Assembly (NCBI GenBank): GCA_038087875.1
Contig: CM075982.1
Coordinates: 37,882,001-37,946,000 of the forward strand
Reading direction: 5' to 3'
DNA from: Malacoraja senta
Lineage: Eukaryota
Length of the DNA stretch: 64,000 nucleotides
Within the stretch, counting starts at the first letter, position 1; every line of letters begins with the position of its first letter. Position numbers and translations under genes: made by a program. A model generated the notes under the pieces. The model saw nothing but the letters and a program-made list of their open reading frames with translations, was not told the DNA's origin and ran no database searches. Shown in pieces: positions 1 to 64,000 of the stretch.

Positions 1-1447
1 CTGATTAGATCGCACCATCGTCACATTTTCTGTGGATTCCATCAGTTTCTTCTGGCTCTCGATTTTCTTGGACACCCTTCTCCACACCTTGTCTCTCTCC
101 TTCTGGAATTTTTCCAGATAGGCTTCTTCTATCATCTCGGTTACCTTAGTTTGTCTCTTCGGATACCTTGGCTTCTCTCCACCACCTTGTGGCTCCTCTG
201 GCTCGCCTGCTCCTTCTTGCTCCATGGATTAAATAGGTCTTTGGCACCTGCTAGCAGACGAGCGGGAATGTTTTCAATCTGCTTCTGTCTTCTAGCTGAT
301 AAACATTCAACAGTGGTTCAATAACAAACCGGTTGTATCTCATGGGTAGACAAAAATGCTGGAGAAACTCAGTGGGTGAGGCAGTATCTATGGAGCGAAG
401 GAAATAGGCAATGTTTCGGGTCAACCCTTCTCTGTATCCCATGCCTTGCTAATTTCCAAGGTTTCAAATTCTTCTAGCTGGCTCTTAATGTAAACATTCA
501 TTAGTTATCTAGTAATATCTTTTCGAAGTCCATAACATCCAATTAGTTTCCAAGACAATTCAAGATCAATAGCTCGGAGCTATCTCTTATCTTCAACTAT
601 GCCCCAAGACACATTTCAATAGCCGTGCAAAATCTTCACAGGCTTTTCAAAGTTAATTTTTTTCACTTTCAAATACGACAAATCAATCGTTCTTAAAACC
701 AATCTTCTTTACAAGAAGGAATTCCCTACATCAGCCCAAGTTATGGGATGTCAAAGTCACTTTACTATAGCTTTGCAGCTATCTCGATATCTGATTAAAC
801 AGCTTCTGGTGTAGCAGCCTTAAACATGACAAAGGCCATTAAAACTCACGGTTTGTCGATGGATGAAGCCTTTCAGTCTTCAAATGATCAGATAAAACCG
901 CATTGGTCAGCCCTTCTGGCTGCTAGATTATTTATTCTAGCCCTAATCTTTTACAGAGACCCAGCTGTCTTCAATCCCTCTTCTACGGGATCAGTCTTGA
1001 ATCCAGTCTTCAGGCAGTAATCTCTCGCAGAGATCCAGCCCAATCCTCTGTCCCTCTTCTCTGGGACTAATCTTTAATCCACTCGATGATTCAGGTTAAC
1101 TCAATAACCATCCGATTAAAGCGTTTTTTACTTCATATTATGGCCGTAAAGACAATGTTCTTAAGGCCTTGCCCTGATATCCATAAAACCTCGTGGCGAC
1201 TGTGAATGGCTTTAGCTTACACACTCACCGAGCTTCAGTGATAACAAAATGAGTCTTCCAGTCGTGGAATCTTGATTCATTGGCTTTTAATAAAGTAATA
1301 CAAAGCAAAGACATAGTTCTTCACACTCCGATCTCAATTGCTGTTCCATTACGTCATAAACTTGCTTTAAATCTGTAATCCATAGCTCAGCACATGGTTC
1401 AGTGCACGATAAAACTCAGTACCCGTGTGGTAAAAAACTGTAAGACA
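1..1447 (-). mobile_element. Possible 5' end of an LTR retrotransposon (BEL/Pao-like): putative LTR 1201-1447, leader, start of gag-like ORF near 226 running off the window
   Basis: 1201-1447 is bounded by TGT...ACA and has ATTAAA on the minus strand. A minus-strand frame from ~226 reads MEQEGAGEPEEPQGGGEKPRYPKRQTKVTEMIEEAYLEKF, reminiscent of BEL gag N-termini. No canonical TGG PBS was seen. Confidence 0.3.
344..430 (-). repeat. Short Penelope-type repeat (partial)
   Basis: Same family as the copies at 5463, 15062, 22769, 34531 and 48599 (GCTGGAGAAACTCAG...GTTTCGGGTC). Confidence 0.6.
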
Positions 1448-1461
1448 TCTAGCTAAATGGC

Positions 1462-2334
1462 TCCTACACTACCGTTGTTGGATGAATTACGGATAATGAG
1501 TCAAAGTATAGAAGGGAGAGTGACCGTCTGATTTGAATGGTGAATGAATTTGAATGGTGCTGTAACAACCTTGCTCTTAACGTCAGTAAAATTGTGGAAA
1601 TGATTGACTTTAGAAGGGGAAGGCCGAGGATTCACAAACCTGTCTTCATCAACGGGTCGGTGGTGGAGAGAGCCAACAATATCAAGTTTCTGGGCATGTT
1701 TATCTCTGAAGATCTATCCTGGACCCAGCACATTGATGTAATCATAAAGAAAGATTGACAATGCCTCTCATTTCTTAGAAGACTAAGGAGATTCGGCATG
1801 TTCTCATGAACCTCTGCAAGTGTATGGTAGAGAGCATATTGGCTGGTTGCATCACAGCCTGGTTCAGCAACTTAAACACCCAGGAATGAAGGATATTACA
1901 AAAAGTGTTGAATACTGCCTGGTCCATCACGGGTGCTGACCTCCCCACCATTGAAGGAATCTATAGGACGAACTGTCTCAAAAAGGCAGTGAGCATCATC
2001 AAGGACCCACACCACCCTGGCCACACACTCATTTCTCTCCTGCCTTCGGGAAGAAGGTATATGAGTCCGAAAACGGTAACGCCCAAGTTCAGGAAAAGCT
2101 CCTTCACAACAACCATCAGGCTATTGACCACGACAAATTGCAATTAAACTCCCAACTACAAACTGCACTAGGAACTTGGGCTTTGTTTTTTACACTATAT
2201 TTATTGATTTTTGTTTGTTTGTTTTGTTTTATTTATCGAGTAATGTGTTTACAAATCATTTGGTGCTGCTGCAAGTAATAATTTGATTGTTCCGTTTCGT
2301 GCATGGGGACAGTAAAACACTCTTGACTCTTGAG
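1462..2334 (+). mobile_element. Rex1/Babar-type non-LTR retrotransposon, decayed 3' fragment
   Basis: RT C-terminal motifs ([40 protein letters not shown]) with stops; tail ...AAACACTCTTGACTCTTGA. Confidence 0.85.
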
Positions 2335-3487
2335 TAATGTTTGAGTGACTAATTCCTTTCCAATTTCATTGATTAGTACCTGGAATACCCGCAACTTCTC
2401 ATTTGGACTATCATATTATTGTGAAATAAAAGATATATGCATTTGTTTAATATCATGAGCATAAGCCACCCCCTGATTTTTTCCCCCCCACCCCAATCTG
2501 ACTTGCCATTCCGTCCATTTCTGTTGCCGAGTGCTCTTTAAACATATCCCTTTTCATTAGGTTTGAAGCATCATTCTTGGTTCAGTAAAATTGTGCTTGC
2601 TATTGACGGTAAATTCTGGGTTTGGGGCCACACCGGAGATTTAACATGCATAGTGCAAATCCACACTCCAGTGTATTGCCAATAGCATGTTGTACTGTCA
2701 AAGGTTGCATTGGCTGTGTGTAAAACATTTCATGACACTATTAGAAAAATTAGCCTGGTCATACAATGATACTTGAGAGGCAATGTGCTCGGAGTGCTCA
2801 ATAGTCTCCCAACTTTGTAATCCCCTCTTACCTTGATCCACAGTACCAATGTTTTGCTAGTGTTGTCATTGTTGCAGGGACACAGCTCGTGTTTGTCACT
2901 TAAAGAGATCTATGCGCCATTTCCTCTCTGCTTTTTGCTTGCCCAATTTTGTTCTTTATGAAGTTAGTTTGCAAATTTGGCCGGAGCTCTTTCCAGGAAA
3001 CATTAAAGTCTTCAGTTTGCATCAGTGGCAACAGCTACAGTAGTTCTCTAAAGCCTTGAACACGAGTGAGCTTATCCAGATATTTGAAGCTCCTGGGGTC
3101 TGACCCATCACCAGGTACCACATATTTCTGGCTTCTGCTTTCTTCCACATCCTCCAGATGATTTGTTGTTGTTGTCTTCTCTTCAAAACTAAAATTGAAC
3201 TTGTATGTTTGTAGGATGTCTGCAATTTACATGTTAATCACTTTGCTTCTCTCTGTATGAACTGCTGTGTATTACCCAAGCATTGAGCTGGACAAAGCAA
3301 TTGGAAGATCCTTTAATGCTGTCCCCTAAAAATAATCTTGTAGAATTGAACAGGATATGGGTCATATTTGCACGAGGTGAACTGGGTATTGTTGAGCAGT
3401 CACTGCCCTGAAGGGGGAGTATAACAAAATAGTTGAAACAGTGCAAGGCCATCCTCTAATCAGATCTTTTCCTTTTTTCCCCCACAG

Positions 3488-3591
3488 TGATGCTGCAACC
3501 TTTTGACTATGACCCGAATGAGAAAAGCAAGCACAAATTTATGGTCCAATCCATATTTGCTCCGGCAGACTGCCAAGACATGGAAGCAGTA
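3488..3591 (+). CDS. VAPB: VAPB coding exon (MSP domain; equivalent of mammalian exon 3)
   Basis: cccacag|TG ATG CTG CAA... reads (V)[34 protein letters not shown]|gtatgt; 104 bp. Confidence 0.96.
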
Positions 3592-4735
3592 GTATGTACC
3601 CATCTTTAGTTCCTCTCAATTTTATGCCAGTGTTGCGTGACAATTTCAGTACAAAGGTTCAGCAAGTCTGAGGACCTTTTAGAAGAGAAAACCTTTTGGA
3701 TGAGAAAATTCTACATTTCTAGTACCTTGTAATAAATACTTACTGATTACATTTCTGAATGTCGAAGCACTAAATCATGTTCTCATTTGACACTCCTTCT
3801 CACCAGAAGCAATTATTTCTCTTTATCTATCTTAACAGTTTAATCATACTGAATTCCCCCACTGAAATCACCCTTCTCCCAAGTGTCCCCGACACTTTCT
3901 CTTGAATCTTCCCTGTCTCCTCAGGCACATTCATCCATCTCGCCTCTCTGCATCTGCCCTAGTTCTTGTTCCCATCCAGTCCCTTCCTCTTTACTCTCTC
4001 CATCCTTAACTATGGTGCCTATCCCTTGTGGAAAATGTAAGTGCCCTTGCTCCAAATGGAAGTTTCAGTTTAGTTTTCCCATGTGAAAGCACAATTCCGC
4101 ATTCAGCTGTTCCACATTGTTGTGAATAGTACTTCATCGCAGCATTGGACAGCTTAAAACTTGGTAAAGTCCCCCATGCGGAAAGGATTTACAATGGAAA
4201 GCAAGTGATCAGAGTCGGCTGAGATGCACAGCCCTTCCACATATATAGAACTTCACCCAATCAGGGGGACAACTCCAATTGCAAAGCAGCAGGGTCATTG
4301 TTACCTCAGGCAAATGTCACTGACCAAAAGTAACCACGTTAGAAATTAATGGTTTCTACATGTAACTTTTTTCAGATTGTATATGGAGTTTATATATGAA
4401 TATCAATCAGTGTATTTGGAACAGCTTATATAAAGTATTACAATCCCTGTTGCTATCCTTGAGCTGGCTGCTCTTTGTATTTGGGAATTTTCAGCTTGCA
4501 GCAGAACTGTCAGTTAGCTGCTTTAGCTGAAAGTGATGCCCTGAGTGTGCCCTAAACCCGAGCCTAGGATCCCAGTGAGCACCACGTTGAACCATGCAAA
4601 GTCCTTAAGCCCTTTTACTGAATCGGAAGTATGTAAGAAACAGATTAGCAGCAACAGCTCTCCAATATGCCTCAGTCAATAAGGTATTGAGAATGTGATG
4701 AAATAGCTTAATGTGTTTTCTCTCATTCTTTACAG

Positions 4736-4816
4736 TGGAAAGAAGCAAAGGCAGATGAATTAATGGATTCTAAGCTGCGATGCGTCTTTGAGCTTCCCTC
4801 TGAGAATGAGAAAACA
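4736..4816 (+). CDS. VAPB: VAPB coding exon (exon 4 equivalent)
   Basis: ttacag|[27 protein letters not shown]|gtaagt; 81 bp, phase 0. Confidence 0.96.
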
Positions 4817-7138
4817 GTAAGTTTGAATAGGCTTTGTCTGGCTGAGTGATGGGGCAGAGGGTTCCAGTCTTGATCTTCCTATTGAGGGGATCAAACAAAT
4901 CAGTGTCTCCTACTAATCCCATAATTGATCTGACCCTGGCATTGTTGTACCGCACCAGAAGTGGTGGGGTTTGGTGCAACGTTGGCCTCCCTCCAGGCTC
5001 TCAGAGAGATGTGGCTAAACCAACCTTGAACAGCTAGTTGCAACTTAAGGATTTCAGTATTCACATGCCTGTAATGCGGTAGTTGCTGGCAACAGTGTAA
5101 TGTTCATGTGGTTCAGTGAGTTTCCCCTACCAGGCCTGGACTTGGTATCTGCGGTGCTGCTTTCGAAGGTGAATGTCAGCAGCTAAAAGTGGGGCAATAC
5201 AGGCCAGAGAAAAGCTATGGGACCTGCGTGTCAGTGATGCCTGTACATTATGGTGAAGAAAATTCTTCTGAGTGGATGTATTGGTTATATTTTAATCTTG
5301 GAAAATTATATATTTTTTAAGTTCTAAGATTAGGACGTAGATACAATCTTCATCATGCCCATTAAATGCAAAACATTGGAAGCCTCAAGCTTCTGCTAAT
5401 ACTGTGGAAAAGAACCAAACTTAAAAAAATTTGATAGTGCTATCCCATATGTTGCCCTAAGCTTGAAGAAGGGTCTCGACCTAAAACGTCACCTATTTCT
5501 TTTCTCCATAGATGCTGTCTGACCCGCTGAGTTACTGCAGCTTTTTGTGTCTATCTTAAACTTAACTGTTGTTGCACAAACTGCTTGCTGGCTCAGTTAG
5601 ATTATTCCAATCCACAATGTCTCTCTTTTCTGTACCTAGTCATCAAGCAGAGGAGGAGCTCCTCACGTTTGAGGAGCTCCTTTCAAGTGTAGCATGTTGT
5701 CAAACTTCCTGAACCCAACTTAGGAGGCCATTCGGCCCATAAAGGTTGTGCCAGCACCACGGGGAGCAGTTCCATTTACATTATTCCCCTGTTTATTTCC
5801 TGTAATTTATTCTCTCATACCCAGCAACTCCCCTTTGGTTCTCTTTGCCAATGAGGTACACCAAGAGGTCATTTATGATGGCTAATTAATCCACAAGCAC
5901 AACTTTGGGACGATGGAACATGAAATCTCCGTGCAGAACAGCAGGAGTCAGAATGGGGCCCTGGAGTTGTGAGGTGGCTCCACTAACGGTTGCACCACCA
6001 TGCTATGCACAAAATAGGAAACCCAATAAGAGACTATTATTTGAATAGGTACCTGGTCACGCTGCAGGAATGTACACATTTATGGACATGTCCTCCCATG
6101 TACTGAAGGGCAGGTGACTGGCACACCCAGTTCCATTCAGCATCTTGAGAATGGAAAGTGTGCAAGAAGCAAAGAGGTACAATGATGTAGCAGATAGTGC
6201 TACTGCCTCGTGGCTCCAGCAACCCAGGTTTAGTCCTGACCTCTGGTGCTGTCCATATGGAGTTTACATGTTGTCTTTGTGACAGGGTGGGTTTCCCCCG
6301 TCTACTCCGTGATCCCATATTCCAAAGATGTGCTAGTAGATTAATTAGCTACTGCAAATTATACCTAATGTAAAGGAGGTGGTAGAATCAGGGTAGGATT
6401 GACAAGCATTAAGAGTAGAGGGAAATAAAACTAATGGGGTTATGAATTATCTTTGAGTGCTCGGAGATTTGATGTGCTGAATGGCCTCCCTCTGTGTGGT
6501 TTAATAAAAGAGGTGATTATTGTCAAAGACAACAGGACCCAGGTGAAAACCAATTTTTGAAGAATGTATCAGCACAGTGGTAGCAGGTCTCTTTAAACAA
6601 CTGAAAAGGAAACAATGTGCCCTCAACCTGCACCGTGAGAAAAACATCCACGTAACTACACGCAAGTCGTCAGAACTGTGTGGAGGAAGTTGATGTGGAA
6701 TTTTAAAAGATCTGAGGTGCTGCTCTCTTGAATGTTTAACTCTGCACCATTTTCTCTTAATCTTCCAGTGGCGTCCACTACGCGCAAAGAGAAATGTAAG
6801 GAAATTGATGTAAACTTACACGGTTGTAAGATTAACATTAAGACTAATGTTAGGATCATTTGTTCCTAACAAGCTCTGAGCAGCGATGTCATGATATGCA
6901 TTGCACATGTGCTGTGGTGTTGCCGTGTAACACTTAGTGATATCAATTCCAGTACAGCTGGAAGTAACACTGTATAGCTCAATACCACTATTCCAATTCT
7001 TTGCATCCACTGCAGAAGCTGATATGGTATAATTTCTATGCACCGACATTCTTATCCTGGAATTTTAGCCTTGGGGAGGGGGCGGGGGGGGGGGGGGAGA
7101 GATATATATATAATATATAGATAGATATATTGATATAT

Positions 7139-8640
7139 TGTTTGGGACAAAGACCCATCATTTATTTATTTGCCTCTGTACTCCACAATTTGAGATTTGT
7201 AATTTAAAAAATCATGTGGTTAAAATGCACATTGTCAGATTTTATTGAAGGCCATTTTTATACATTTTGGTTTCACCATGTAGAAATTACAGCTGTGTTT
7301 ATACATAGTCCGCCCATTTCAAGGCACCATAATGTTTGGGACACATGGCTTCACAGGTGTTGCTCAGGTGTGTTTTAATGCCTCCTTAATGCAGGTATCA
7401 GAGAGCTCTCAGCACCTAGTCTTTCCTCCAGTCTTTCCGTTATCTTTGGAAGCTTTTATTACTGTCTATCAACGTGAGGACCAAAGTTGTGCCAATGAAA
7501 GTCAAATAAGCCATTATGAGACTGAGAAACAAGAATAAAACTGTTAGAGACATCTGCCAAACCTTAGACTTAGCAAAATCAAATGTTTGGAACATCATTA
7601 AGAAGAAAGAGAGCACTGGTGAGCTTACTCATCGCAAAGGAAGACCTCCACAGCTGATGACAGAAGAATTCTCTATAATAAAGAAAGAAAACAAAACACC
7701 TGTCCGACAGATCAGAAACACTCTTCAGGTGTGGATTTGTAAATGACCACTGTCCGCAGAAGACTTCATGAACAGAAATACAGAGGCTACACTGCAAGAT
7801 GCAAACCACTGGTTAATGGCAAAAATAGGATGGCCAGGTTACAGTTTGCCAAGAAGTACTTAAAAGAGCAACCACAGTTCTGGCAAAACATCTGGTGGAC
7901 AGATGAGACGAAGATTAACCTATATCAGAGTGATAGCAAGAGCAAAGTATGGAGGAGAGAAGGAACTGCCCAAGATCGAAAGCATACCACCTCATATGTG
8001 AAACACAGTGGTGGGGGTGTTATGGCCTGGGCATGTATGGCTGCTGTAGGTACTGGCTCACTTATCTTCATTGATGATACAACTGCTGATGGTAATAGCA
8101 TAGTGAATTCTGAGATGTAGAGACACATTCTATCTGCTCAAGTTCAAACAAATGCCTCAAAACTCATAGGCTGGCGGTTAATTCTACAGCAAGACAATGA
8201 TCCCAAACGTATGCTGAAAAGAAAACTGAAGGGGACCAGCCCACAAAACAAGCATAAGCTAAAGATGGCTGCAATACAGGCCTGGCAGAGCATCACCAGA
8301 GAAGACACCCAGCAAATGGTGATGTCCATGAATTGCAGACTTCAAGCAGTCATTGCATGCAAAGGATATGCAACAAAATACTAAACATGACTACTTTCAT
8401 TTACATGACATTGCTGTGTCCCAAACATTATGGTGCCCTGAAATGGGGGGGACTATGTATAAACACTGCTGTAATGTCTACATGGTGAAACCACAATGTA
8501 TAAAAATGGCCTTTTAAAAAAATCTGACAATCTGCTCTTTAACCATATGTGATTTTTTCTATCACAAATCTCAAATTGTGGAGTATAGAGGCAAATAAAT
8601 AAATGACGGGTCTTTGTCCCAAACATTATGGAGGGCACTA
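7139..8640 (+). mobile_element. Tc1-family DNA transposon (IR/DR type), defective
   Basis: ~200-bp inverted ends (TTTGGGACAAAGACCC at the left; GGGTCTTTGTCCCAAACATTATGGAGGGCACT at the right) with inner repeats (CATAATGTTTGGGACA). Frameshifted transposase has an HTH region, WTDETKIN, HSGGGVMAW and QQDNDPK motifs. Left outer tip is missing. Confidence 0.92.
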
Positions 8641-9145
8641 TGGTCATTGAGATGGGGAATCGCCATCTGTTTCTCCTTTAGCTGTAACCTTAGGCAAACA
8701 TGGCTATTTTGACTCTTCTATGGGGATCTGTTGGTAAATGCTTTTTACAGGAGCAGGAACTAAGAGTATTTTAAACAGAAGTTTTATTTTTAACAAAAGG
8801 CCATGTTTAAATTTGGTTACCTTTTTGTCATGTTTCTCTCTTCCTATGGCCTGGCCTCCAGGGGAAATCAGCAGTTCATTGCAGAACATCACAGGCACAC
8901 ACCACAACTCTACAGCTTTGCCTAGCATAGCATTAAATTGGTTAGACTTGCAGGTAACAGTCACCACAGAATAAAGGGGAACATATGGCCGCAGTTTCGC
9001 TCTGTAACAGCAGGATAACTTTTCCAGAATCATGGCTGCATCTAAATTATATACAAAATAAATCAGTCTCATTTAACTGAAACCATGGGATTACCTAGCT
9101 TTACTGCCAGTGGAACAGTCCAATCACCTGCACTCCAGACAAAAT

Positions 9146-9990
9146 AAGAGTCATACGGCATGGAAACAGCCTTCAGCCCAACTCATCCCTGCTGATCAAG
9201 ATGCCCCATCTGAGTGGATCCCATTTGTTTGCATTTGGCTTGTATCCCTCTAACCCTTTCCTATTCATGTACCTGTCTAAATGTCCTTTAATTGGTGTTG
9301 TAATACCTGCCTCCTGGCAGCTATTTCATATACCCACCACCTTCTGAGTTAAAATGTTGCTGCTAGGGTTCCTATTAAATCTTTCCCCTGTCACCTTAAA
9401 CCTATGTCTTCTGGTTCTTGATTCCCCTACTCTGGGTAAAAGACGGCACATTCGCCCTACATCTTCCTCTCATGATTTTGTACATCTCTGTACGATTACC
9501 CCATAGTCTCCTGTGCTCCTGTGCTCTGCGATTCATGGACATCACCATTTGCTGGGTGTCTTCTCTGGTGATGCTCCTGTGCTCTAAGGAATAACGTCCT
9601 AGCCTGCCCAGTGTATCCCTAGAGTCATGGTGGCATCCTTGTCAATCTTCTCTGCACTTTTTGTCCAGTTTAATGACATCCTATAGCAGGATGACACAAT
9701 ACTCCAAATGCAGCCTCACCAATCTCTTGAACAACAGTAACATAATATCCCTATACTTAATATCCTGACTGACGAAGGCCAATGTACCAAAAGCCTACTT
9801 TACCATCTACCAGTGACGCCACTTTCAAGGAACTACATCCTTGCATTTTAGATGCCTCTGCTCTTCAACACTCCCCAGGGTCCAACCATTCACTGTGAAG
9901 GTCCTGGTGTAGCTTGACTTCCCACGATGTAAAGCATTGCACTTATCTGCATTAAACACCATTAGCCATTCCTCACCCACTAGCCCAGTT
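9146..9990 (-). mobile_element. Decayed CR1-type LINE 3' fragment
   Basis: Reverse complement resembles the CR1 RT C-terminus and 3' UTR seen at 18466-19570. Confidence 0.65.
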
Positions 9991-11419
9991 GCTATTACTT
10001 GTCACTATAATAACTTGTAACTATACTTAGAACTGTGAACTCTCTCCTTGTAGTTGATCTTGGTGGTGTTAGGAATCTTATCTGTATCACACTTGTAAAT
10101 GACCTTTTCCATATATAGTCGGCGATCTCGAGTGGGTTACTTAAAGGAGCAAAAAAAGGTCCTTTTCCACTTTTGTATCAAATCAGGGGAATTCAGAATT
10201 TTGGATATTCCTATAAGCTTCATTAACATGTTTTAAGTATGCTCATCGTTTGACCTAATGCAAAACCCTTCATTGATTAGGGAAATATGTGATTTTGAAC
10301 ATTAATCTTTGGCACATTGGGTTTTTCTTGCAACATCAAGTGTAGTTCAGTCAACTCCATCATAGCATCTCTACCAATGTACCAATGACTTAATGTTCTA
10401 ATGCATGTGAGCAAGGACTGCGTTCAAGGACAATCTCAGACCATCTTGTGCACTAAATGAGTGGATGTGTATACTCCCATGTGTGTGAAGACTCACTAAA
10501 TTGAAATGTAACTAATTTATTGTGGTAACCAAAGGCATGCAACTGACCTGAAAACTAAACAAGAAGGCTGACTGCTCTAAACCAAAAGTCCAGTAATTGC
10601 TCCTAACCAGGACTACTGCAAGACGCTCAGCCGAGTGTTCATTACCTCCACTTTCCAGTATTTTCCCACACCTCTGGTTCTTCTATAAGATATCAAGACC
10701 CTGTCGGTGACTGTTAACCCACCTTGCTCAGGACTCCAATCAAAATGTTAGCCTATCATTTCCTTTTCAGATGCTGATGGTTCTTGCTTGCCATTTCCAA
10801 CATTTTAAACATTTTTTTCAGTGCCAACAATTGCAGAAGGGTAGTGACAAGATATGGGAAGCATCCCACAAGATCCGTCAACCTTCCAAGGAAATTAATT
10901 TACTTGCAGTCTCGTTTAATGTGACCTTAAATGTCATTTGTGTTGGACTATTACAGTGCCACCATTGCCCTGATGTCCCAGTGAATAGATGTATCAATGT
11001 GTCCAGTCTGAATGTTTCAGAACACACTTCATTTTTACAGCCTGGGTTGAACTTCAGCCTCAATAAAGCAAACCTTCCTATTCAGTCAGCAACCCTTAAT
11101 GGGCTCCCTTTTCCCCGAATCTCCGGGGAGCCTGGTCTGGGAAGTGACAGTGCTGTGATAGCCTCTGGATTAGTACAATAAGCTTTTGAATTCCATTGTC
11201 GTAGGATGGTCTGATGACGCTTAGTTTGGGAGGACTGAAAGTAAAGAAATATATCCTTTAGTTCTGTGGAAGAAAGCCCTGTTATCAAAAAGTATCTTTC
11301 ACATTCTGGATATACAAAGTGTGTGAATTATCACTAGGTCCTAACCCATTAATGTGCATAGGAAAGATCCCACAGAAGCAAACGATTTAATTGTCTAAAA
11401 GAGTAAATCAGGAGTGCTC

Positions 11420-11835
11420 ACAATACAATACAATACAATACAATACCATTTATTGTCATTTGAACCTCAAATGAGGTTCAAACGAAATTTGGTTTCTGCA
11501 GTCATACAAACAAGTAAAAAGAACCAAGACACAACACAATTTACACAAACATCCATCACAGCGAATCTCCTCGCTGTGATGGAAGGCAAAGTCTTATCTC
11601 TCCCCTGCACTCCCCATTCTCCTCCCGATGTCAGAGCCCCCGGCGGGCGATGGAAAATAAGTCCCGCGGCCATTAAAGCCGCGCCGGGCGATGCAAGGCC
11701 GCGCTCCGGGTCTTGATGTTGGAGCCCCCGGTAGCGCTAGCAAGTCCCGCGGCCATTAAAGCCGCGCCGGGCGATGTTAGACCCAGCTCCAGGTCATCTT
11801 CAACCCCGCAACTCGGGCGGGAGAAGTTGCCGTTG
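11420..11835 (-). mobile_element. GC-rich non-autonomous retroelement (truncated), family shared with 29405-30273 and 62161-63757
   Basis: (CAATA)n tail followed by TTTATTGTCATTT; shared GCCATTAAAGCCGCGCCGGGCG and CAACCCCGCAACTCGGGCGGGAGAAG. Confidence 0.7.
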
Positions 11836-12063
11836 AGGTCTATTGTAATGAGGTCTATTGTATCCATCAGGAAGATGAGGACCAATGCTTAACTCCTACA
11901 ATACTGTCATTTGGAGGTGAGAATGCTACCACTGAGTTCAATTTCCATCTCCCGTAACACTAACTTGTAACAGAACTGATGCTTGGAATATAATTTCTAT
12001 TCCAACACTTTTAGACTGGCTTAAAGTAGAAAACCTTTTTATAACTTTAATCACTTTCTGCAG

Positions 12064-12237
12064 CATGAGCTGGAGATAAATAAAGTCACTTCCACTTCGC
12101 TGAAAACAGAAGCTTCCATGATGTCAAAATCAACTAGTTCTTCCTTGGATGATTCAGACATGAGGAAAGTAATGGATGATTGCAGGATACTTAAGTCAGA
12201 GGTTCAGAGACTTCGTGAGGAGAACAGACAGTTAAAG
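12064..12237 (+). CDS. VAPB: VAPB coding exon (coiled coil; exon 5 equivalent)
   Basis: tttctgcag|[58 protein letters not shown]|gtaagg; 174 bp. HxxEINK and SSSLDD match VAPB rather than VAPA. Confidence 0.95.
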
Positions 12238-13021
12238 GTAAGGATGATCATCATGCTCCCTGATTTATACCCAGCTTGGTGTGTCCCAAGACACATAACA
12301 GCTAGTAAAGTCATTTTGAAGTAGACACTTGCAAACTGACAACGAGTGAGGGCTAGGACCTAGCAGCATCAGTGTGATAATTGGTAGTGTGTTTCGTGAG
12401 AAGGTGAGAGGGAGAATGTATTCCAGGACACAAGAAGAAGCAGATTTGATGAGGCTTGTTGCCAGAAAAAATTCCAACGTAAATCTCAGCCAAGTGGTCA
12501 TTTTGAGCATGCGGTAACTTGCGGTTGACATGGTGACAGCTCGATGCTGTGGCAGGCTCTCCTGAAAGCATGGTGGGAAAGGCCCATTTGGTTAACCCTG
12601 CATTTGGGCAAGCAAGCCTTCTGAATCTGAATCGAAGGGCTATATCTCAGCGATTTGAGTACTGAGAAGTGGTGGGAGGAAGCAACGGCTTGCTGCTGGG
12701 GTTTAAACACTGACTAATCATTGGAACCCATGTCCGCATCCATCACAGACATTGTTTGTTGAGAATAACGATACTTTGTATCTAAACCATCCTGTCCTCG
12801 TTTTGGAAGAGTTTGTTGTTATGGTGCATGTAGTTGAAGAAATATTCTGATTCTGACCCATACTGTGTCTGTCCGCGGAGTGTTTGGTGGGGCATTGTGG
12901 AGGGGGCTTTGGCTGAAGGAAGCTTTACTTGTATCCTATCTGGGGATGTTTGAAATGGGAAGTATGATCTTCCGCAGAGGACACAAGTGGCTCATCTCTT
13001 GCACGTGTTCTTGTATTGCAG

Positions 13022-13180
13022 GAGGATGACGGACTGAGAATGAGGAGGATGCCTCAGATGGGTAACCCTACACCATCCAGCAACGCCATGATGAAAGAAG
13101 AAGGACCAGCCGCTCGAATGATTGCCATGGTTGTCCTGTTCTTTATCCTGGGGACAATTATAGGGAAACTGGTGTTGTAG
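13022..13180 (+). CDS. VAPB: VAPB terminal coding exon (transmembrane anchor)
   Basis: ttgcag|EDDGLRMRRMPQMGNPTPSSNAMMKEEGPAARMIAMVVLFFILGTIIGKLVL* ; GxxxG motif in the TM helix. Confidence 0.95.
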   Translation, partial: EDDGLRMRRMPQMGNPTPSSNAMMKEEGPAARMIAMVVLFFILGTIIGKLVL

Positions 13181-14146
13181 GAAGGCAGCATGCTGGTGAT
13201 CTGTTAGCTTGGGTTGTTTTTTGTTTGATCTGCCATATCATGGGGTAGAAATGATTTCATGATCGAAAATTAAAATACAAAAAAACACTTTAATGTACAG
13301 CATATCACAGGTTCTTGCCTTTCAGTTACCCCTTTGCACAACAAGTACAGAAAGATAATTGGGAGAAACCTTGTATTAATTATAAAATTGTACAGTTAGT
13401 TGCACACAGATCTCAAGTTATTGGCATGGGGGACGAGGGAGAACAAAACATTTTGATGTGGTGACGGCATATTCTAGGTGTCATTTTAATCATGTTAGAT
13501 AATGGTACCTGTCACAGGATTACCTCTTAAGTACGCGGTATGAATGCTGATGCTGCCTCTAACATCTGGTGTGTAGAAGTGGACTGGCTGGCTGGGAAGC
13601 AGAGTCGAACAACTCCATGTAATATTTCCACGACAGCCCTTTCCTTCCCCTGCCCGACAGGTAAAGAGTTGAATAGTTTCCATCATTGTGGTCTTTCAGA
13701 GTGGCCCGTGTCAAGGTTTAGAACAAAAACTCAACAAAATATTATAATGGCTAGACCCATTTATTCCTTAAGATGTTGTCCCATGCTTATATTTGACAAA
13801 TAATTAAAGGACTTCCTGTATTCCATTTCACACTTAACACGAGTAACTAAAGTCCAGTACGGTTTGTTACCTGCCATTAGCTCGACCCATGTTGGGAGCT
13901 AGGTGGACTGACTGAAGACCATTGCTGCTGAGAACTGCATTGTGGAATAGTCGTCTCCACATATGCCTTAGGCACTACAGTGAAATTAGATGTGTACTAT
14001 CAGCTTTGATCATCCAACATTGGAATACAGCAGTCGGGCAACTATTTTGTATATAATTAACTGTTTATCAGAAAGATTACAATGAATATTAGTAGTTAAA
14101 TAGTCTATGCCGTAATGACCAATTCTGTTTGGCTATGTAGCATCTT

Positions 14147-14152
14147 AATAAA
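14147..14152 (+). terminator. VAPB polyadenylation signal
   Basis: AATAAA ~970 nt after the stop, followed by T-rich sequence. Confidence 0.7.
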
Positions 14153-14350
14153 GCCCAAATTTAATTGATTTTACTTGATCTCGTTATTTTTCAAACTTTC
14201 TTCAACTGGTATCAGGAGTTTGTCAGCAGTCGTTCCTTCATCAATGCAGAGATCAGTTGCTCCATCATGCCAGTAATATTATGCTGTAGACCAAAGTACT
14301 GAATGGAAAATTTAAAAGTCCGTTGCAGTTCTATAAACTGTATGAATAGT

Positions 14351-15045
14351 CATCATCATTATCATCATCATCGGCAGTCACTTGAAACGAGTATGACTGT
14401 CCGCTCCATAGGGTCGTCTACTTGTGGGTCGACAGATGTCTGAAGAGGCCGATCCGCGATCCACACACCTTGGTGCAACGTGGACAGTGGAGACTGGCGG
14501 TGGTTGGTAGTCGTCGAGCCCCCTTCTCTCTCTCCTTACGGTGCTGGCGCTTTGTCTCTGCGACACGGCGTAGTTCCATTTCGTGAAGTGCCGCTCCTTC
14601 CTGCACGGATTTCCTCCAGGAGCACCTGTCCAGTGCAATGTGCTCCCAGTTGCTCGATGTGATGTGGCATTTCTTCAGACTGTTCTTGATGTTGTCCTTG
14701 AAGCATTTCTTTGGCTCGCCGGGGGCTCGCCAACCTTCCTTCAATTGAGAGTACAGGATTTGTTTCGGGAGACGCGTGTTGGACATGCGGATGACAATGG
14801 CCATTCCATCGAAGTTGGTGCTGCATTATTGTGGTGGTCATGTTGGCTTTCTCAAACGCTGATGTTGGTGTGTTTTTGTCCTCCCAGCTGATTCTCAGAA
14901 TCTTTCGCAAGGATCTTTGATGGTATTGTCCCAGGGCTCTCAGGTGCCTGCTGTAGGTGGTCCATGACTCGGCTCCATACAACAGGGTGGAGAGGACAAC
15001 GGCTCTGTAGACCAGCAGTTTTGTTTGGGCCTTTAGGTCTCGGAT
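14351..15045 (-). mobile_element. RTE-clade (BovB-like) LINE 3' fragment
   Basis: YGAESWTTYSRHLRAL, RLPKQILYSQL, terminal CPRC...HLSTH zinc-finger-like motif; (GAT)n tail. Confidence 0.88.
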
Positions 15046-16179
15046 ATGAATAGTAGCACAATGTGTATGAAAGAACTGCAGATGCTGGTTTAAATTGAAG
15101 GGAGACTCAAAATGCTGGAGTAACTCAGCGGGACAGGCAGCATCTCTGGAGAGAAGGAATGGGTGACGTTTTGGGTCAAGACCCTTCTTCAGACTGTACC
15201 TTCAAATAGTAGCACAAAGTGCTCACTCCAAATGTAACCCAAAGCTTTTGTGGTATGTGGTGAGTTTCAACTCTCGCATATGTACCAAATATCTAGCATT
15301 CTTTTAAAGGCAAGACAAAGGCGTTTTTGTTTTTGTTTTAAAATTCCAGTGGCTGTTTGGAGCAATTGCTGGGAAATCTCATTGATAACAGTACCTTTTG
15401 GAGCCAGGTTTTTCCAGTGACGTGAGCTAACTTTGGAGCGCAAGGCTTGCAATTGACGTTGAATTTTGAAACGTGCAGCTACTTGTTATGTAGACCAAAT
15501 TAATTGGGAAAATCTAGATAATTGAGCAACTGGGCTTCCCAGTCCAACAACAGATGGAGATCCACCGATTGGTTAACCACTTCACCTCATCTGTGAAATC
15601 TGAAACGACTAACTGCATTAATATTTGATAACATGGCACCCAGTTATTCAGTATCCATGATGTCACCTTGGAGAACAGTGTAATTTAGTACAGGGGCTTG
15701 CGAGGCATTTAACTGCCAAGCTGGCCGTGAATTTACCTTGTTCCATCAGTGACCTTTATATGCGTGGATAATGTTTTGGCCCTGCATAATGGGAGGCACC
15801 TATTAGCTTTCACAGCCCTTGGGAGGGGAGAGGGAGTGAGACCACCTGGACTAGCTGGGTCCGTGTATCCCAGTGGGTGTCAATCCATAACTTTTCCATC
15901 ATCTGTTGGGAATCCAATTCGACCTTGTACGAAGGTAAATAAAAGGAGGCAAATTCATAAGATGGGGGAATGAAAACCGAAAAGAACACTGACATTGAGA
16001 GGGAGAGCAGTTACTGGAATCCTGAAATCAATGGGTGCTGGAATTACCAAGCAGATCAGGCTCAGTGGTAAAAGAAGAGTTGGTGTTGTGAATGTATGGT
16101 CTTGCATCAGACCTGGGCAGTTGTCTGAATGTATTATTGACTCCAGGGGACTGCACCATGTTATGATGTAAGCTTTGTT

Positions 16180-16578
16180 TACTGGGCTTGTACACTCTGG
16201 AATTTAGAAGGAAGAGAAGGGATCTTATTGAAACATATGAGATTATTAAGGGTTTGGTCACTTTAGAGGCAGGAAACACGTTCCCAATGTTGGGGGAGTC
16301 CAGAACCAGGGGCCACAGTTTAAGAATAAGGGGTAAGCCATTTAGAACGGGGATGAGGAAACACTTTTTCACACAGAGTTGTGAGTCTGTGGAATTCTCT
16401 GCCTCAGAGGGCGGTGGAGGCCGGTTCTTTGGATACTTTCAAGAGAGAGCTAGATATGGCTCTTGAAGATAGCAGAGTCAGGGGATATGGGGAGGGCAGG
16501 AATGGGGTAATGGTTGTGGATGATCAGCCATGATCATATTGAATGGCGGTGCTGGCTTGAAGGGCCTATTGTCTATTG
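16180..16578 (+). mobile_element. CR1 LINE 3' end
   Basis: GLYTLEFRR...RTRGHSLRIRG; CR1 3' UTR and CTATTGT tail. Confidence 0.85.
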
Positions 16579-16723
16579 TTGAAAGAGTGTGGAAGCCAAA
16601 CAACTGTCAGAGTGAGCTGGAGAATTAAAGTGACCAGCGACTAGAAGCTGAGGGTTACCCGAACAGAGGTGTTTCACAAAGCAAGTCACCCAATCTGAGT
16701 TTGATTTCCCCAGTGCATGGATC

Positions 16724-16863
16724 GGGGTGGGAGATTGCAACCTTCACGTGGTCTGCCCTATTTTCGACTAATGCAATCAACCTGGCGTGCACAATCCAAT
16801 AAGATCAAATAGAACAAGTTGTCCTGCAACTTTAGGCTGTGCACGCCATACTCAAGAAGAAGA
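16724..16863 (+). mobile_element. Short retroposon with 5' HDV-like ribozyme fold, copy 1
   Basis: 12-bp TSD AGTGCATGGATC (16712-16723 / 16864-16875); (GAA)n tail; ribozyme fold 16724-16778 with the post-P1 G changed to A. Confidence 0.85.
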
Positions 16864-17736
16864 AGTGCATGGATCAAATCGTAAGTATGCCACCGATTGG
16901 ACAAAGTGCCAATGAATTACTGCTCCACCAAAGGGTAATCCCATAATATGAATTATCTGACCAAAATAACTAGTTTATTTGCATTGACGTCGTTGCGGGA
17001 TTGTGAAGGACTTGCCTCCTAACACGGGAGATTTTTGGATGTCTGCCCCAGCTCTGTGGATACTTCTGAGTGTCAGCGAACATTTTGTATTTGAGGCCAT
17101 CCTGTCCAAGCATGATGGATGCCCACTTTCAGGGCTGAGCAAGCTAGCAATTCTGCAGATACTGAATTTTAACTACAAGGTTAGACAGGAGAAGCTAAGA
17201 AGGCCAAATGGAAGCGTGCAGGATGACTTTTGATCAGCTAAACAGACTAATGAGTCTGTTCTCATTAACAAGCATTTCAAGAACCTGGGATGATTGATTC
17301 ATAGAACAGGAAAAAGATGCAAAGGGATAGCTTTTTGACACAGTGGTTATGATCTGAAATTTGCTTCTGCTACAAGTGGAGGGTGGTGTCAATCAGGGTT
17401 TTCAATGGGGAACTGCATTGCCAATTTACAATGGCCACTCAACCTATTAACCTCCACGTCTCTTGGGATTCAACAGGAAATCTGTACCTTCAGGAAACTT
17501 GCAGTCGCAGAAAGGATCATCAGTAGGACTACAGCGAAAATAATCGATAGCATTTTAGAGAAGCAATAGGGAAGAGAATGGAACAGATTGAACATCCAAG
17601 TTGCTAACATGAACTCAATGGTTGATTGGCCTGTGTCAAAATTATTCTAGGTATCTCACTATCATTCATCCTGTACTAAAGCCCTAATAAAAGACTCAAC
17701 AGATTAAAAATAGACAATAGGTGCAGGAGTAGGCCA

Positions 17737-19575
17737 ATTTTTTGAGGATGTAACTAGGAAAATGGACAAGGGAGAGCCAGTGGATGTAGTGTACCTGGAC
17801 TCCTGCAGGAACGGGGTAGTGATTGGGGATGATCATGGTCACCCCTTACTCCCCATGGAATCTTTCTTCCTCTTTGGAATGAACCAATCCTGCACCTTCT
17901 GGATTATACCCAGAAATACTTGCCATTGTTGTTCCACTGTCATCTCTGCTAGGGTATCTTTCCAGTCAACTTTGGCCAACTCCTCCCTCATGGCTCTATA
18001 GTCCCCTTTGTTCAACTGTAATACCGACACCTCCGATTTACCCTTCTCCCTCTCAAATTGTCGATTAAAACTTATCATATCACTACCTCCTAATACCTCC
18101 TTTACCTCGAGTTCCCTTACCAAATCCAGTTCATTACTCAACACTAAATTCAGAATTGCCTTCTACCTGGTAAGCTCCAGGACAAGCTACTCCATCACGG
18201 AGGCACTCCACAAACTCCCTTTCTTGGGGTCCAGTTCCAACCTGATTTTCCCAGTCTACCTGCAGGTTGAAATCTCCCATAACACCGTAGCATTACCTTT
18301 GCGACATGCCAATTTTAACTCTTGATTCACTTGCACCCTATATGCAAGCAGTTTGGGGGGGCTGTAGATAACTCCCATTAGGGTCGTCTTTAGGGCCTCT
18401 AAAGTGACCAAACCCTTAATAAGGAGATTAGTGGGCAAAATTAGCGGACACGGTATTGGGGTAGAGTGCTGACATGGATAGAAAATTGGTTGGCAGACAG
18501 GAAACAAAGAGTAGGGATTAACGGGTCCCTTTCAGAATGGCAGGCAGTGACTAGTGGGGTACCGCAAGGCTCGGTGCTGGCACCGCAGCTATTTACAATA
18601 TACATCAATGATTTAAATGAAGGGATTCAAAGTAACATTAGCAAATTTGCAGATGACACAAAGCTGGGTGGCAATGTGAACTGTGAGGAGGATGCTATGA
18701 GAATGCAGGTTGACTTGGACAGGTTGGGTGAGTGGGCAGATGCATGGCAGATGCAGTTTAATGTGCATAAATGTGAGGTTAACCACTTTGATAGCAAAAA
18801 CAGGAAGGCAGATTACTATCTAAATGGTGTCAAGTTGGGAAAAGGGGAAGTACAACGGGATCTGGGGGTCCTTGTTCATCAGTCAATGAAAGTAAGCATG
18901 CAGATACAGCAGGCAGTGAAGAAAGCAAATGGCATGTTGGCCTTTATAACAAGAGGAGTTGAGTACAGGAGCAAAGAGGTGCTTCTGCAGTTGTATAGGG
19001 CCCTAGTGAGACCACACCTGGAATATTGTGTGCAGTTTTGGTCCCCTAATTTGAGGAAGGACATTCTTGCTATTCAGGGAGTGCAGCATAGGTTTGCAAG
19101 GTTAATTCCCGGGATGGCGGGACTGTCATATGCTGAGAGAATGGAGCGGCTGGGCTTGTATACTCTGGAGTTTAGAAGGATGAGAGGGGATTGATCTTAT
19201 TGAAACATAAGATTATTAAGGGTTTGGACACGCTAGAGGCAGGAAACATGTTCCTGATGTTGGGGGAATCCAGAACCAGGGGCCACAGTTTAAGAATAAG
19301 GGGTAAGCTATTTAGAACGGAGATGAGGAAACACTTCTTCACACAGAGAGTTGTGAGTCTGTGGAATTCTCTGCCTCAGAGGGCAGTGGGGGACGGCTCT
19401 CTGGATGCTTTCAAGAGAGAGCTAGATAGGGCTCTTAAAGATAGGGGATATCTTTAGGGGATATGGGGAGAAGGCAGGAACGGGGTACTGATTGGGGATG
19501 ATCAGCCATGATCACATTGAATGGCAGTGCTGGCTAGAAGGGACGAATGGCCTATTCCTGCACCTATTGTCTTGT
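17737..19575 (+). mobile_element. CR1 LINE RT region (rearranged; ORF 18466-19194 plus 3' UTR)
   Basis: VDVVYLD, SGVPQGSVL, KFADDTKLGG, RPHLEYCVQFWSP; CR1 3' tail CTATTGTCTTGTCTA. Confidence 0.92.
17836..18390 (-). mobile_element. CR1 endonuclease/linker fragment in inverted orientation
   Basis: Minus ORF with EVLGGSDM, KGDYRAMREELAKVDW, QQWQVF. Confidence 0.8.
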
Positions 19576-19579
19576 CTAC

Positions 19580-20336
19580 TGCACTCCACGGTTACTCTCC
19601 TTTCTCAGTCATCCACCTTCGTTCTTCCTGTATCCTTGGCGTGACAACCTCACTGTAGGTCCTGTCCAGGAAACGCTCGTTTTCCCGGATGGCCCTGAGG
19701 TCATCCAGTTGCTTCTCCAATTCCCTAACACGTTCGTTCAGGAGCTGCACCTGGACACAATTTCTGCAGGTGTAGTTTCCAGTGTTCCTGTCTTCCCACA
19801 TCCTGCAGGAAACACACTGCTCCAACATGCCTGCTATTTCCTCAGAAGACAAGTCTCAATTTCCAACAAGTGCAGCCTCTTTGCCTCAGCCTCCTCGCCG
19901 AAGACTCGCACTTTTCTCACAAGGCACTTCCCTCGACTGGCTGCTCCCCTCGAGCAACCTTGCTCATATTGGCTGATTAATTACCTAATTTGCCAATTTC
20001 CCAATTTGCAAATTCGATTCCTCAGCCAATCCCTGCTTTCCTTCACCAGCTGCCCCTCCTGCTCCGACCTCTTGAAGGTTTGAGTTTTAGCTGGTCCCGT
20101 CTGGCATTTAAACAATTGCCGCTACCGCTCTCAGCCACTCACCGCTCCCTTCACCTGTCGCCACTCCTGTTCCGACCTCCTTGAAAAGTATGCGCTGTAA
20201 CTGGTCCCGCCTGGATTTGAAGACAACCGCTACCGCTACCTAGAGAAAAACACGGTAAAAACTCCTAAGAGCTTACCTCTCAGCAAATCCCCACTTTCCT
20301 TCACCTGCTGCCGCTCCTGCTCCGACCTCTTGAAAA
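19580..20336 (-). mobile_element. CR1 5' UTR (three tandem monomers ~20020-20335) and ORF1 start
   Basis: QCVSCRMWE...TCRNCVQVQLLNERVRELEKQLDDLR (zinc finger plus leucine zipper typical of CR1 ORF1); repeated CCTGCTCCGACCTCTTGAA units. Confidence 0.8.
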
Positions 20337-21223
20337 TAAATGAATTCATTTTGGTTCTGAGTTGTAAGTAGATGGTTTAATCAGGTTGAATTCAGTACAG
20401 AAAAATATCTATGATTGATGAGGAAATTGCAGTTGTCTACATGAAGGAGGGAAGGAGGGAGGGAGGAGGCATCTATTAATGGATTTGAATACAATTATTT
20501 GTTATTCCTGAACAACTCTGACCTCTAAGTCAACAGAATTATTCAAGAATGCTCTATGCTGAGAGCAGAAATGGTTATTAAAACATTAATAAGGGTTTGA
20601 CTTCAAGAGGAAAATTTGAACTTCTAGATGTGAATTTCACAAGTAATCAGGTTTGACAGGAATTTAGAGAAATATTTTCCTCAATCCAATTGATTTGTAA
20701 AAGTGTCTCCCAGCTAACATTGGTGGGTGGATTAATTACTTGGTTTAGCCGAAGAATGCTTAGTTACTGACTGGAGACACATTCCACAGGGCATTTGTCA
20801 CAATGATGAAAGTCAAGCATTAGGTTGCAGTCCATTGACGCACAAAATCCAGATCCCTGCCCCGTGTATTGGCTCTCTTAGACCAGGAAGGTTGTCATTT
20901 CCTTTCATATAAATAGCCTTGTCCTAGCTGGCTGGCTGTGAAGATAAATATGGTGATATTGAGTCACTTTCCAGAGACTTGTACTTAAAACTGACATTCC
21001 CTCTGTAGTATTAATTTAATGGAATGTTGGAACCAGTAACATTTGATCAAGACCTTAAAACAAGGTTCCAACTGCCCCTCAGTGGCATGTAATAGATCTT
21101 GCAATACTATGAAGAACAAAAGATTTTTTTCTACAACCAACATCACTGATAAAGATTATCTGGTTACTTATTGGAATTTGTCATGTACAAGTTCTAAGCA
21201 CTATTACAACAAATCTTAAGGTA

Positions 21224-22459
21224 CAAGATTCAAGATTCAAGAGAGTTTATTGTCATGTGTCCCAGATAGGTCAATGAAATTCTTACTTTGCTTCAGCACA
21301 ACAGAATATAGTAGGCATGAATACAGAACAGATCAGTGTGTCCATATACCATTATATAAATATATACACACATGAATAAATAAACAGATAATGAGCTATT
21401 AATGTTCAGAGTTTTGTTTGAGTTTAGTTTAATAGCCTGATGGCTGTGGGGAAGTAGCTATTCCTGAACCTGGACTTTGCAGTCTTCAGGTTCCTGTACC
21501 TTCTACCTGAAGGTAGCAGGGAGATGAGTGTGTGGCCAGGATGGTGTGGGTCCTTGATGATGATGCCAGCCTTTTTGAGGCAGCGACTGCGATAGATCTC
21601 CTCAATGGTAGGGAGGTCAGAGCCGATGATGGACTGGGCAGTGTTTACTACTTTTTGTAGTCTTTTCAGCTCCTGGGCGCTCAAGTTGCCGAACCAAGCC
21701 ACGATGCAACCGGTCAGCATGCTCTCTACTGTGCACCTGTAGAAGTTAGAGAGAGTCCTCCTTGACAAACTGACTCTCCGTAATCTTCTCAGGAAGTAGA
21801 GGCGCTGATGTGCTTTCTTTATAATTGCATCAGTTTTCTCGGACCAGGAGAGATCTTCAGAAATATGCATGCCCAGGAGTTTGAAGCTCTTGACCCTCTC
21901 TACCATCGACCCGTTGATATAAACGGGACTGTGGGTCCCCATCCTACCCCTTCCAAAGTCCACAATCAGTTCCTTGGTTTTGCTGGTGTTGAGGGCCAGG
22001 TTATTGTGCTGGCACCATATGGTCAGTCGGTTGATCTCTCTTCTATACTCTGACTCATCCTCATCAGTGATACATCCCACAACAGTGGTGTCATCAGCGA
22101 ACTTGATGATGGAGTTCGCACTTTGACCGGCTATGCAGTCATGAGTATAGAGTGAGTACAGCAGGGGCTGAGCACGCAGCCTTGAGGTGCTCCCCTGCTG
22201 TGTTATCGAGGCTGACACATTTCCACCAATACGAACAGTCTGTGGTCTTTGAATGAAGAAGTCGAGGATCCAATTGCAGAGGGATGCGCAGAGACCCAGA
22301 TCTGAGAGCTTGGTAACCAGCTTGGAGGGGATGATTGTATTAAATGCCGAGCTGTAATCAATGAATAACAGCCTGACATATGAGTTTTTGTTGACCAAGT
22401 GGTCCATAGCGGAGTGGATAGCCAGCGAGATCGCATCCACCGTTGATCTGTTGCACCGT
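21224..22459 (-). mobile_element. Rex1/Babar non-LTR retrotransposon, 5'-truncated, relatively young
   Basis: 338-aa frame with [16 protein letters not shown] and [10 protein letters not shown]. The GAPQG motif is scrambled by compensating frameshifts. (TCTTGAA)n tail. Confidence 0.92.
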
Positions 22460-22768
22460 TTAGCAACAATGCTAAATTCTAAAAAGCCATTGTAGGAAAA
22501 AAGTCCGATTTTTATTTTTTAATATTTTGCCACTGTCAGAAGATGTGGTTCTTGTCTCATGAGTGATCTTTTTGTTTACCTGTAGATCTTTATTTTATTG
22601 TCTTCCAACTTAACCAAACAGTTGATTAAATGAACAAGTAATGTTGACTGAAGATGAATTCTCTTAACCTAACACATTGAACACATGAAACACTCGCAGA
22701 TTTGGAGCTGATTGCAAAGTTGTAATTGTTGGAGTTGTTGTAATGCTTAACACATATTAATATAACAT

Positions 22769-22959
22769 GTGTAGGAAGGAACTGCAGATGCTGGTTTAAA
22801 CCAAAGATAGACAAAAAAGCTGGAGTAACTCAGTGGGACTGGCAGCATCTCTGGAGAGAAGCAATGGGTGACGTTTCGGGTCTGAAGAAGGGTCTCGACC
22901 CGAAACATCACCCATTCCTTCTCTCCAGTGATGCTGCCTGTCTCACTGAGTTACTCCAG
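22769..22959. repeat. Palindromic Penelope-type short element with hammerhead core at 22878-22913
   Basis: Foldback 22820-22959; centre reads GGGT-CTGAAGA-A-GGGTC-TC-GACCC-GAAACATC-ACCC. Confidence 0.75.
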
Positions 22960-23764
22960 TTGAATATGATAACCTTGGCAAATCTATACCTGCTGCATTG
23001 TTTACTCATTAATATAGAATGCCTCATTGTACTCTACAAGCGAGTACACTTCACACAAACACACAAAATGAAAATGATCAGTTGTGGTGATAGTTGGCTG
23101 GGAAGATGAACATTGGACAGATCACTGGGGAAAAGCTGACTGGGACCACATAAATTTTTAATACCCTCCTGAAAAGACAGACAGGATGTTGGCTAAATGT
23201 TCTTCTCTTGGAGTCGTACAACAAGGGTACAGGCCTCCTGGTCCATCCGACCATCATGCACACATTTACATTGATCCTGTTTTATTCTCCCACTCACCTA
23301 AATACTAGGGGTAATCATTTATCCTTCCAAGTCCAACCTGCATGTTTTTGGAATGTGAGGGGAAACTGGAGAAATCCTTGCATTCACAGGAAGAACATGT
23401 AGTGCTTGGAGAATTGTTAGGTAGCAACTGTCCTATTGTGTGCCAGTGTACTTCCTTCCCTCATGGCTCATACAAACACCGTGTGTAACGTGATACCGGA
23501 TATCCAGTTTGATGGGCAGGATCAGATTTCTGGAATAGATTAATCAAAATCTCTTGTTGGCTTGAGTTACAGCTGGCGAGTACCTAAGACATGTCTGAAC
23601 CTGGCTGCTCCCTGGGTAAGGGGTGCCTCCTTTAAGACATTGTGTCATTTCTGTTGCTGTAACCACAGTAAATGTGGGTGGAGGGGATGAGAGCAATAGT
23701 TGGGAGTACAGGTGGGGCACAGGGGAGGAGGTGTGGAGAAAAGGGGAGGGGGGAAGGGTTGTTT

Positions 23765-24350
23765 GAGGTTATCTAAAATTGGAGAATTCAATGTTCATAC
23801 CATTGTGTTGTAAGCTACCGAAGCCGAATATGAGTCGCTGTTCCTCCAGTTTGCATGTGGCCTAACTCTGGCAATGGAGGATGCTCAGGATAGAAAGTTC
23901 AGTATGAGAATGAGAAGAGGAATTAAAATGGTTAGCCACTAGGAGATCCAGTAAATCTTGGCATACCGAGCGCAAATGTTCAGAGAAACGGTTGGTGAGT
24001 AAATGGTTGGTCTCGCCGATGTAGAAGAGGCCACATCGGGAACACCGGATGAAGTAGATCAGGTTAGAGGAGGTGCGCGTGAACTTTTGTCTCAGCTGGA
24101 AGGACTGGTGGAGGTATAGGGATAGTTGTTACATCTCCTGTTGTTGCAGGGGAGAATACCTGGGGAGGGGGTGGTTAAGGTGGGAACGGATGTGAACTAA
24201 GGGGTTGTAGATGGAGAGGTCTATGCGGAAGGTGGAAAGTGGTGTAGATGGGAAGATGTGACTGGTAGTGGGATCACAATGGAGGTGACGGAAATGTTAG
24301 AGGATGATGTGGAGGCTGGTGGGGTGAAAGGTGAGGACCAAGGGAACTCT
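23765..24350 (-). mobile_element. Penelope-like element, GIY-YIG endonuclease region (decayed)
   Basis: Minus strand reads SNLIYFIRCSRCGLFYIGET...RFSEHLRS...VANHFNS...KLEEQRLIF...GMNIEFSNFR. Confidence 0.88.
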
Positions 24351-24906
24351 ATTATTGTGGAAAAATGATTAGAAATGATGTTTCAATTGAGAACTGCTCC
24401 TGGATGGGCATTACTGGCAGTGAACAAAACTTAAGAAGGTCATTTGAAAGCAAAAGATGAAACTATCTCAGTATTTCCAACACCATTTCACATGTAATAT
24501 TGTTGGCACCCTCTTCCTTCTCAACAATTCCCAAGAGTTAAAATGACCTCCTGTTCCAAACTACTTAGAATTTAACATTGAATTAATAATCCATTCACGG
24601 GACCTGCCAGTAAAGGCAGCAATTATTGTCCATTGATTGAGTGGTTTGTTGGCTATTTTAATAGTCAAGTCAACTGTAGTTCTGCGGAGTCACAAGTTGA
24701 CTCCGCAGAACTACAGTGTAAGGGCAGCAGATTTCAAGGGATATTAGTGAGCTAGGTGGATTTTCACAAGGATTTCATGGTCTGCATCACTGATTATGGA
24801 TTCCAGATTTATTAAATTAATACACTCCTTTATAATTAGTCCAAGCCTTACTACGTCAGTACTAATCCCATAGCACTGTCATCATTTTGCTGTAATCTAA
24901 TACAAT

Positions 24907-25172
24907 GGGGCAACACAGTGTTGCTGCCTTACAGTGCTAGATCCTGACTACAGGTGCAGTCTGTACGGAGTTTGTACGTTCTCCCTGTGACTGTTGGTTT
25001 TCTCGGAATGCTCCGGTTTCTGCCCACGTTCCTAAGGTGTGCAAATTTGTAGGTTAATTGGCTTCTGTAAATTGTCTTTGTGTGCAGGATAGAACTAGTG
25101 TATGAGTGATTGCTGGTCAGTGCAGACTCGGTGGGCCGAAGGCCCTGTTTCCACACTTTTTCTCTAAACTAA
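24907..25172 (+). mobile_element. tRNA-derived SINE (HE1-like), partly deleted
   Basis: Homologous to 44183-44478; CR1-like 3' end GGGCCGAAGGCCCTGTTTCCAC...CTAAACTAAAC. Confidence 0.75.
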
Positions 25173-25809
25173 ACCAATTTCAGTCCATGGTGCAGGTTAA
25201 CATTGCCATCCAATCTAAACAAACTTCTCATCACAATATAGTGGCAAAATACATGCTATTATCTAGTGATATCAGCTAATATTACAATCCACATCACTTG
25301 GGTTGCCACAGCTATGCTAGAAGTTTTGCTGAAAAACCCCCCAAAGTGTTAAATATTTAACAAGTGGTGTAAATATCTAAGTTTACCAAAGACACAAAAG
25401 CAGATGGTTAAATGAACAGTGAGGAGCAAGCAAGTGTCTTCATAGAAACATAGCCAGGATACATAAGTAAACAAAAAAGTGTTGTGTGGAAAATAGCTCG
25501 GGACAATGTGTGATTATTCTTCTTGTTTTGAAAAATTAAAAAAATAGATTCAATGTGGAGCGTAGAGGGGACACTAAATGGTAAAGACGGGAGATCTGCA
25601 GAGATGGGCAGACCACAGGTTCAGACAGAGAGATGGATGGCTACCAGGCAGATAGTTTGTGCAGGAGCCCCTTGTGGCTGTCCCTACACTAACAGGCATA
25701 TCGTTTTGGATATTGTAGTGGGGGTAGAGGAGGGGAGCACAGGGTTTCTCAGGAAAAAGCAACAGCAGCAGCCAGATCAGTGGCACCACAGTTGAATAGC
25801 ATTGACGGT

Positions 25810-28000
25810 GAACGTCTGGGCCACATTTGGAGCATTGAGTGCAGTTCTGGTCACCACAGTAATGACTGGGGCCTGGAGAGTGTTGTAGAATAGAGAGCAG
25901 AGAGAGATCAAAGGGTTCGAGTGCATGCTTCCCTGAAAGAGGTGACACCGATTAACACGATGAAGAAGGTGTATGGCATGTTTGCCTTCATCTGACCGGC
26001 CTTTGAGTACAAGAGTTGTGACATCATGTTATAGTTGTATAACGTATTGGTAAAACCGCATCTAGGATATTGTGTGCATTTATCATAAGATCATGTGATA
26101 GGAGCAGAATTAGGCCATTCGGCCCATCAAGTCTACTCCGCCATTCAATCATGGCTGATCTAACTCTCCATCCTAACCCCATTCTTCTGCCTTCTCCCCA
26201 TAACCTCTGACACCCATACTAACCAAGAATCTATCTATCTATCCACTGACTTGGCCTCCACAGTTCTGATCACTTTACCAAAGAAGGATGTCGGAAGTTT
26301 GAAAGGAGTCAGAAAAGATTCACAAGGTGTTGTTGGGACTGGAGGCTTTGAGTTATAAGACAAGATACGCTGGGACTGTTTTCCCAGAGCAAAGGAGGAT
26401 GAGGGGTGACGTTATAGAAGGTCAGGCCCCAATCATTATAAAACCATGAGGGGGCATAAATAAGGTGGATGGCCACACTCTTTTTCTGAGGGGAGGAGAG
26501 TCTAAAACAAGAGGGTATAGGTTTACTGTGAGAGGGGAACATTTTAAATGGGACCTGAGGGGCAAGTTTTTCACAAGGACAAAGGAGGAAATTTATGTGT
26601 GGTGCCAGCGGAAATGGATGAGGTCCTTGAAAGCAATTGTATTGCTTTTCACAAAGTAGTTGGGGGTCGATTATGTCGCGATCAGAGATGGTTAAGTTGA
26701 TATTCTAAAGCATGTTGATATTAAGCAGGGGGGAGGGTGTCTTAAAAAGCATTCAGATGGGTAAGTTTCCAGGTCCTGATGTGATCTATCCCAGGACACT
26801 GAGGGAAGCAAGAGGGCAGATTGCTGACGCCGAGACAGATATCTTTGTATCCTCTTTAGATACAGGTGAGTTCCCAGAAGACTGGAAAATAACCAATGAC
26901 GTTACCCCGTTTGAAAAAGGGAACACTGAGAAAACCAGGAAATTATTCGCTGGTAATCCTTACATCAATGGCGACGCATTTTGGTAGGTCAAAGCAAGAG
27001 GAACGTTTACAGTAAATGGCAGGACTCTTAGGAACACTGACATTTAGAGGGATCTTGGGGTGAAAGACCACAATTCCTTATAAGTGGTGACACAAGTAAA
27101 TGAAGAAGATGTGTGGCATCCTTGCCTTCCTTGAATATAAATGTTGGGGTCAGCTTTGGTTCGGTCACATCTGGAGTATTGTGTGTAATTCTGATCAACA
27201 CACTAACTAAAGGATACAGTGGCTTTGGAGAGGGTGCAGAGGAGTTTCACTAGGATGTTGTCTGGAATGGAGTGTATTATGGATTGCACATTATGGAAGT
27301 TGGGGGGAGGGGGGGGGGGGGGGGGGAAGAAGCCAAGACATCTGTGCATGTGTCAAAAAACATGTTTATTTACTTTTTTTCACAAATTCAATGAGAGGAA
27401 ATTTTATTCTGTATCTCACACTTTTCAGTATTAATTTGTGAATTCTGTAAGAATGAATTTCTGTTACTTGAATGACTGTAACACAGTGATCACCTGCATG
27501 AGCTGTAAGGGAAGATTAGACAAACTTGGACACAAAGTGCTGGAGTAACTCAATGGGTCAGACAGCATCTCTGGAGAACATGGATAGGCAACGATTCGGG
27601 TCAGGGGTATTTGACAATCTTGGATTATTTTCTCTGGGGAATTGGCAGCTGAGGAGGCATCTGATACAAGTTTATAAAATGATGAGAACCAAAGATAGGT
27701 TAAATAGTCAGAGTGCTTTTCCAAAAGTGGAGATTTCAAATGCAAGAGGGTACAGGTTTAGGTACAGGTGAAAAGGGTAATGTTTTTTTTTTAACATAGA
27801 GAGTGGTACATGCCTGGAATGTGCTGTCAGGAGAGGTGGTGGAAGTAGACAAGATGGCAATGTTTAAGAGGCATTTAGAGAGACACATCAACAGACAAGG
27901 ATTAGATCGATGCAGATCATGTGTAGGCAGATGAGGTTCGTTAGATTAGCTTCAGGGTAGGTACAGACATGGTGCATCAAAGGGCCTGTTCCTGTGCATA
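25810..28000 (+). mobile_element. Cluster of nested, decayed CR1 fragments
   Basis: Several PHLEYCVQFWSP-like and ERVQRxFTRML-like segments; an inverted CR1 tail at ~26085-26260. Confidence 0.7.
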
Positions 28001-28945
28001 CTGATATAATGGTAAGAAGCCAGTACATAACAAAGCATAACACAAAGTGCTGCAGGAACTTAGTGAGTCAGGCACCATCTAGGAGAGGAATAGACAAGTG
28101 ACTTTTCAGGTCAGGACCCTTCTTCAGATTAAATCAACCCAAATTGGTGTCTGTCCATTCCCTCCCCAGGTGCTGCTTGACCCACTGAGTTCTTCCAGCA
28201 CTTTGTGTTTTGCTCAAGATTTCACCATCTTCAATCTCTTGTGTATATCTATATAATAAATCATGTTCTTCATGCACTAATACATGAAATGCCTCAAGTT
28301 AAATACTGGTGGAGCAAGCAATTCAAAAGGTGACAGGCCTAATGGTTTTTATTTTAAAGAATCTGGGATGTTGATAAAAAAAATCTTGCTCAGGTCCTCT
28401 TGGACTTAGATTAGACCAAATGGGACAGAGCCTTGGTGAGACCACTGGACCATGTGCATTCTTGGTTTCCATATCTATGAAAGAACAAATTTGTCTTGGG
28501 GCAGTGCGGTTTACACATACTAGGCTGAAGGCTATACTTCAAGCACAGATTACTTAATTGAGAAGGAAGTGGGATAGTCTCCTGGGAACGTACAACATTT
28601 TGAAAACTGTTCACAATGCACAAGTTGAAAGGTAATTCCCTCAGAGTGGAGACAAGAACCAGGGTAATTTCTCTGGATAAGGGGGTCAACCATGTACAAC
28701 TGAGTTGAGGAAAACTTGCTTTTCACCAAGGGTTGTTAATTGCAACTCATGTTACAATTAGTCAATGGACGGTATGGTATATTGTCACAATCTAACATAT
28801 GTTGTAATCTAATACAATCATCTGTTTTATACCTCCAGGCTCAACCAGTTTAACCCCTTCCTGGCCAGCTTCCTAATCTAACATTAGAATCCATATTCCA
28901 ATCCAATGGCACAGTGTACTGCTGTTAAACAAAATTACAGCTTAA

Positions 28946-29379
28946 AGGGGCTGTCCCACTTCAGAGACCTAATTGGCGAGTTTGGAAGAGTTTAGGAGAG
29001 TTTGAAAAAGTGCCATGTTGAAGACCTCCTTCGACTATGTAGAAGACCTCCTTCGACTATGTTGAAGACTATCTACGACTACCTTCGACTACCCTCGATT
29101 AACTACGAATAACATGCCGACCTACTACGACCTACTTGGACTAAACCTACCAGTAAAAAAATATAGATTTTTTCCATGGCGACCTTTTTTTACTCGCGGG
29201 CATTTTTCAGCATGTTAAAAAATACCCAGCTGAGGCCGCGAGTACGCGGGGACTACTCTCGAGCATGAAGGAGAGTTACAAAGACCTCCTAGGACCTCGT
29301 GTCGACCATGCTGCGAGTATGAGTCGAGGGCAAATTCTTCTAAACTCGCCAATTAGGTCGCCACAGTGGGACAGCCCCT
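28946..29379. mobile_element. MITE with ~48-bp TIRs (Harbinger/PIF- or Kolobok-like)
   Basis: AGGGGCTGTCCCACT...GACCTAATTGGCGAGTTT at the left and its reverse complement at the right; flanks TTAA / TTAC; internal GAAGACCTCCTTCGACTATGT repeats. Confidence 0.85.
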
Positions 29380-29404
29380 TTACACTACAATCTTCACTGC
29401 TTTT

Positions 29405-30273
29405 TCAATTCAATTCAATTTATTTGTCTTTTGGACAAATTTGTCATTTGGACCCCTTGAGGTCCAAACGAAATGTCATTTCTGCAGCCATACAATACAA
29501 AACGAAGAAGACCCGAGACACAATACAATTTACACATACATCCATCACAACGCTGTGATGGAAGGCAAAAAAAAAAACCGTATCTCTCCACTGCACTCCC
29601 CCCCCCCCCCCCCCCGATGTCAGAGTCAAAGTCAAAGCCCCCGGCGGGCGATGGTGATTATCCCGCGGCCATTAAAGCCACGCCGGGTGATGCAAGGTCG
29701 CGCACCGGGTCTTGGTGTTAGAGCCCCGGCGCGCGCCCGCAAAGTTTGGCGGCCATTCCAAGCCGCGCGGGGGGATAAAGCCCCGCTCCAGGTGCTCTTC
29801 AACCCCGCAACTCGGGCGGGAGAAGTCGCCGCTGCGGAAGCCCCGAAAAGCGGTCTCCCACCAGGGACCTGCGGGCTTCAAGTGTTGCCGTCCGCCAGAC
29901 CCGCGGTTGTAGCCTCCGAATCTCCGGGGGTCGGGTCGCAGCAGCGCTCCACCACAGCTCCACCCGCTCCGGACTCGGCCAGCCCCGCGACGGTGAGTAG
30001 TCCGCAGCTCCACAACTGGAGCCCCAGGTCGTTCCTGCTGGAGGCCGCTCCACGTTGCCCAGCCCCAACGACAACGGAGACCCGACAAAGAAAAGGTCGG
30101 GTCTCCCGTGCAGGGGAAAGATTTCAAAGTTCCCCCCCCCCACCCCCACCCCCCCACACACATACCCCGACAAAAAAATAAAAATAAAAAACTACATAAA
30201 AACGAGACAAAAATAATAAAAAGACAGACGGACTGCAGAGGCCGCTGCAAACGAAAGTCGCGCCGCCCACCAA
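29405..30273 (-). mobile_element. GC-rich non-autonomous retroelement, near full length
   Basis: Homologous to 11420-11835 and 62161-63757; (TTGAA)n tail. Confidence 0.7.
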
Positions 30274-30517
30274 CTAATACTCAAATGTAGATGAGAAACT
30301 AACATTGTGGTTTACATTACAAACTGCAGTCCAATATTATCATGCATATTATGACTCAACAACAACCTGATTTATATAATCCCTCTAATATAGTAAAATA
30401 TTCCCCGCACACCAAAGAAAATCCCACACTTAGCCAGAAAGGATGATGACACAGACGACAAAAAGTCTGGTCAAAAAGGGAAAACTGGGACAGTTGGAGA
30501 GGTTTAGGACATAATTC

Positions 30518-30571
30518 GGGGTGGAAGATTGCAACCTTCACGTGGTCTGCCCTGTTTTGACTAATGCAATC
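30518..30571 (+). ncRNA. Minimal HDV-like self-cleaving ribozyme (predicted)
   Basis: P1 GGGGUGG/CUGCCCU (G1-U wobble); P2 GAUUGCA/UGCAAUC; P3 ACC/GGU; L3 UUCACGU; G for P1.1; very short P4; J4/2 CUAA with candidate catalytic C at 30561. Confidence 0.8.
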
Positions 30572-30651
30572 AACTCGACGTGCACAAACGGAAGATCAAA
30601 TAGAACAAGTTGTCCAACAACTTTAGGCTGTGCACGCCACACGAAAGAAGA
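30518..30651 (+). mobile_element. Short retroposon with 5' HDV-like ribozyme fold, copy 2 (intact core)
   Basis: 12-bp TSD AGGACATAATTC (30506-30517 / 30652-30663); (GAA)n tail. Confidence 0.87.
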
Positions 30652-31189
30652 AGGACATAATTCCAGAGCATGGATGAGAGAACTGAAGGTGGAGACACAA
30701 TTTATAGGAGATATGAAAACTAGGAATGTGTGGGTGGCCATTAATGAGGAGGTCAGATATCTCAGAGGGCAGAGAGAAACTTTCAGCCAAGGGAGAGGCG
30801 AAGTCAGGAAGGGAATATGAGATAGCGATGGCAGTTTTAGAATGGAGATGTTGTCGGATATGGAGCCAAATTCTCATAGAACGCATCATATTTTCCGAAA
30901 GTCGCCTTGGGAATATCTGAGGAGCATTTTCCCAGTCTATACAGCAGTCTCTCAGCAGGTCAGGCAGCATGTGTGGAGAGAGTAGTAGTTAATGCTTCAA
31001 GTCCAGTCCAGTCCAGTCCAGGGTCAGAGACAGAGAGAGAAGCGGCGCGATTCCAGCGCCAGCCGCTGGAAGGCGCTAGTTCTCGCAGTCGGACGGATTT
31101 GGAGGTTGCACTGTTTCAATACCGTCCGGTCCGGGTTCTCCCTCCTTTCTCTTCCCCCAGAAGAAGGAGGCGGGGGCCGGAGCCTGGAG

Positions 31190-31357
31190 CCCGTTGCTCA
31201 CGCCAGGCCGGGGCCCGCTGCTCACGCCAGGCCGGGGCTCGCTGCTGACGCCAGGCCGGGGCCCGCTGCTGACGCCAGGCCGGGGCTCGCTGCTGACGCC
31301 AGGCCGGGGCCCGTTGCTGACGCCAGGCCGGGGCTCGCTGCTGACGCCAGGCCGGGG
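31190..31357 (+). repeat. 24-bp GC-rich VNTR, 7 copies
   Basis: Unit CYCGYTGCTSACGCCAGGCCGGGG; units 2-7 alternate CCC/CTC. Confidence 0.95.
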
Positions 31358-31390
31358 CTCGGCAGATAGTGAGTGAGGCGCGACGCCGCC

Positions 31391-31513
31391 ATGGCGACCC
31401 GCAGCCTGACGGAGCCGTTCGTGCTGATGCGCAACCGAGCGGTCCAGAGCCGGCATCTGCAGGCCGAGCAAGTGAGTAGAGAGCCGGATGCGGCCCTGGG
31501 CCACGGCGCTGTG
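31391..31513 (+). CDS. STX16: STX16 exon 1 coding part (alternative donors after 31471 and 31513)
   Basis: MATRSLTEPFVLMRNRAVQSRHLQAEQ|gtgagt or extended by VSREPDAALGHGAV|gtgagt; syntaxin-16 N-peptide with conserved Phe10. Confidence 0.93.
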
Positions 31514-31619
31514 GTGAGTCCCCGTCAGAGTGCCGTGAACTGCGGGAGAGGAGCAGCAACTCGGGCCGGCACGACTGGAGCAGCAATGACTGCCTGACCA
31601 GGGTCTGGGCTTAACATAG

Positions 31620-32480
31620 ACCAATCTATCCACAGACAAAATGTGTAGGAGGGAACTGCAGACGCTGTCTAATCTATTCACACAGTCAAGTTGTGGTTTA
31701 CACGATAGATGCACATCCACTGGGTTATTGAAGATCAATCTATCCAGAATGCCAGAGTTCACAATATCAATGTATCCGCACAGTCAGGCCTGAGGGGTTA
31801 TTATATATCAATATAAATTCAAAGTCAGGGCTCTGATATCATTATATCCACAGTTAACCCCCTGGGGTTACAAGGTAATATATCCGTGGTGACTGTTTTG
31901 GGGTTATTATGGATCAATATATTCACAGTCAGGGCTCTAGGGTTATATATAACTATCCCGAGAGTTAGGCCTCTGGGGCTGTTATACATACATCAGTATA
32001 TTCACTGTGATAAGGGTTTGTAATTATTAAATATCACTATAACCAGGGGGTGGGAGATTGCAACCTTCATGTCGTCTGCCCTGTTTTGATGAATGCAATC
32101 AACCTGTCATGCACGATCAAATAGAATCAAATAGATCAAGTTGTCCTACAACTTTAGGCTGTGCACGCCATACACAAGAAGAAGACTATAACCAGGGGAT
32201 TCTATTGGAGTAGTAAGCTGTCGTCCAGGTGCATTGTGCATGTGTTGTGATATATAGTAAATCCAGGTCACTGACGGTACTGTTGATGTACTGATATATC
32301 ATCCATGTGAAATTCTGTTCCATTCCCAGGGTCAGGGCTCTGGTGTGCCTGTATATCAGTATATCATTGCGTTGGTGCACAGGGGTTATTTTTAATCAAA
32401 GTATGCACAGGAACAATGCACATGGACACGTTGGTACACCAACAGTTCTGTGACCTGGGTTTACTATATATCATTTATGG
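31620..32480 (+). repeat. Degenerate AT-rich tandem repeat in STX16 intron 1
   Basis: Recurrent GGGGTTATTATATATCAATATATTCACAGTCAGGGCTCT-like units. Confidence 0.6.
32047..32184 (+). mobile_element. Short retroposon with 5' HDV-like ribozyme fold, copy 3 (core mutated)
   Basis: TSD ACTATAACCAG (32036-32046 / 32185-32195); L3 UUCAUGU, P3 3' strand CGU, J4/2 UGAA (candidate catalytic C replaced by T). Confidence 0.85.
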
Positions 32481-34530
32481 CCAACTGCAGTTGGGACTGT
32501 GAAATGCTACCAAAACTTGGCGACTCTTGCATATAGACTCAGTGGACTGTTTCTAGGTATTTTGTGCTAATTCTACTTGTGTAAGGCAATAATCTTGCTG
32601 GTCTGCATGCCGAAAAAGAATTTCACTGTACCTTTGTACACGTGATAATAAAGCAACCATTGAACCACTGAATATCAGAATAGCCACATGGTCTGGACTC
32701 TGGGATTATTATGTATTCCGTTATTGTATGCATATACATATATGTATATATATATATATCTTCAGGCCCAGGGTTTTGGGGATTATTGTGTTGGCTATAG
32801 TGGTAGCACATTTTTTAGCGGTTGAATTACCAGACTAATAATCTGGTTACTTGGTTATCTAGTGACCCATGTTCCAAACCAACTCTGCCAGTTGTGGAAT
32901 TTAAATTTAGTTAATAACATAGATTTTTTTAAAGGTTTCAGGAATTATTAGCTTGTTGTAAATATCCTTTAGGAGAGGAAATCTGTCATATTTCCCATTC
33001 TAACCGCTTTGTGGCTCTAGTGACGTTGACGATTAAATACCCTCTGAAATGGCCTCGCCAACCTGTTAATTTTAGAGCAATGAGACAGCCTTGCCCCTCA
33101 TCTGTCATTTTACAGCCACTTGCAGCCAAAATGCACATTATTGCTTCGCAATTCACTTGTGTGCATTTGCAGCACTTTCATACATCAGCAGTGCATGCCA
33201 TTAATATCAGTGTGTACATTCAGAGTAACAAACAATGCTAATTATGAGTTAATGGACACATTTAAAAGGAATAATTCATAAAACAAAAGTATTGTTTATG
33301 TGCCAATTTATATCATTTTACAGAATTATCCCACATTAGGAAAATAAAGACCAATCTGTTATTGCTCTTTCACCCCTTTGAACTTCAACTGTCATGTATT
33401 GCCTCCTTTCAATCTTTTCCAAATCTATTTTAATGTACAGTTTTGCTTACCTACCTGCCTATTTCACCAACAGCCACATATACACATGGAAAGTCAAAGG
33501 GTGTGCAGGAATGTGGCTGAAAAATTGTCCAATTATATATATATGCATTGCACTAACAAGGATTTAACCTCTCCATTAGTTTTGATAAAAGGTAATTGAC
33601 CTGAAAGGTTAATCCTACTTTGGTGTCTTCAGATGCAGACTGACCCAATGAGTAGTTGCAATATTTACAATTTCACTTCCTTTCCCATTTCTACCAGGAC
33701 TTTATCTACTCCTTCCACATCCATGACTTGGTGGTTGGAGGGCACGATGCCGTTATACAATGTGTAGCTATCAGGCTCTCTTGAGTGACATTGAAGAACT
33801 TGATATCCCCTTATGGGGTAGGTGGGCATTGTAGATGTCTCATCTCTCTACATTTGAGACCAAATATTTGCACAGTGAAGCCTTCACGTTCAGTTGAAAC
33901 CTTGACTAATATTTGGTCACTCGCTGTTTCTCGCAATCCCAGTATTTTTCTGCCTTTGGTAGTTCTCCATGGCAATGAAAATCCTGCTGGGAGCCTGATG
34001 TGCAGTTGGGACACATCAGAACCCTGAGAAACGGATTGGGATTGACTCAGATCTGGAGGGGTGGAAATCCTAACACATCATCAGGCCTCTGTCTCCTTCT
34101 CATTACCAGGTGACTATCCTGTGCAGTTCTTTAATACATTAAAATTATTTCATTGCTAAATTTAATTTCAAAAATTGTATTTGAGTAGTTTCTAATTTGA
34201 AGCAATTTGGGGGAAAGTTGTCATTATTTGCTAATAATAAATGTGCGCATAGGCACCGGTTGCTGATTGCACCGGCCTCTGCATGTGTTCTTTTGAGCTT
34301 TGCAGCTGACGATAAAAGAGACATCTCTCTCCCTTGGTTTATGATGTTGTGATGCAATATTCTTCGCAGTCTATCATTGAGATGGTACGATTGTAGTTGG
34401 ATCGATAGTTTTGCAAATGTGTTATTTCTAATGCAGACAAAAGTAAGGAGCCAGACGATAAGGGTACTGTGTGGAATGTAGTAGGTGAGAAAGGGATGAG
34501 GAAGCGTATCAAAGTGGTGCTTAGAAATTG

Positions 34531-34659
34531 TGCAGGAAGGAACTGCAGATGCTGGTTTACACTGAAGATAGGCACAAAAGGCTGGAATAACTCAGCGAGA
34601 TGGGCAGCATCTCTGGAGAGAAGGAATGGATGACGTTTCAGGTCGAGACCCTTCTTCAG
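34531..34659 (-). mobile_element. Short Penelope-type element beginning at a hammerhead core
   Basis: 18-bp TSD AGTGGTGCTTAGAAATTG (34513-34530 / 34660-34677); minus strand begins CTGAAGA AGGGTCTCGACCT GAAACGTC. Confidence 0.8.
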
Positions 34660-36049
34660 AGTGGTGCTTAGAAATTGCTTGAATCTTGAAATGTTTATTA
34701 GTAATGGAGACAGCATGTTTTGCACAGCATGACAAATTGTGAATGGAATGGACTTAACTGAATTTGATTGAGTGTTTGCAGCAGAGGAATGTGTTGTTTT
34801 TATATTATGGATCTGCAAGGTGAATTCAGATTTGTATTTGTCTCTTTTGAAATGTATGGCCAACCTCCTATCTCATAGCTAATCATCCCAGTGCTGGCAT
34901 CACAATAATATGACTTCCCTTAGGGTGGGTATTGTGCTTGATGTTGGAACCAGATTGTTGTCATGTCTCAGGCAGGGTTTTCCTTGGATTGATATTAAGA
35001 TAAGTATTAGATAAGTCTGGCAGTGGGCGAGGCTAGGGCAAGGCTTGATGGAGGAACTCCCTGTTTGCTCATCAATGAAGTGGGATGATGATTTTGTTTA
35101 TCTGAGCAGCTGAGAATAAATAACGTCGGAAAGCCATCATGTTAACATTACATGGTATCTGATGCTAGATGTGCTGGTCATCTAGCCAATTCAGATAAAC
35201 GGTGATTTTACAAATGGATTATCCATTTACTTGCTGTATTTGCAATTAAAAGGAATTGGAACCTCACTCTCTGCAGTTGAGCTTTAATTTTCTGAACAGA
35301 CGCTGTCTAACTCCATTTGTATAACAATACCAGGCAAAATATAGGGTTATCTTTCTTAACTTAAATTGTCTACAAATTAGAAAGCATTAAGTAACTGTAT
35401 GCTAAGAGGTTAACAAGAATATAATTATTATTACCACAAAGTGCATCCAGTATTTTGAGTTTTAATTTCAGTTTTGGTTTTATCTCGATCACTTGGCTGC
35501 AAATCTGCTAACAGCCATGATCCACTTGTGAACCAGAGGGGTGAGTTCCAGTAATGAGGTGAGAGTGACTATTCTTGGCATCAATGTAGCATTAATCCGA
35601 GTGCAGATTCAAGTAGCTCTAGTGAAATTTAAGTCCAAGGGGAATTGTTTTTTTCCATTGGCTGCATCTGACACGGGACGATTATTGTGGTTGTTTGGAG
35701 GTCAGTCATCTCAGCCCCTGGGCATCGCTGCAGCAAGTCCATCGGCTGTAGTGACAATTGGGGTCCAACCCATTGTCAATTGTCACACAGTAAAGCTGAA
35801 CAAAAACTGCCTCTTCTGCTCACAATTCCACGTTGATTATTAAGAACACATCCAGCTTCCCTCCCGCATCACGTTAGATATGGGGATTAGATATGGAAGT
35901 TTTCTGCCAAGAACTGAACAACGTTCAATTCCAAATAACATTTGCACCCCAGTGCCAGGCAGTGACTGAAAAGAAAAGAACCTATAACGCTGACGTAAAT
36001 ATATTGCAGCCTGGAGAGTCAGAGGCCGAGGGGTGATGAGAGAATTTTA

Positions 36050-36795
36050 AAGGTTTCAAAGGTCTTTTATTGTCACGTGTACCAATTAAGGTACAGTGAT
36101 ATGCGAATTACCATACAGCCATACTAAATAAAAGCAACAAGACACATAACTACATAAAAGTTAACATAAACATCCACCACAGTGGATTCCCACATTCCTC
36201 ACTGTAATGGAAGGCAATACATAATCATCTTCCCTCAATTTTCTCCTGCGGTCGGGGCAGTTGAACCATCCGTCGGGGCGATCGAAGCTCCCGCAGCCGG
36301 CAGTCAAAGCCCTCCCACGTCGGGGAGATCAAAGCTCCCGCATCGGGGCAATCGAAGCCCCCCATATAGGGCGGTCAAAGCTCCTGCGGCTTGGAGTTTT
36401 AGATCTCGGTCTCTTAAGTAGAGACCGAGAGCTCCACGATATTAAAGTCCGCAGGCTCCCGCAGTTGGAGCCCAGGGGTCGATCCCTGGCTAAGGGATCG
36501 TGGGCTCCACGCTAGTAAGTCCACACGCTTCCATGGTGGAGCGCTCGAAGTTGGTCTCCAGCAAAGGCCGCCAACTTCTCGCTGTTAGGCCGCATTGCGG
36601 ACGGAGATACGATATGGGAAAAAATCGCATATCCATCGAGGTAAGAGATTAGCAAACGTTTCCCCCAACCCCCTCCCCCCATCCCACACATAAAACAAGC
36701 TAAAGAACACTAAAAACATACATTTAACACATACTACAAAAACAACAAAGGTACAGACAGACTGTTGACGAGGCAGCCATTGCTGGCGCCTCCCG
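36050..36795 (-). mobile_element. GC-rich non-autonomous retroelement, related family
   Basis: Rex1-like tail (TTTATTGTCACGTGTACC); internal short repeats GGGGCGATCGAAGCTCCC. Confidence 0.6.
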
Positions 36796-37534
36796 GTGGG
36801 GCATAGATAGAATTATAAGGGGCATAGATAGGGTACACGGTCAGAATCTTTTTCCCAGGGTGACTGTGTAAAATGCTAGCTTTAAAATGTGAGGAGGAAA
36901 GTTTAAAGGAGATTTGTGGAGCACATGTTTTAAACAGACTGATGTCCAGAATGCAATGCCGGGAGTGATGCTGGAAGCAGATTCACTTGGGAGTGTTTAG
37001 GAGGCTTCTAGAAAGGCACATGAATATGCATGGAGTGGAGATATATATATATATTATATATATGTACAGGCATAAGGGATTAGTTTAATTGGGTATCATC
37101 TTCGTCACAGACATCATGAGACAAGGGCAGTATCCTGTGCTTTACTCTTCTATACATGACAATATATATACGTGACAATATAAAGAACCACTATTATGTT
37201 CTATATAAATGCTGGAATTCTCTGCCAACACTCCGATGTGTGCTTTCATCAAAAAGACAGCTGTGGTTCAAGTAGATGACTGCCATGTCTAAATGTCAGC
37301 CTGTTGGTGATGCTCACATCCTAAAACAGAATTAAAATATAATTTAACCAAGTTCTGCAAACAACTGTATACATTACCGGTCTTAATAACGTCAGAACAC
37401 AAAATGGTGAAAATATTCAACAGGACAGAAACCATTACAAGTAGGAAATGGACACTTTGGAGATGGTCAGAAGTGTTTTTTACCAGAATACTGCTGGATT
37501 AGAGAATATTAGTTATAATATCCCTAGAAGCCCT

Positions 37535-39320
37535 AAGAAGAGAGTGCAGAAAATCAGAACGGAAGTACAAATCTGATAAGCTTCAAATTTCCTTTGAACT
37601 TCTGAAAAACAATCTTCACAAATACCAGGAAGCAGTAAAATCTGCAAGAACAAAATACTTTTCCGCCCTTATTTCCAAAAACGCTCATAACTCCAAGGTC
37701 CTTTTTAGTACCATTACCTCTATCATATGTCCTGCCTCCAGCACCAGCTTAACTGGGTCCCCTGCTAAGTGCGAGGAATTTACTACATTTTTCACCAGCA
37801 AAGTTAACATCAGATCGAATATTTCCCCTCCCATCCGTGACCTGGCTGTCTCATTGGTCTGTTCTTCAAAATTAGACTGTTTCCAACCCGTTATTCTACC
37901 CTCCCTTGTAAAACTTGTCACCACCATGAAACCTACTACCTGCCCCCTCAACATTGTCCCCTCTGCCCTTCTGAAGGATGTCATTACAATAGCCGGTCCC
38001 AGCATCCTCGCCATCTTCAACAGTTCTCTGGCCACTGGCACTGTTCCTACCTGCTTCAAGCATGTGGTGGTCCAGCCCCTCCTGAAAAACCCTAACCTCG
38101 ACCCCACCTTGCCAAGCAACTACAGACCTATTTCAAAACTGCCTTTCCTTTCTAAAGCCCTTCAAAAGGTAATTTTAAGTCAACTTATGCCTTACCTTCA
38201 CCAAAATACTATCGTGGAAAATTTCCAATCAGGTTTCAGGGCCCACCATAGCACAGAGTCTGCCATGTTGAAGGTACATAATGACCTACTTCTCACCATT
38301 GACTCCGGCGACTGTGCAATCCTGTTCCTTCTCGACCTCAGCGCAGCATTTGATACTGTCGACCACACCAGCCTAATTGACCGTCTCCGGTACGGGGTTG
38401 GTATTGATGGCACTGCCCTGAGCTGGTTCATCTCCTACCTCAAAGGTAGGAGTTTCTCTACTAACATAGGCAACTCTTTCTCCTCCCCAGCTAGCCTCTG
38501 CTGCGGGGTTCCACAAGGTTCCATCCTTGGCCCCATTCTCTTCTCCCTGTATATGCTCCCCTTAGGCCAAGTCATTCAAAGGCACGGCATTTCCGTCCAT
38601 GGCTTTGCAGACGATACACAGCTCTATCTCCCCCTGAAGCCCAACAACCGATCAAATAGCAAAAATAAAACAATTCCTCCAGTTTGATGACCTCGAAAAG
38701 ATCATCCACACATTTATCTCCTCCCGCCTCGATTACTACAACACCCTTTACACTGGCATCAGCCAATCTTTCCTGTCCTGCTTGCAACTGGTCCAAAACG
38801 CTGCAGCGAGATTCCTGACGGGCACCCGTAAAAAGGGACCACATCACCCCGATTCTGGCCTCTCCACTGGCTCCCTGTGCGGTTCCGAATAAATTTCAAG
38901 ATCCTTCTTTATGTTTACAAAGCCCTTAACGGGCCTGCCCCCACCTACATCAAAAGTCTGCTTACCCACCACACCACCTCCAGGTCCCTCAGATCGGCCA
39001 ACTTGGGGTTACTGAACATCCCGCGGTCTAGGCATAAGCTCAGGGGCGACCGCGCCTTTGCGGTTGCAGCTCCTAGACTGTGCAACAGCATCCCTCTTCC
39101 CATCAGAACTGCCCCCTCCATCGACTCCTTAAAACTCATCTTTACTCTAAAGCCTTTCTTGACGTCCTCTGAGGGAGGGCTATATGTATGTATTTATGTA
39201 TGTACTTAATCTATGAACCACTCTTGTATAACGTTAGTACCTCCACCAATGTAAAGCACTTTGGTCAACGAGAGTTGTTTTTTAAATGTGCTATAGAAAT
39301 AAAAGTGACTTGACTTGACT
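37535..39320 (+). mobile_element. L2-clade LINE, 3' portion
   Basis: [56 protein letters not shown]; AATAAAA followed by (GACTT)n tail. Confidence 0.93.
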
Positions 39321-42300
39321 ATAAAGAGAGTTGGACAGCCTGGGATTGTTTTCTCTGGAAGAATTGAGTTCGAGGGGAGATCTGATAAAAGTATATAAAA
39401 TAATAGAAGCATAGATTGGGTAGAGACACATAACCTTTTTCCCACGGTGGATGGCGTAATGCTTAAAGGAGATGTGCGGGGCAAGTCTTTTGCAGACGGT
39501 GGTGGGTGCCTGGAATGCGCTGCAAGGTGCGGTGGTGGTCGAGGCAGATATGATAGAGGTATTTAAGAGTTTTCGCATGGCGCATGGATACTCAGCAGAT
39601 GGAAGGATATTGGATTATGTGCATGCACATGAGATTAGTTTATCTTGGCATTATGTTTGGCGCAGACATGATGGGCTGAAGGGCCTATTCCTGGGCAGTA
39701 ATTTTCAATGTTCTATGAAGCCAAAAAAAGTTAATATAATCACCACCATATTAAAATGAAAACCCCAATAAATATTAATGAAACATTCACCAGTATTAAA
39801 AACGCTTGAGATGTTTGTTTATGAAGAGTTAAATTTTGGTTTGGTTCTGATTGGGAGTTGCTCACTGCGATGGAGCGATAGAAAGGATTTAAGTCTACAG
39901 GAAGACAGTATGATTTAGAGCTGGGGTCCGATATTAAAGCTATGAAAAGCGATTAGTGAGGTATTTGAGGCGGTGCAGGATCTGTGAGAAACTTTACTTT
40001 ACACCTTTGCAATATTCCCTAATTGCCGTGTTGTCCTTTGCCTGCAATTACTTTGTAAAAACATTTTGTTTATTGTTGCTGGTGGCAGCAACCTTGTGCA
40101 TCACGTAAAATAATATGCTGCAGCGTTGGACTTGGGCTCAGAACCTGACATGAAATGTGTGCAGTGTAGAAACAAGGAATGGCCGATTGTTCCCTCCTCA
40201 TGATCTGTGAACCTTGTTCAGAACAATTTCTATGAGACTAGACAGTCACATGACATACATAATCAAAAAAATTAATATCCAGCCATGGAAGTTAGCTAAT
40301 ACCATGGCAAATAATAGTAAATTTTGAGGGTCCTTTATGTCGCAAAATCACAACACAGCAATGGAAAGGGGAACATTATATTGGCCGTGGAGTCTTTGGG
40401 TTAGGAAGAGGAGAAAATTAGTGATACATTTTTCTTGTGATTATACAGTGAGCTCAAATGAGCTGAATAGCCATATAAACTCCTGGTGCCGTCCCAGGTT
40501 GGTGCTAACCTCTTCAAACATTAATCAGAAAAGAGAATTGTATTATAAAAATACCAAGGGGAAGTTTATTTTCAATGCTTTTTCATGCTTATGAATGTGA
40601 TATTTATCATCAGCTGTAAAACATGTTTCTTGTCTGTTAAATTCAATGGGGAGAAATGTAAAAGATCATTACTGGCAGTGATTAATGACACAACTTTGAC
40701 ATTATATATTGCATTTGTTGGAGAGTTAACTACATATTGGAAAATGCAATTTGTGTTGGTGTGCCATTTGAAATGTGTTGCTGTGGGGTGTGATGTGTAA
40801 ATACGGAATGCTGCATGTGTTGGTTGGTTTGGGGATTTGTACACCGTTCTGGACCCAGCGTGAATGATGTTGGGACTGTCTGCACTCATTTCCTGATGGC
40901 AATAGCTCCACTGTAGTCACCACATTGACCATTCCATTTAGGAAGGCCACAGCATGTCAGGGTGACAGAGCACCCAAGACAGTAATGGGCACTCAAAAAT
41001 GTGGGTGAGGGCAATGTGGTGGGAACCTATTCTGCAATTTACTCACACTAAAATTGAATGGGAACGGTTGATGTTGGGTGCCTGAAATAAACCATTCCTC
41101 ACACTGAGTACACTTAAGCAGCAACAACAAAAAATGGATTGGTGCTGACAGGGAGCGACCCTGAATGATTTGCTAAAATTCTCAATCTATTGAATTCACA
41201 ATCTTGTGCTTGGTCCCACCGTGTGTAGAAGAAAGGGTATATTTTCTGTTATTTCAAAATGTGACGTTTTTCCTTTTCATCATTTAATTCCAAGAAGGGC
41301 TATGGACACATTAGCTGTTGTTATTACTATTTATGTGCATGTGGTACAAAATTCTAACAGTCTGGTCTGTGTTTATTCCTCTTGCATTACTCCACAGGAT
41401 TCTGTTTACGCAGATCTGAGAAAACGGGAGCTTCAAAGAAAGGAGTGCATTTACACAACACCTTTCACAACCAAAAGGCACTCCCAAAGTAACTTCGAAA
41501 ATGGAATTATGGTTATAAAGTGGGGAAGAACATTATTCAGTTTATGCACAGCAAATTCCCAAAACAAACTTTGAGGAAACTAACCTTGTTTTGTTAACCT
41601 CTTTTGGTGTTAGAGATGTACATAGGCAACATTTGTGTAAAACTACCCTGATTTTCATGCCTATTCAAGATGGGTCTGCTCTGAAATACAGCCCCTCCAA
41701 CAACGCTGTGTTGCTCAGACCTGCACTGGAGAAGTTTAGCCTCTCGGCCTAAATTTTGTATTCAAGTCTCCAGGAGTTTGAACAATTCACAAGTCTATCA
41801 CAGAGTTCTATCACAGAGAAGGGTGATAACATGTATTGTGGAAGAGGGTCACAGTGCCGTTAGTTGAAGAATAATGTAGGTAGAACCAAAGATCTTGAGA
41901 TAGTTTTGTTATAAACTGATAGGCTATGTAATTTAGATGAAACCACGTGTTATTTATTGCATTTTACATTAGGGTTTTTGGGGGTAAGGATGAATGTGGT
42001 TTCTGGGCAATGCTGTGGAATGTACTTGTGAGATATATATATATTAGATAATGAGGAAACGTATTGTACCAGCATTGTGCCTTTCATTGACACCTAAGCA
42101 TGTTTGTCGAGCATGAAGTGGAGGGTGTGGTATTAAAAGGGATGAGTTTTAAGAAGATATTGGAAACAGAAAGGAGGATGAAAGAAATTGGAGATGAGAG
42201 AGCACAGATGATGTTGTTGAAGGCAATGCTGACAGTTGTGGGGAGAAGTGAAGAATTTCACAAACTCAGTGTCATGTGAATTTATGTATTTAGGTCGGTC

Positions 42301-43955
42301 GTGGAGGGATTCAAGACGTTGCAGAATTAGGAAAAGTAGAACTCGAAGGCATTTATACACAACCATCAAACATTTAAAGTGACAGGTTCATAAGGTCATT
42401 AGATTAGGATTTCACACACTGCAAGAGATGTATGTAATTGAATTTGCAGACATTGCACATAAGCATTGTACATCTTTTTTCACTGTTTTTTCCCACTTTG
42501 TTTTTTTGTTTATTTTGCGTTAATTTTATTTTTCTCAATCATTCATTGTGGTAGAAGGTTTCGTATTCTCATCACACCCTGGATAGAAATATTTTTCCTG
42601 AATTCATTGGGCTAATTCGTCTTTTAAATTTATTTCTCTAGTGTTGGGCCCAGCTGTAAATGGAAACGTGGTGAAATGTATGTTGGGAGGAGTTGAATGG
42701 CAAGTCTAGGGGAGAATTGGAATAGTCAGGCCTGGAGGGAACTGAAGGGTCAGTGAGGTTCTCAATCAGGAGCAAGGTGCAAGGTGCAGGTGCAAGATAG
42801 CAGTGGCCTTGTTAGAGGTGGGCAGAATTTTTAATGGAGAGGAGAAGGAGAGTTCAGCTCAGGAGCAATAAACCATGGCAGTTGCTAGCAATCTGTTGGA
42901 TGTCTACTGAGGAAGAAATTTGAGTCGGTGTCTAAGGAGTAGAGTTGGTTATGGTGTTAATATTGGTTTATTGTTGTCATGTGCGCTGAGATACATTGTA
43001 AAACTTGATATGGGGATGTTGAGATGGGCCAACATAGTGTTTTTCAAGAGGACATGGTGGATGTTGGGTTAGTGGCGCCAGTACAGTGGCAGTAGCTTGG
43101 TATTATTAGCACCCTTGTTTGCAGATGATTTCTCCAAGGTGCAAATGTTTAAGCTACCGTCACTTCATAACAACTTTACTAAATAATCTGGATTGAAACA
43201 TAACTGCAGAGTTATGCACTCTGAGTTCCTGAGTTAATGATGTGAGCTGATAATTAAATCCATGGATAAATGTAGATTTTCTGGTCAACATGTCAGCTTC
43301 AATCACCAACGTCAGAAAATAGGCTCTATGGGTTATTTGTCTTAGGCTTTTGATGGATCTTGCTGTTTGTTAAATGGATGTTACATTTGCACATATGATA
43401 GAACCTGCAGTTCAAAAGCACATGGAAAAAATCATGAATGTTTCTGAGATGTGTTGGTTTCTTCAGAAATGTTAATCCTCAGAAGCAGTAATTATTTACC
43501 GTGAGACTTCATGAAGGGATAATGAGTTAGACCTGCCGTGGCAAATGACTAAATTATCAGCACTGCTTTCATTCTACAGACAAATTCAGCTGGCTCAGTA
43601 CTGTAGATTCTCACCCACCACCTACCTCCACTAAGATTCTTCAATGTGTTAGTTAGTTTACTTCATCTAATCTCATAAAAAGTTTTCCTTCCACTCCTTT
43701 TTGCTGTTGAAAAGAAATAAAGTTCCAGGATCGATGCCATTGTTCAGAGGAATTTTGTTTATCTCTGGAAAATGTTAACTGCCTGTCCTTTGGCATTACA
43801 CTGGGTACAAGTAGTGATACAGTTGTTGGGAATGCTGGATCTGTTAATTCACTGTCAACTGTGTTTTTTCTTGCCACCCGATCTGACAATCTGTATCTGT
43901 TCTCTGTTCTCTGGTCTTGGCTGGCTGGGTTGATGGATGCTACCAATCGCTACAG

Positions 43956-43967
43956 GAGTTGGATGAG
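43956..43967 (+). CDS. STX16: STX16 12-nt microexon (exon 2, ELDE)
   Basis: ctacag|GAG TTG GAT GAG|gtactg; matches the ELDE between SIAA and LADDR in human STX16 as I recall it; ~130-nt AG-free zone upstream. Confidence 0.9.
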
Positions 43968-44182
43968 GTACTGTCCAATTTATCATTTTAATACTGCAAA
44001 GAATGAGCCTTTTGGTTCCAGGGCCCAAACTAATTTTGTGCTGAAAATTCATACTTAACACAAATTCCTAAATTGTCTTCAGACATTGATTGTGGATTTC
44101 TATTGAAACGCAGCTTCCTTAACAGTAATAGCCTTTGAAGTGAAACTATGCACCAACAATAATGTGCAATATTTTTGCAATA

Positions 44183-44478
44183 GGGTGGCACAGTGGTATA
44201 ACGGTAGAGCTGCTGCCTCACAGTGCCAGAGACCTGGTTTCGATCCTGACTACTGGTGCTGTCCGTATGGAGTTTGTACGTTCTCCCTGTGACCGCATGG
44301 ATTTTCTCCAGGTGCTCTGGATTCCTCCCACACTCCAAAGATGTACAGGTTTGTAGGTTAATTGGCTTTGGTAAAAATAGTAAATTGTCCCAAGAGTGCA
44401 GGATAATGTTAGTGTGATTGCTAGCCAGCATGGACTTGGCGGGCTGAACGGCCAGTTTCCACGCTGTATCTCTAAAGT
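44183..44478 (+). mobile_element. tRNA-derived SINE (HE1-like), near full length
   Basis: A-box-like GGCACAGTGG, B-box GGTTTCGATCC; CR1-like 3' end. Confidence 0.85.
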
Positions 44479-44999
44479 CAATATTTATATATAGCTGTCA
44501 AAGTGTCATACCATACAGTAAAGTCTGATTTCATTTATTTCCAATGGTATACCCAATTGATGAAAATTCACCCAGTCTTTTGCATGACGTTGAATAAGCC
44601 TTGTATCTGGTCAGTTCCAAACAGTTCCATGACCATTGATCTCCTTTGGCTTCTGCCGTTGAAACCTGAGTCTGTGCTTGTGTAGTTGTATATCCTGAGA
44701 ACTGGCCTGCAGATCATCGTGATGAGAAATTTCAGAAATTGAGTAGACTGGAGAAGCTGATATTGTTCTTAGAGTAAAGAAGATTAAAAGGAGATTATTA
44801 CTCTTTTATTTAAGCGAGATTTACTCCTTTAGTTCATGGTTCAAGGATCACCGGGTGCAGATTTAACTTTTTGTGCAAAAAATACAGGGAAACGTTCGGA
44901 GAAAGTTTTACCCTATGTGGTTATGATGTAGAACCCACTGCCCACAGGTATATCGCTCACTCCGCGTTTGCTTCAGTGAGGAGTGCAGGAGGACAGGCT

Positions 45000-46740
45000 G
45001 AATCATGTGTACATAAAAATGAGATGCCAAATTGCAATTTTGATTGAATGCATGCTAAATTGCAAAAACTGCATGCAATACACAAAACCATGGAATTCCA
45101 CCGTATCTTGCTGTGAACAACAATGAACAATAAACAGCAAATGGAAAAGGAGGTATCCCCATCGTCCATATTATGGGGCCGGGCTAGTGAGTGTAAAATG
45201 TGGCTGAAATATTTACAACCACGTTCAGCCAGAAGAGATCCCACCACTGCAGAAACCAGTCCTCGGGCAGTTGATTCACTCCATGAGATATGTAACCGGT
45301 GAGAGCAGTAGAGACAGGAAAGACAATGGGACAAAGGACATCTTGACTGTAGTACTGAAGACCTGTATTCCTATACTGGCCACATCTTTTCCCATATTGT
45401 TCCAGTACAATATCAGTAATGGCATCCAAAAATGCATTAAAAAAAACAATGAATCCAATACTGACTAAATTACACACCTTCAACTTCTATCATCGGCAAG
45501 GTGTTGTGAACAATGCCATTATGTATCACTTGCTCACCAATAACCTGCTCACCGATGTCCAGTTTTGGTTTCACCAGGACCATGACTTCATCACAGCCTT
45601 GTTCCAAACATGGACCAAAAGGCTGAATTCCAAACATATGGTGAGAGTGACTGCTTTTGACATCAAGGCAGCATTGACTGAGTGCACTGTCGAGGGATGC
45701 TGGTAAAACCAAAGACAATGGTGGAGTTGTATATTGGACAATGGAAGGTGGTTGTTGGAGGTTAATCATCCCAGTCCTAGAACATTGTTCAGGGGTTCTT
45801 AAAGGCTAGTGACATTTCTATATTCTTCCTTAAAACAATTAATAGGACAGTAATAGTTCAGGAAGAGAAAATATAGATTTTGGGTTGTTGGTTCTTCAGG
45901 ACATACTAAGATTCAGACCCGCAACAATGAAAGAACTGAGATACGTTTTCTCTGTCCAAACTTCAGTTGTGTCATCAATAACTTTCCTTCAGTCACAAGG
46001 TCTGAGGTGGGGAGGTATGCTTATATTCACTTACTATTTAATTCCATTCACAACTCCTTCACTAGTGAAACACTTTATGCCTGCATGCAGCAAGGCAGAG
46101 ATAAAATACAAGCATGAGCTGATAAGTAGTGAGTAGTATTTGTACCAGAAAAGTCCCAGAAAAATGACCATTTCCAACAAGAGGAAGTCTAACTACCCTT
46201 GACTTCAATGGAATTGTCATGGCCAACTCCCTCACAACCAACTTTCTGGGGGTATCATTCACCAGAACTTGACCGGACCAGCCACATAAATGCTGTGGCT
46301 TCAAGAACAGTTCTGAGATTAGTATCAGCAATGAGTGACTCACTCACTGACATCCCAAAGCCTTACCCCATCTACAAGCTACAAAATAATGCTCTTCTCT
46401 TGCCCAGATAATGTAGCTCGAACAACTGAAGACGCTCAACACTATCCAGGACAAAGCAGTACCCTTGAGTCGAGATCCATCCACTATCGAAGTATGCATT
46501 CCCTCCACCACTGCCTGATCGTGGCTGTGGTGGGTACCATTCGCAAAGTGCACTGCAACTCCTCATCTAGACTACTTTGCCCAAAATGCAGCCCCTACCA
46601 TTAAGGAGGACAAAGGCAGCAGGGGGCATTGGAAGACCACCACCTACGATTCCCCTCCAGTGATCATGGCAATTTGAGAAGATAACTAATCGGCTATAAA
46701 TGTTTGCCTTGCCAGCAATGTCTACATTGTGTAGAAAGAA
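45000..46740 (+). mobile_element. Highly decayed RT-encoding LINE
   Basis: NNLLTDVQFWF and VTAFDIKAA RT-like remnants. Confidence 0.6.
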
Positions 46741-47827
46741 TAAACTAAATCCGAATTTTCTAGAGGGAATGTATAACACTTGAACGAGCATAAATTGCAA
46801 GGCTGGGGAGAAAGATCAAGGATTAGGGACTAATGATATTGCTCTTCTGGGAGTTGTCAGATACTTGATGTCCTATTAGATATATACTTTTGTAATTTAC
46901 TTATCATAATTCTGTAGCCAGGATCCTCTCCCGCATTCACATTTATTCATATTCATGTTTTCTTGTCATGTATGAGGTCATTTAGCCATTTGGATCAATG
47001 CCGATTCCAAGCAGTCCCTGCCATTTATTCTCTTACACGTGCATATTAACACCCTCCTGATTCTTATCTCACCCAACTATGTTGAGGATACTTTACAGTT
47101 GTCAATTAACCCACTAATCAGCACTTCTTCAGGATGTGAGAGGAAATATGAGCACCTGGTGGAAACTTGTTGAGTATGAATGCAAGAAAGCATAATAGGT
47201 CACATTGGAATGGGTTGGCAGGATCACAGGGAGAGCGTACAAACTCCATTCATGGCATCCAAGTTCAGAATTGAACCGGGGTTGCAGGAGCTTGAGACCG
47301 CTATACTACCTGCAATGCCACAATGGCAACTATGTCTAACACGCACTGCATTTTCTCTGCTCTATGAAATCTCCCCAGTAAGTCCTCTTCCATCTCATTT
47401 TAATTTATTTAGAGTATTTTGACAACTTTTTCCAATGTGACCTATTGTGCTTTCTTGAATTCGTACTCAGCCTCAGTGCCCTTTTTACATTGTTGGAGGA
47501 CTAGCAACATCTTTGAACTATTTTGCCAGTGTCATTTCCCACCCTCCCCTTAGAATATTAACTTGCCTGACATTAATGACACATTTGTGACTTTCTGAAG
47601 TATTATTTTCTGAGATTAAGTTGTTACATTCCAGCTTGTTTGAGGATGTTTAGGTTAGCTGAATGCACTTTCATTAGAGAGCAATAGTTGCATGATGTAC
47701 CACCGTGTGTTTGAACGTTAAGAAATATTCTAAATATTGTAATAGGGTCTTTATTTCTCCCATGAGTGCTTGAGTAGAATGAACAGCCATTTGTGCACAA
47801 GAGGGAAAATGAATCTTACAGTGTATT

Positions 47828-48306
47828 ATGTTTCCACCACCGATTTTCCGGCACCCTTGATTCCAGAGCCTTTCTGGATTATCCATTTTGCTGGATCAAC
47901 AGAGGTCAAGGCCTCCAAGAGGAGCACAACAGTACTGGAACGGAAGCCGAGATACTGGCCCACAAAGTCGGCTATGGGACCGGATCTGCCGGCTCCGGCT
48001 GAGCCAGGGGATGGGGCAAATTCGACCTGACGATCAGCTGAGGAAGATGACTATGGCAACCGATCTGTCGGTTCGGGGATCTGTCAGCTCTGGCCAGGCT
48101 GGAGTTTCAGTCCCAACCATGGGGCAAATTTGACCCGCCCATCGGCGTGGAAGTCCTCGTGCGGTCAAGATCGGCTGCCTTACCCGGCCTAGGTGCCACA
48201 TTTTCGGTGGGACTTCCGGGTAGGATATCAAGTGCGTTCTCATGATTTTGTATGGATCAAAGGAGATGCTCGGCCTTCAGTTGCCAGAAAATCGATGGTG
48301 GACCTA
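47828..48306. mobile_element. pogo/Tigger-like MITE
   Basis: TIR TCCACCACCGATTTTCCGGCA at the left versus TGCCAGAAAATCGATGGTGGA at the right; GC-rich interior. Confidence 0.7.
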
Positions 48307-49568
48307 GACGGTCTGGGAATTCACGACTGACTGGAAGTGAATTTTTGAGAGATTGCTTAGTGGTTTGTTTTGGAGTTCTGAATTCTCTTGTATTTGCCTT
48401 GCTTTGAAAATAATGTGTTAATGTTGGAAAGAATGAGGAAAAGAACAAAGCCAAATTAAAGACAATTGGGTATTGATGAAAAATAAGACCTTCCTCCAGT
48501 CTTGAGAGAAGAGAGTTGGGTGATGTGAACGTGAATTGTATTAAGCAGTACAGAGAAGAAAAAGAACAAACAAATATTAATTAAGAGCAATCTTAATTCT
48601 GAAGAAGAGTCTCGACCTGAAACATTGCCTATTTCCGTCGCTCCATAGATGCTGCCTCGCCCGCTGAGTTTCTCCAGCATTTTTGTCTATCTTAAATTAA
48701 GAGCAAACATTCTTGTAATAAAAATATATCCACTCGGTTGAAAAACCTCAAGGATCCTTATAAATCAATTCTATAATTGGAATGATTGTGCAACAGAAGT
48801 GTGAATTTTGTGGATTATTGGTAGGTGACCAAATTATGACTCTTCCAATGAATCAGATATCATGGTCTATCAGATACCACGTTCATCTGTAGTCGATGGG
48901 AAAAGTGGAGGGCACGGTCTCAGGGAATCTGGGGTTACAGTGCAGTGCCATTTTGAATTATACTACTGAGAGGGTTGCCAAAATTAAAATGTTTGAAGGT
49001 GGAGGATTGAACGTTGTTCCCAGGGTATGGCCAATCTGTCCTTGGCCACCAAATTAAAATATGGTTGTATTCTGAAAGCACACTCCAGTTTTCTCCCTCA
49101 GTGTAATGCCTGGCCACAAACCAAACCACTGATTATCCATTTAACAAAGCTGATATAATTCCCTTAAATAGGACATTCACTTTTTCTTTGCAAATTGATA
49201 CAAAGGAGCTCCTGTTACAGAATGTGTCCGCCCTGTGAAGTGTGAGGTGCGCAGTTTATAACTTGGTTGTTTTTGACATTTGCCATTTTTTTCCTCGTCC
49301 ATTGATCTTGAAATTGAGGACTGTATATCAGCTGCCAGTGGTTGGTATTGTAAAGTATGTTCTGTGCTGTAAACCTTATTGTATGCACAGAGACCATTAA
49401 TCCTGTGTACAGATTGATTAGGTTGAAGGAAGGTAGAGTCACATGAAAGGACTTGAGTAATAATACCCAAGGCCCGAAAGCACTGAAAATGATGTGCAGC
49501 CGGAAAGCACTGATGTTTGTCTGATGTGTGGGAAGAGAGCACTGACTGCATGTTTGCCTCGTTGACAG

Positions 49569-49676
49569 ATTGCCAATGATCGCATGGCCTTGGTGTCTGG
49601 AATCGGCTTGGATCCAGAGGCTGCAATTAGTGTCAGCAAGAGACTGCCTCCGAAATGGGTGGATGGAACAGAGCAA
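49569..49676 (+). CDS. STX16: STX16 exon 3
   Basis: ttgacag|[36 protein letters not shown]|gtaagt; 108 bp. Confidence 0.96.
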
Positions 49677-50380
49677 GTAAGTAACAAGAACATCTCTGGT
49701 TGATGCAGCCTCTGCTTTCCTAAGAAAGTTGGAGGGTGAATCCATCAATTCCATTTCAACCATATCCCCTTAATCTCTCAATAAAAATACTGGAAACATT
49801 CAGTGAGTCAAGCACCATCTGTGGCGAGAGAAACAGTTAACATTTCAGATATGGACCTTTCATCAGCTGATCTTCATTTCCCTTTAATACTGTAATTTTC
49901 AATGTACTCAATGACAAAGTATCCACGGCTCCCTGAGGGTAGATGATTGAAGATTTGCAACTATGTGTGAATAAATCCTGCTTAATCCCAGTTCTAAATG
50001 GTCTTCCCATTATTTTGAGACAATGCACACTATCCTAGACACCCAAGCGAAGGAAGGATTTTACCTGTTGCACCATTTCAGAAATGTCAACATTTTAATG
50101 AAGCATCTCTCATTCTTCTCAACCTGTGAGAATATAGACAGACATATGCTGGGCTCTCTGTGTCAGCAATCTACTCATGCCAGAAGTTAATCTAAATAAC
50201 TTTCATTACACCACATGTGAGGGAAGTATGCCTTTTCTTGGCTGAAGAGATCTAAATTACACACAGTACTCCTGACTGGGTTCACAAAGTTCTGCTCAAT
50301 TGGAGTAAGCTTCATTACCTTTGTATTCAAACAGACTTGAAATAAAGCATAACATTTACCTTCATAATTGCTTGCTGACA

Positions 50381-51697
50381 TCTATATAATTAAAAGTCTA
50401 AACTTGACCACTTCCTGTTTGCACTGTGTATTGATTTTAGAAAATCGCTACCACTTACGGCTGTGATTTTTGGCCATCTTACTCAGAGCCCCCCTCCGCT
50501 CATCAGGTGCCGAGGATTTTCCCATCGATGAAAAATAAAAGAGTTATTAGTATTTAAAAAATGTTGAGATTCTCTCTCCTGTCAATCACTGCCATGAAGG
50601 CTAGGCCCCTTCCGGTGGGAGTGGGGGAGGGACTATAAAATCCAGAAGTGTGGGCGTGGCTCAGTCTCTGCAAGATGGGGGAGGGAGCGGTCATGACTCT
50701 CAGTCTGAGCTGTGTGTAGCTTTATGGTGTTTTATGTGGTTTTATGGTGGTTTCACCCTGCTTGAAATGGTATAAAACTGCATTTGAATTTGGTGGCCTT
50801 GCACCCTGCTTGAAATGGTATGAAACTGCATTTGAATTTGGTGGCCTTGCACCCTGCTTGAAATGGTATGAAACTGCATTTGAATTTGGTGGCCTTGCAC
50901 CCTGCTTGAAATGGTATGAAACTGCATTCGAATTTGGTGGCCTTGCATCTTGCTTGAAATGGTATGAAACTGCATTTGAATTTTGTGACCTTGCTCCCAG
51001 CTTGAAATGGTATGAAACTGCATTTGAATTTGGTGGCCTTGCACCCAGCTTGAAGTGGTATGAAACTGTACTTGAATTTGGTGGTCTTGCATGCACCCTG
51101 CTTCAAGTGATGGGAAACTGCACTTGAATTTGGTGGCCTTGCACCCTGCTTCAAGTGGTAGGAAACGGCACTTGAATTTGGTGGCCTTGCACCCTGCTTG
51201 AAGTGGTAGGAAACTGCACTTGAATTTGGTGGCTTTGCACCCTGCTTGAAGTGGTAGGAAACTGCATTTGAATTTGGTGGCCTTGCACCCTGCTTGAAGT
51301 GGTAGGAAACTGCACTTGAATTGTAATGGCCTTGCACCCTGCTTGAAGTGGTAGGAAACTGCTTTTGAATTTGGTGGCCTGCACTCTGCTTGAAATGGAA
51401 TTTCAAGGAATAGCCGTGAGTCAACTGCCAGCCCACCAGCCATGAGTGAGTGAGCTGCCAGCACACCAGGCTTGAGTGACTGAGCCGCCAGCCCAAGAAT
51501 CCATTTGGCCCACAATGTCCATACTAGCCCTCTGGAAACCAGTCCCTTCAGCCCATAACACCCATACTAGCGCTCCAGAAAGCGCCCCCCCCCCCCACTG
51601 GCCACCAATATTGGAATTGGTGGCGAGGTGGAATATTGCATTGTGTGACCAGCCCTCCCATGTGAACATGGGACCCAATGGGTCCCACTTAGTCTAG
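50381..51697 (+). mobile_element. Non-autonomous Helitron
   Basis: A|TCTATATAATT 5' end; GGGACCCA-A-TGGGTCCC hairpin (51670-51686) then CTAG|T 3' end; inserted between A and T with no TSD. Confidence 0.88.
50755..51400 (+). repeat. 48-bp minisatellite (~13 copies) inside the Helitron
   Basis: Unit CTTGAAATGGTATGAAACTGCATTTGAATTTGGTGGCCTTGCACCCTG. Confidence 0.95.
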
Positions 51698-52339
51698 TAC
51701 ATGATATAATTTTTCCTGTGCATGTGCATTCAAGTTCCTCAGAATATTAATATTTAATGGCATTTCAATGTCATTTTTTAAATTCTGATTTTACATCTTC
51801 ATATTAAAATGTATGCATCATGCTTCCCCGCATACACTCCATCTGCCATCTCCTGGCCAGTTGATTAAACGTATTTCTATTCCTACACAGTTTCTTTATG
51901 CTATCCTCATAGGTCGTTTTGCCTCCACCTTTCTTTGTATTGTCAGCAAGCATGATTGCACTTAGTCTCTTTATCAAAGTTAACTGATATAGATTGTAAA
52001 TACAATAAAACGTCTTTAATCGGGCCCACTCATGACTTTGGAGCTGAGCGTAGTTTTTTTCAGATCATTGGGAATATTCCCATTAATACTAAAATACAAT
52101 TTCAATTCATTTTATTTTCGTGTCACACGGTAGAATAACAATGTTCCAGAGAATCCAGTTAAAGGAAATGTGGGAACTTAATGAGTTTAAAGTGAGGAAC
52201 CAAGGCCTCAAAGTTTTAATGGAGGCTGGTAAGCAGAACCATGAATTGGAGGCTCAGTGAGTTTAAAGGGAGTCAGGAGCTGGAACATCAGCCGGTGATC
52301 CAGGTGCTGAATCATTTTGGATTTCTGAATATCGGAGTA

Positions 52340-52636
52340 GTCAAGTCAAGTGAGTTTATTGTCATGTGTCCCTGATAGGACAATGAAATTCTTGCTTTGC
52401 TTCAGCACACAGAACATAGTAGGCATTTACTACAAAACAGATCAGTGTGTCCAAATACCATTATATAAATATATACACACATGAATAAATAAACTGATAA
52501 AGTGCAGATAACAGATAATGGGTTATTAATAATCAGAGTTTTGTCTGAGCCAGGTTTAATAGCCTGATGGCTGTGGGGAAGTAGCTATTCCTGAACCTGG
52601 TTGTTGCAATCTTCAGGCTCCTGTACCTTCTACCTG
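52340..52636 (-). mobile_element. Rex1 3' end fragment
   Basis: Near-identical to the 3' ends of the 21224 and 62351 copies. Confidence 0.85.
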
Positions 52637-54142
52637 TAGAGGATTATCAAACTTTACTATAGCTGATCTTTGACCTGATCTAGCATCCTGCTGGCATGGC
52701 TGTCAACAAGAGTTTCTGCTGCTGGTAGCCTCTCCTAATCTTCTTTCCATTTTAATACATTATCCCAAACACGATGCGATTTTTGTTTAACTGCTTTTTC
52801 TGTACCACATTACTAGATCCCATTTGAAAATCCAAACCTATCATTCCTCATTTTATTTACCCTGTTATTTAGATCCTTAAACATAATTCAAACACGATTT
52901 TCCCTTTGTAAAACTGTGCTTTGTTTGCAGAATCATTTTACGATTTTCCATGTGCTCTGTTACCTTGTCATTAATAATGGATTTCATTATTTGCCAGGCA
53001 ACTTCTGCCATACTGAATGTATTACAACTCTCCACTTTATGACTTCCTTCTGTCTACCTTCTTATTCACTAGGACCATTCCAGAGTTTTGGGGAATTCTG
53101 GAACCTTGTGAACAATGCATTCATTACATTTGTTGCTATCTCTTTGAGAATCATGAATTCAGCCTTACAAATCCAATGATCTTTCCATGATTAAGTCCAG
53201 TAATTTCTTTAACAATTGTTCCTTACTCTCATTAAATCCTTGGTTTCCCACTATATCTGGTAGATTATTTGGCTTCTGTGGAAAAAATACAAATACCTGT
53301 GCTACACAAAAAGTTGTGAAGCAAAAAAAGTTTCATGTTTAGGGTCATTATTATCAATATCCATATTTTATTTTGCATTTGAATTTTCCTGCCTCAGCCT
53401 CTAAGGGTTCCACATCGGCTTTCATTGATTTTTGTATAACTGGAGAAAGTCTTTCTTTTTATAATTCTTTCTATTTCGATCCAAGTCGAGGCCTGAGGGT
53501 CTTTACGGGAATGGTGGTGAGAATAGTGTTTGCTGAGGGTGCAATTTTTAGGCCCTTCTGATAATTGGGGTACAAGGTTTTGTTTATTAATTGTTGCATG
53601 TCACACAAGGCAAACTTGAAGCTTTGGAAGGAGTGAGGGAGATGGTGGTAGTGGGACAGAACTAGTGTCCAGCACTGATGGAACCTGGTCAGTTCATGAA
53701 TTATGATATGGAATTATGATATGATATTGCAGGTGAGTAACGAGAGAGGCAGTGAATGAATCTGGGGATCTCAGATATAGTAGTGTAGGAATGAAAAAAA
53801 TATATATAATATACTGTAACTTTGGGTGAATAGTAAAGAATGGTATTTGGCAAGAAAAATATTTGTAACTGAACAGTGGAGGGTTATTTGAGAATGGTAC
53901 GGTCAACAGTTGTAAGCTGTAGGCAGGATGAGAAGAGTTAGGAGAAATATTCTACCTTGGCAATAGTCGTATAAAATACCATTTGCGAAAGCTTATTTCA
54001 GTATGTCGGTAGAGTCGAAACCTATTTTGGAAAGTTCACATCAGTCATGTATCAACAGAGGGATCTGTCAGGATGAGTGGCTGCGAGTTAACATTTAATG
54101 ATGTGTTTATTTCCTTTCTCTCTCTCTCTTGCCCCCCTTTAG

Positions 54143-54283
54143 ATTCAGTTTGATATCACTAGAATAAAGCAGAAGATGAAGGAGCTTGCAAGTTTACATG
54201 ACAAGTACTTGAACCGACCTACATTGGATGACAGCACTGCAGAAGAGCACGCGATAGAGATCACCACCCAAGAAATAACTCAG
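54143..54283 (+). CDS. STX16: STX16 exon 4
   Basis: ctttag|[47 protein letters not shown]|gtaggg; 141 bp. Confidence 0.97.
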
Positions 54284-56550
54284 GTAGGGAATACTGAGGC
54301 AGCTGTAACAGAGAGGAAATGTTTAGAAGGCGAGATAAGGGAGCACAATATGACCCTCAATTGGTAAGTCAATGTTTGTTTTCATAGGTTGGAGCATTGA
54401 GTGTAAAAGTCAGGAAGTCATGATGCAGCTTTATAGGAGTTTGTTTAGGCTGCATTTGGAGCATTGTGTGCAGTTCTTGTCGCCCCATTACAGTAAGGAT
54501 GTGGAGGCTTTGGAAAGGGTGCAGAGGAGGTTTACCAGAATGAATTAGGGGGTATTGGCTACAGGTAAATGTTGGACAGACTTGGATTGTTTTCTCTGGA
54601 ATGCCAGAGGTTGTGGGGAGGCTTAATAGAGGAATATCAAATTATGAGGCAGATAACCTTTTTCCCAGGAGGCAAAAATCAAATACTAGAGGGCATAGCT
54701 TTAAGGTGAGAGGGCAGAGTTTAAAGGAAAGGATGGTGGTCCCTTCAATGCGCTGCCGGGGTTGGTGGTTGAGACAGATACGAAAGTGGCATTTAAGAGA
54801 CTTTTGGATAGGCATACGGATATGCAGGGAATGTAGGGATATGGATTATGTACAGATACATAAGAGGTGGTTTTGGCATCATGTTCAGCACATAGTGAGG
54901 CGAACTTGTGTTGTACAGTTCTATGTTCTATTTAAGAGGTTTTGGACATCTGCACATGTGGAATCATCATCTCTATATCATATTCCTTTTCCCCATACCT
55001 GTACTTTTTCTCAATTCACTTATTTTTGCTGCTGGTGTTTCTCAATTATTAGTTAGTGAGATGCACACGTTTCATCGGCAGTACCCATAATTAGTCGTCA
55101 CTCATGCTGATTATTTTGTTTAATGACCTGGCTTGATGTACTTATAGCTTGCACGCTGGAAGTCCTTGAATGTAGGACCTTCCTGGATATTATTAAAGGA
55201 TCATAAAATGGCATATTTCCCAAATGATTTAACATAGAAAGGGGTTTTGTTCAAAATAACTAACCCTGTGTTTCTGCCATGGCTGTGAAAGGTCATGGAC
55301 ACAAAGCTTTAAGGAAATGTTCTTTTTAGTCACAAGATATGAGTGCTTCTACCAAGCTAACTGTTGGTGTGTTCACTGCATCAGAATGAATTAATATTCG
55401 GTATCATTTCCACTGTTACCAAAGCTTCCTTTAATATAACAATATTTATAAGAAAAACTGTGTGAATAGAAAAAAGGGAATATTGATCAGCTCCATTATC
55501 AACAGCTTATTTTTTTGAACAACTACTAATGGCAAGTATTAATGTTTAAATTATGAAATAGCAGACAATCCTTGCCTTCAAGAAAGGTACTTGGGATACC
55601 ATAAGTAAATCATATTTAATTGATGATAAGCGGTGGGGTTGTGAAAGCAGGCGGATTGGTACCTTATCCAGCTGCTAAATACCAATGCTGAGAACCTGAT
55701 TTCACATGGGACAAGGTGAATTCGTGCTGGGGTTTGTCTTTTTGCAACTTTGGGATCATCGAGTAATGTGGCATGGTAAGGAACCCTTCAACCCACCAAG
55801 CAGATGCCTACCATCAAGCAACCAACTACACGAACACCACATTACTCTACCCATGTACCTAGCAACTCCTCCCCGATGCTACCATCTCACCATGATACCA
55901 TGGCAATTTACAGTGCTGAATTAAGTTACTGACTTACAAACCTTGGGGTGTAGGAAGAAAAAGGAGCACAAGGGAGACACCACATGGTTACAATGAGAAC
56001 ATGCAACCCCTACACAGAGAGCACCTGATGTCAGGATTTAACCTGTTTGCTGGAGATATGAGGTAACAGCTCTACCTCCCATAGAGATTGAGTGTAATAG
56101 AGATATTAGATTGAAGCAAAGATACTAGAGGAGCTCCTTTAGTATCTTTGGATTGAAGTGCACACCTGCATTCTAATTATGCAAAATGTAACATTTCACT
56201 ACATTGAGGAAGGGAAGAACAATGGAGGACCCGGTGTGGGGGCAACTGTTGGGGGTGGTGGGGGGGGGGAGACAAAGGGAGGAGGCGGCGTGCTTTGTAA
56301 CTTTGTCAGTGCCACAGGTGGCTGCTATTTGGATACATTGTGTATGTAAGCAAAGAATATCAATGCCTTATCACATGTGACAATAAAGTATTCCTATTCC
56401 TATGTACATGCTTCAATAATTGAGGTAAAGAATAAGTAGGGCCACAATTGTGTGCATAAAGTATACACATTTCCTGATGGTGATTTGTGGGTTGTGTGAG
56501 GTGGATTGGATGTCCTCACTCTTCTACCATTGTTCCCTGTTCCCCTATAG

Positions 56551-56713
56551 ATGTTCCACAGGTGTCAGCGTTCGGTGCAGAACCTGCAGAGCAAAGGACG
56601 AAGCTGCACAGAGCAGGAAGAGCGGGTCCTTCGAAATGTTGTTTCTTCTCTTGCACAAGCTCTTCAGGATCTGTCAACCACCTTTCGACATGCCCAGTCT
56701 TCTTACCTCAAAC
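56551..56713 (+). CDS. STX16: STX16 exon 5
   Basis: cctatag|[54 protein letters not shown]+C|gtaagc; 163 bp. Confidence 0.97.
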
Positions 56714-59254
56714 GTAAGCATTCAAAGATGGGGCAATGTGTTGGAGTGTCAGAGGCTGAGGGTAAACCTGAGAGAAGTTTATAAAGTTGTGGGAGGAATA
56801 GATAGGGTAAACAGTGGAATGCTTTTCCCAATTTGGAAATGTCAAATATTACAATAGACAATAGACAATAGACGATTACCTTCAGGTAAGGGGGAGAAAG
56901 TTTAAAGGAGAAGTTTTTTTAGACAGAAAGGTAGGTGCCTGGAATGCATTGATGGTGGTGGAAGCAGATGCAATAGTGGTTTGGGATGCTTTTAGATAGG
57001 CACATGAATATGTAGAGAATGGAGGGATATGGAACATCTGCAGGCAGGATTTGACATCCTATTTAATACGGACATCATAGGCTGAAGTGTCTGTTCCTCC
57101 ACTGTACTGATGTAAGTTCTATGTTCTTTGATTCAAATAACACTTTTTGGATATAATTTACCTCTCGTGTAAAGTGCAAACAATGCTTTCTAAAACAGTA
57201 CGAAGGATGATATTCACTGGTATTTCGTCTCAGAATAGAGGCATGGCCAAATGTCACCTGTAGACTAAAAATTGGCTGCGGTTGATTATGTTTGCCCAAC
57301 TGTTGACAAGCAGGCAAAATGCTTTAGTGAGCTCTTTTATTTAGTTTAACAGTTTCCAAGGTAAGTTGGCATTGGCAAATGCTGTGAAATTCATCTTTGA
57401 TCTGTAGCACTAAACTCATTGCACAGCAGTAGCAGGTGGTATTGTCTGCCACCACTGTGCACCATATTTATTACTGTGGACTGGTGATGAATTTATAGGC
57501 ATCTGAATCCTAAAGCAGACGCCAAATTAATTTGTCCTGTTTTCTTAACTAAAATATTCTGTCTTCATGAGGTATCTTTGACAGTGGTGATTATTTTTTT
57601 GGACAATCATTATAAGTGCCTCTCACCTTTACACCTGTTTTTTGCTCATTATTTTCTATCTTTATTCCCCAGCTGCAGATCTCCGATCTCTTGCTAGTGA
57701 ACCATCATTTAATTTGCCACGAGGCAAGATAATCTAAACAAATTTAATCTCCACTGTTTCGGCCCGAAACGTTACCTATTTCCTTCGCTCCATAGATGCT
57801 GCTGCACCCGCTGAGTTTCTCCAGCATTTTTGTGTACCTAATCTCTCCACTGTTTTGTTTTGTTTATCCACCCATTCATATATGTCTGCTTTGTACCCTC
57901 ACCAAGGCTACTTAAAGTCTGATGTCCAGAAATAAACATACTGCTCCAGCCAATGACAATAACAAATGTTGGAAACGTTCAACAGATCAGGTAGCATCTG
58001 TGGAAAGAGAAACACCTGAAGTCAGAGGTCCCCTTGTCAGAGCTGTTCTGATGAAGGATCTTTCTCTGTTTGTCTCTCGCCTGAGAAACCTCAGTACTTC
58101 ACACCCAGGCAGTTAAAAGGAAAGCCAATCTCATTACACAGGATCCCACCCACCCCCTGCACAAGTCCTTCCAACTTCTGCCATCAGGCCGCCGATATAA
58201 AGTTCCCCTATCTAAGAAAAACATCCACAAAAACTCATTCATACCCATTGCCATAAACAGCTTAAATAAAAAATGAACAATGGACAAATTAACCCTGACG
58301 CACTGTCACTTTACACGTATCCACAACTTTCATCTTGTCTATTTTTACAGTTTTTAATCCTTATACTTACTTTTAAGATCTATACACACGGTGTGTGCTC
58401 GCAGAAATCTGTGTTGTATGACTGCTTATCAGTACATTGTCCTGTTTGTATGTTGAGCCACGCCAAAGAAGATTTTCTGTTACGACAGACAATAAAGTTT
58501 TCTGAATCTGAATCTGAACCTCACCTGTTTCTCTGTTTGCCTCTCGCCTTTCCAGCATTTCCTGTTCTTTGTCTCAGATTTTCAAGCACCAGCAGCTTTT
58601 GGTTTTCACACTAGTCTAGCTTATAAAGGTTCCTCAGGAACGGTGCCCATCCATTCCCTGCAGTGATGCTGCCTGTCTTGCTTTATTTTGCTCATGGTGG
58701 TACCACATTGTTTTTGCTTTTGATGCTCCATTCTTCAGTTTCTAAATCCTATGACTCCAACGTACATAGTTGGGGTTTTGAATAAAATCTGTAGGAGTGA
58801 TGAGTGTTCCAGCCCCACAATTATTGCTGTGTTTTAATAACATCTGGTATGAGGCATGTCTGGAGATTTATCCTTATGGTGAAATCCTCTGATTTCTTAC
58901 TTCTCTGGATTTAGCTGGAGTGGGCAGGAAATATCAGCAAAGGTCTGCATTTTTCATTATCCACTGCCTTCCGTAGATTGTGTATGTAGGTGACAAACGA
59001 CATAATAAGCTTGTCTATGAAGCAGCTTTCAGTAGAATGATTTTCCGACGTATCGCTCAATTGCACATGAGAACAGGTGAGGGATTGCATGACACCATCA
59101 TTTATATCTCGGAAATACTAAGCTTCTCTGGGTGAGCTGGGGATACAGTAAACCCTTGTTGTAATGGACCCCTTTATAACGGATTTTTAATATAGCGGAT
59201 GGATTTGCCAACGCCTCCCTGGCTCGCACCCTCTCCCCAGCCCCGGCTTCTGCC

Positions 59255-59430
59255 GGCACACCAGCCCGCAAGGTGCACCAGCAAGCCTTCCTTCACCCAC
59301 CGCCATGTCCGGTTGACACGGCTGTTCATGCAGCTCGGGTTATAGCCCCTTGGACAGCGCTTTCTTCAGGCTGTCATTACTGACAGGTCGTGCTCGGTCA
59401 CCATGGGGCTCTTTCCCCTCTTACCAGCTG
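59255..59430 (-). pseudogene. Histone H1 globular-domain fragment
   Basis: PMVTEHDLSV / LKKALSKG / NSRVNRTWRWVKEGLLVH with frameshifts. Confidence 0.7.
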
Positions 59431-59470
59431 ACATGAAGGAGGTGGTGGATTGGGAGGAGACAAAGCGCCG

Positions 59471-59623
59471 GGTGAGAGGGAAGGGAGCTCCACGGTGACC
59501 GAATGTGTTCTGTTAGTAGTGGCGGTCTGAGGAAAGCGCTGCTGGCCAGGGGCTACATCGTGAGCTGTAACAACAGCCACTTCAACCAGACTGTGCGGCA
59601 GCTGGTGAAGAAGGGCTCGCTGA
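59471..59623 (+). pseudogene. Histone H1 globular-domain fragment
   Basis: STVTECVLLV / LRKALLARGYIVSCNNSHFNQTVRQLVKKGSL; compare H1 [20 protein letters not shown]...LVxKGTL. Confidence 0.8.
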
Positions 59624-60779
59624 TTGAACAGTGGAGTAGACTTGATGGGCCGAATGGCCTAATTCTGCTCCAATCACTTGTGAAGGGTCCCAATGTCATC
59701 TCTCCATGTTCTCCAGAGATGCTGTCTGACCTGCTGAGTTACTCCAGCACTTTGTGTATTAACCATCATATGGTTCTTTGTTTCAACCATACATAGTGAT
59801 ATAACGTACTTGGTTATAGCGGACAATCGGCAATAACAGACACCATTACCACCCCCACCCACGCCCCATTGTGCGTTACAACAAGGGTCTACTGTACTTG
59901 AAGAAGAATACAAGGGGAGTCTGCGGTGCTCTTTTTTATGACCCTGTCCTGATTCAGCAAATGGATGAAATGGGTTCCAAACAAATAAAATACCTTTGCA
60001 GGAAATATTAAATGTAAATTCTGAAAATGTTAGCAAATTAATGTGCAGAAATGCTTTCAGTCTTAATGAAAGTCACTAACATAAAATATTGACAGTTCTG
60101 TCTCCTCAGAGAATATTTCATATGCCAACAATTCCCAAAATTTCTTCCCTAATTTCACATAGAACATTGAACAGTACAGCACAGGAACGGGCTCATCAAC
60201 CCACAATGTTTGCATCGAATATGATGCCAAGTTATACTGATCTCATCTGCCTGTAAATGATCCATATCCCTCTGTTCCTTGCACCTCCGTGTGTCTATCT
60301 ATAAGCCTCTTAAACGCCACAATAGTATTTGCCTCCACCGCCACCTCTGGCAATGTGTTCCACCACTTTCTGTAAAAAAAATCATGCACTCACATCTCTT
60401 TTAAACTTCCCCCCTCTTATAGCTATGCCCAGTGGTGTTGGGCAATTCCACACTGGAAAAAAGGGTTTTGACCGTCTACCATATCTATGCCTCTCATAAT
60501 TTTATAAACTTCTATCAAATCGCTTCTCAACCTCCGGTTCCAGAGAAAACAGTCCATCTATCCAACCAGTCTCTGTAGCTCTAGCCCTCTAATCCAGGCA
60601 GCAGTTTGGTAAACTACTTCTCCAAAGCCTTCACATCTTCCCCATAATGGGGCGACCAAACTGCATATAATACTCCATATGCGGCCTAACCGAAGTCCTT
60701 TGGAGTTGCATCATCATGTTTTCTTTTGTTTTACCGGCTTGGTCAATTCCAGTAAGAGGATTTTTGTTTCATGCCATAG

Positions 60780-60871
60780 GTTTGAAGAATCGAGAAGAAC
60801 GATCGAAACATTTTTTTGACACATCGGTGCCGCTAATGGATGATGCTGAAGACGACACCCTATATGACAAG
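60780..60871 (+). CDS. STX16: STX16 exon 6
   Basis: ccatag|GT+[30 protein letters not shown]|gtgggc; 92 bp, phase matches exon 5. Confidence 0.96.
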
Positions 60872-61237
60872 GTGGGCCTATAGGTGAATCATTCAGAGTA
60901 CGTACATTCAAATCCCACCAGCGCTGATCAAGTGTTTGAGTTCAGTTTTAAGAAAAATCTGTGAATAAGAAAGCTTATACAGGCACTCCCCGACCTACTT
61001 AATAGGCGTGTTATGTAAACTCACACTTGCGTAAACTATTCACAACAGGTGGTCCCGTTTCCTGAATGATCCGTGTTCTTGAAATGGGAGGATGGCGAGA
61101 ACTTCCCGTCCACCTCATAGATATAAAAGCGTTGCCTGGGTTTCTAGCCTTCTAGTTTTGGCCACTGTCGGTGCGACATTGGGAAGGTGAGTGAGAAAGA
61201 GGGAGGTTTTTGCTGAGTCGCCAACATCTTCCACAAG

Positions 61238-61494
61238 ATGTAGCAGAGCGCCCTTCTTCATCAGCTGCTGCACCGTCCGGTTAACGCGACTGTTGCGGCT
61301 CATGTCGTAGCCCTCGGCTGACAACACTTTCTTTAGGCTGCTGCCACTGAGAGGATGCGCTTGGTCACTGGGGCTCCCTTCCCTCTCACCAGCTGCTGCT
61401 TCTTCCTGTTGGCTATCATTTTATCCACTCTGCTGCTCCGCCGCTTCCCCCCTCCAACACCATCTCCTCCTCCTCCTCCCTTGGTCACCGACAT
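61238..61494 (-). pseudogene. Histone H1-like 5' fragment (ATG, basic N-tail, globular domain)
   Basis: MSVTKGGGGGDGVGGGKRRSSRVDKMIANRKKQQLVRGKGAPVTKRILSVAA, then frameshift to LKKVLSAEGYDMSRNSRVNRTVQQLMKKGALLH. Confidence 0.82.
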
Positions 61495-61509
61495 ATTCCA
61501 AGATGGAAT

Positions 61510-61768
61510 ATGTCGGTGACAGTGGGAGGAGATGACTGTGGAGGGGGGGAAGCGGACAAAGTGACGGCTGACGGGAAGAAGTAGCAGCTGGTGAGAGGAG
61601 AGGGGGCCCCATGATGATTGAGCGCATCATCTCAGTGTCAGTGGCCTGAAGAATGCACTGTCAACCGAGGCCAACAACATGAGCCGTTACAACAGCCGTG
61701 TCAACCGACCGGTGCAGCAGCTGGTGAAGAAGGGCTCACCAGTGCAGACCAGCGGCATCAGTGCCTAG
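61510..61768 (+). pseudogene. Histone H1-like 5' fragment
   Basis: MSVT...GPMMIERIISV / GLKNALSTEANNMSRYNSRVNRPVQQLVKKGSPVQTSGISA. Confidence 0.82.
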
Positions 61769-62160
61769 TTTTAAGGTGAAACAACACAAAATTCTAGAGT
61801 AACTCAACATACGGAATCAGTCAGAAGAAGGGTTCAGACCAAAACATAACCTATCTATGTTCTCCAGCGATGCTGCCTGCTCCACGGAGCATCTAACACT
61901 TTATGTCATTTTGTATAAAAACCAGCATCTGCAGTTCTTTATATCTACCTAGTTTTAATATGATTCCGACTTGCATAAAAATCTGATTTTGGTAAGGGTT
62001 TACGAAACGTAACCTTTACAAAATCGGGGAGTGTCTGTATAAGAAGTGACTGTAAAATGCTCTATGTAAGAATCAACAGGTTTATATTTACCTCAACAAT
62101 TAACTTTTAACTTGGGTAGAATGAGCAAATCTCATCCAATAAGTTTGCACTGCCTTCTGT

Positions 62161-63757
62161 AGATGGCGGCGCCTTGCGGCAGCGGCCACTACAGTCCGTC
62201 TGTCTTTTCTTTTCTTTTTGTCCTGTTAGGTGTATGTTTTTGGTTTTATTTTAATTTTATTTTTAGCTGTGTATATATGGGGGGGCAGGGGGTTTGGGGA
62301 AACTTTTTAATCTCTTCCCTGCACGGGGGACTTGACCTTTTCCCTGTCGAGTCAAGTCAAGTCAAGTCAAGTGAGTTTATTGTCATGTGTCCCTGATAGG
62401 ACAATGAAATTCTTGCTTTGCTTCAGCACAACAGAACATAGTAGGCATTGACTACAAGGCATTCTATAAATATATACACACATGAATCAATATACTGATA
62501 AAGTGCAAATAACAGTTAATTAGCTAATATAGTTCAGTGTTTTATCCGAGCCAGGTTTAATAGCCTGATGGCTGTGGGGAAGTAGCTATTCCTGAACCTG
62601 GTCGTTGCAGTCTTCAGGCTCCTGTACCTTCTACCTGAAGGTAGTAGGGAGATGAGTGTGTGGCCAGGATGGTGTGGGTCCTTGATGATACTGCCAGCCT
62701 TTTTGAGGCAGCGACTGTGATAGATCCCCTCGATGGAAGGGAGGTCAGAGCCGATGATGGACTGGGCAGTGTTTACTACTTTTTGTAGTCTTTTCCTCTC
62801 CAGGGCGCTCAAGTTGCCGAACCAAGCCACGATGCAACCGGTCAGCATGCTCTCTACTGTGCACCTGTAGAAGTTAGAGAGAGTCCTCCTTGACAAACCG
62901 ACTCTCCGTAATCTTCTCAGGAAGTAAAGGCGCTGATGTGCTTTCTTAATAATGGCATCAGTGTTCTCGGACCAGGAAAGATCTTCAGAGATGTGCACGC
63001 CCAGGAATTTGAAGCTCTTGACCCTTTCAACCATCGACCCGTTGATATAAACGGGACTGTGGGTCCCCATCCTCCTCCTTCCAAAGTCAACAGTTTTGCT
63101 GGTGTTGAGGGCCAGGATATTGTGCTGGCACCATATGGACAGGCACCATATCTCCATTGTGCTGGCACCATATCTCCATTGTCGTTGGGGCCTAACATCG
63201 TGGAGCCGGCGGCCTCCAACCGGAATCGACCTGGGGCTCCAGTTGCAGAGCCTGTGGACTCACCATCGCGGACTTCGGACCGCGGAGCGCTGTAGTGGCG
63301 CACGGCCACGACCCAGCTTCGGAGGCTCCGGCTGCAGGCCCTGAGGACGGTAACATCGGGAGCTCGCGAGTCCTTGGTGGGAGACCGCTTTTCGGAGCTC
63401 CCGCCCGAATCGAGCGGTTTAAATCGACCCGGAGCAGGGCCTTACATCGCCTGGCGCGGCTTAAACGGCCGCGGGACTTACCATCGCCCGCCGGGGGCTC
63501 TAACATCAATAACCTTGATCAGCACGATGCAGCAGTTTGACTGCTTGACTGCGGGAGAAGAAGAATAAAGAACAGAGAACAGGGAAGAGATAAGACTTTT
63601 GCCTTTTCACAGTGAGGAGGTGTTTGGAGATTCACTGTGATGGATGTTTGTGTGGAATTATGTCAATTGTGTGATTTGTTTTTTTTGCAGTTCTGACTGC
63701 AGGAACGTAATCTCGTTTGAACGTTGTATGTTTAAATGACAATGAATGGCATCTATC
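62161..63757 (+). mobile_element. GC-rich non-autonomous retroelement interrupted by a Rex1 copy
   Basis: 5' AGATGGCGGCG (YY1-like); homology to the reverse complement of 29405-30273 on both sides of the insertion; AATGACAAT...(ATCT)n tail. Confidence 0.7.
62351..63136 (-). mobile_element. Rex1 3' fragment
   Basis: 207-aa RT C-terminal frame nearly identical to the 21424-22440 copy; (GACTT)n tail. Confidence 0.92.
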
Positions 63758-64000
63758 TTTTAAAAAATCTATCTAGAGTGTGTAAGAGAGAAATTTGGAT
63801 TTATGCACACCATGCCTTTTCCTTTTACAACATGCTAAATCCTAAATATTTTCAAATATTTTTTGCACCATAGGAGGCTATTCAGTTCATTGTGTGTGCT
63901 GGCCCTTACAACAATCCAATTTTCAGCCATTTAATTATATTGTTGTAATGATGTAAATTTAGCCACTAATTTGAGCACAGTAAAGTTGCACATAGCAGTT

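Follow-up and report, generated by a model that had tools for sequence, protein, structure and literature searches.

The locus poses the question of why a repeat of ~135 nt begins so exactly at the same base, and whether its first 54 nt belong to a known class of self-cleaving RNA. The preliminary description of the 64-kb stretch of DNA analysed here (the window) had proposed three + strand copies of a retroposon headed by an HDV-like ribozyme, each with its own target-site duplication (TSD) and (GAA)n tail, and each starting at the predicted G+1 position right after the TSD. Sensitive blastn of the ~135-nt element against the 64-kb window recovered the three + strand copies where they had been placed (16724-16864, 30518-30652 and 32047-32184), and no further copies or fragments on either strand. 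Pairwise identity among the three is 85-89% (blastn), and identity to the family majority is 96%, 91% and 90% for copies 1, 2 and 3, respectively. Their features are as follows, with positions inside the element counted from its first base, G1.

16713-16723, + strand: left TSD of copy 1, GTGCATGGATC, repeated at 16865-16875
16724-16778, + strand: HDV-like ribozyme head of copy 1, with U31, A37 replacing G37, and an extra U in the linker
16779-16853, + strand: 3′ domain of copy 1, with an 11-bp stem (16783-16793 with 16838-16848) and the hairpin AAGTTG-N5-CAACTT (16816-16832)
16854-16864, + strand: (GAA)n tail of copy 1
16865-16875, + strand: right TSD of copy 1, GTGCATGGATC
30507-30517, + strand: left TSD of copy 2, GGACATAATTC, repeated at 30653-30663
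30518-30571, + strand: complete minimal HDV-like ribozyme head of copy 2, the sole full descriptor match in the window
30572-30643, + strand: 3′ domain of copy 2, stem and hairpin partly decayed, of the subfamily with CGACG in the 5′ arm
30644-30652, + strand: A/GAA tail of copy 2
30653-30663, + strand: right TSD of copy 2, GGACATAATTC
32036-32046, + strand: left TSD of copy 3, ACTATAACCAG, with up to 3 extra G ambiguous, repeated at 32185-32195
32047-32100, + strand: decayed ribozyme head of copy 3, with L3 CG changed to UG, G27C breaking P3, and C44 changed to U
32101-32184, + strand: 3′ domain and (GAA)n tail of copy 3
32185-32195, + strand: right TSD of copy 3, ACTATAACCAG

The TSDs measure 11-14 bp and are accompanied by a (GAA)n tail in 3/3 copies, and the left TSD directly adjoins G1 in every case, in agreement with the earlier account. 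In 3/3 copies one further A, which overlaps with the (GAA)n tail, can be added to the TSD, a microhomology expected when reverse transcription primes on the repeat. The family-majority sequence contains no intact ORF, with stops in every frame translated by hand. ARAGORN found no tRNA-like fold on the element, by which a tRNA-like head was ruled out, Rfam returned no small-RNA family for it, and no A-box or B-box consensus was seen in the three copies, in line with the preliminary description. Taken as a non-coding, TSD-flanked and microsatellite-tailed retroposon without a Pol III-type head, the element is thus supported. A 727-nt DNA contig from organism F spans 31344-32076 at ~93% identity and enters copy 3 by 30 nt; the insertion of copy 3 is therefore probably older than the split of the two species. 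Also in the window are a GC-rich tandem array at 31195-31361 (24 bp x 7, 94% matches), a second array at 50754-51398 (48 bp x 13.4, 91% matches), and a region at 59146-62037 with short, decayed ORFs only.

Copy 2 and the family majority both contain every pair of the nested double pseudoknot, in which P1 crosses P2 and P3 lies inside P1. In copy 2, P1 comprises 7 bp (30518-30524 with 30547-30553, GGGGUGG/CUGCCCU) and is closed by G1·U36, J1/2 has 2 nt, P2 forms 7/7 pairs (30527-30533 with 30565-30571), P3 is ACC/GGU (30534-30536 with 30544-30546) and L3 is UUCACGU (30537-30543). P1.1 consists of C30539 with G30554 (C22-G37) plus a U·U pair. A linker of 6 nt (30555-30560) stands at the place of P4, followed by J4/2 with the letters CUAA (30561-30564), of which 30561 is the candidate catalytic C (C44). 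The core letters, namely G1·U36, L3 UUCACGU and a J4/2 of C44-U/G-A-A, are found in both copy 2 and the family majority. All parts that had been read from the sequence (P1, P2 with 7/7 pairs, P3, L3, G37, J4/2 CUAA) are therefore in copy 2, and the HDV fold is complete there, but it does not extend to the other two copies in full: copy 2 alone in the window qualifies under the full descriptor, which copy 1 misses through the A at position 37 and one extra U, and copy 3 through the loss of the CG of L3, one P3 pair and the catalytic C.

The background for the descriptor was taken from 39.1 Mb of dinucleotide-preserving shuffles of the window, using a loose form, in which only C22 was demanded in L3 and at least 6/7 P2 pairs were required, and a strict form with the full L3. 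The loose form produced 11 matches in the 39.1 Mb (2.8e-7 per base) and the strict form 0 (<2.6e-8 per base). Given these rates, and with the match starting at the first base of the retroposon, the ribozyme motif is not a chance match. The nested MFE structure of the family-majority head is exactly P1+P3; MFE z-scores were rejected as evidence, being uninformative for a pseudoknot fold. Membership of the first 54 nt in the minimal (P4-less) HDV-like ribozyme class is well supported in silico. This class, with drz-Mtgn, was reportedly described by Riccitelli in 2014.

At gathering thresholds, Rfam had no match in the window. Its HDV-like models (RF02682, RF00094, RF00622 and relatives) contain P4, which is absent from this head. 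In a permissive search of 4227 families, HDV-F-prausnitzii came out on top for both copy 1 and copy 2, with 15.2 bits (start at 16724) and 14.4 bits, respectively, far below the gathering threshold of 44; the alignment covers the full-length model, begins at G1 and skips the model's P4. The Rfam CPEB3 model did not match the head. For a reference set, a core-pattern scan of IMG/VR phage contigs was used, giving at least 110 loci, with 72 distinct ribozymes with complete P1 and P2 among the matches listed. As at least 110 phage loci were obtained from one core pattern, reference sequences of the minimal HDV-like class can readily be collected. Covariation in P1 and P2 is abundant among the 72 phage minimal HDV-like ribozymes listed.

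A single covariance model is unable to hold a pseudoknot, and two models were therefore built, R1 (P1+P3) and R2 (P2+P3), from a gap-free alignment of 12 phage minimal ribozymes with equal segment lengths. In searches run without filters, 30518-30571 ranked first in the window with both R1 (23.0 bits, E 2e-4) and R2 (24.2 bits, E 8e-4), each time from model position 1 to 55, and copy 1 ranked second (E 0.025 and 0.061, respectively), all E-values being rough. R1 and R2 contain the same sequence core and are therefore not independent tests. The head of copy 3 was matched neither by Rfam nor by R1 or R2. An Infernal check with HDV and CPEB3 descriptors, as suggested in the preliminary description, thus succeeded in part: the custom P4-less models detect the head and HDV-F-prausnitzii does so weakly, but there is no match at gathering thresholds and none to CPEB3.

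For the family, public reads and contigs of related organisms were aligned to copies 1-3, and the element is present in runs of at least 11 organisms. Likeness to copy 1 ends exactly before G1 in 241 RNA reads and 204 DNA contigs, and likeness to copy 2 in 158 reads and 91 contigs; upstream of G1 the letters agree at only ~0.35, i.e. there are many different flanks. As the likeness stops at this base and the upstream flanks differ, the G1 start belongs to the family as a whole, and the proposed check on 5′-end uniformity gave a boundary at G1 across hundreds of reads and contigs of other copies. Relative to single-copy flank, the word depth summed over the head is higher by a factor of ~3e4; taken only as a rough guide, this corresponds to a copy number roughly in the tens of thousands. 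Pile-ups of reads and contigs also marked two further short repeats of very high copy number, at 30951-30980 and 31636-31667. The latter has one-sided RNA reads (31.7 vs 4.2) and a flanking consensus agreement of 0.87-0.93, and is by that agreement part of a longer repeat.

The family-majority letters were derived from pooled reads and contigs, rather than from aligned full copies. They include C31, which gives G6-C31, a restored G37 (A in copy 1), and C41, which turns the linker into a UUCG loop closed by U-A. The T at positions 31 and 41 of the window copies is CpG decay, and every difference of the family majority from the window copies improves the fit to the ribozyme. Common non-CpG variants of the head occur only at positions 8 (J1/2, G/A), 38 (linker) and 45 (the free N of J4/2). 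At position 45, U accounts for ~45%, G for ~45-50% and A for ~10%, with about half of the family reading CGAA; in this subfamily the catalytic C lies in a CpG, with the change of C44 to U in copy 3 as the outcome. The helix positions of the head show no variation except CpG transitions at 8-15%. Compensatory changes on both sides of a helix were not seen in the pooled variant tables, which carry no linkage, and the pattern of the head is therefore one of conservation, not covariation. With few source genes in the family, such helix conservation is indistinguishable from conservation of the sequence as such.

The remainder of the element, ~nt 55-135, consists of a stem enclosing an inner hairpin, then a short 3′ end and the (GAA)n. 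In copy 1 this tail has an MFE of -24.2 kcal/mol and folds as previously described, with an 11-bp stem around the AAGTTG-N5-CAACTT hairpin. Across the family, 3/5 loop positions of the inner hairpin vary at 8% or more, and 0/12 stem positions do; the outer pairs of the long stem are lost in one subfamily. DNA depth over the tail is ~1.7x the head depth. In six short contigs from two organisms (five from X16, one from X15), the sequence that precedes the last ~38 nt is a different one; a second element with this 3′ end exists. This alternative upstream sequence occurs in two diverged versions and translates as L-x-W-x-S-x-L-x-LQL-stop, with the stop inside CAACTTTAGG. Read from 30-nt consensus strings, the tail-sharing sequence resembles the C-terminal end of a LINE ORF to which a very short 3′ UTR is attached, and would be a candidate partner.

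The alternative upstream sequence is absent from the window, as is any LINE with this tail, and searches with Rfam, R1 and R2 found no LINE 5′ end with an HDV-like motif there. A 21-kb stingray locus contains no copy of head or tail, and metagenome scans gave 0 matches for the ribozyme core and 0 for the tail. The LINE fragments at 18466-19194, 21424-22440, 37854-38687 and 62534-63157 were considered as partners and rejected, with no match to the tail where 3′ ends could be read; the 3′ ends read for two L2-like fragments are (TTGAATC)n and (TTGAC)n, unlike this tail. These two L2-like LINE 3′ fragments (21224-22440 and 62346-63157, both on the - strand) encode RVT_1 and an ALKBH8_N-type C-terminal domain, and have a common 3′ UTR ending in ...GGGACACATGACAATAAACTC, followed by (TTGAATC)n or (TTGAC)n. 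The database protein closest to the L2-like fragments is 86% identical and lies on an ENA metagenome contig, and against a protein collection the relatives of the L2-like RT of the window are mostly teleost. An RTE-clade partner, as had been guessed, is unsupported, there being no LINE with this tail in the window. RTE insertions have the signature that the TSD begins ~10 nt after a T stretch (PMC6007223).

We consider it probable that the repeat is a bipartite non-autonomous LINE derivative of the R2-SIDE/NARTc kind, of ~135 nt, in which a minimal ribozyme head is combined with a LINE-recognition tail. This reading takes up the observed anatomy, the family-wide G1 boundary, the class match of the head and the second element with the same last ~38 nt, and would add cleavage, read-through transcription and the identity of the partner. 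The element would have no promoter of its own, and a source copy would be transcribed within a longer host or read-through RNA, from which the ribozyme would cut immediately 5′ of G1 and so set the 5′ end of the element. An autonomous LINE with the same 3′ end would then recognise the tail through its reverse transcriptase, nick the target, prime on the GAA repeat and copy the RNA as far as G1, the expected product being full-length inserts between duplications of 11-14 bp. Self-cleavage at G1 is in this scheme a prediction from the letters of the head.

Elements of this build are known from other hosts. Ribozyme-headed non-autonomous LINE derivatives, including RTE derivatives, are established (PMC3414825, PMC5786205, PMC6765202), some non-autonomous SINEs use HDV-like ribozymes according to a review (PMC6765202), and RTE, Ingi, Vingi and R2 are the only clades known to make such bipartite elements (Kojima, 2018). 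The R2 SIDEs and R2/R1 hybrid SIDEs of Drosophila (Eickbush and Eickbush, 2012; PMC3414825) offer one comparison. The R2 SIDEs are likewise short and non-coding, carry a 5′ HDV-like ribozyme and a LINE 3′ end, and are mobilised in trans by target-primed reverse transcription, and the hybrids demonstrate that ribozyme and tail are able to come from different LINEs (PMC3414825). R2 SIDEs are, however, rare, site-specific in rDNA and cut from a Pol I co-transcript by a full-size R2 ribozyme of ~180 nt, whereas the element of the window is dispersed over varied target sites, has a 54-nt P4-less ribozyme and amounts to roughly tens of thousands of copies. NARTc, RIME and SIDER, which are bipartite, non-autonomous and derived from L1Tc/ingi in trypanosomatids, are also dispersed, abundant and of head-plus-tail build (PMC3185411, PMC4035085, PMC5786205), and there too an HDV-like ribozyme, in the first ~77 nt, frees the element from longer co-transcripts. 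They differ in their protist hosts with polycistronic transcription, in that Pr77 is also a promoter, and in a larger ribozyme and a poly(A) tail; the present element has a vertebrate host, no known promoter function and a tail of structured stem plus (GAA)n.

Concerning the head itself, Caudoviricetes phages harbour ~99% of the known minimal HDV-like ribozymes, which lack the P4 domain and frequently lie 3′ of tRNAs, and practically none turned up when human, mouse and protist genomes were searched (PMC10879173). These phage minimal/theta ribozymes share its layout, with a P1 of 6-7 bp, a J1/2 of 1-3 nt, a P2 of 7 bp, P3 ACC/GGU, a 7-nt L3 ending in CGY, a linker of 5-7 nt and CUAA (PMC10879173). 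Their P1.1 is usually CC/GG, whereas the core of the element has a P1.1 of one C-G plus U·U, next to L3 UUCACGU and a J4/2 of CUAA or CGAA, and stands in a eukaryotic retroposon. The mammalian CPEB3 ribozyme is alike in U20, C22, A23 and G25 of L3 and in a P1.1 of one G-C and one U·U (PMC4836649), as well as in a 4-nt J4/2 that opens with the catalytic C, the form CGAA being present in about half of the element family; it differs in being single-copy and intronic and in having a full P4 hairpin. The core CCUUCACGUGG agrees in 9/11 letters with the most conserved motif of R2 ribozymes, CCUCCUCGUGG (PMC5035012). A small self-cleaving ribozyme on a non-autonomous retroposon is also known from Schistosoma, in the hammerhead SINE and the twister variants in Perere-3/SR3, where the ribozyme processes the transposition intermediate (PMC8501958), although the ribozyme classes are others and the SINE has a Pol III-type head.

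RNA evidence on cutting was taken from one raw polyA RNA run, in which read starts did not pile up at G1 (30518, 16724) at a threshold of ~1/5 of the local depth, and most polyA reads over G1 continue into flanking sequence. The run is stranded-looking, with strands inseparable at the boundary, and mixes intact and decayed copies, most genomic copies being decayed. From the missing pile-up and the run-through we conclude that the bulk of transcribed copies are uncut, antisense or decayed; the reads argue against efficient cutting of bulk transcripts and have no bearing on intact source copies. In RNA run X22, first-mate reads on the + strand exceed those on the - strand by 1.4-2.2 to 1 over 16724-16865 and 30518-30652 (1.4-fold over the head, ~2.1-fold over the tail). 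Assuming a library of the usual dUTP type, RNAs that contain the antisense strand predominate, as either selection against sense inserts or self-cleavage would produce. Candidate causes of the + excess are an antisense bias of the transcribed copies, loss of sense RNA and extra tail-only elements.

The missing excess of RNA 5′ ends at G1 would also fit a head that derives from the ribozyme at the 5′ end of a parent LINE and no longer cuts, or does not mainly cut, and that is kept for LINE-protein binding, for second-strand or 5′-junction formation, or as an internal promoter. Such roles have parallels in the R2 protein, which binds the ribozyme pseudoknot (PMC6765202), and in Pr77 of L1Tc, which is both promoter and ribozyme (PMC3383444). 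Nevertheless, the catalytic-core letters C44, C22-G37, U20/G25 and G1·U36 are all kept in the family majority, which weighs against a pure binding site, as such a site would not need them, and the insert boundary lies exactly at G1. We regard a non-cutting head as improbable, though it fares best among the alternatives.

An ordinary SINE, transcribed by Pol III or another polymerase from an unrecognised internal promoter or small-RNA head, with G1 as transcription start and a coincidental HDV-like fit, would agree with RNA reads that carry no cleavage signal, and a defined transcription start also yields uniform 5′ ends. Against this stand the absence of a tRNA-like fold and of any visible A-box or B-box consensus, a chance rate of the motif of <=3e-7 at a given base, and the phage-ribozyme models, which rank the head first and align it end to end, and we hold this explanation to be very improbable. 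Hardly credible, finally, is a head made from a coding fragment of a LINE endonuclease (GDFN region), fused to the tail of a LINE through an internal deletion and devoid of RNA function: positions 5-32 of the head share 82% identity across 28 nt with 18252-18279 of the - strand (MGDFNLQVDW, E 0.02), but this likeness is short, borderline, does not extend and was judged probably due to chance, the LINE in question is L2-like with a different tail, and P2, J4/2 and the uniform G1 start are left unexplained.

The bipartite LINE derivative with a minimal ribozyme head thus remains the preferred reading. As for its novelty, no paper on HDV-like ribozymes in shark, elasmobranch or other cartilaginous-fish repeats was found in a literature search (Repbase and Dfam lying outside this search), nor one describing a dispersed, very high-copy ribozyme-headed LINE derivative in a vertebrate. 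The novelty claimed beforehand holds for cartilaginous fish to that extent, but was framed too broadly, as ribozyme-headed LINE derivatives were already established; new here are the host, the abundance, the very small size and a P4-less ribozyme in a eukaryote. A far-reaching version of the same reading, which we consider doubtful, would have the P4-less HDV-like ribozyme catalytically active in a vertebrate and placed at the head of the smallest known head-plus-tail retroposon, in tens of thousands of copies, with a Vingi/Ingi-type LINE carrying a CPEB3-type ribozyme as partner, which would tie the origin of mammalian CPEB3 to this lineage, and with intact sense copies cutting host pre-mRNAs genome-wide.

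For annotation, elements of this kind are easily mislabelled as SINEs with a head of unknown origin. If the head cleaves, the family would represent the largest natural collection of minimal HDV-like ribozymes in an animal genome and a compact natural 5′-processing module for retroelement RNAs, and it may offer a clue to the source of the CPEB3-type core. Intact sense copies within genes could, in addition, cut the transcripts of their host.

Follow-up and report, generated by a model that had tools for sequence, protein, structure and literature searches.

Two TA-flanked elements with inverted ends, 1.1 kb apart in the window (a 64,000-nucleotide stretch of the Malacoraja senta genome), carry fragments of a linker-histone H1 variant gene, which form one cargo of single origin now held between two unrelated sets of terminal inverted repeats (TIRs). 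Both belong to the Pack-TIR kind, in which transposon ends surround captured host DNA, and, in the literature searched, such a family is new to cartilaginous fish. The overall explanation, to which a probability of about 80% is given, is that these are Pack-TIR-type elements with a rearranged H1-variant cargo of single origin, element 2 representing the primary capture, and that they were copied and then decayed. The account also draws on seven further independent copies, taken from other sequencing projects and lying at different flanks, of which two are of element 1 type (L004, L008) and five of element 2 type (L001, L005, L006, L007, L010).

Architecture of the two elements

The original prediction described two TIR elements with different ends, each flanked by TA and each containing a head-to-head pair of H1-like arms. 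Both descriptions are upheld, as the inverted ends and the arms were located, the backbones proved unrelated and single arms matched only H1 globular domains in the PDB. Element 1 (59146-59894) has 26-nt TIRs at 59144-59169 and 59871-59896, 88% complementary, with TA on both sides; element 2 (60980-62037) has the different ends CAGGCACTCCCCGA and its complement, also with TA on both sides. Each end motif is absent from the rest of the 64-kb window, and shuffled sequence yielded 0 to 0.01 matches. Outside the H1 arms and a SINE-like piece, the two backbones have no mutual similarity. The features are as follows, with strand where one applies.

59144-59145: TA flank (target duplication), element 1 left; partner at 59895-59896; TA directly before CAGT... 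also in L004 and L008
59146-59169, plus: element 1 left TIR (CAGTAAACCCTTG...); same end in L004 and L008
59170-59265: element 1 left subterminal backbone, conserved in L004 and L008
59266-59430, minus: element 1 left H1 arm, donor codons about 45-104; 34-nt deletion junction 59364-59377, codon-104 junction 59266-59281
59431-59466: what is left of the palindrome centre in element 1; another species (organism C) has about 122 nt extra at this site
59467-59620, plus: element 1 right H1 arm, donor codons about 45-103; deletion junction 59521-59532; 84% identity to the donor over 96 nt
59621-59786, plus: very abundant SINE-like repeat pieces cutting off the element 1 right arm; summed depth 10^6 to 10^7
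59787-59870: element 1 right subterminal backbone
59871-59894, minus: element 1 right TIR
60978-60979: TA flank, element 2 left; partner at 62038-62039; TA before CAGGCAC also in L001
60980-61043, plus: element 2 left TIR and subterminal DNA of the transposon proper, in which the CGTAAAC motif occurs twice
61044-61217, plus: captured donor upstream DNA, oriented toward the palindrome
61218-61246, minus: additional short H1 N-terminal piece in element 2, adjoining codon 104 of the left arm; it represents donor codons about 5-11 or else duplicates the palindrome centre
61247-61500, minus: element 2 left H1 arm, donor codons 8 to about 104; deletion junction 61331-61344
61501-61503: element 2 palindrome centre, 3 nt, at donor codon 7/8
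61504-61779, plus: element 2 right H1 arm, codons 8 to about 112, ending TAGTTTTAAGGTGA; deletion junction 61639-61651; 79.6% identity over 113 nt
61780-61947, plus: element 2 SINE-like module, with a 16-nt direct repeat on either side (61764-61779, 61948-61963)
61964-62023: element 2 right subterminal backbone
62024-62037, minus: element 2 right TIR

Across both elements, the TIRs measure 14-26 nt and the target duplication is TA. Insertion at TA and ends beginning with CAG are traits that they share with miniature elements of the Tc1/mariner-pogo style. The ORF lists contain only short ORFs and no transposase gene inside either element, and neither an autonomous partner nor a transposase, including a pogo-type DDE transposase ORF, was found within the 64-kb window. 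Word-index protein searches with the element ORFs returned no matches. Separately, several database 'proteins' are read-through ORFs of the elements. The idea that each whole element is a palindrome, with one half copied from the other, was rejected because the left and right subterminal regions do not match as inverted copies. The earlier assignment to pogo/Tigger stands as far as the termini go: the TA target duplication and CAG-type ends were found, and the elements may be placed in that superfamily by these end features only. The ends of both elements may resemble those of human Tigger1 and Tigger2.

The H1 arms and their donor

Element 2 contains an uninterrupted 486-bp palindrome (61250-61735), and the corresponding arms of element 1 lie at 59279-59425 and 59471-59622. 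A long palindrome centre matching 61425-61478 is found in copy L004. Read in the donor frame, the centre gives K-M-E-Y-V-G-D, against E-M-E-D-V-G-N in the donor; its interpretation as two start codons with 5'UTR was rejected, the central ATGTCG being out of frame.

In all four arms, TCA (TTA in one) is followed by 11 nt and then CTG/CTA-AAG, with no indel between. Compared with the donor gene, this spacing amounts to one identical 34-nt deletion in every arm, at the cost of about 11 codons and of the reading frame; the frameshifting deletion proposed earlier as common to the four arms is thereby corroborated. No arm holds an intact globular-domain ORF, and stops and further indels are present; the arms are pseudogene fragments, not genes.

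Compared singly with PDB, the arms matched histone H1 globular domains and nothing else (E 8e-4 to 1e-2). A four-arm profile reached 6.4e-9 there, with H1 as all of its top 8 matches, and up to 3.1e-18 against 1.8 billion proteins. On single arms, the Pfam Linker_histone model (PF00538) gave E 0.019 and 0.048, under Pfam's threshold. With a linker-histone profile match found, the H1 identification stands.

As donor, R. longicauda XP_078280407.1 matches best, with 75 bits, whereas canonical H1 reaches about 38. The arm profile scores 57-81 bits on 'H1-like' proteins of cartilaginous fishes (skate, rays, sharks and a chimaera) and about 36-39 bits on canonical H1, and the N-terminal region of the donor also matches the arms. 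Intact relatives of the gene occur in 8 cartilaginous-fish species. These comparisons identify the donor as a divergent H1 variant, found here only in cartilaginous fishes. The canonical KERxGVSL-type H1 originally taken as the source reaches about half the bits of the variant and was rejected, since the N-terminal region of the arms and the upstream DNA match the variant only. The donor gene (L012:4001-4729) is intronless, carries Linker_histone and is 75-84% identical to the arms over the coding sequence at the DNA level. The arm consensus is only 85% identical to the Rhinoraja gene, which is a relative of the donor and not the donor itself.

Captured promoter and SINE-like module

Donor positions -555 to -521 recur in element 2 at 61047-61081 (85.7% over 35 nt), and positions -135 to -29 at 61102-61207 (78.5% over 107 nt, E 3.7e-19). 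The TATA box of the donor promoter falls at 61120-61131, and the remaining 5'UTR follows after the -29 match; the same upstream DNA is present in L001 and L006. Judged from these alignments, the apparent left backbone of element 2 is mostly the donor's own promoter, with its TATA box, and 5'UTR, facing the hairpin. No significant match to donor upstream DNA was found in the left backbone of element 1. The inner part of that backbone weakly matches, in minus orientation, donor codons about 5-25, a match equalled by 12 and 20 of 500 shuffles in two copies and by 182 of 500 in a third. Element 1 may hold donor codons 12-25 beside its left arm, where element 2 lacks them, and in that case it would be too simple to call element 1 a plain subset.

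The junction between right arm and SINE-like module is common to L001, L006, L007, L010 and the element-1-type L004, and the module is part of the shared cargo. A private late insertion in element 2 was rejected because the junction occurs in five other copies, one of them element-1-type. The 16-nt direct repeat suggests that the module was inserted into a master copy.

Single origin of the cargo

The 34-nt gap is identical in 14 arms from 9 copies. The left arms of both families have the codon-104 junction in common, while their right arms retain a donor-like VQTSG end. What is shared exceeds the two arms, since it takes in a second left-arm junction, between the N-terminal piece and codon 104 (61218-61246 in element 2), found in copies of both types, as well as the SINE-like module; element 2 adds the promoter and 5'UTR. 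The common deletion, codon-104 junction and right-arm-to-SINE junction show that the cargo arose once. These common features also leave hardly any probability for independent captures of the H1-variant gene by two families with convergent resemblance: that reading agrees with the unrelated backbones and with the clustering of arms by element in this window, but both families have the 34-nt deletion, the fold-back at codon 7/8, and the codon-104 and arm-to-SINE junctions. As for the original proposal that one broken cassette moved between two MITE families, the multiple copies and the common deletion and junctions support the single cassette, while the route between the families is one that we infer.

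In this window, 11 informative sites pair each arm with its partner in the same element, against 1 and 2 for the other groupings, and a tree of 14 arms gives 81% bootstrap to the element 2 arm pair. This grouping by element is not predicted by a single fold-back without later arm-to-arm conversion. The tree is star-like, the arms being too short for ordering events.

Copies, mobility and age

Junctions between left end and cargo are conserved at different flanks in L001, L004, L005, L006, L008 and L010, and TA adjoins the conserved end in copies at different flanks. The right ends of the other copies were not recovered because their contigs stop in the SINE, and whole-element mobility rests on the left ends and the two complete copies for that reason. 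Summed contig depth is 20 to 200 times higher over the arms than over the flanks in four species, and 20-400 times over the elements.

These copies also bear on whether the H1 palindrome and the SINE-like module were themselves a mobile unit of foldback type, which would have entered two unrelated miniature transposons separately before the composites amplified. The identical inner anatomy of the shared segment in both families, the very stable folding of its arms as long inverted repeats, and a depth over the element 2 arms exceeding that of element 2's own ends all fit this idea. It is nevertheless unlikely, as the shared segment has no flanking target duplication and its left edge is family-specific, with element 2 continuing into donor 5'UTR and promoter and element 1 not. 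Moreover, no palindrome lies outside a TIR backbone among the 7 extra copies (L007, left-truncated, is uninformative here), and the expectation that H1-like sequence elsewhere would sit within TIR elements was not refuted by them.

The arms are 64-86% identical to their own consensus, and the copies differ from consensus by about 23% and have deletions in arms and centres. In three further species (organisms B, C and D), contigs that run from the flanks into the elements, with 3.5-6% differences, place both insertions at this same site. The two are old and inactive DNA transposons of non-autonomous type and bear no sign of present function.

Proposed origin

For the favoured Pack-TIR reading, the following course is envisaged. 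The cargo derives from the intronless cartilaginous-fish H1 variant gene, and element 2, as primary capture, would hold one stretch of it that begins about 555 bp upstream and ends near codon 112, in which an inverted copy of codons 8-104 replaces codons 1-7. The cargo junctions carry short microhomologies (CA, GCC), which would best be accounted for by a series of three template switches while DNA was being replicated or a gap repaired. The 34-nt deletion would already have been there when the fold-back formed, and the SINE-like repeat would then have been inserted beyond the right arm. Element 1 would have received a subset of the cargo between unrelated ends, probably through template switching between transposon copies. 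Both composites may subsequently have spread in skate genomes by means of transposase supplied in trans, and later decayed.

A possible hairpin RNA

Inverted-repeat pseudogenes give rise to endo-siRNAs in mouse oocytes and flies. Element 2 might be, or have been, a mobile hairpin-RNA gene producing small RNAs against the H1-variant mRNA: the promoter fragment with its TATA box faces a hairpin of roughly 290 bp, for which a very stable fold is predicted (-373 kcal/mol, z -25). This is very improbable. Mismatches compatible with G.U pairing are similarly frequent on both strands (20 vs 18 in element 2, 19 vs 13 in element 1), and selection for an RNA hairpin was rejected on this lack of strand asymmetry. 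Both strands fold equally well, the copies have decayed to the extent given above, and element 1 has no promoter. None of the runs registered as RNA contains the stretch, which is not evidence of silence. A long shot of the same order is that young element-2-type copies were such genes, with the captured H1-variant promoter driving an antisense-sense repeat of the variant's own coding sequence, today's copies being fossils. If this were true, a transposon family would have made dsRNA against a host linker histone, possibly loosening chromatin silencing in the germ line.

Relation to known systems

In vertebrates, DNA transposons that carry gene sequence and occur in multiple copies are rare, and the literature searched describes none for cartilaginous fishes and no family of H1-carrying TIR elements. 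The junctions in the skate elements are unusually clear, and the coding-sequence fold-back, microhomologies and retained promoter record the assembly of a cargo that came to be enclosed by two sets of transposon ends with no relation to each other. A lineage-specific H1 variant gene family has moreover been identified as the source of a dispersed repeat, which in skate genomes is open to mis-annotation as histone pseudogenes or 'H1-like' genes.

Animal Pack-TIRs consist of TIRs and target duplications around duplicated host gene fragments, without a transposase (Tan et al. 2021, Nat Commun, PMC8277862). TcMariner-type ends form their second commonest class (115/370), and template switching, in the form of gap filling or the 'FoSTeST' model, has been proposed as the way they arise; the word 'shark' is absent from the main text of that study (PMC8277862). 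The skate elements share with them the TIRs, target duplications, host gene fragments and lack of a transposase. Most of the animal Pack-TIRs surveyed are single-copy and lie near the parent gene (PMC8277862), whereas the skate elements are multi-copy in several species, with a fold-back cargo including a promoter and with two unrelated TIR families.

Like the Pack-MULEs of plants, the skate elements capture gene fragments, the composite is amplified and the cargo is often rearranged and non-coding. They belong to another superfamily, however: in MULEs the TIRs are long and the duplications span 9-10 bp, in contrast to the 14-26 nt and TA here. With MITEs derived from pogo/Tigger (MER-type), they share TA flanks, CAG...CTG ends, short TIRs and repeated subterminal motifs. 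Finally, like fly hpRNA genes and the pseudogene hairpins of mouse oocytes, they present a gene-derived inverted repeat downstream of a promoter that could fold into long dsRNA; unlike those loci, they are transposon-borne, decayed and without strand-specific conservation.

Two elements with unrelated ends

Two elements with different terminal inverted repeats (TIRs), each flanked by TA as first noted, lie just 1.1 kb apart (59894-60980), a closeness that could reflect chance, local hopping or local copying.

59146-59894, element 1, starting CAGTAAACCCTTG, with the complement at the other end; TA on either side
60980-62037, element 2, starting CAGGCACTCCCCGA, with the complement at the other end; TA on either side

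The TIR arms of element 1 span 26 nt and are 88% complementary. Neither end motif occurs again within the 64-kb window, and shuffled sequence yields essentially none. Local alignment of the subterminal backbones against shuffles revealed neither mutual inverted copies nor any likeness between the elements, and the only likenesses found by BLAST were the H1-like arms and pieces of a SINE-like repeat that is extremely abundant. The TA-targeting and CAG ends expected of pogo/Tigger are seen, and the superfamily is assigned by these end features only.

The SINE-like repeat, which has an internal hairpin and reaches a summed contig depth of 10^6 to 10^7 in four species, occurs as follows:

59621-59786 and 61780-61947, copies within the elements
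5502-5550, 15070-15196, 22776-22959, 26092-26151, more window copies
27516-27588, 28040-28211, 30951-30979, 34573-34637, more window copies

Between the elements lies a LINE 3' end fragment (60154-60720; summed depth ~10^5) whose minus-strand ORF reads ...LRSDLIEVYKIMRGID..., and long stop-free, reverse-transcriptase-like runs at 18445-19191, 21427-22518 and 37503-38684 are LINE fragments. The 64-kb window contains no DNA-transposase-sized ORF. A (GTCAA)n microsatellite and a 37-nt unit in perfect tandem copies are present at 62343-62370 and 63119-63182.

Histone H1 arms and their donor

The H1-like sequence is confined, within the 64-kb window, to the head-to-head arms of the two elements:

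59279-59425 and 59471-59622, element 1 arms, with a spacer of only 45 nt
61250-61735, element 2 arms, a continuous 486-bp palindrome

Compared with solved structures, two separate arm translations matched histone H1 globular domains only (E 8e-4 to 1e-2), while a four-arm profile reached 6.4e-9 with H1 as all of its best eight matches; against Pfam, Linker_histone ranked top for single arms, yet under Pfam's threshold. On these matches the arm sequence is histone H1-derived, which upholds the identity first proposed. Canonical H1 is displaced as the donor: when the profile was searched against 1.8 billion representative proteins, the best matches (57-81 bits) lay far above canonical H1 (~36-39 bits). 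Top-matching proteins are named "histone H1-like" and come from Rhinoraja longicauda (XP_078280407.1, 75 bits), Carcharodon, Callorhinchus, Pristiophorus, Hypanus, Heterodontus and Narcine. These cartilaginous-fish proteins also carry the peculiar arm residues ...PTVTERVLSVAAA...SRNNTRVNRTVRQLVKKGSLVQTSGTGA..., and their glycine-rich N-terminus is reproduced in the element 2 arms. The donor was, by sequence likeness, an H1 variant of cartilaginous fishes. Its family (database proteins P0002-P0017) comprises apparently undescribed H1 variants, conserved from chimaera to skates, with the glycine-rich N-terminus and an AT-hook-like C-terminal GRP(R)K motif; R. longicauda has two paralogues on a single chromosome.

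The Rhinoraja gene, a relative of the true donor (L012:4001-4729), is intronless, carries Linker_histone and shares 75-84% DNA identity with the arms. The predicted common frameshift corresponds, against this gene, to a single deletion of 34 nt, a loss of some eleven codons plus one base, and the 11-nt spacing is present in all four arms with no indel between them there. The centre of the element 2 palindrome reads K-M-E-Y-V-G-D in the donor frame, matching donor E-M-E-D-V-G-N (residues 6-12), and the fold-back point therefore falls within coding sequence, at codon 7/8. Two central ATGTCG motifs were ruled out as start codons, being out of the donor frame.

A single origin of the cargo

Several proteins from the profile search proved to be read-through ORFs of decayed copies, and their contigs, from other sequencing projects, yielded seven more independent copies, with flanks unlike the window's and unlike one another, and TA preceding the conserved end:

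L004, L008, element-1-type
L001, L005, L006, L010 and truncated L007, element-2-type

Four idiosyncrasies are shared, one being the fold-back at codon 7/8. The 34-nt gap is identical in 14/14 arms from nine copies. In both families the left arm joins ...L-V to H-L-V-E-D-V-G with the microhomology CA (codon 104 to codons ~5-11, or alternatively to a duplicate of the centre), and right arms retain the donor-like V-Q-T-S-G end. Additionally, the junction from right arm through TAGTTTTAAGGTGAAA to SINE-like module is common to element-2-type copies and element-1-type L004. Independent capture by the two families is thereby excluded; judged by these junctions, the cargo has one origin and is now found between two unrelated end pairs, in agreement with the original prediction of one already-broken cassette in two TIR families.

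The entries P0010, P0020, P0027, P0031, P0032, P0035, P0037, P0039, P0042 and P0045 are such read-through ORFs rather than genes, and could lead to wrong H1-like gene calls in homology-based annotation.

A donor promoter and the probable assembly of the cargo

Element 2 also contains donor upstream sequence. Positions 61102-61207 match the Rhinoraja gene from -135 to -29 (78.5% over 107 nt, E 3.7e-19), including a TATA box at 61120-61131, and 61047-61081 match -555 to -521; the upstream match recurs in two further element-2-type copies, and in fuller copies the 5'UTR aligns to about -1. Transposon-proper DNA at the left end amounts to only ~60 nt, the inverted repeat plus two CGTAAAC motifs. 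The plus strand runs promoter, 5'UTR, short inverted N-terminal piece, antisense arm (codons 104 to 8), sense arm (8 to ~112) and SINE-like module. Two segments upstream of the Rhinoraja gene lie ~350 nt apart (L012:3483-3830), while every element-2-type copy has them side by side; either the Rhinoraja lineage gained an insertion or the transposon master underwent a deletion.

The promoter fragment is directed into the palindrome, an order suggestive of a hairpin-RNA gene, and very stable folds are predicted for palindrome RNA from both strands (-373 and -368 kcal/mol). That reading is highly improbable: mismatches that preserve G.U pairs do not differ in frequency between the strands, and copies are riddled with deletions. 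There is no evidence for any present function; the stretch was found as RNA in no run on record, which is not evidence of silence.

The simplest and most likely history begins with an element-2-type transposon that would have gained one contiguous gene stretch (~-555 to codon 112), already without the 34 nt or losing them soon after. A fold-back of the growing strand at codon 8, during the repair or replication, would have let it use itself as template as far as codon 104. A short switch to the centre, at a CA microhomology, and then a return to -1 of the first template, at a GCC microhomology, would have left an inverted arm in place of codons 1-7. A SINE-like element would then have inserted past the right arm, marked by a 16-nt direct repeat (61764-61779/61948-61963). 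The cargo of element 1 is a subset of element 2's, without the promoter, although a weak likeness suggests that it may hold codons 12-25 also; it was probably gained by template switching between transposon copies. A rival in which palindrome and SINE move together as one unit, inserted in both backbones, is unlikely, as the shared segment has no flanking target duplications and the two families differ in its left edge.

Within the window, arms pair by element (11 informative sites vs 1 and 2; 81% bootstrap for element 2), whereas under a single fold-back the left arms would be expected to group with each other. Conversion between the two arms of one copy would account for the pairing seen. 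Element-1-type left arms have a private 3-nt gap missing from their right arms, so homogenisation at the family level is incomplete.

Repetition and age

Depth was summed over contigs from four species that aligned to the window with at least 80% likeness.

Summed contig depth in run X1 (not a copy number)
Flanks: 25-45
Element 1 ends: 6,000-12,000
Element 1 arms: 2,200-3,900
Element 2 arms: 630-6,300

Ends and cargo are both repeated in all four species, and arm depth against flank depth, with the seven extra copies, supports the suspected amplification. Flank-to-element junctions of both elements are bridged by contigs of three other species (organisms B, C and D; differences 3.5-6%), so that both insertions are older than the splits of those species. 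One organism C contig carries ~122 more bases at 59435/59437, which makes the short centre of element 1 the product of a later deletion; the match between the centres of L004 and element 2 agrees with this. Identity of the arms to their majority consensus is 64-86%, and that of the consensus to the Rhinoraja gene is 85%; the star-like arm tree is as expected of an old burst followed by neutral decay.

Comparison with known Pack-TIR elements

The H1-carrying elements are a Pack-TIR family, miniature transposon ends around captured host DNA, TA-targeting and CAG-ended; no such family in cartilaginous fishes is described in the searchable literature. Its mechanism is of an already known kind. Among Pack-TIRs the family is unusual in being multi-copy, in keeping the donor promoter and in having one cargo in two end families.
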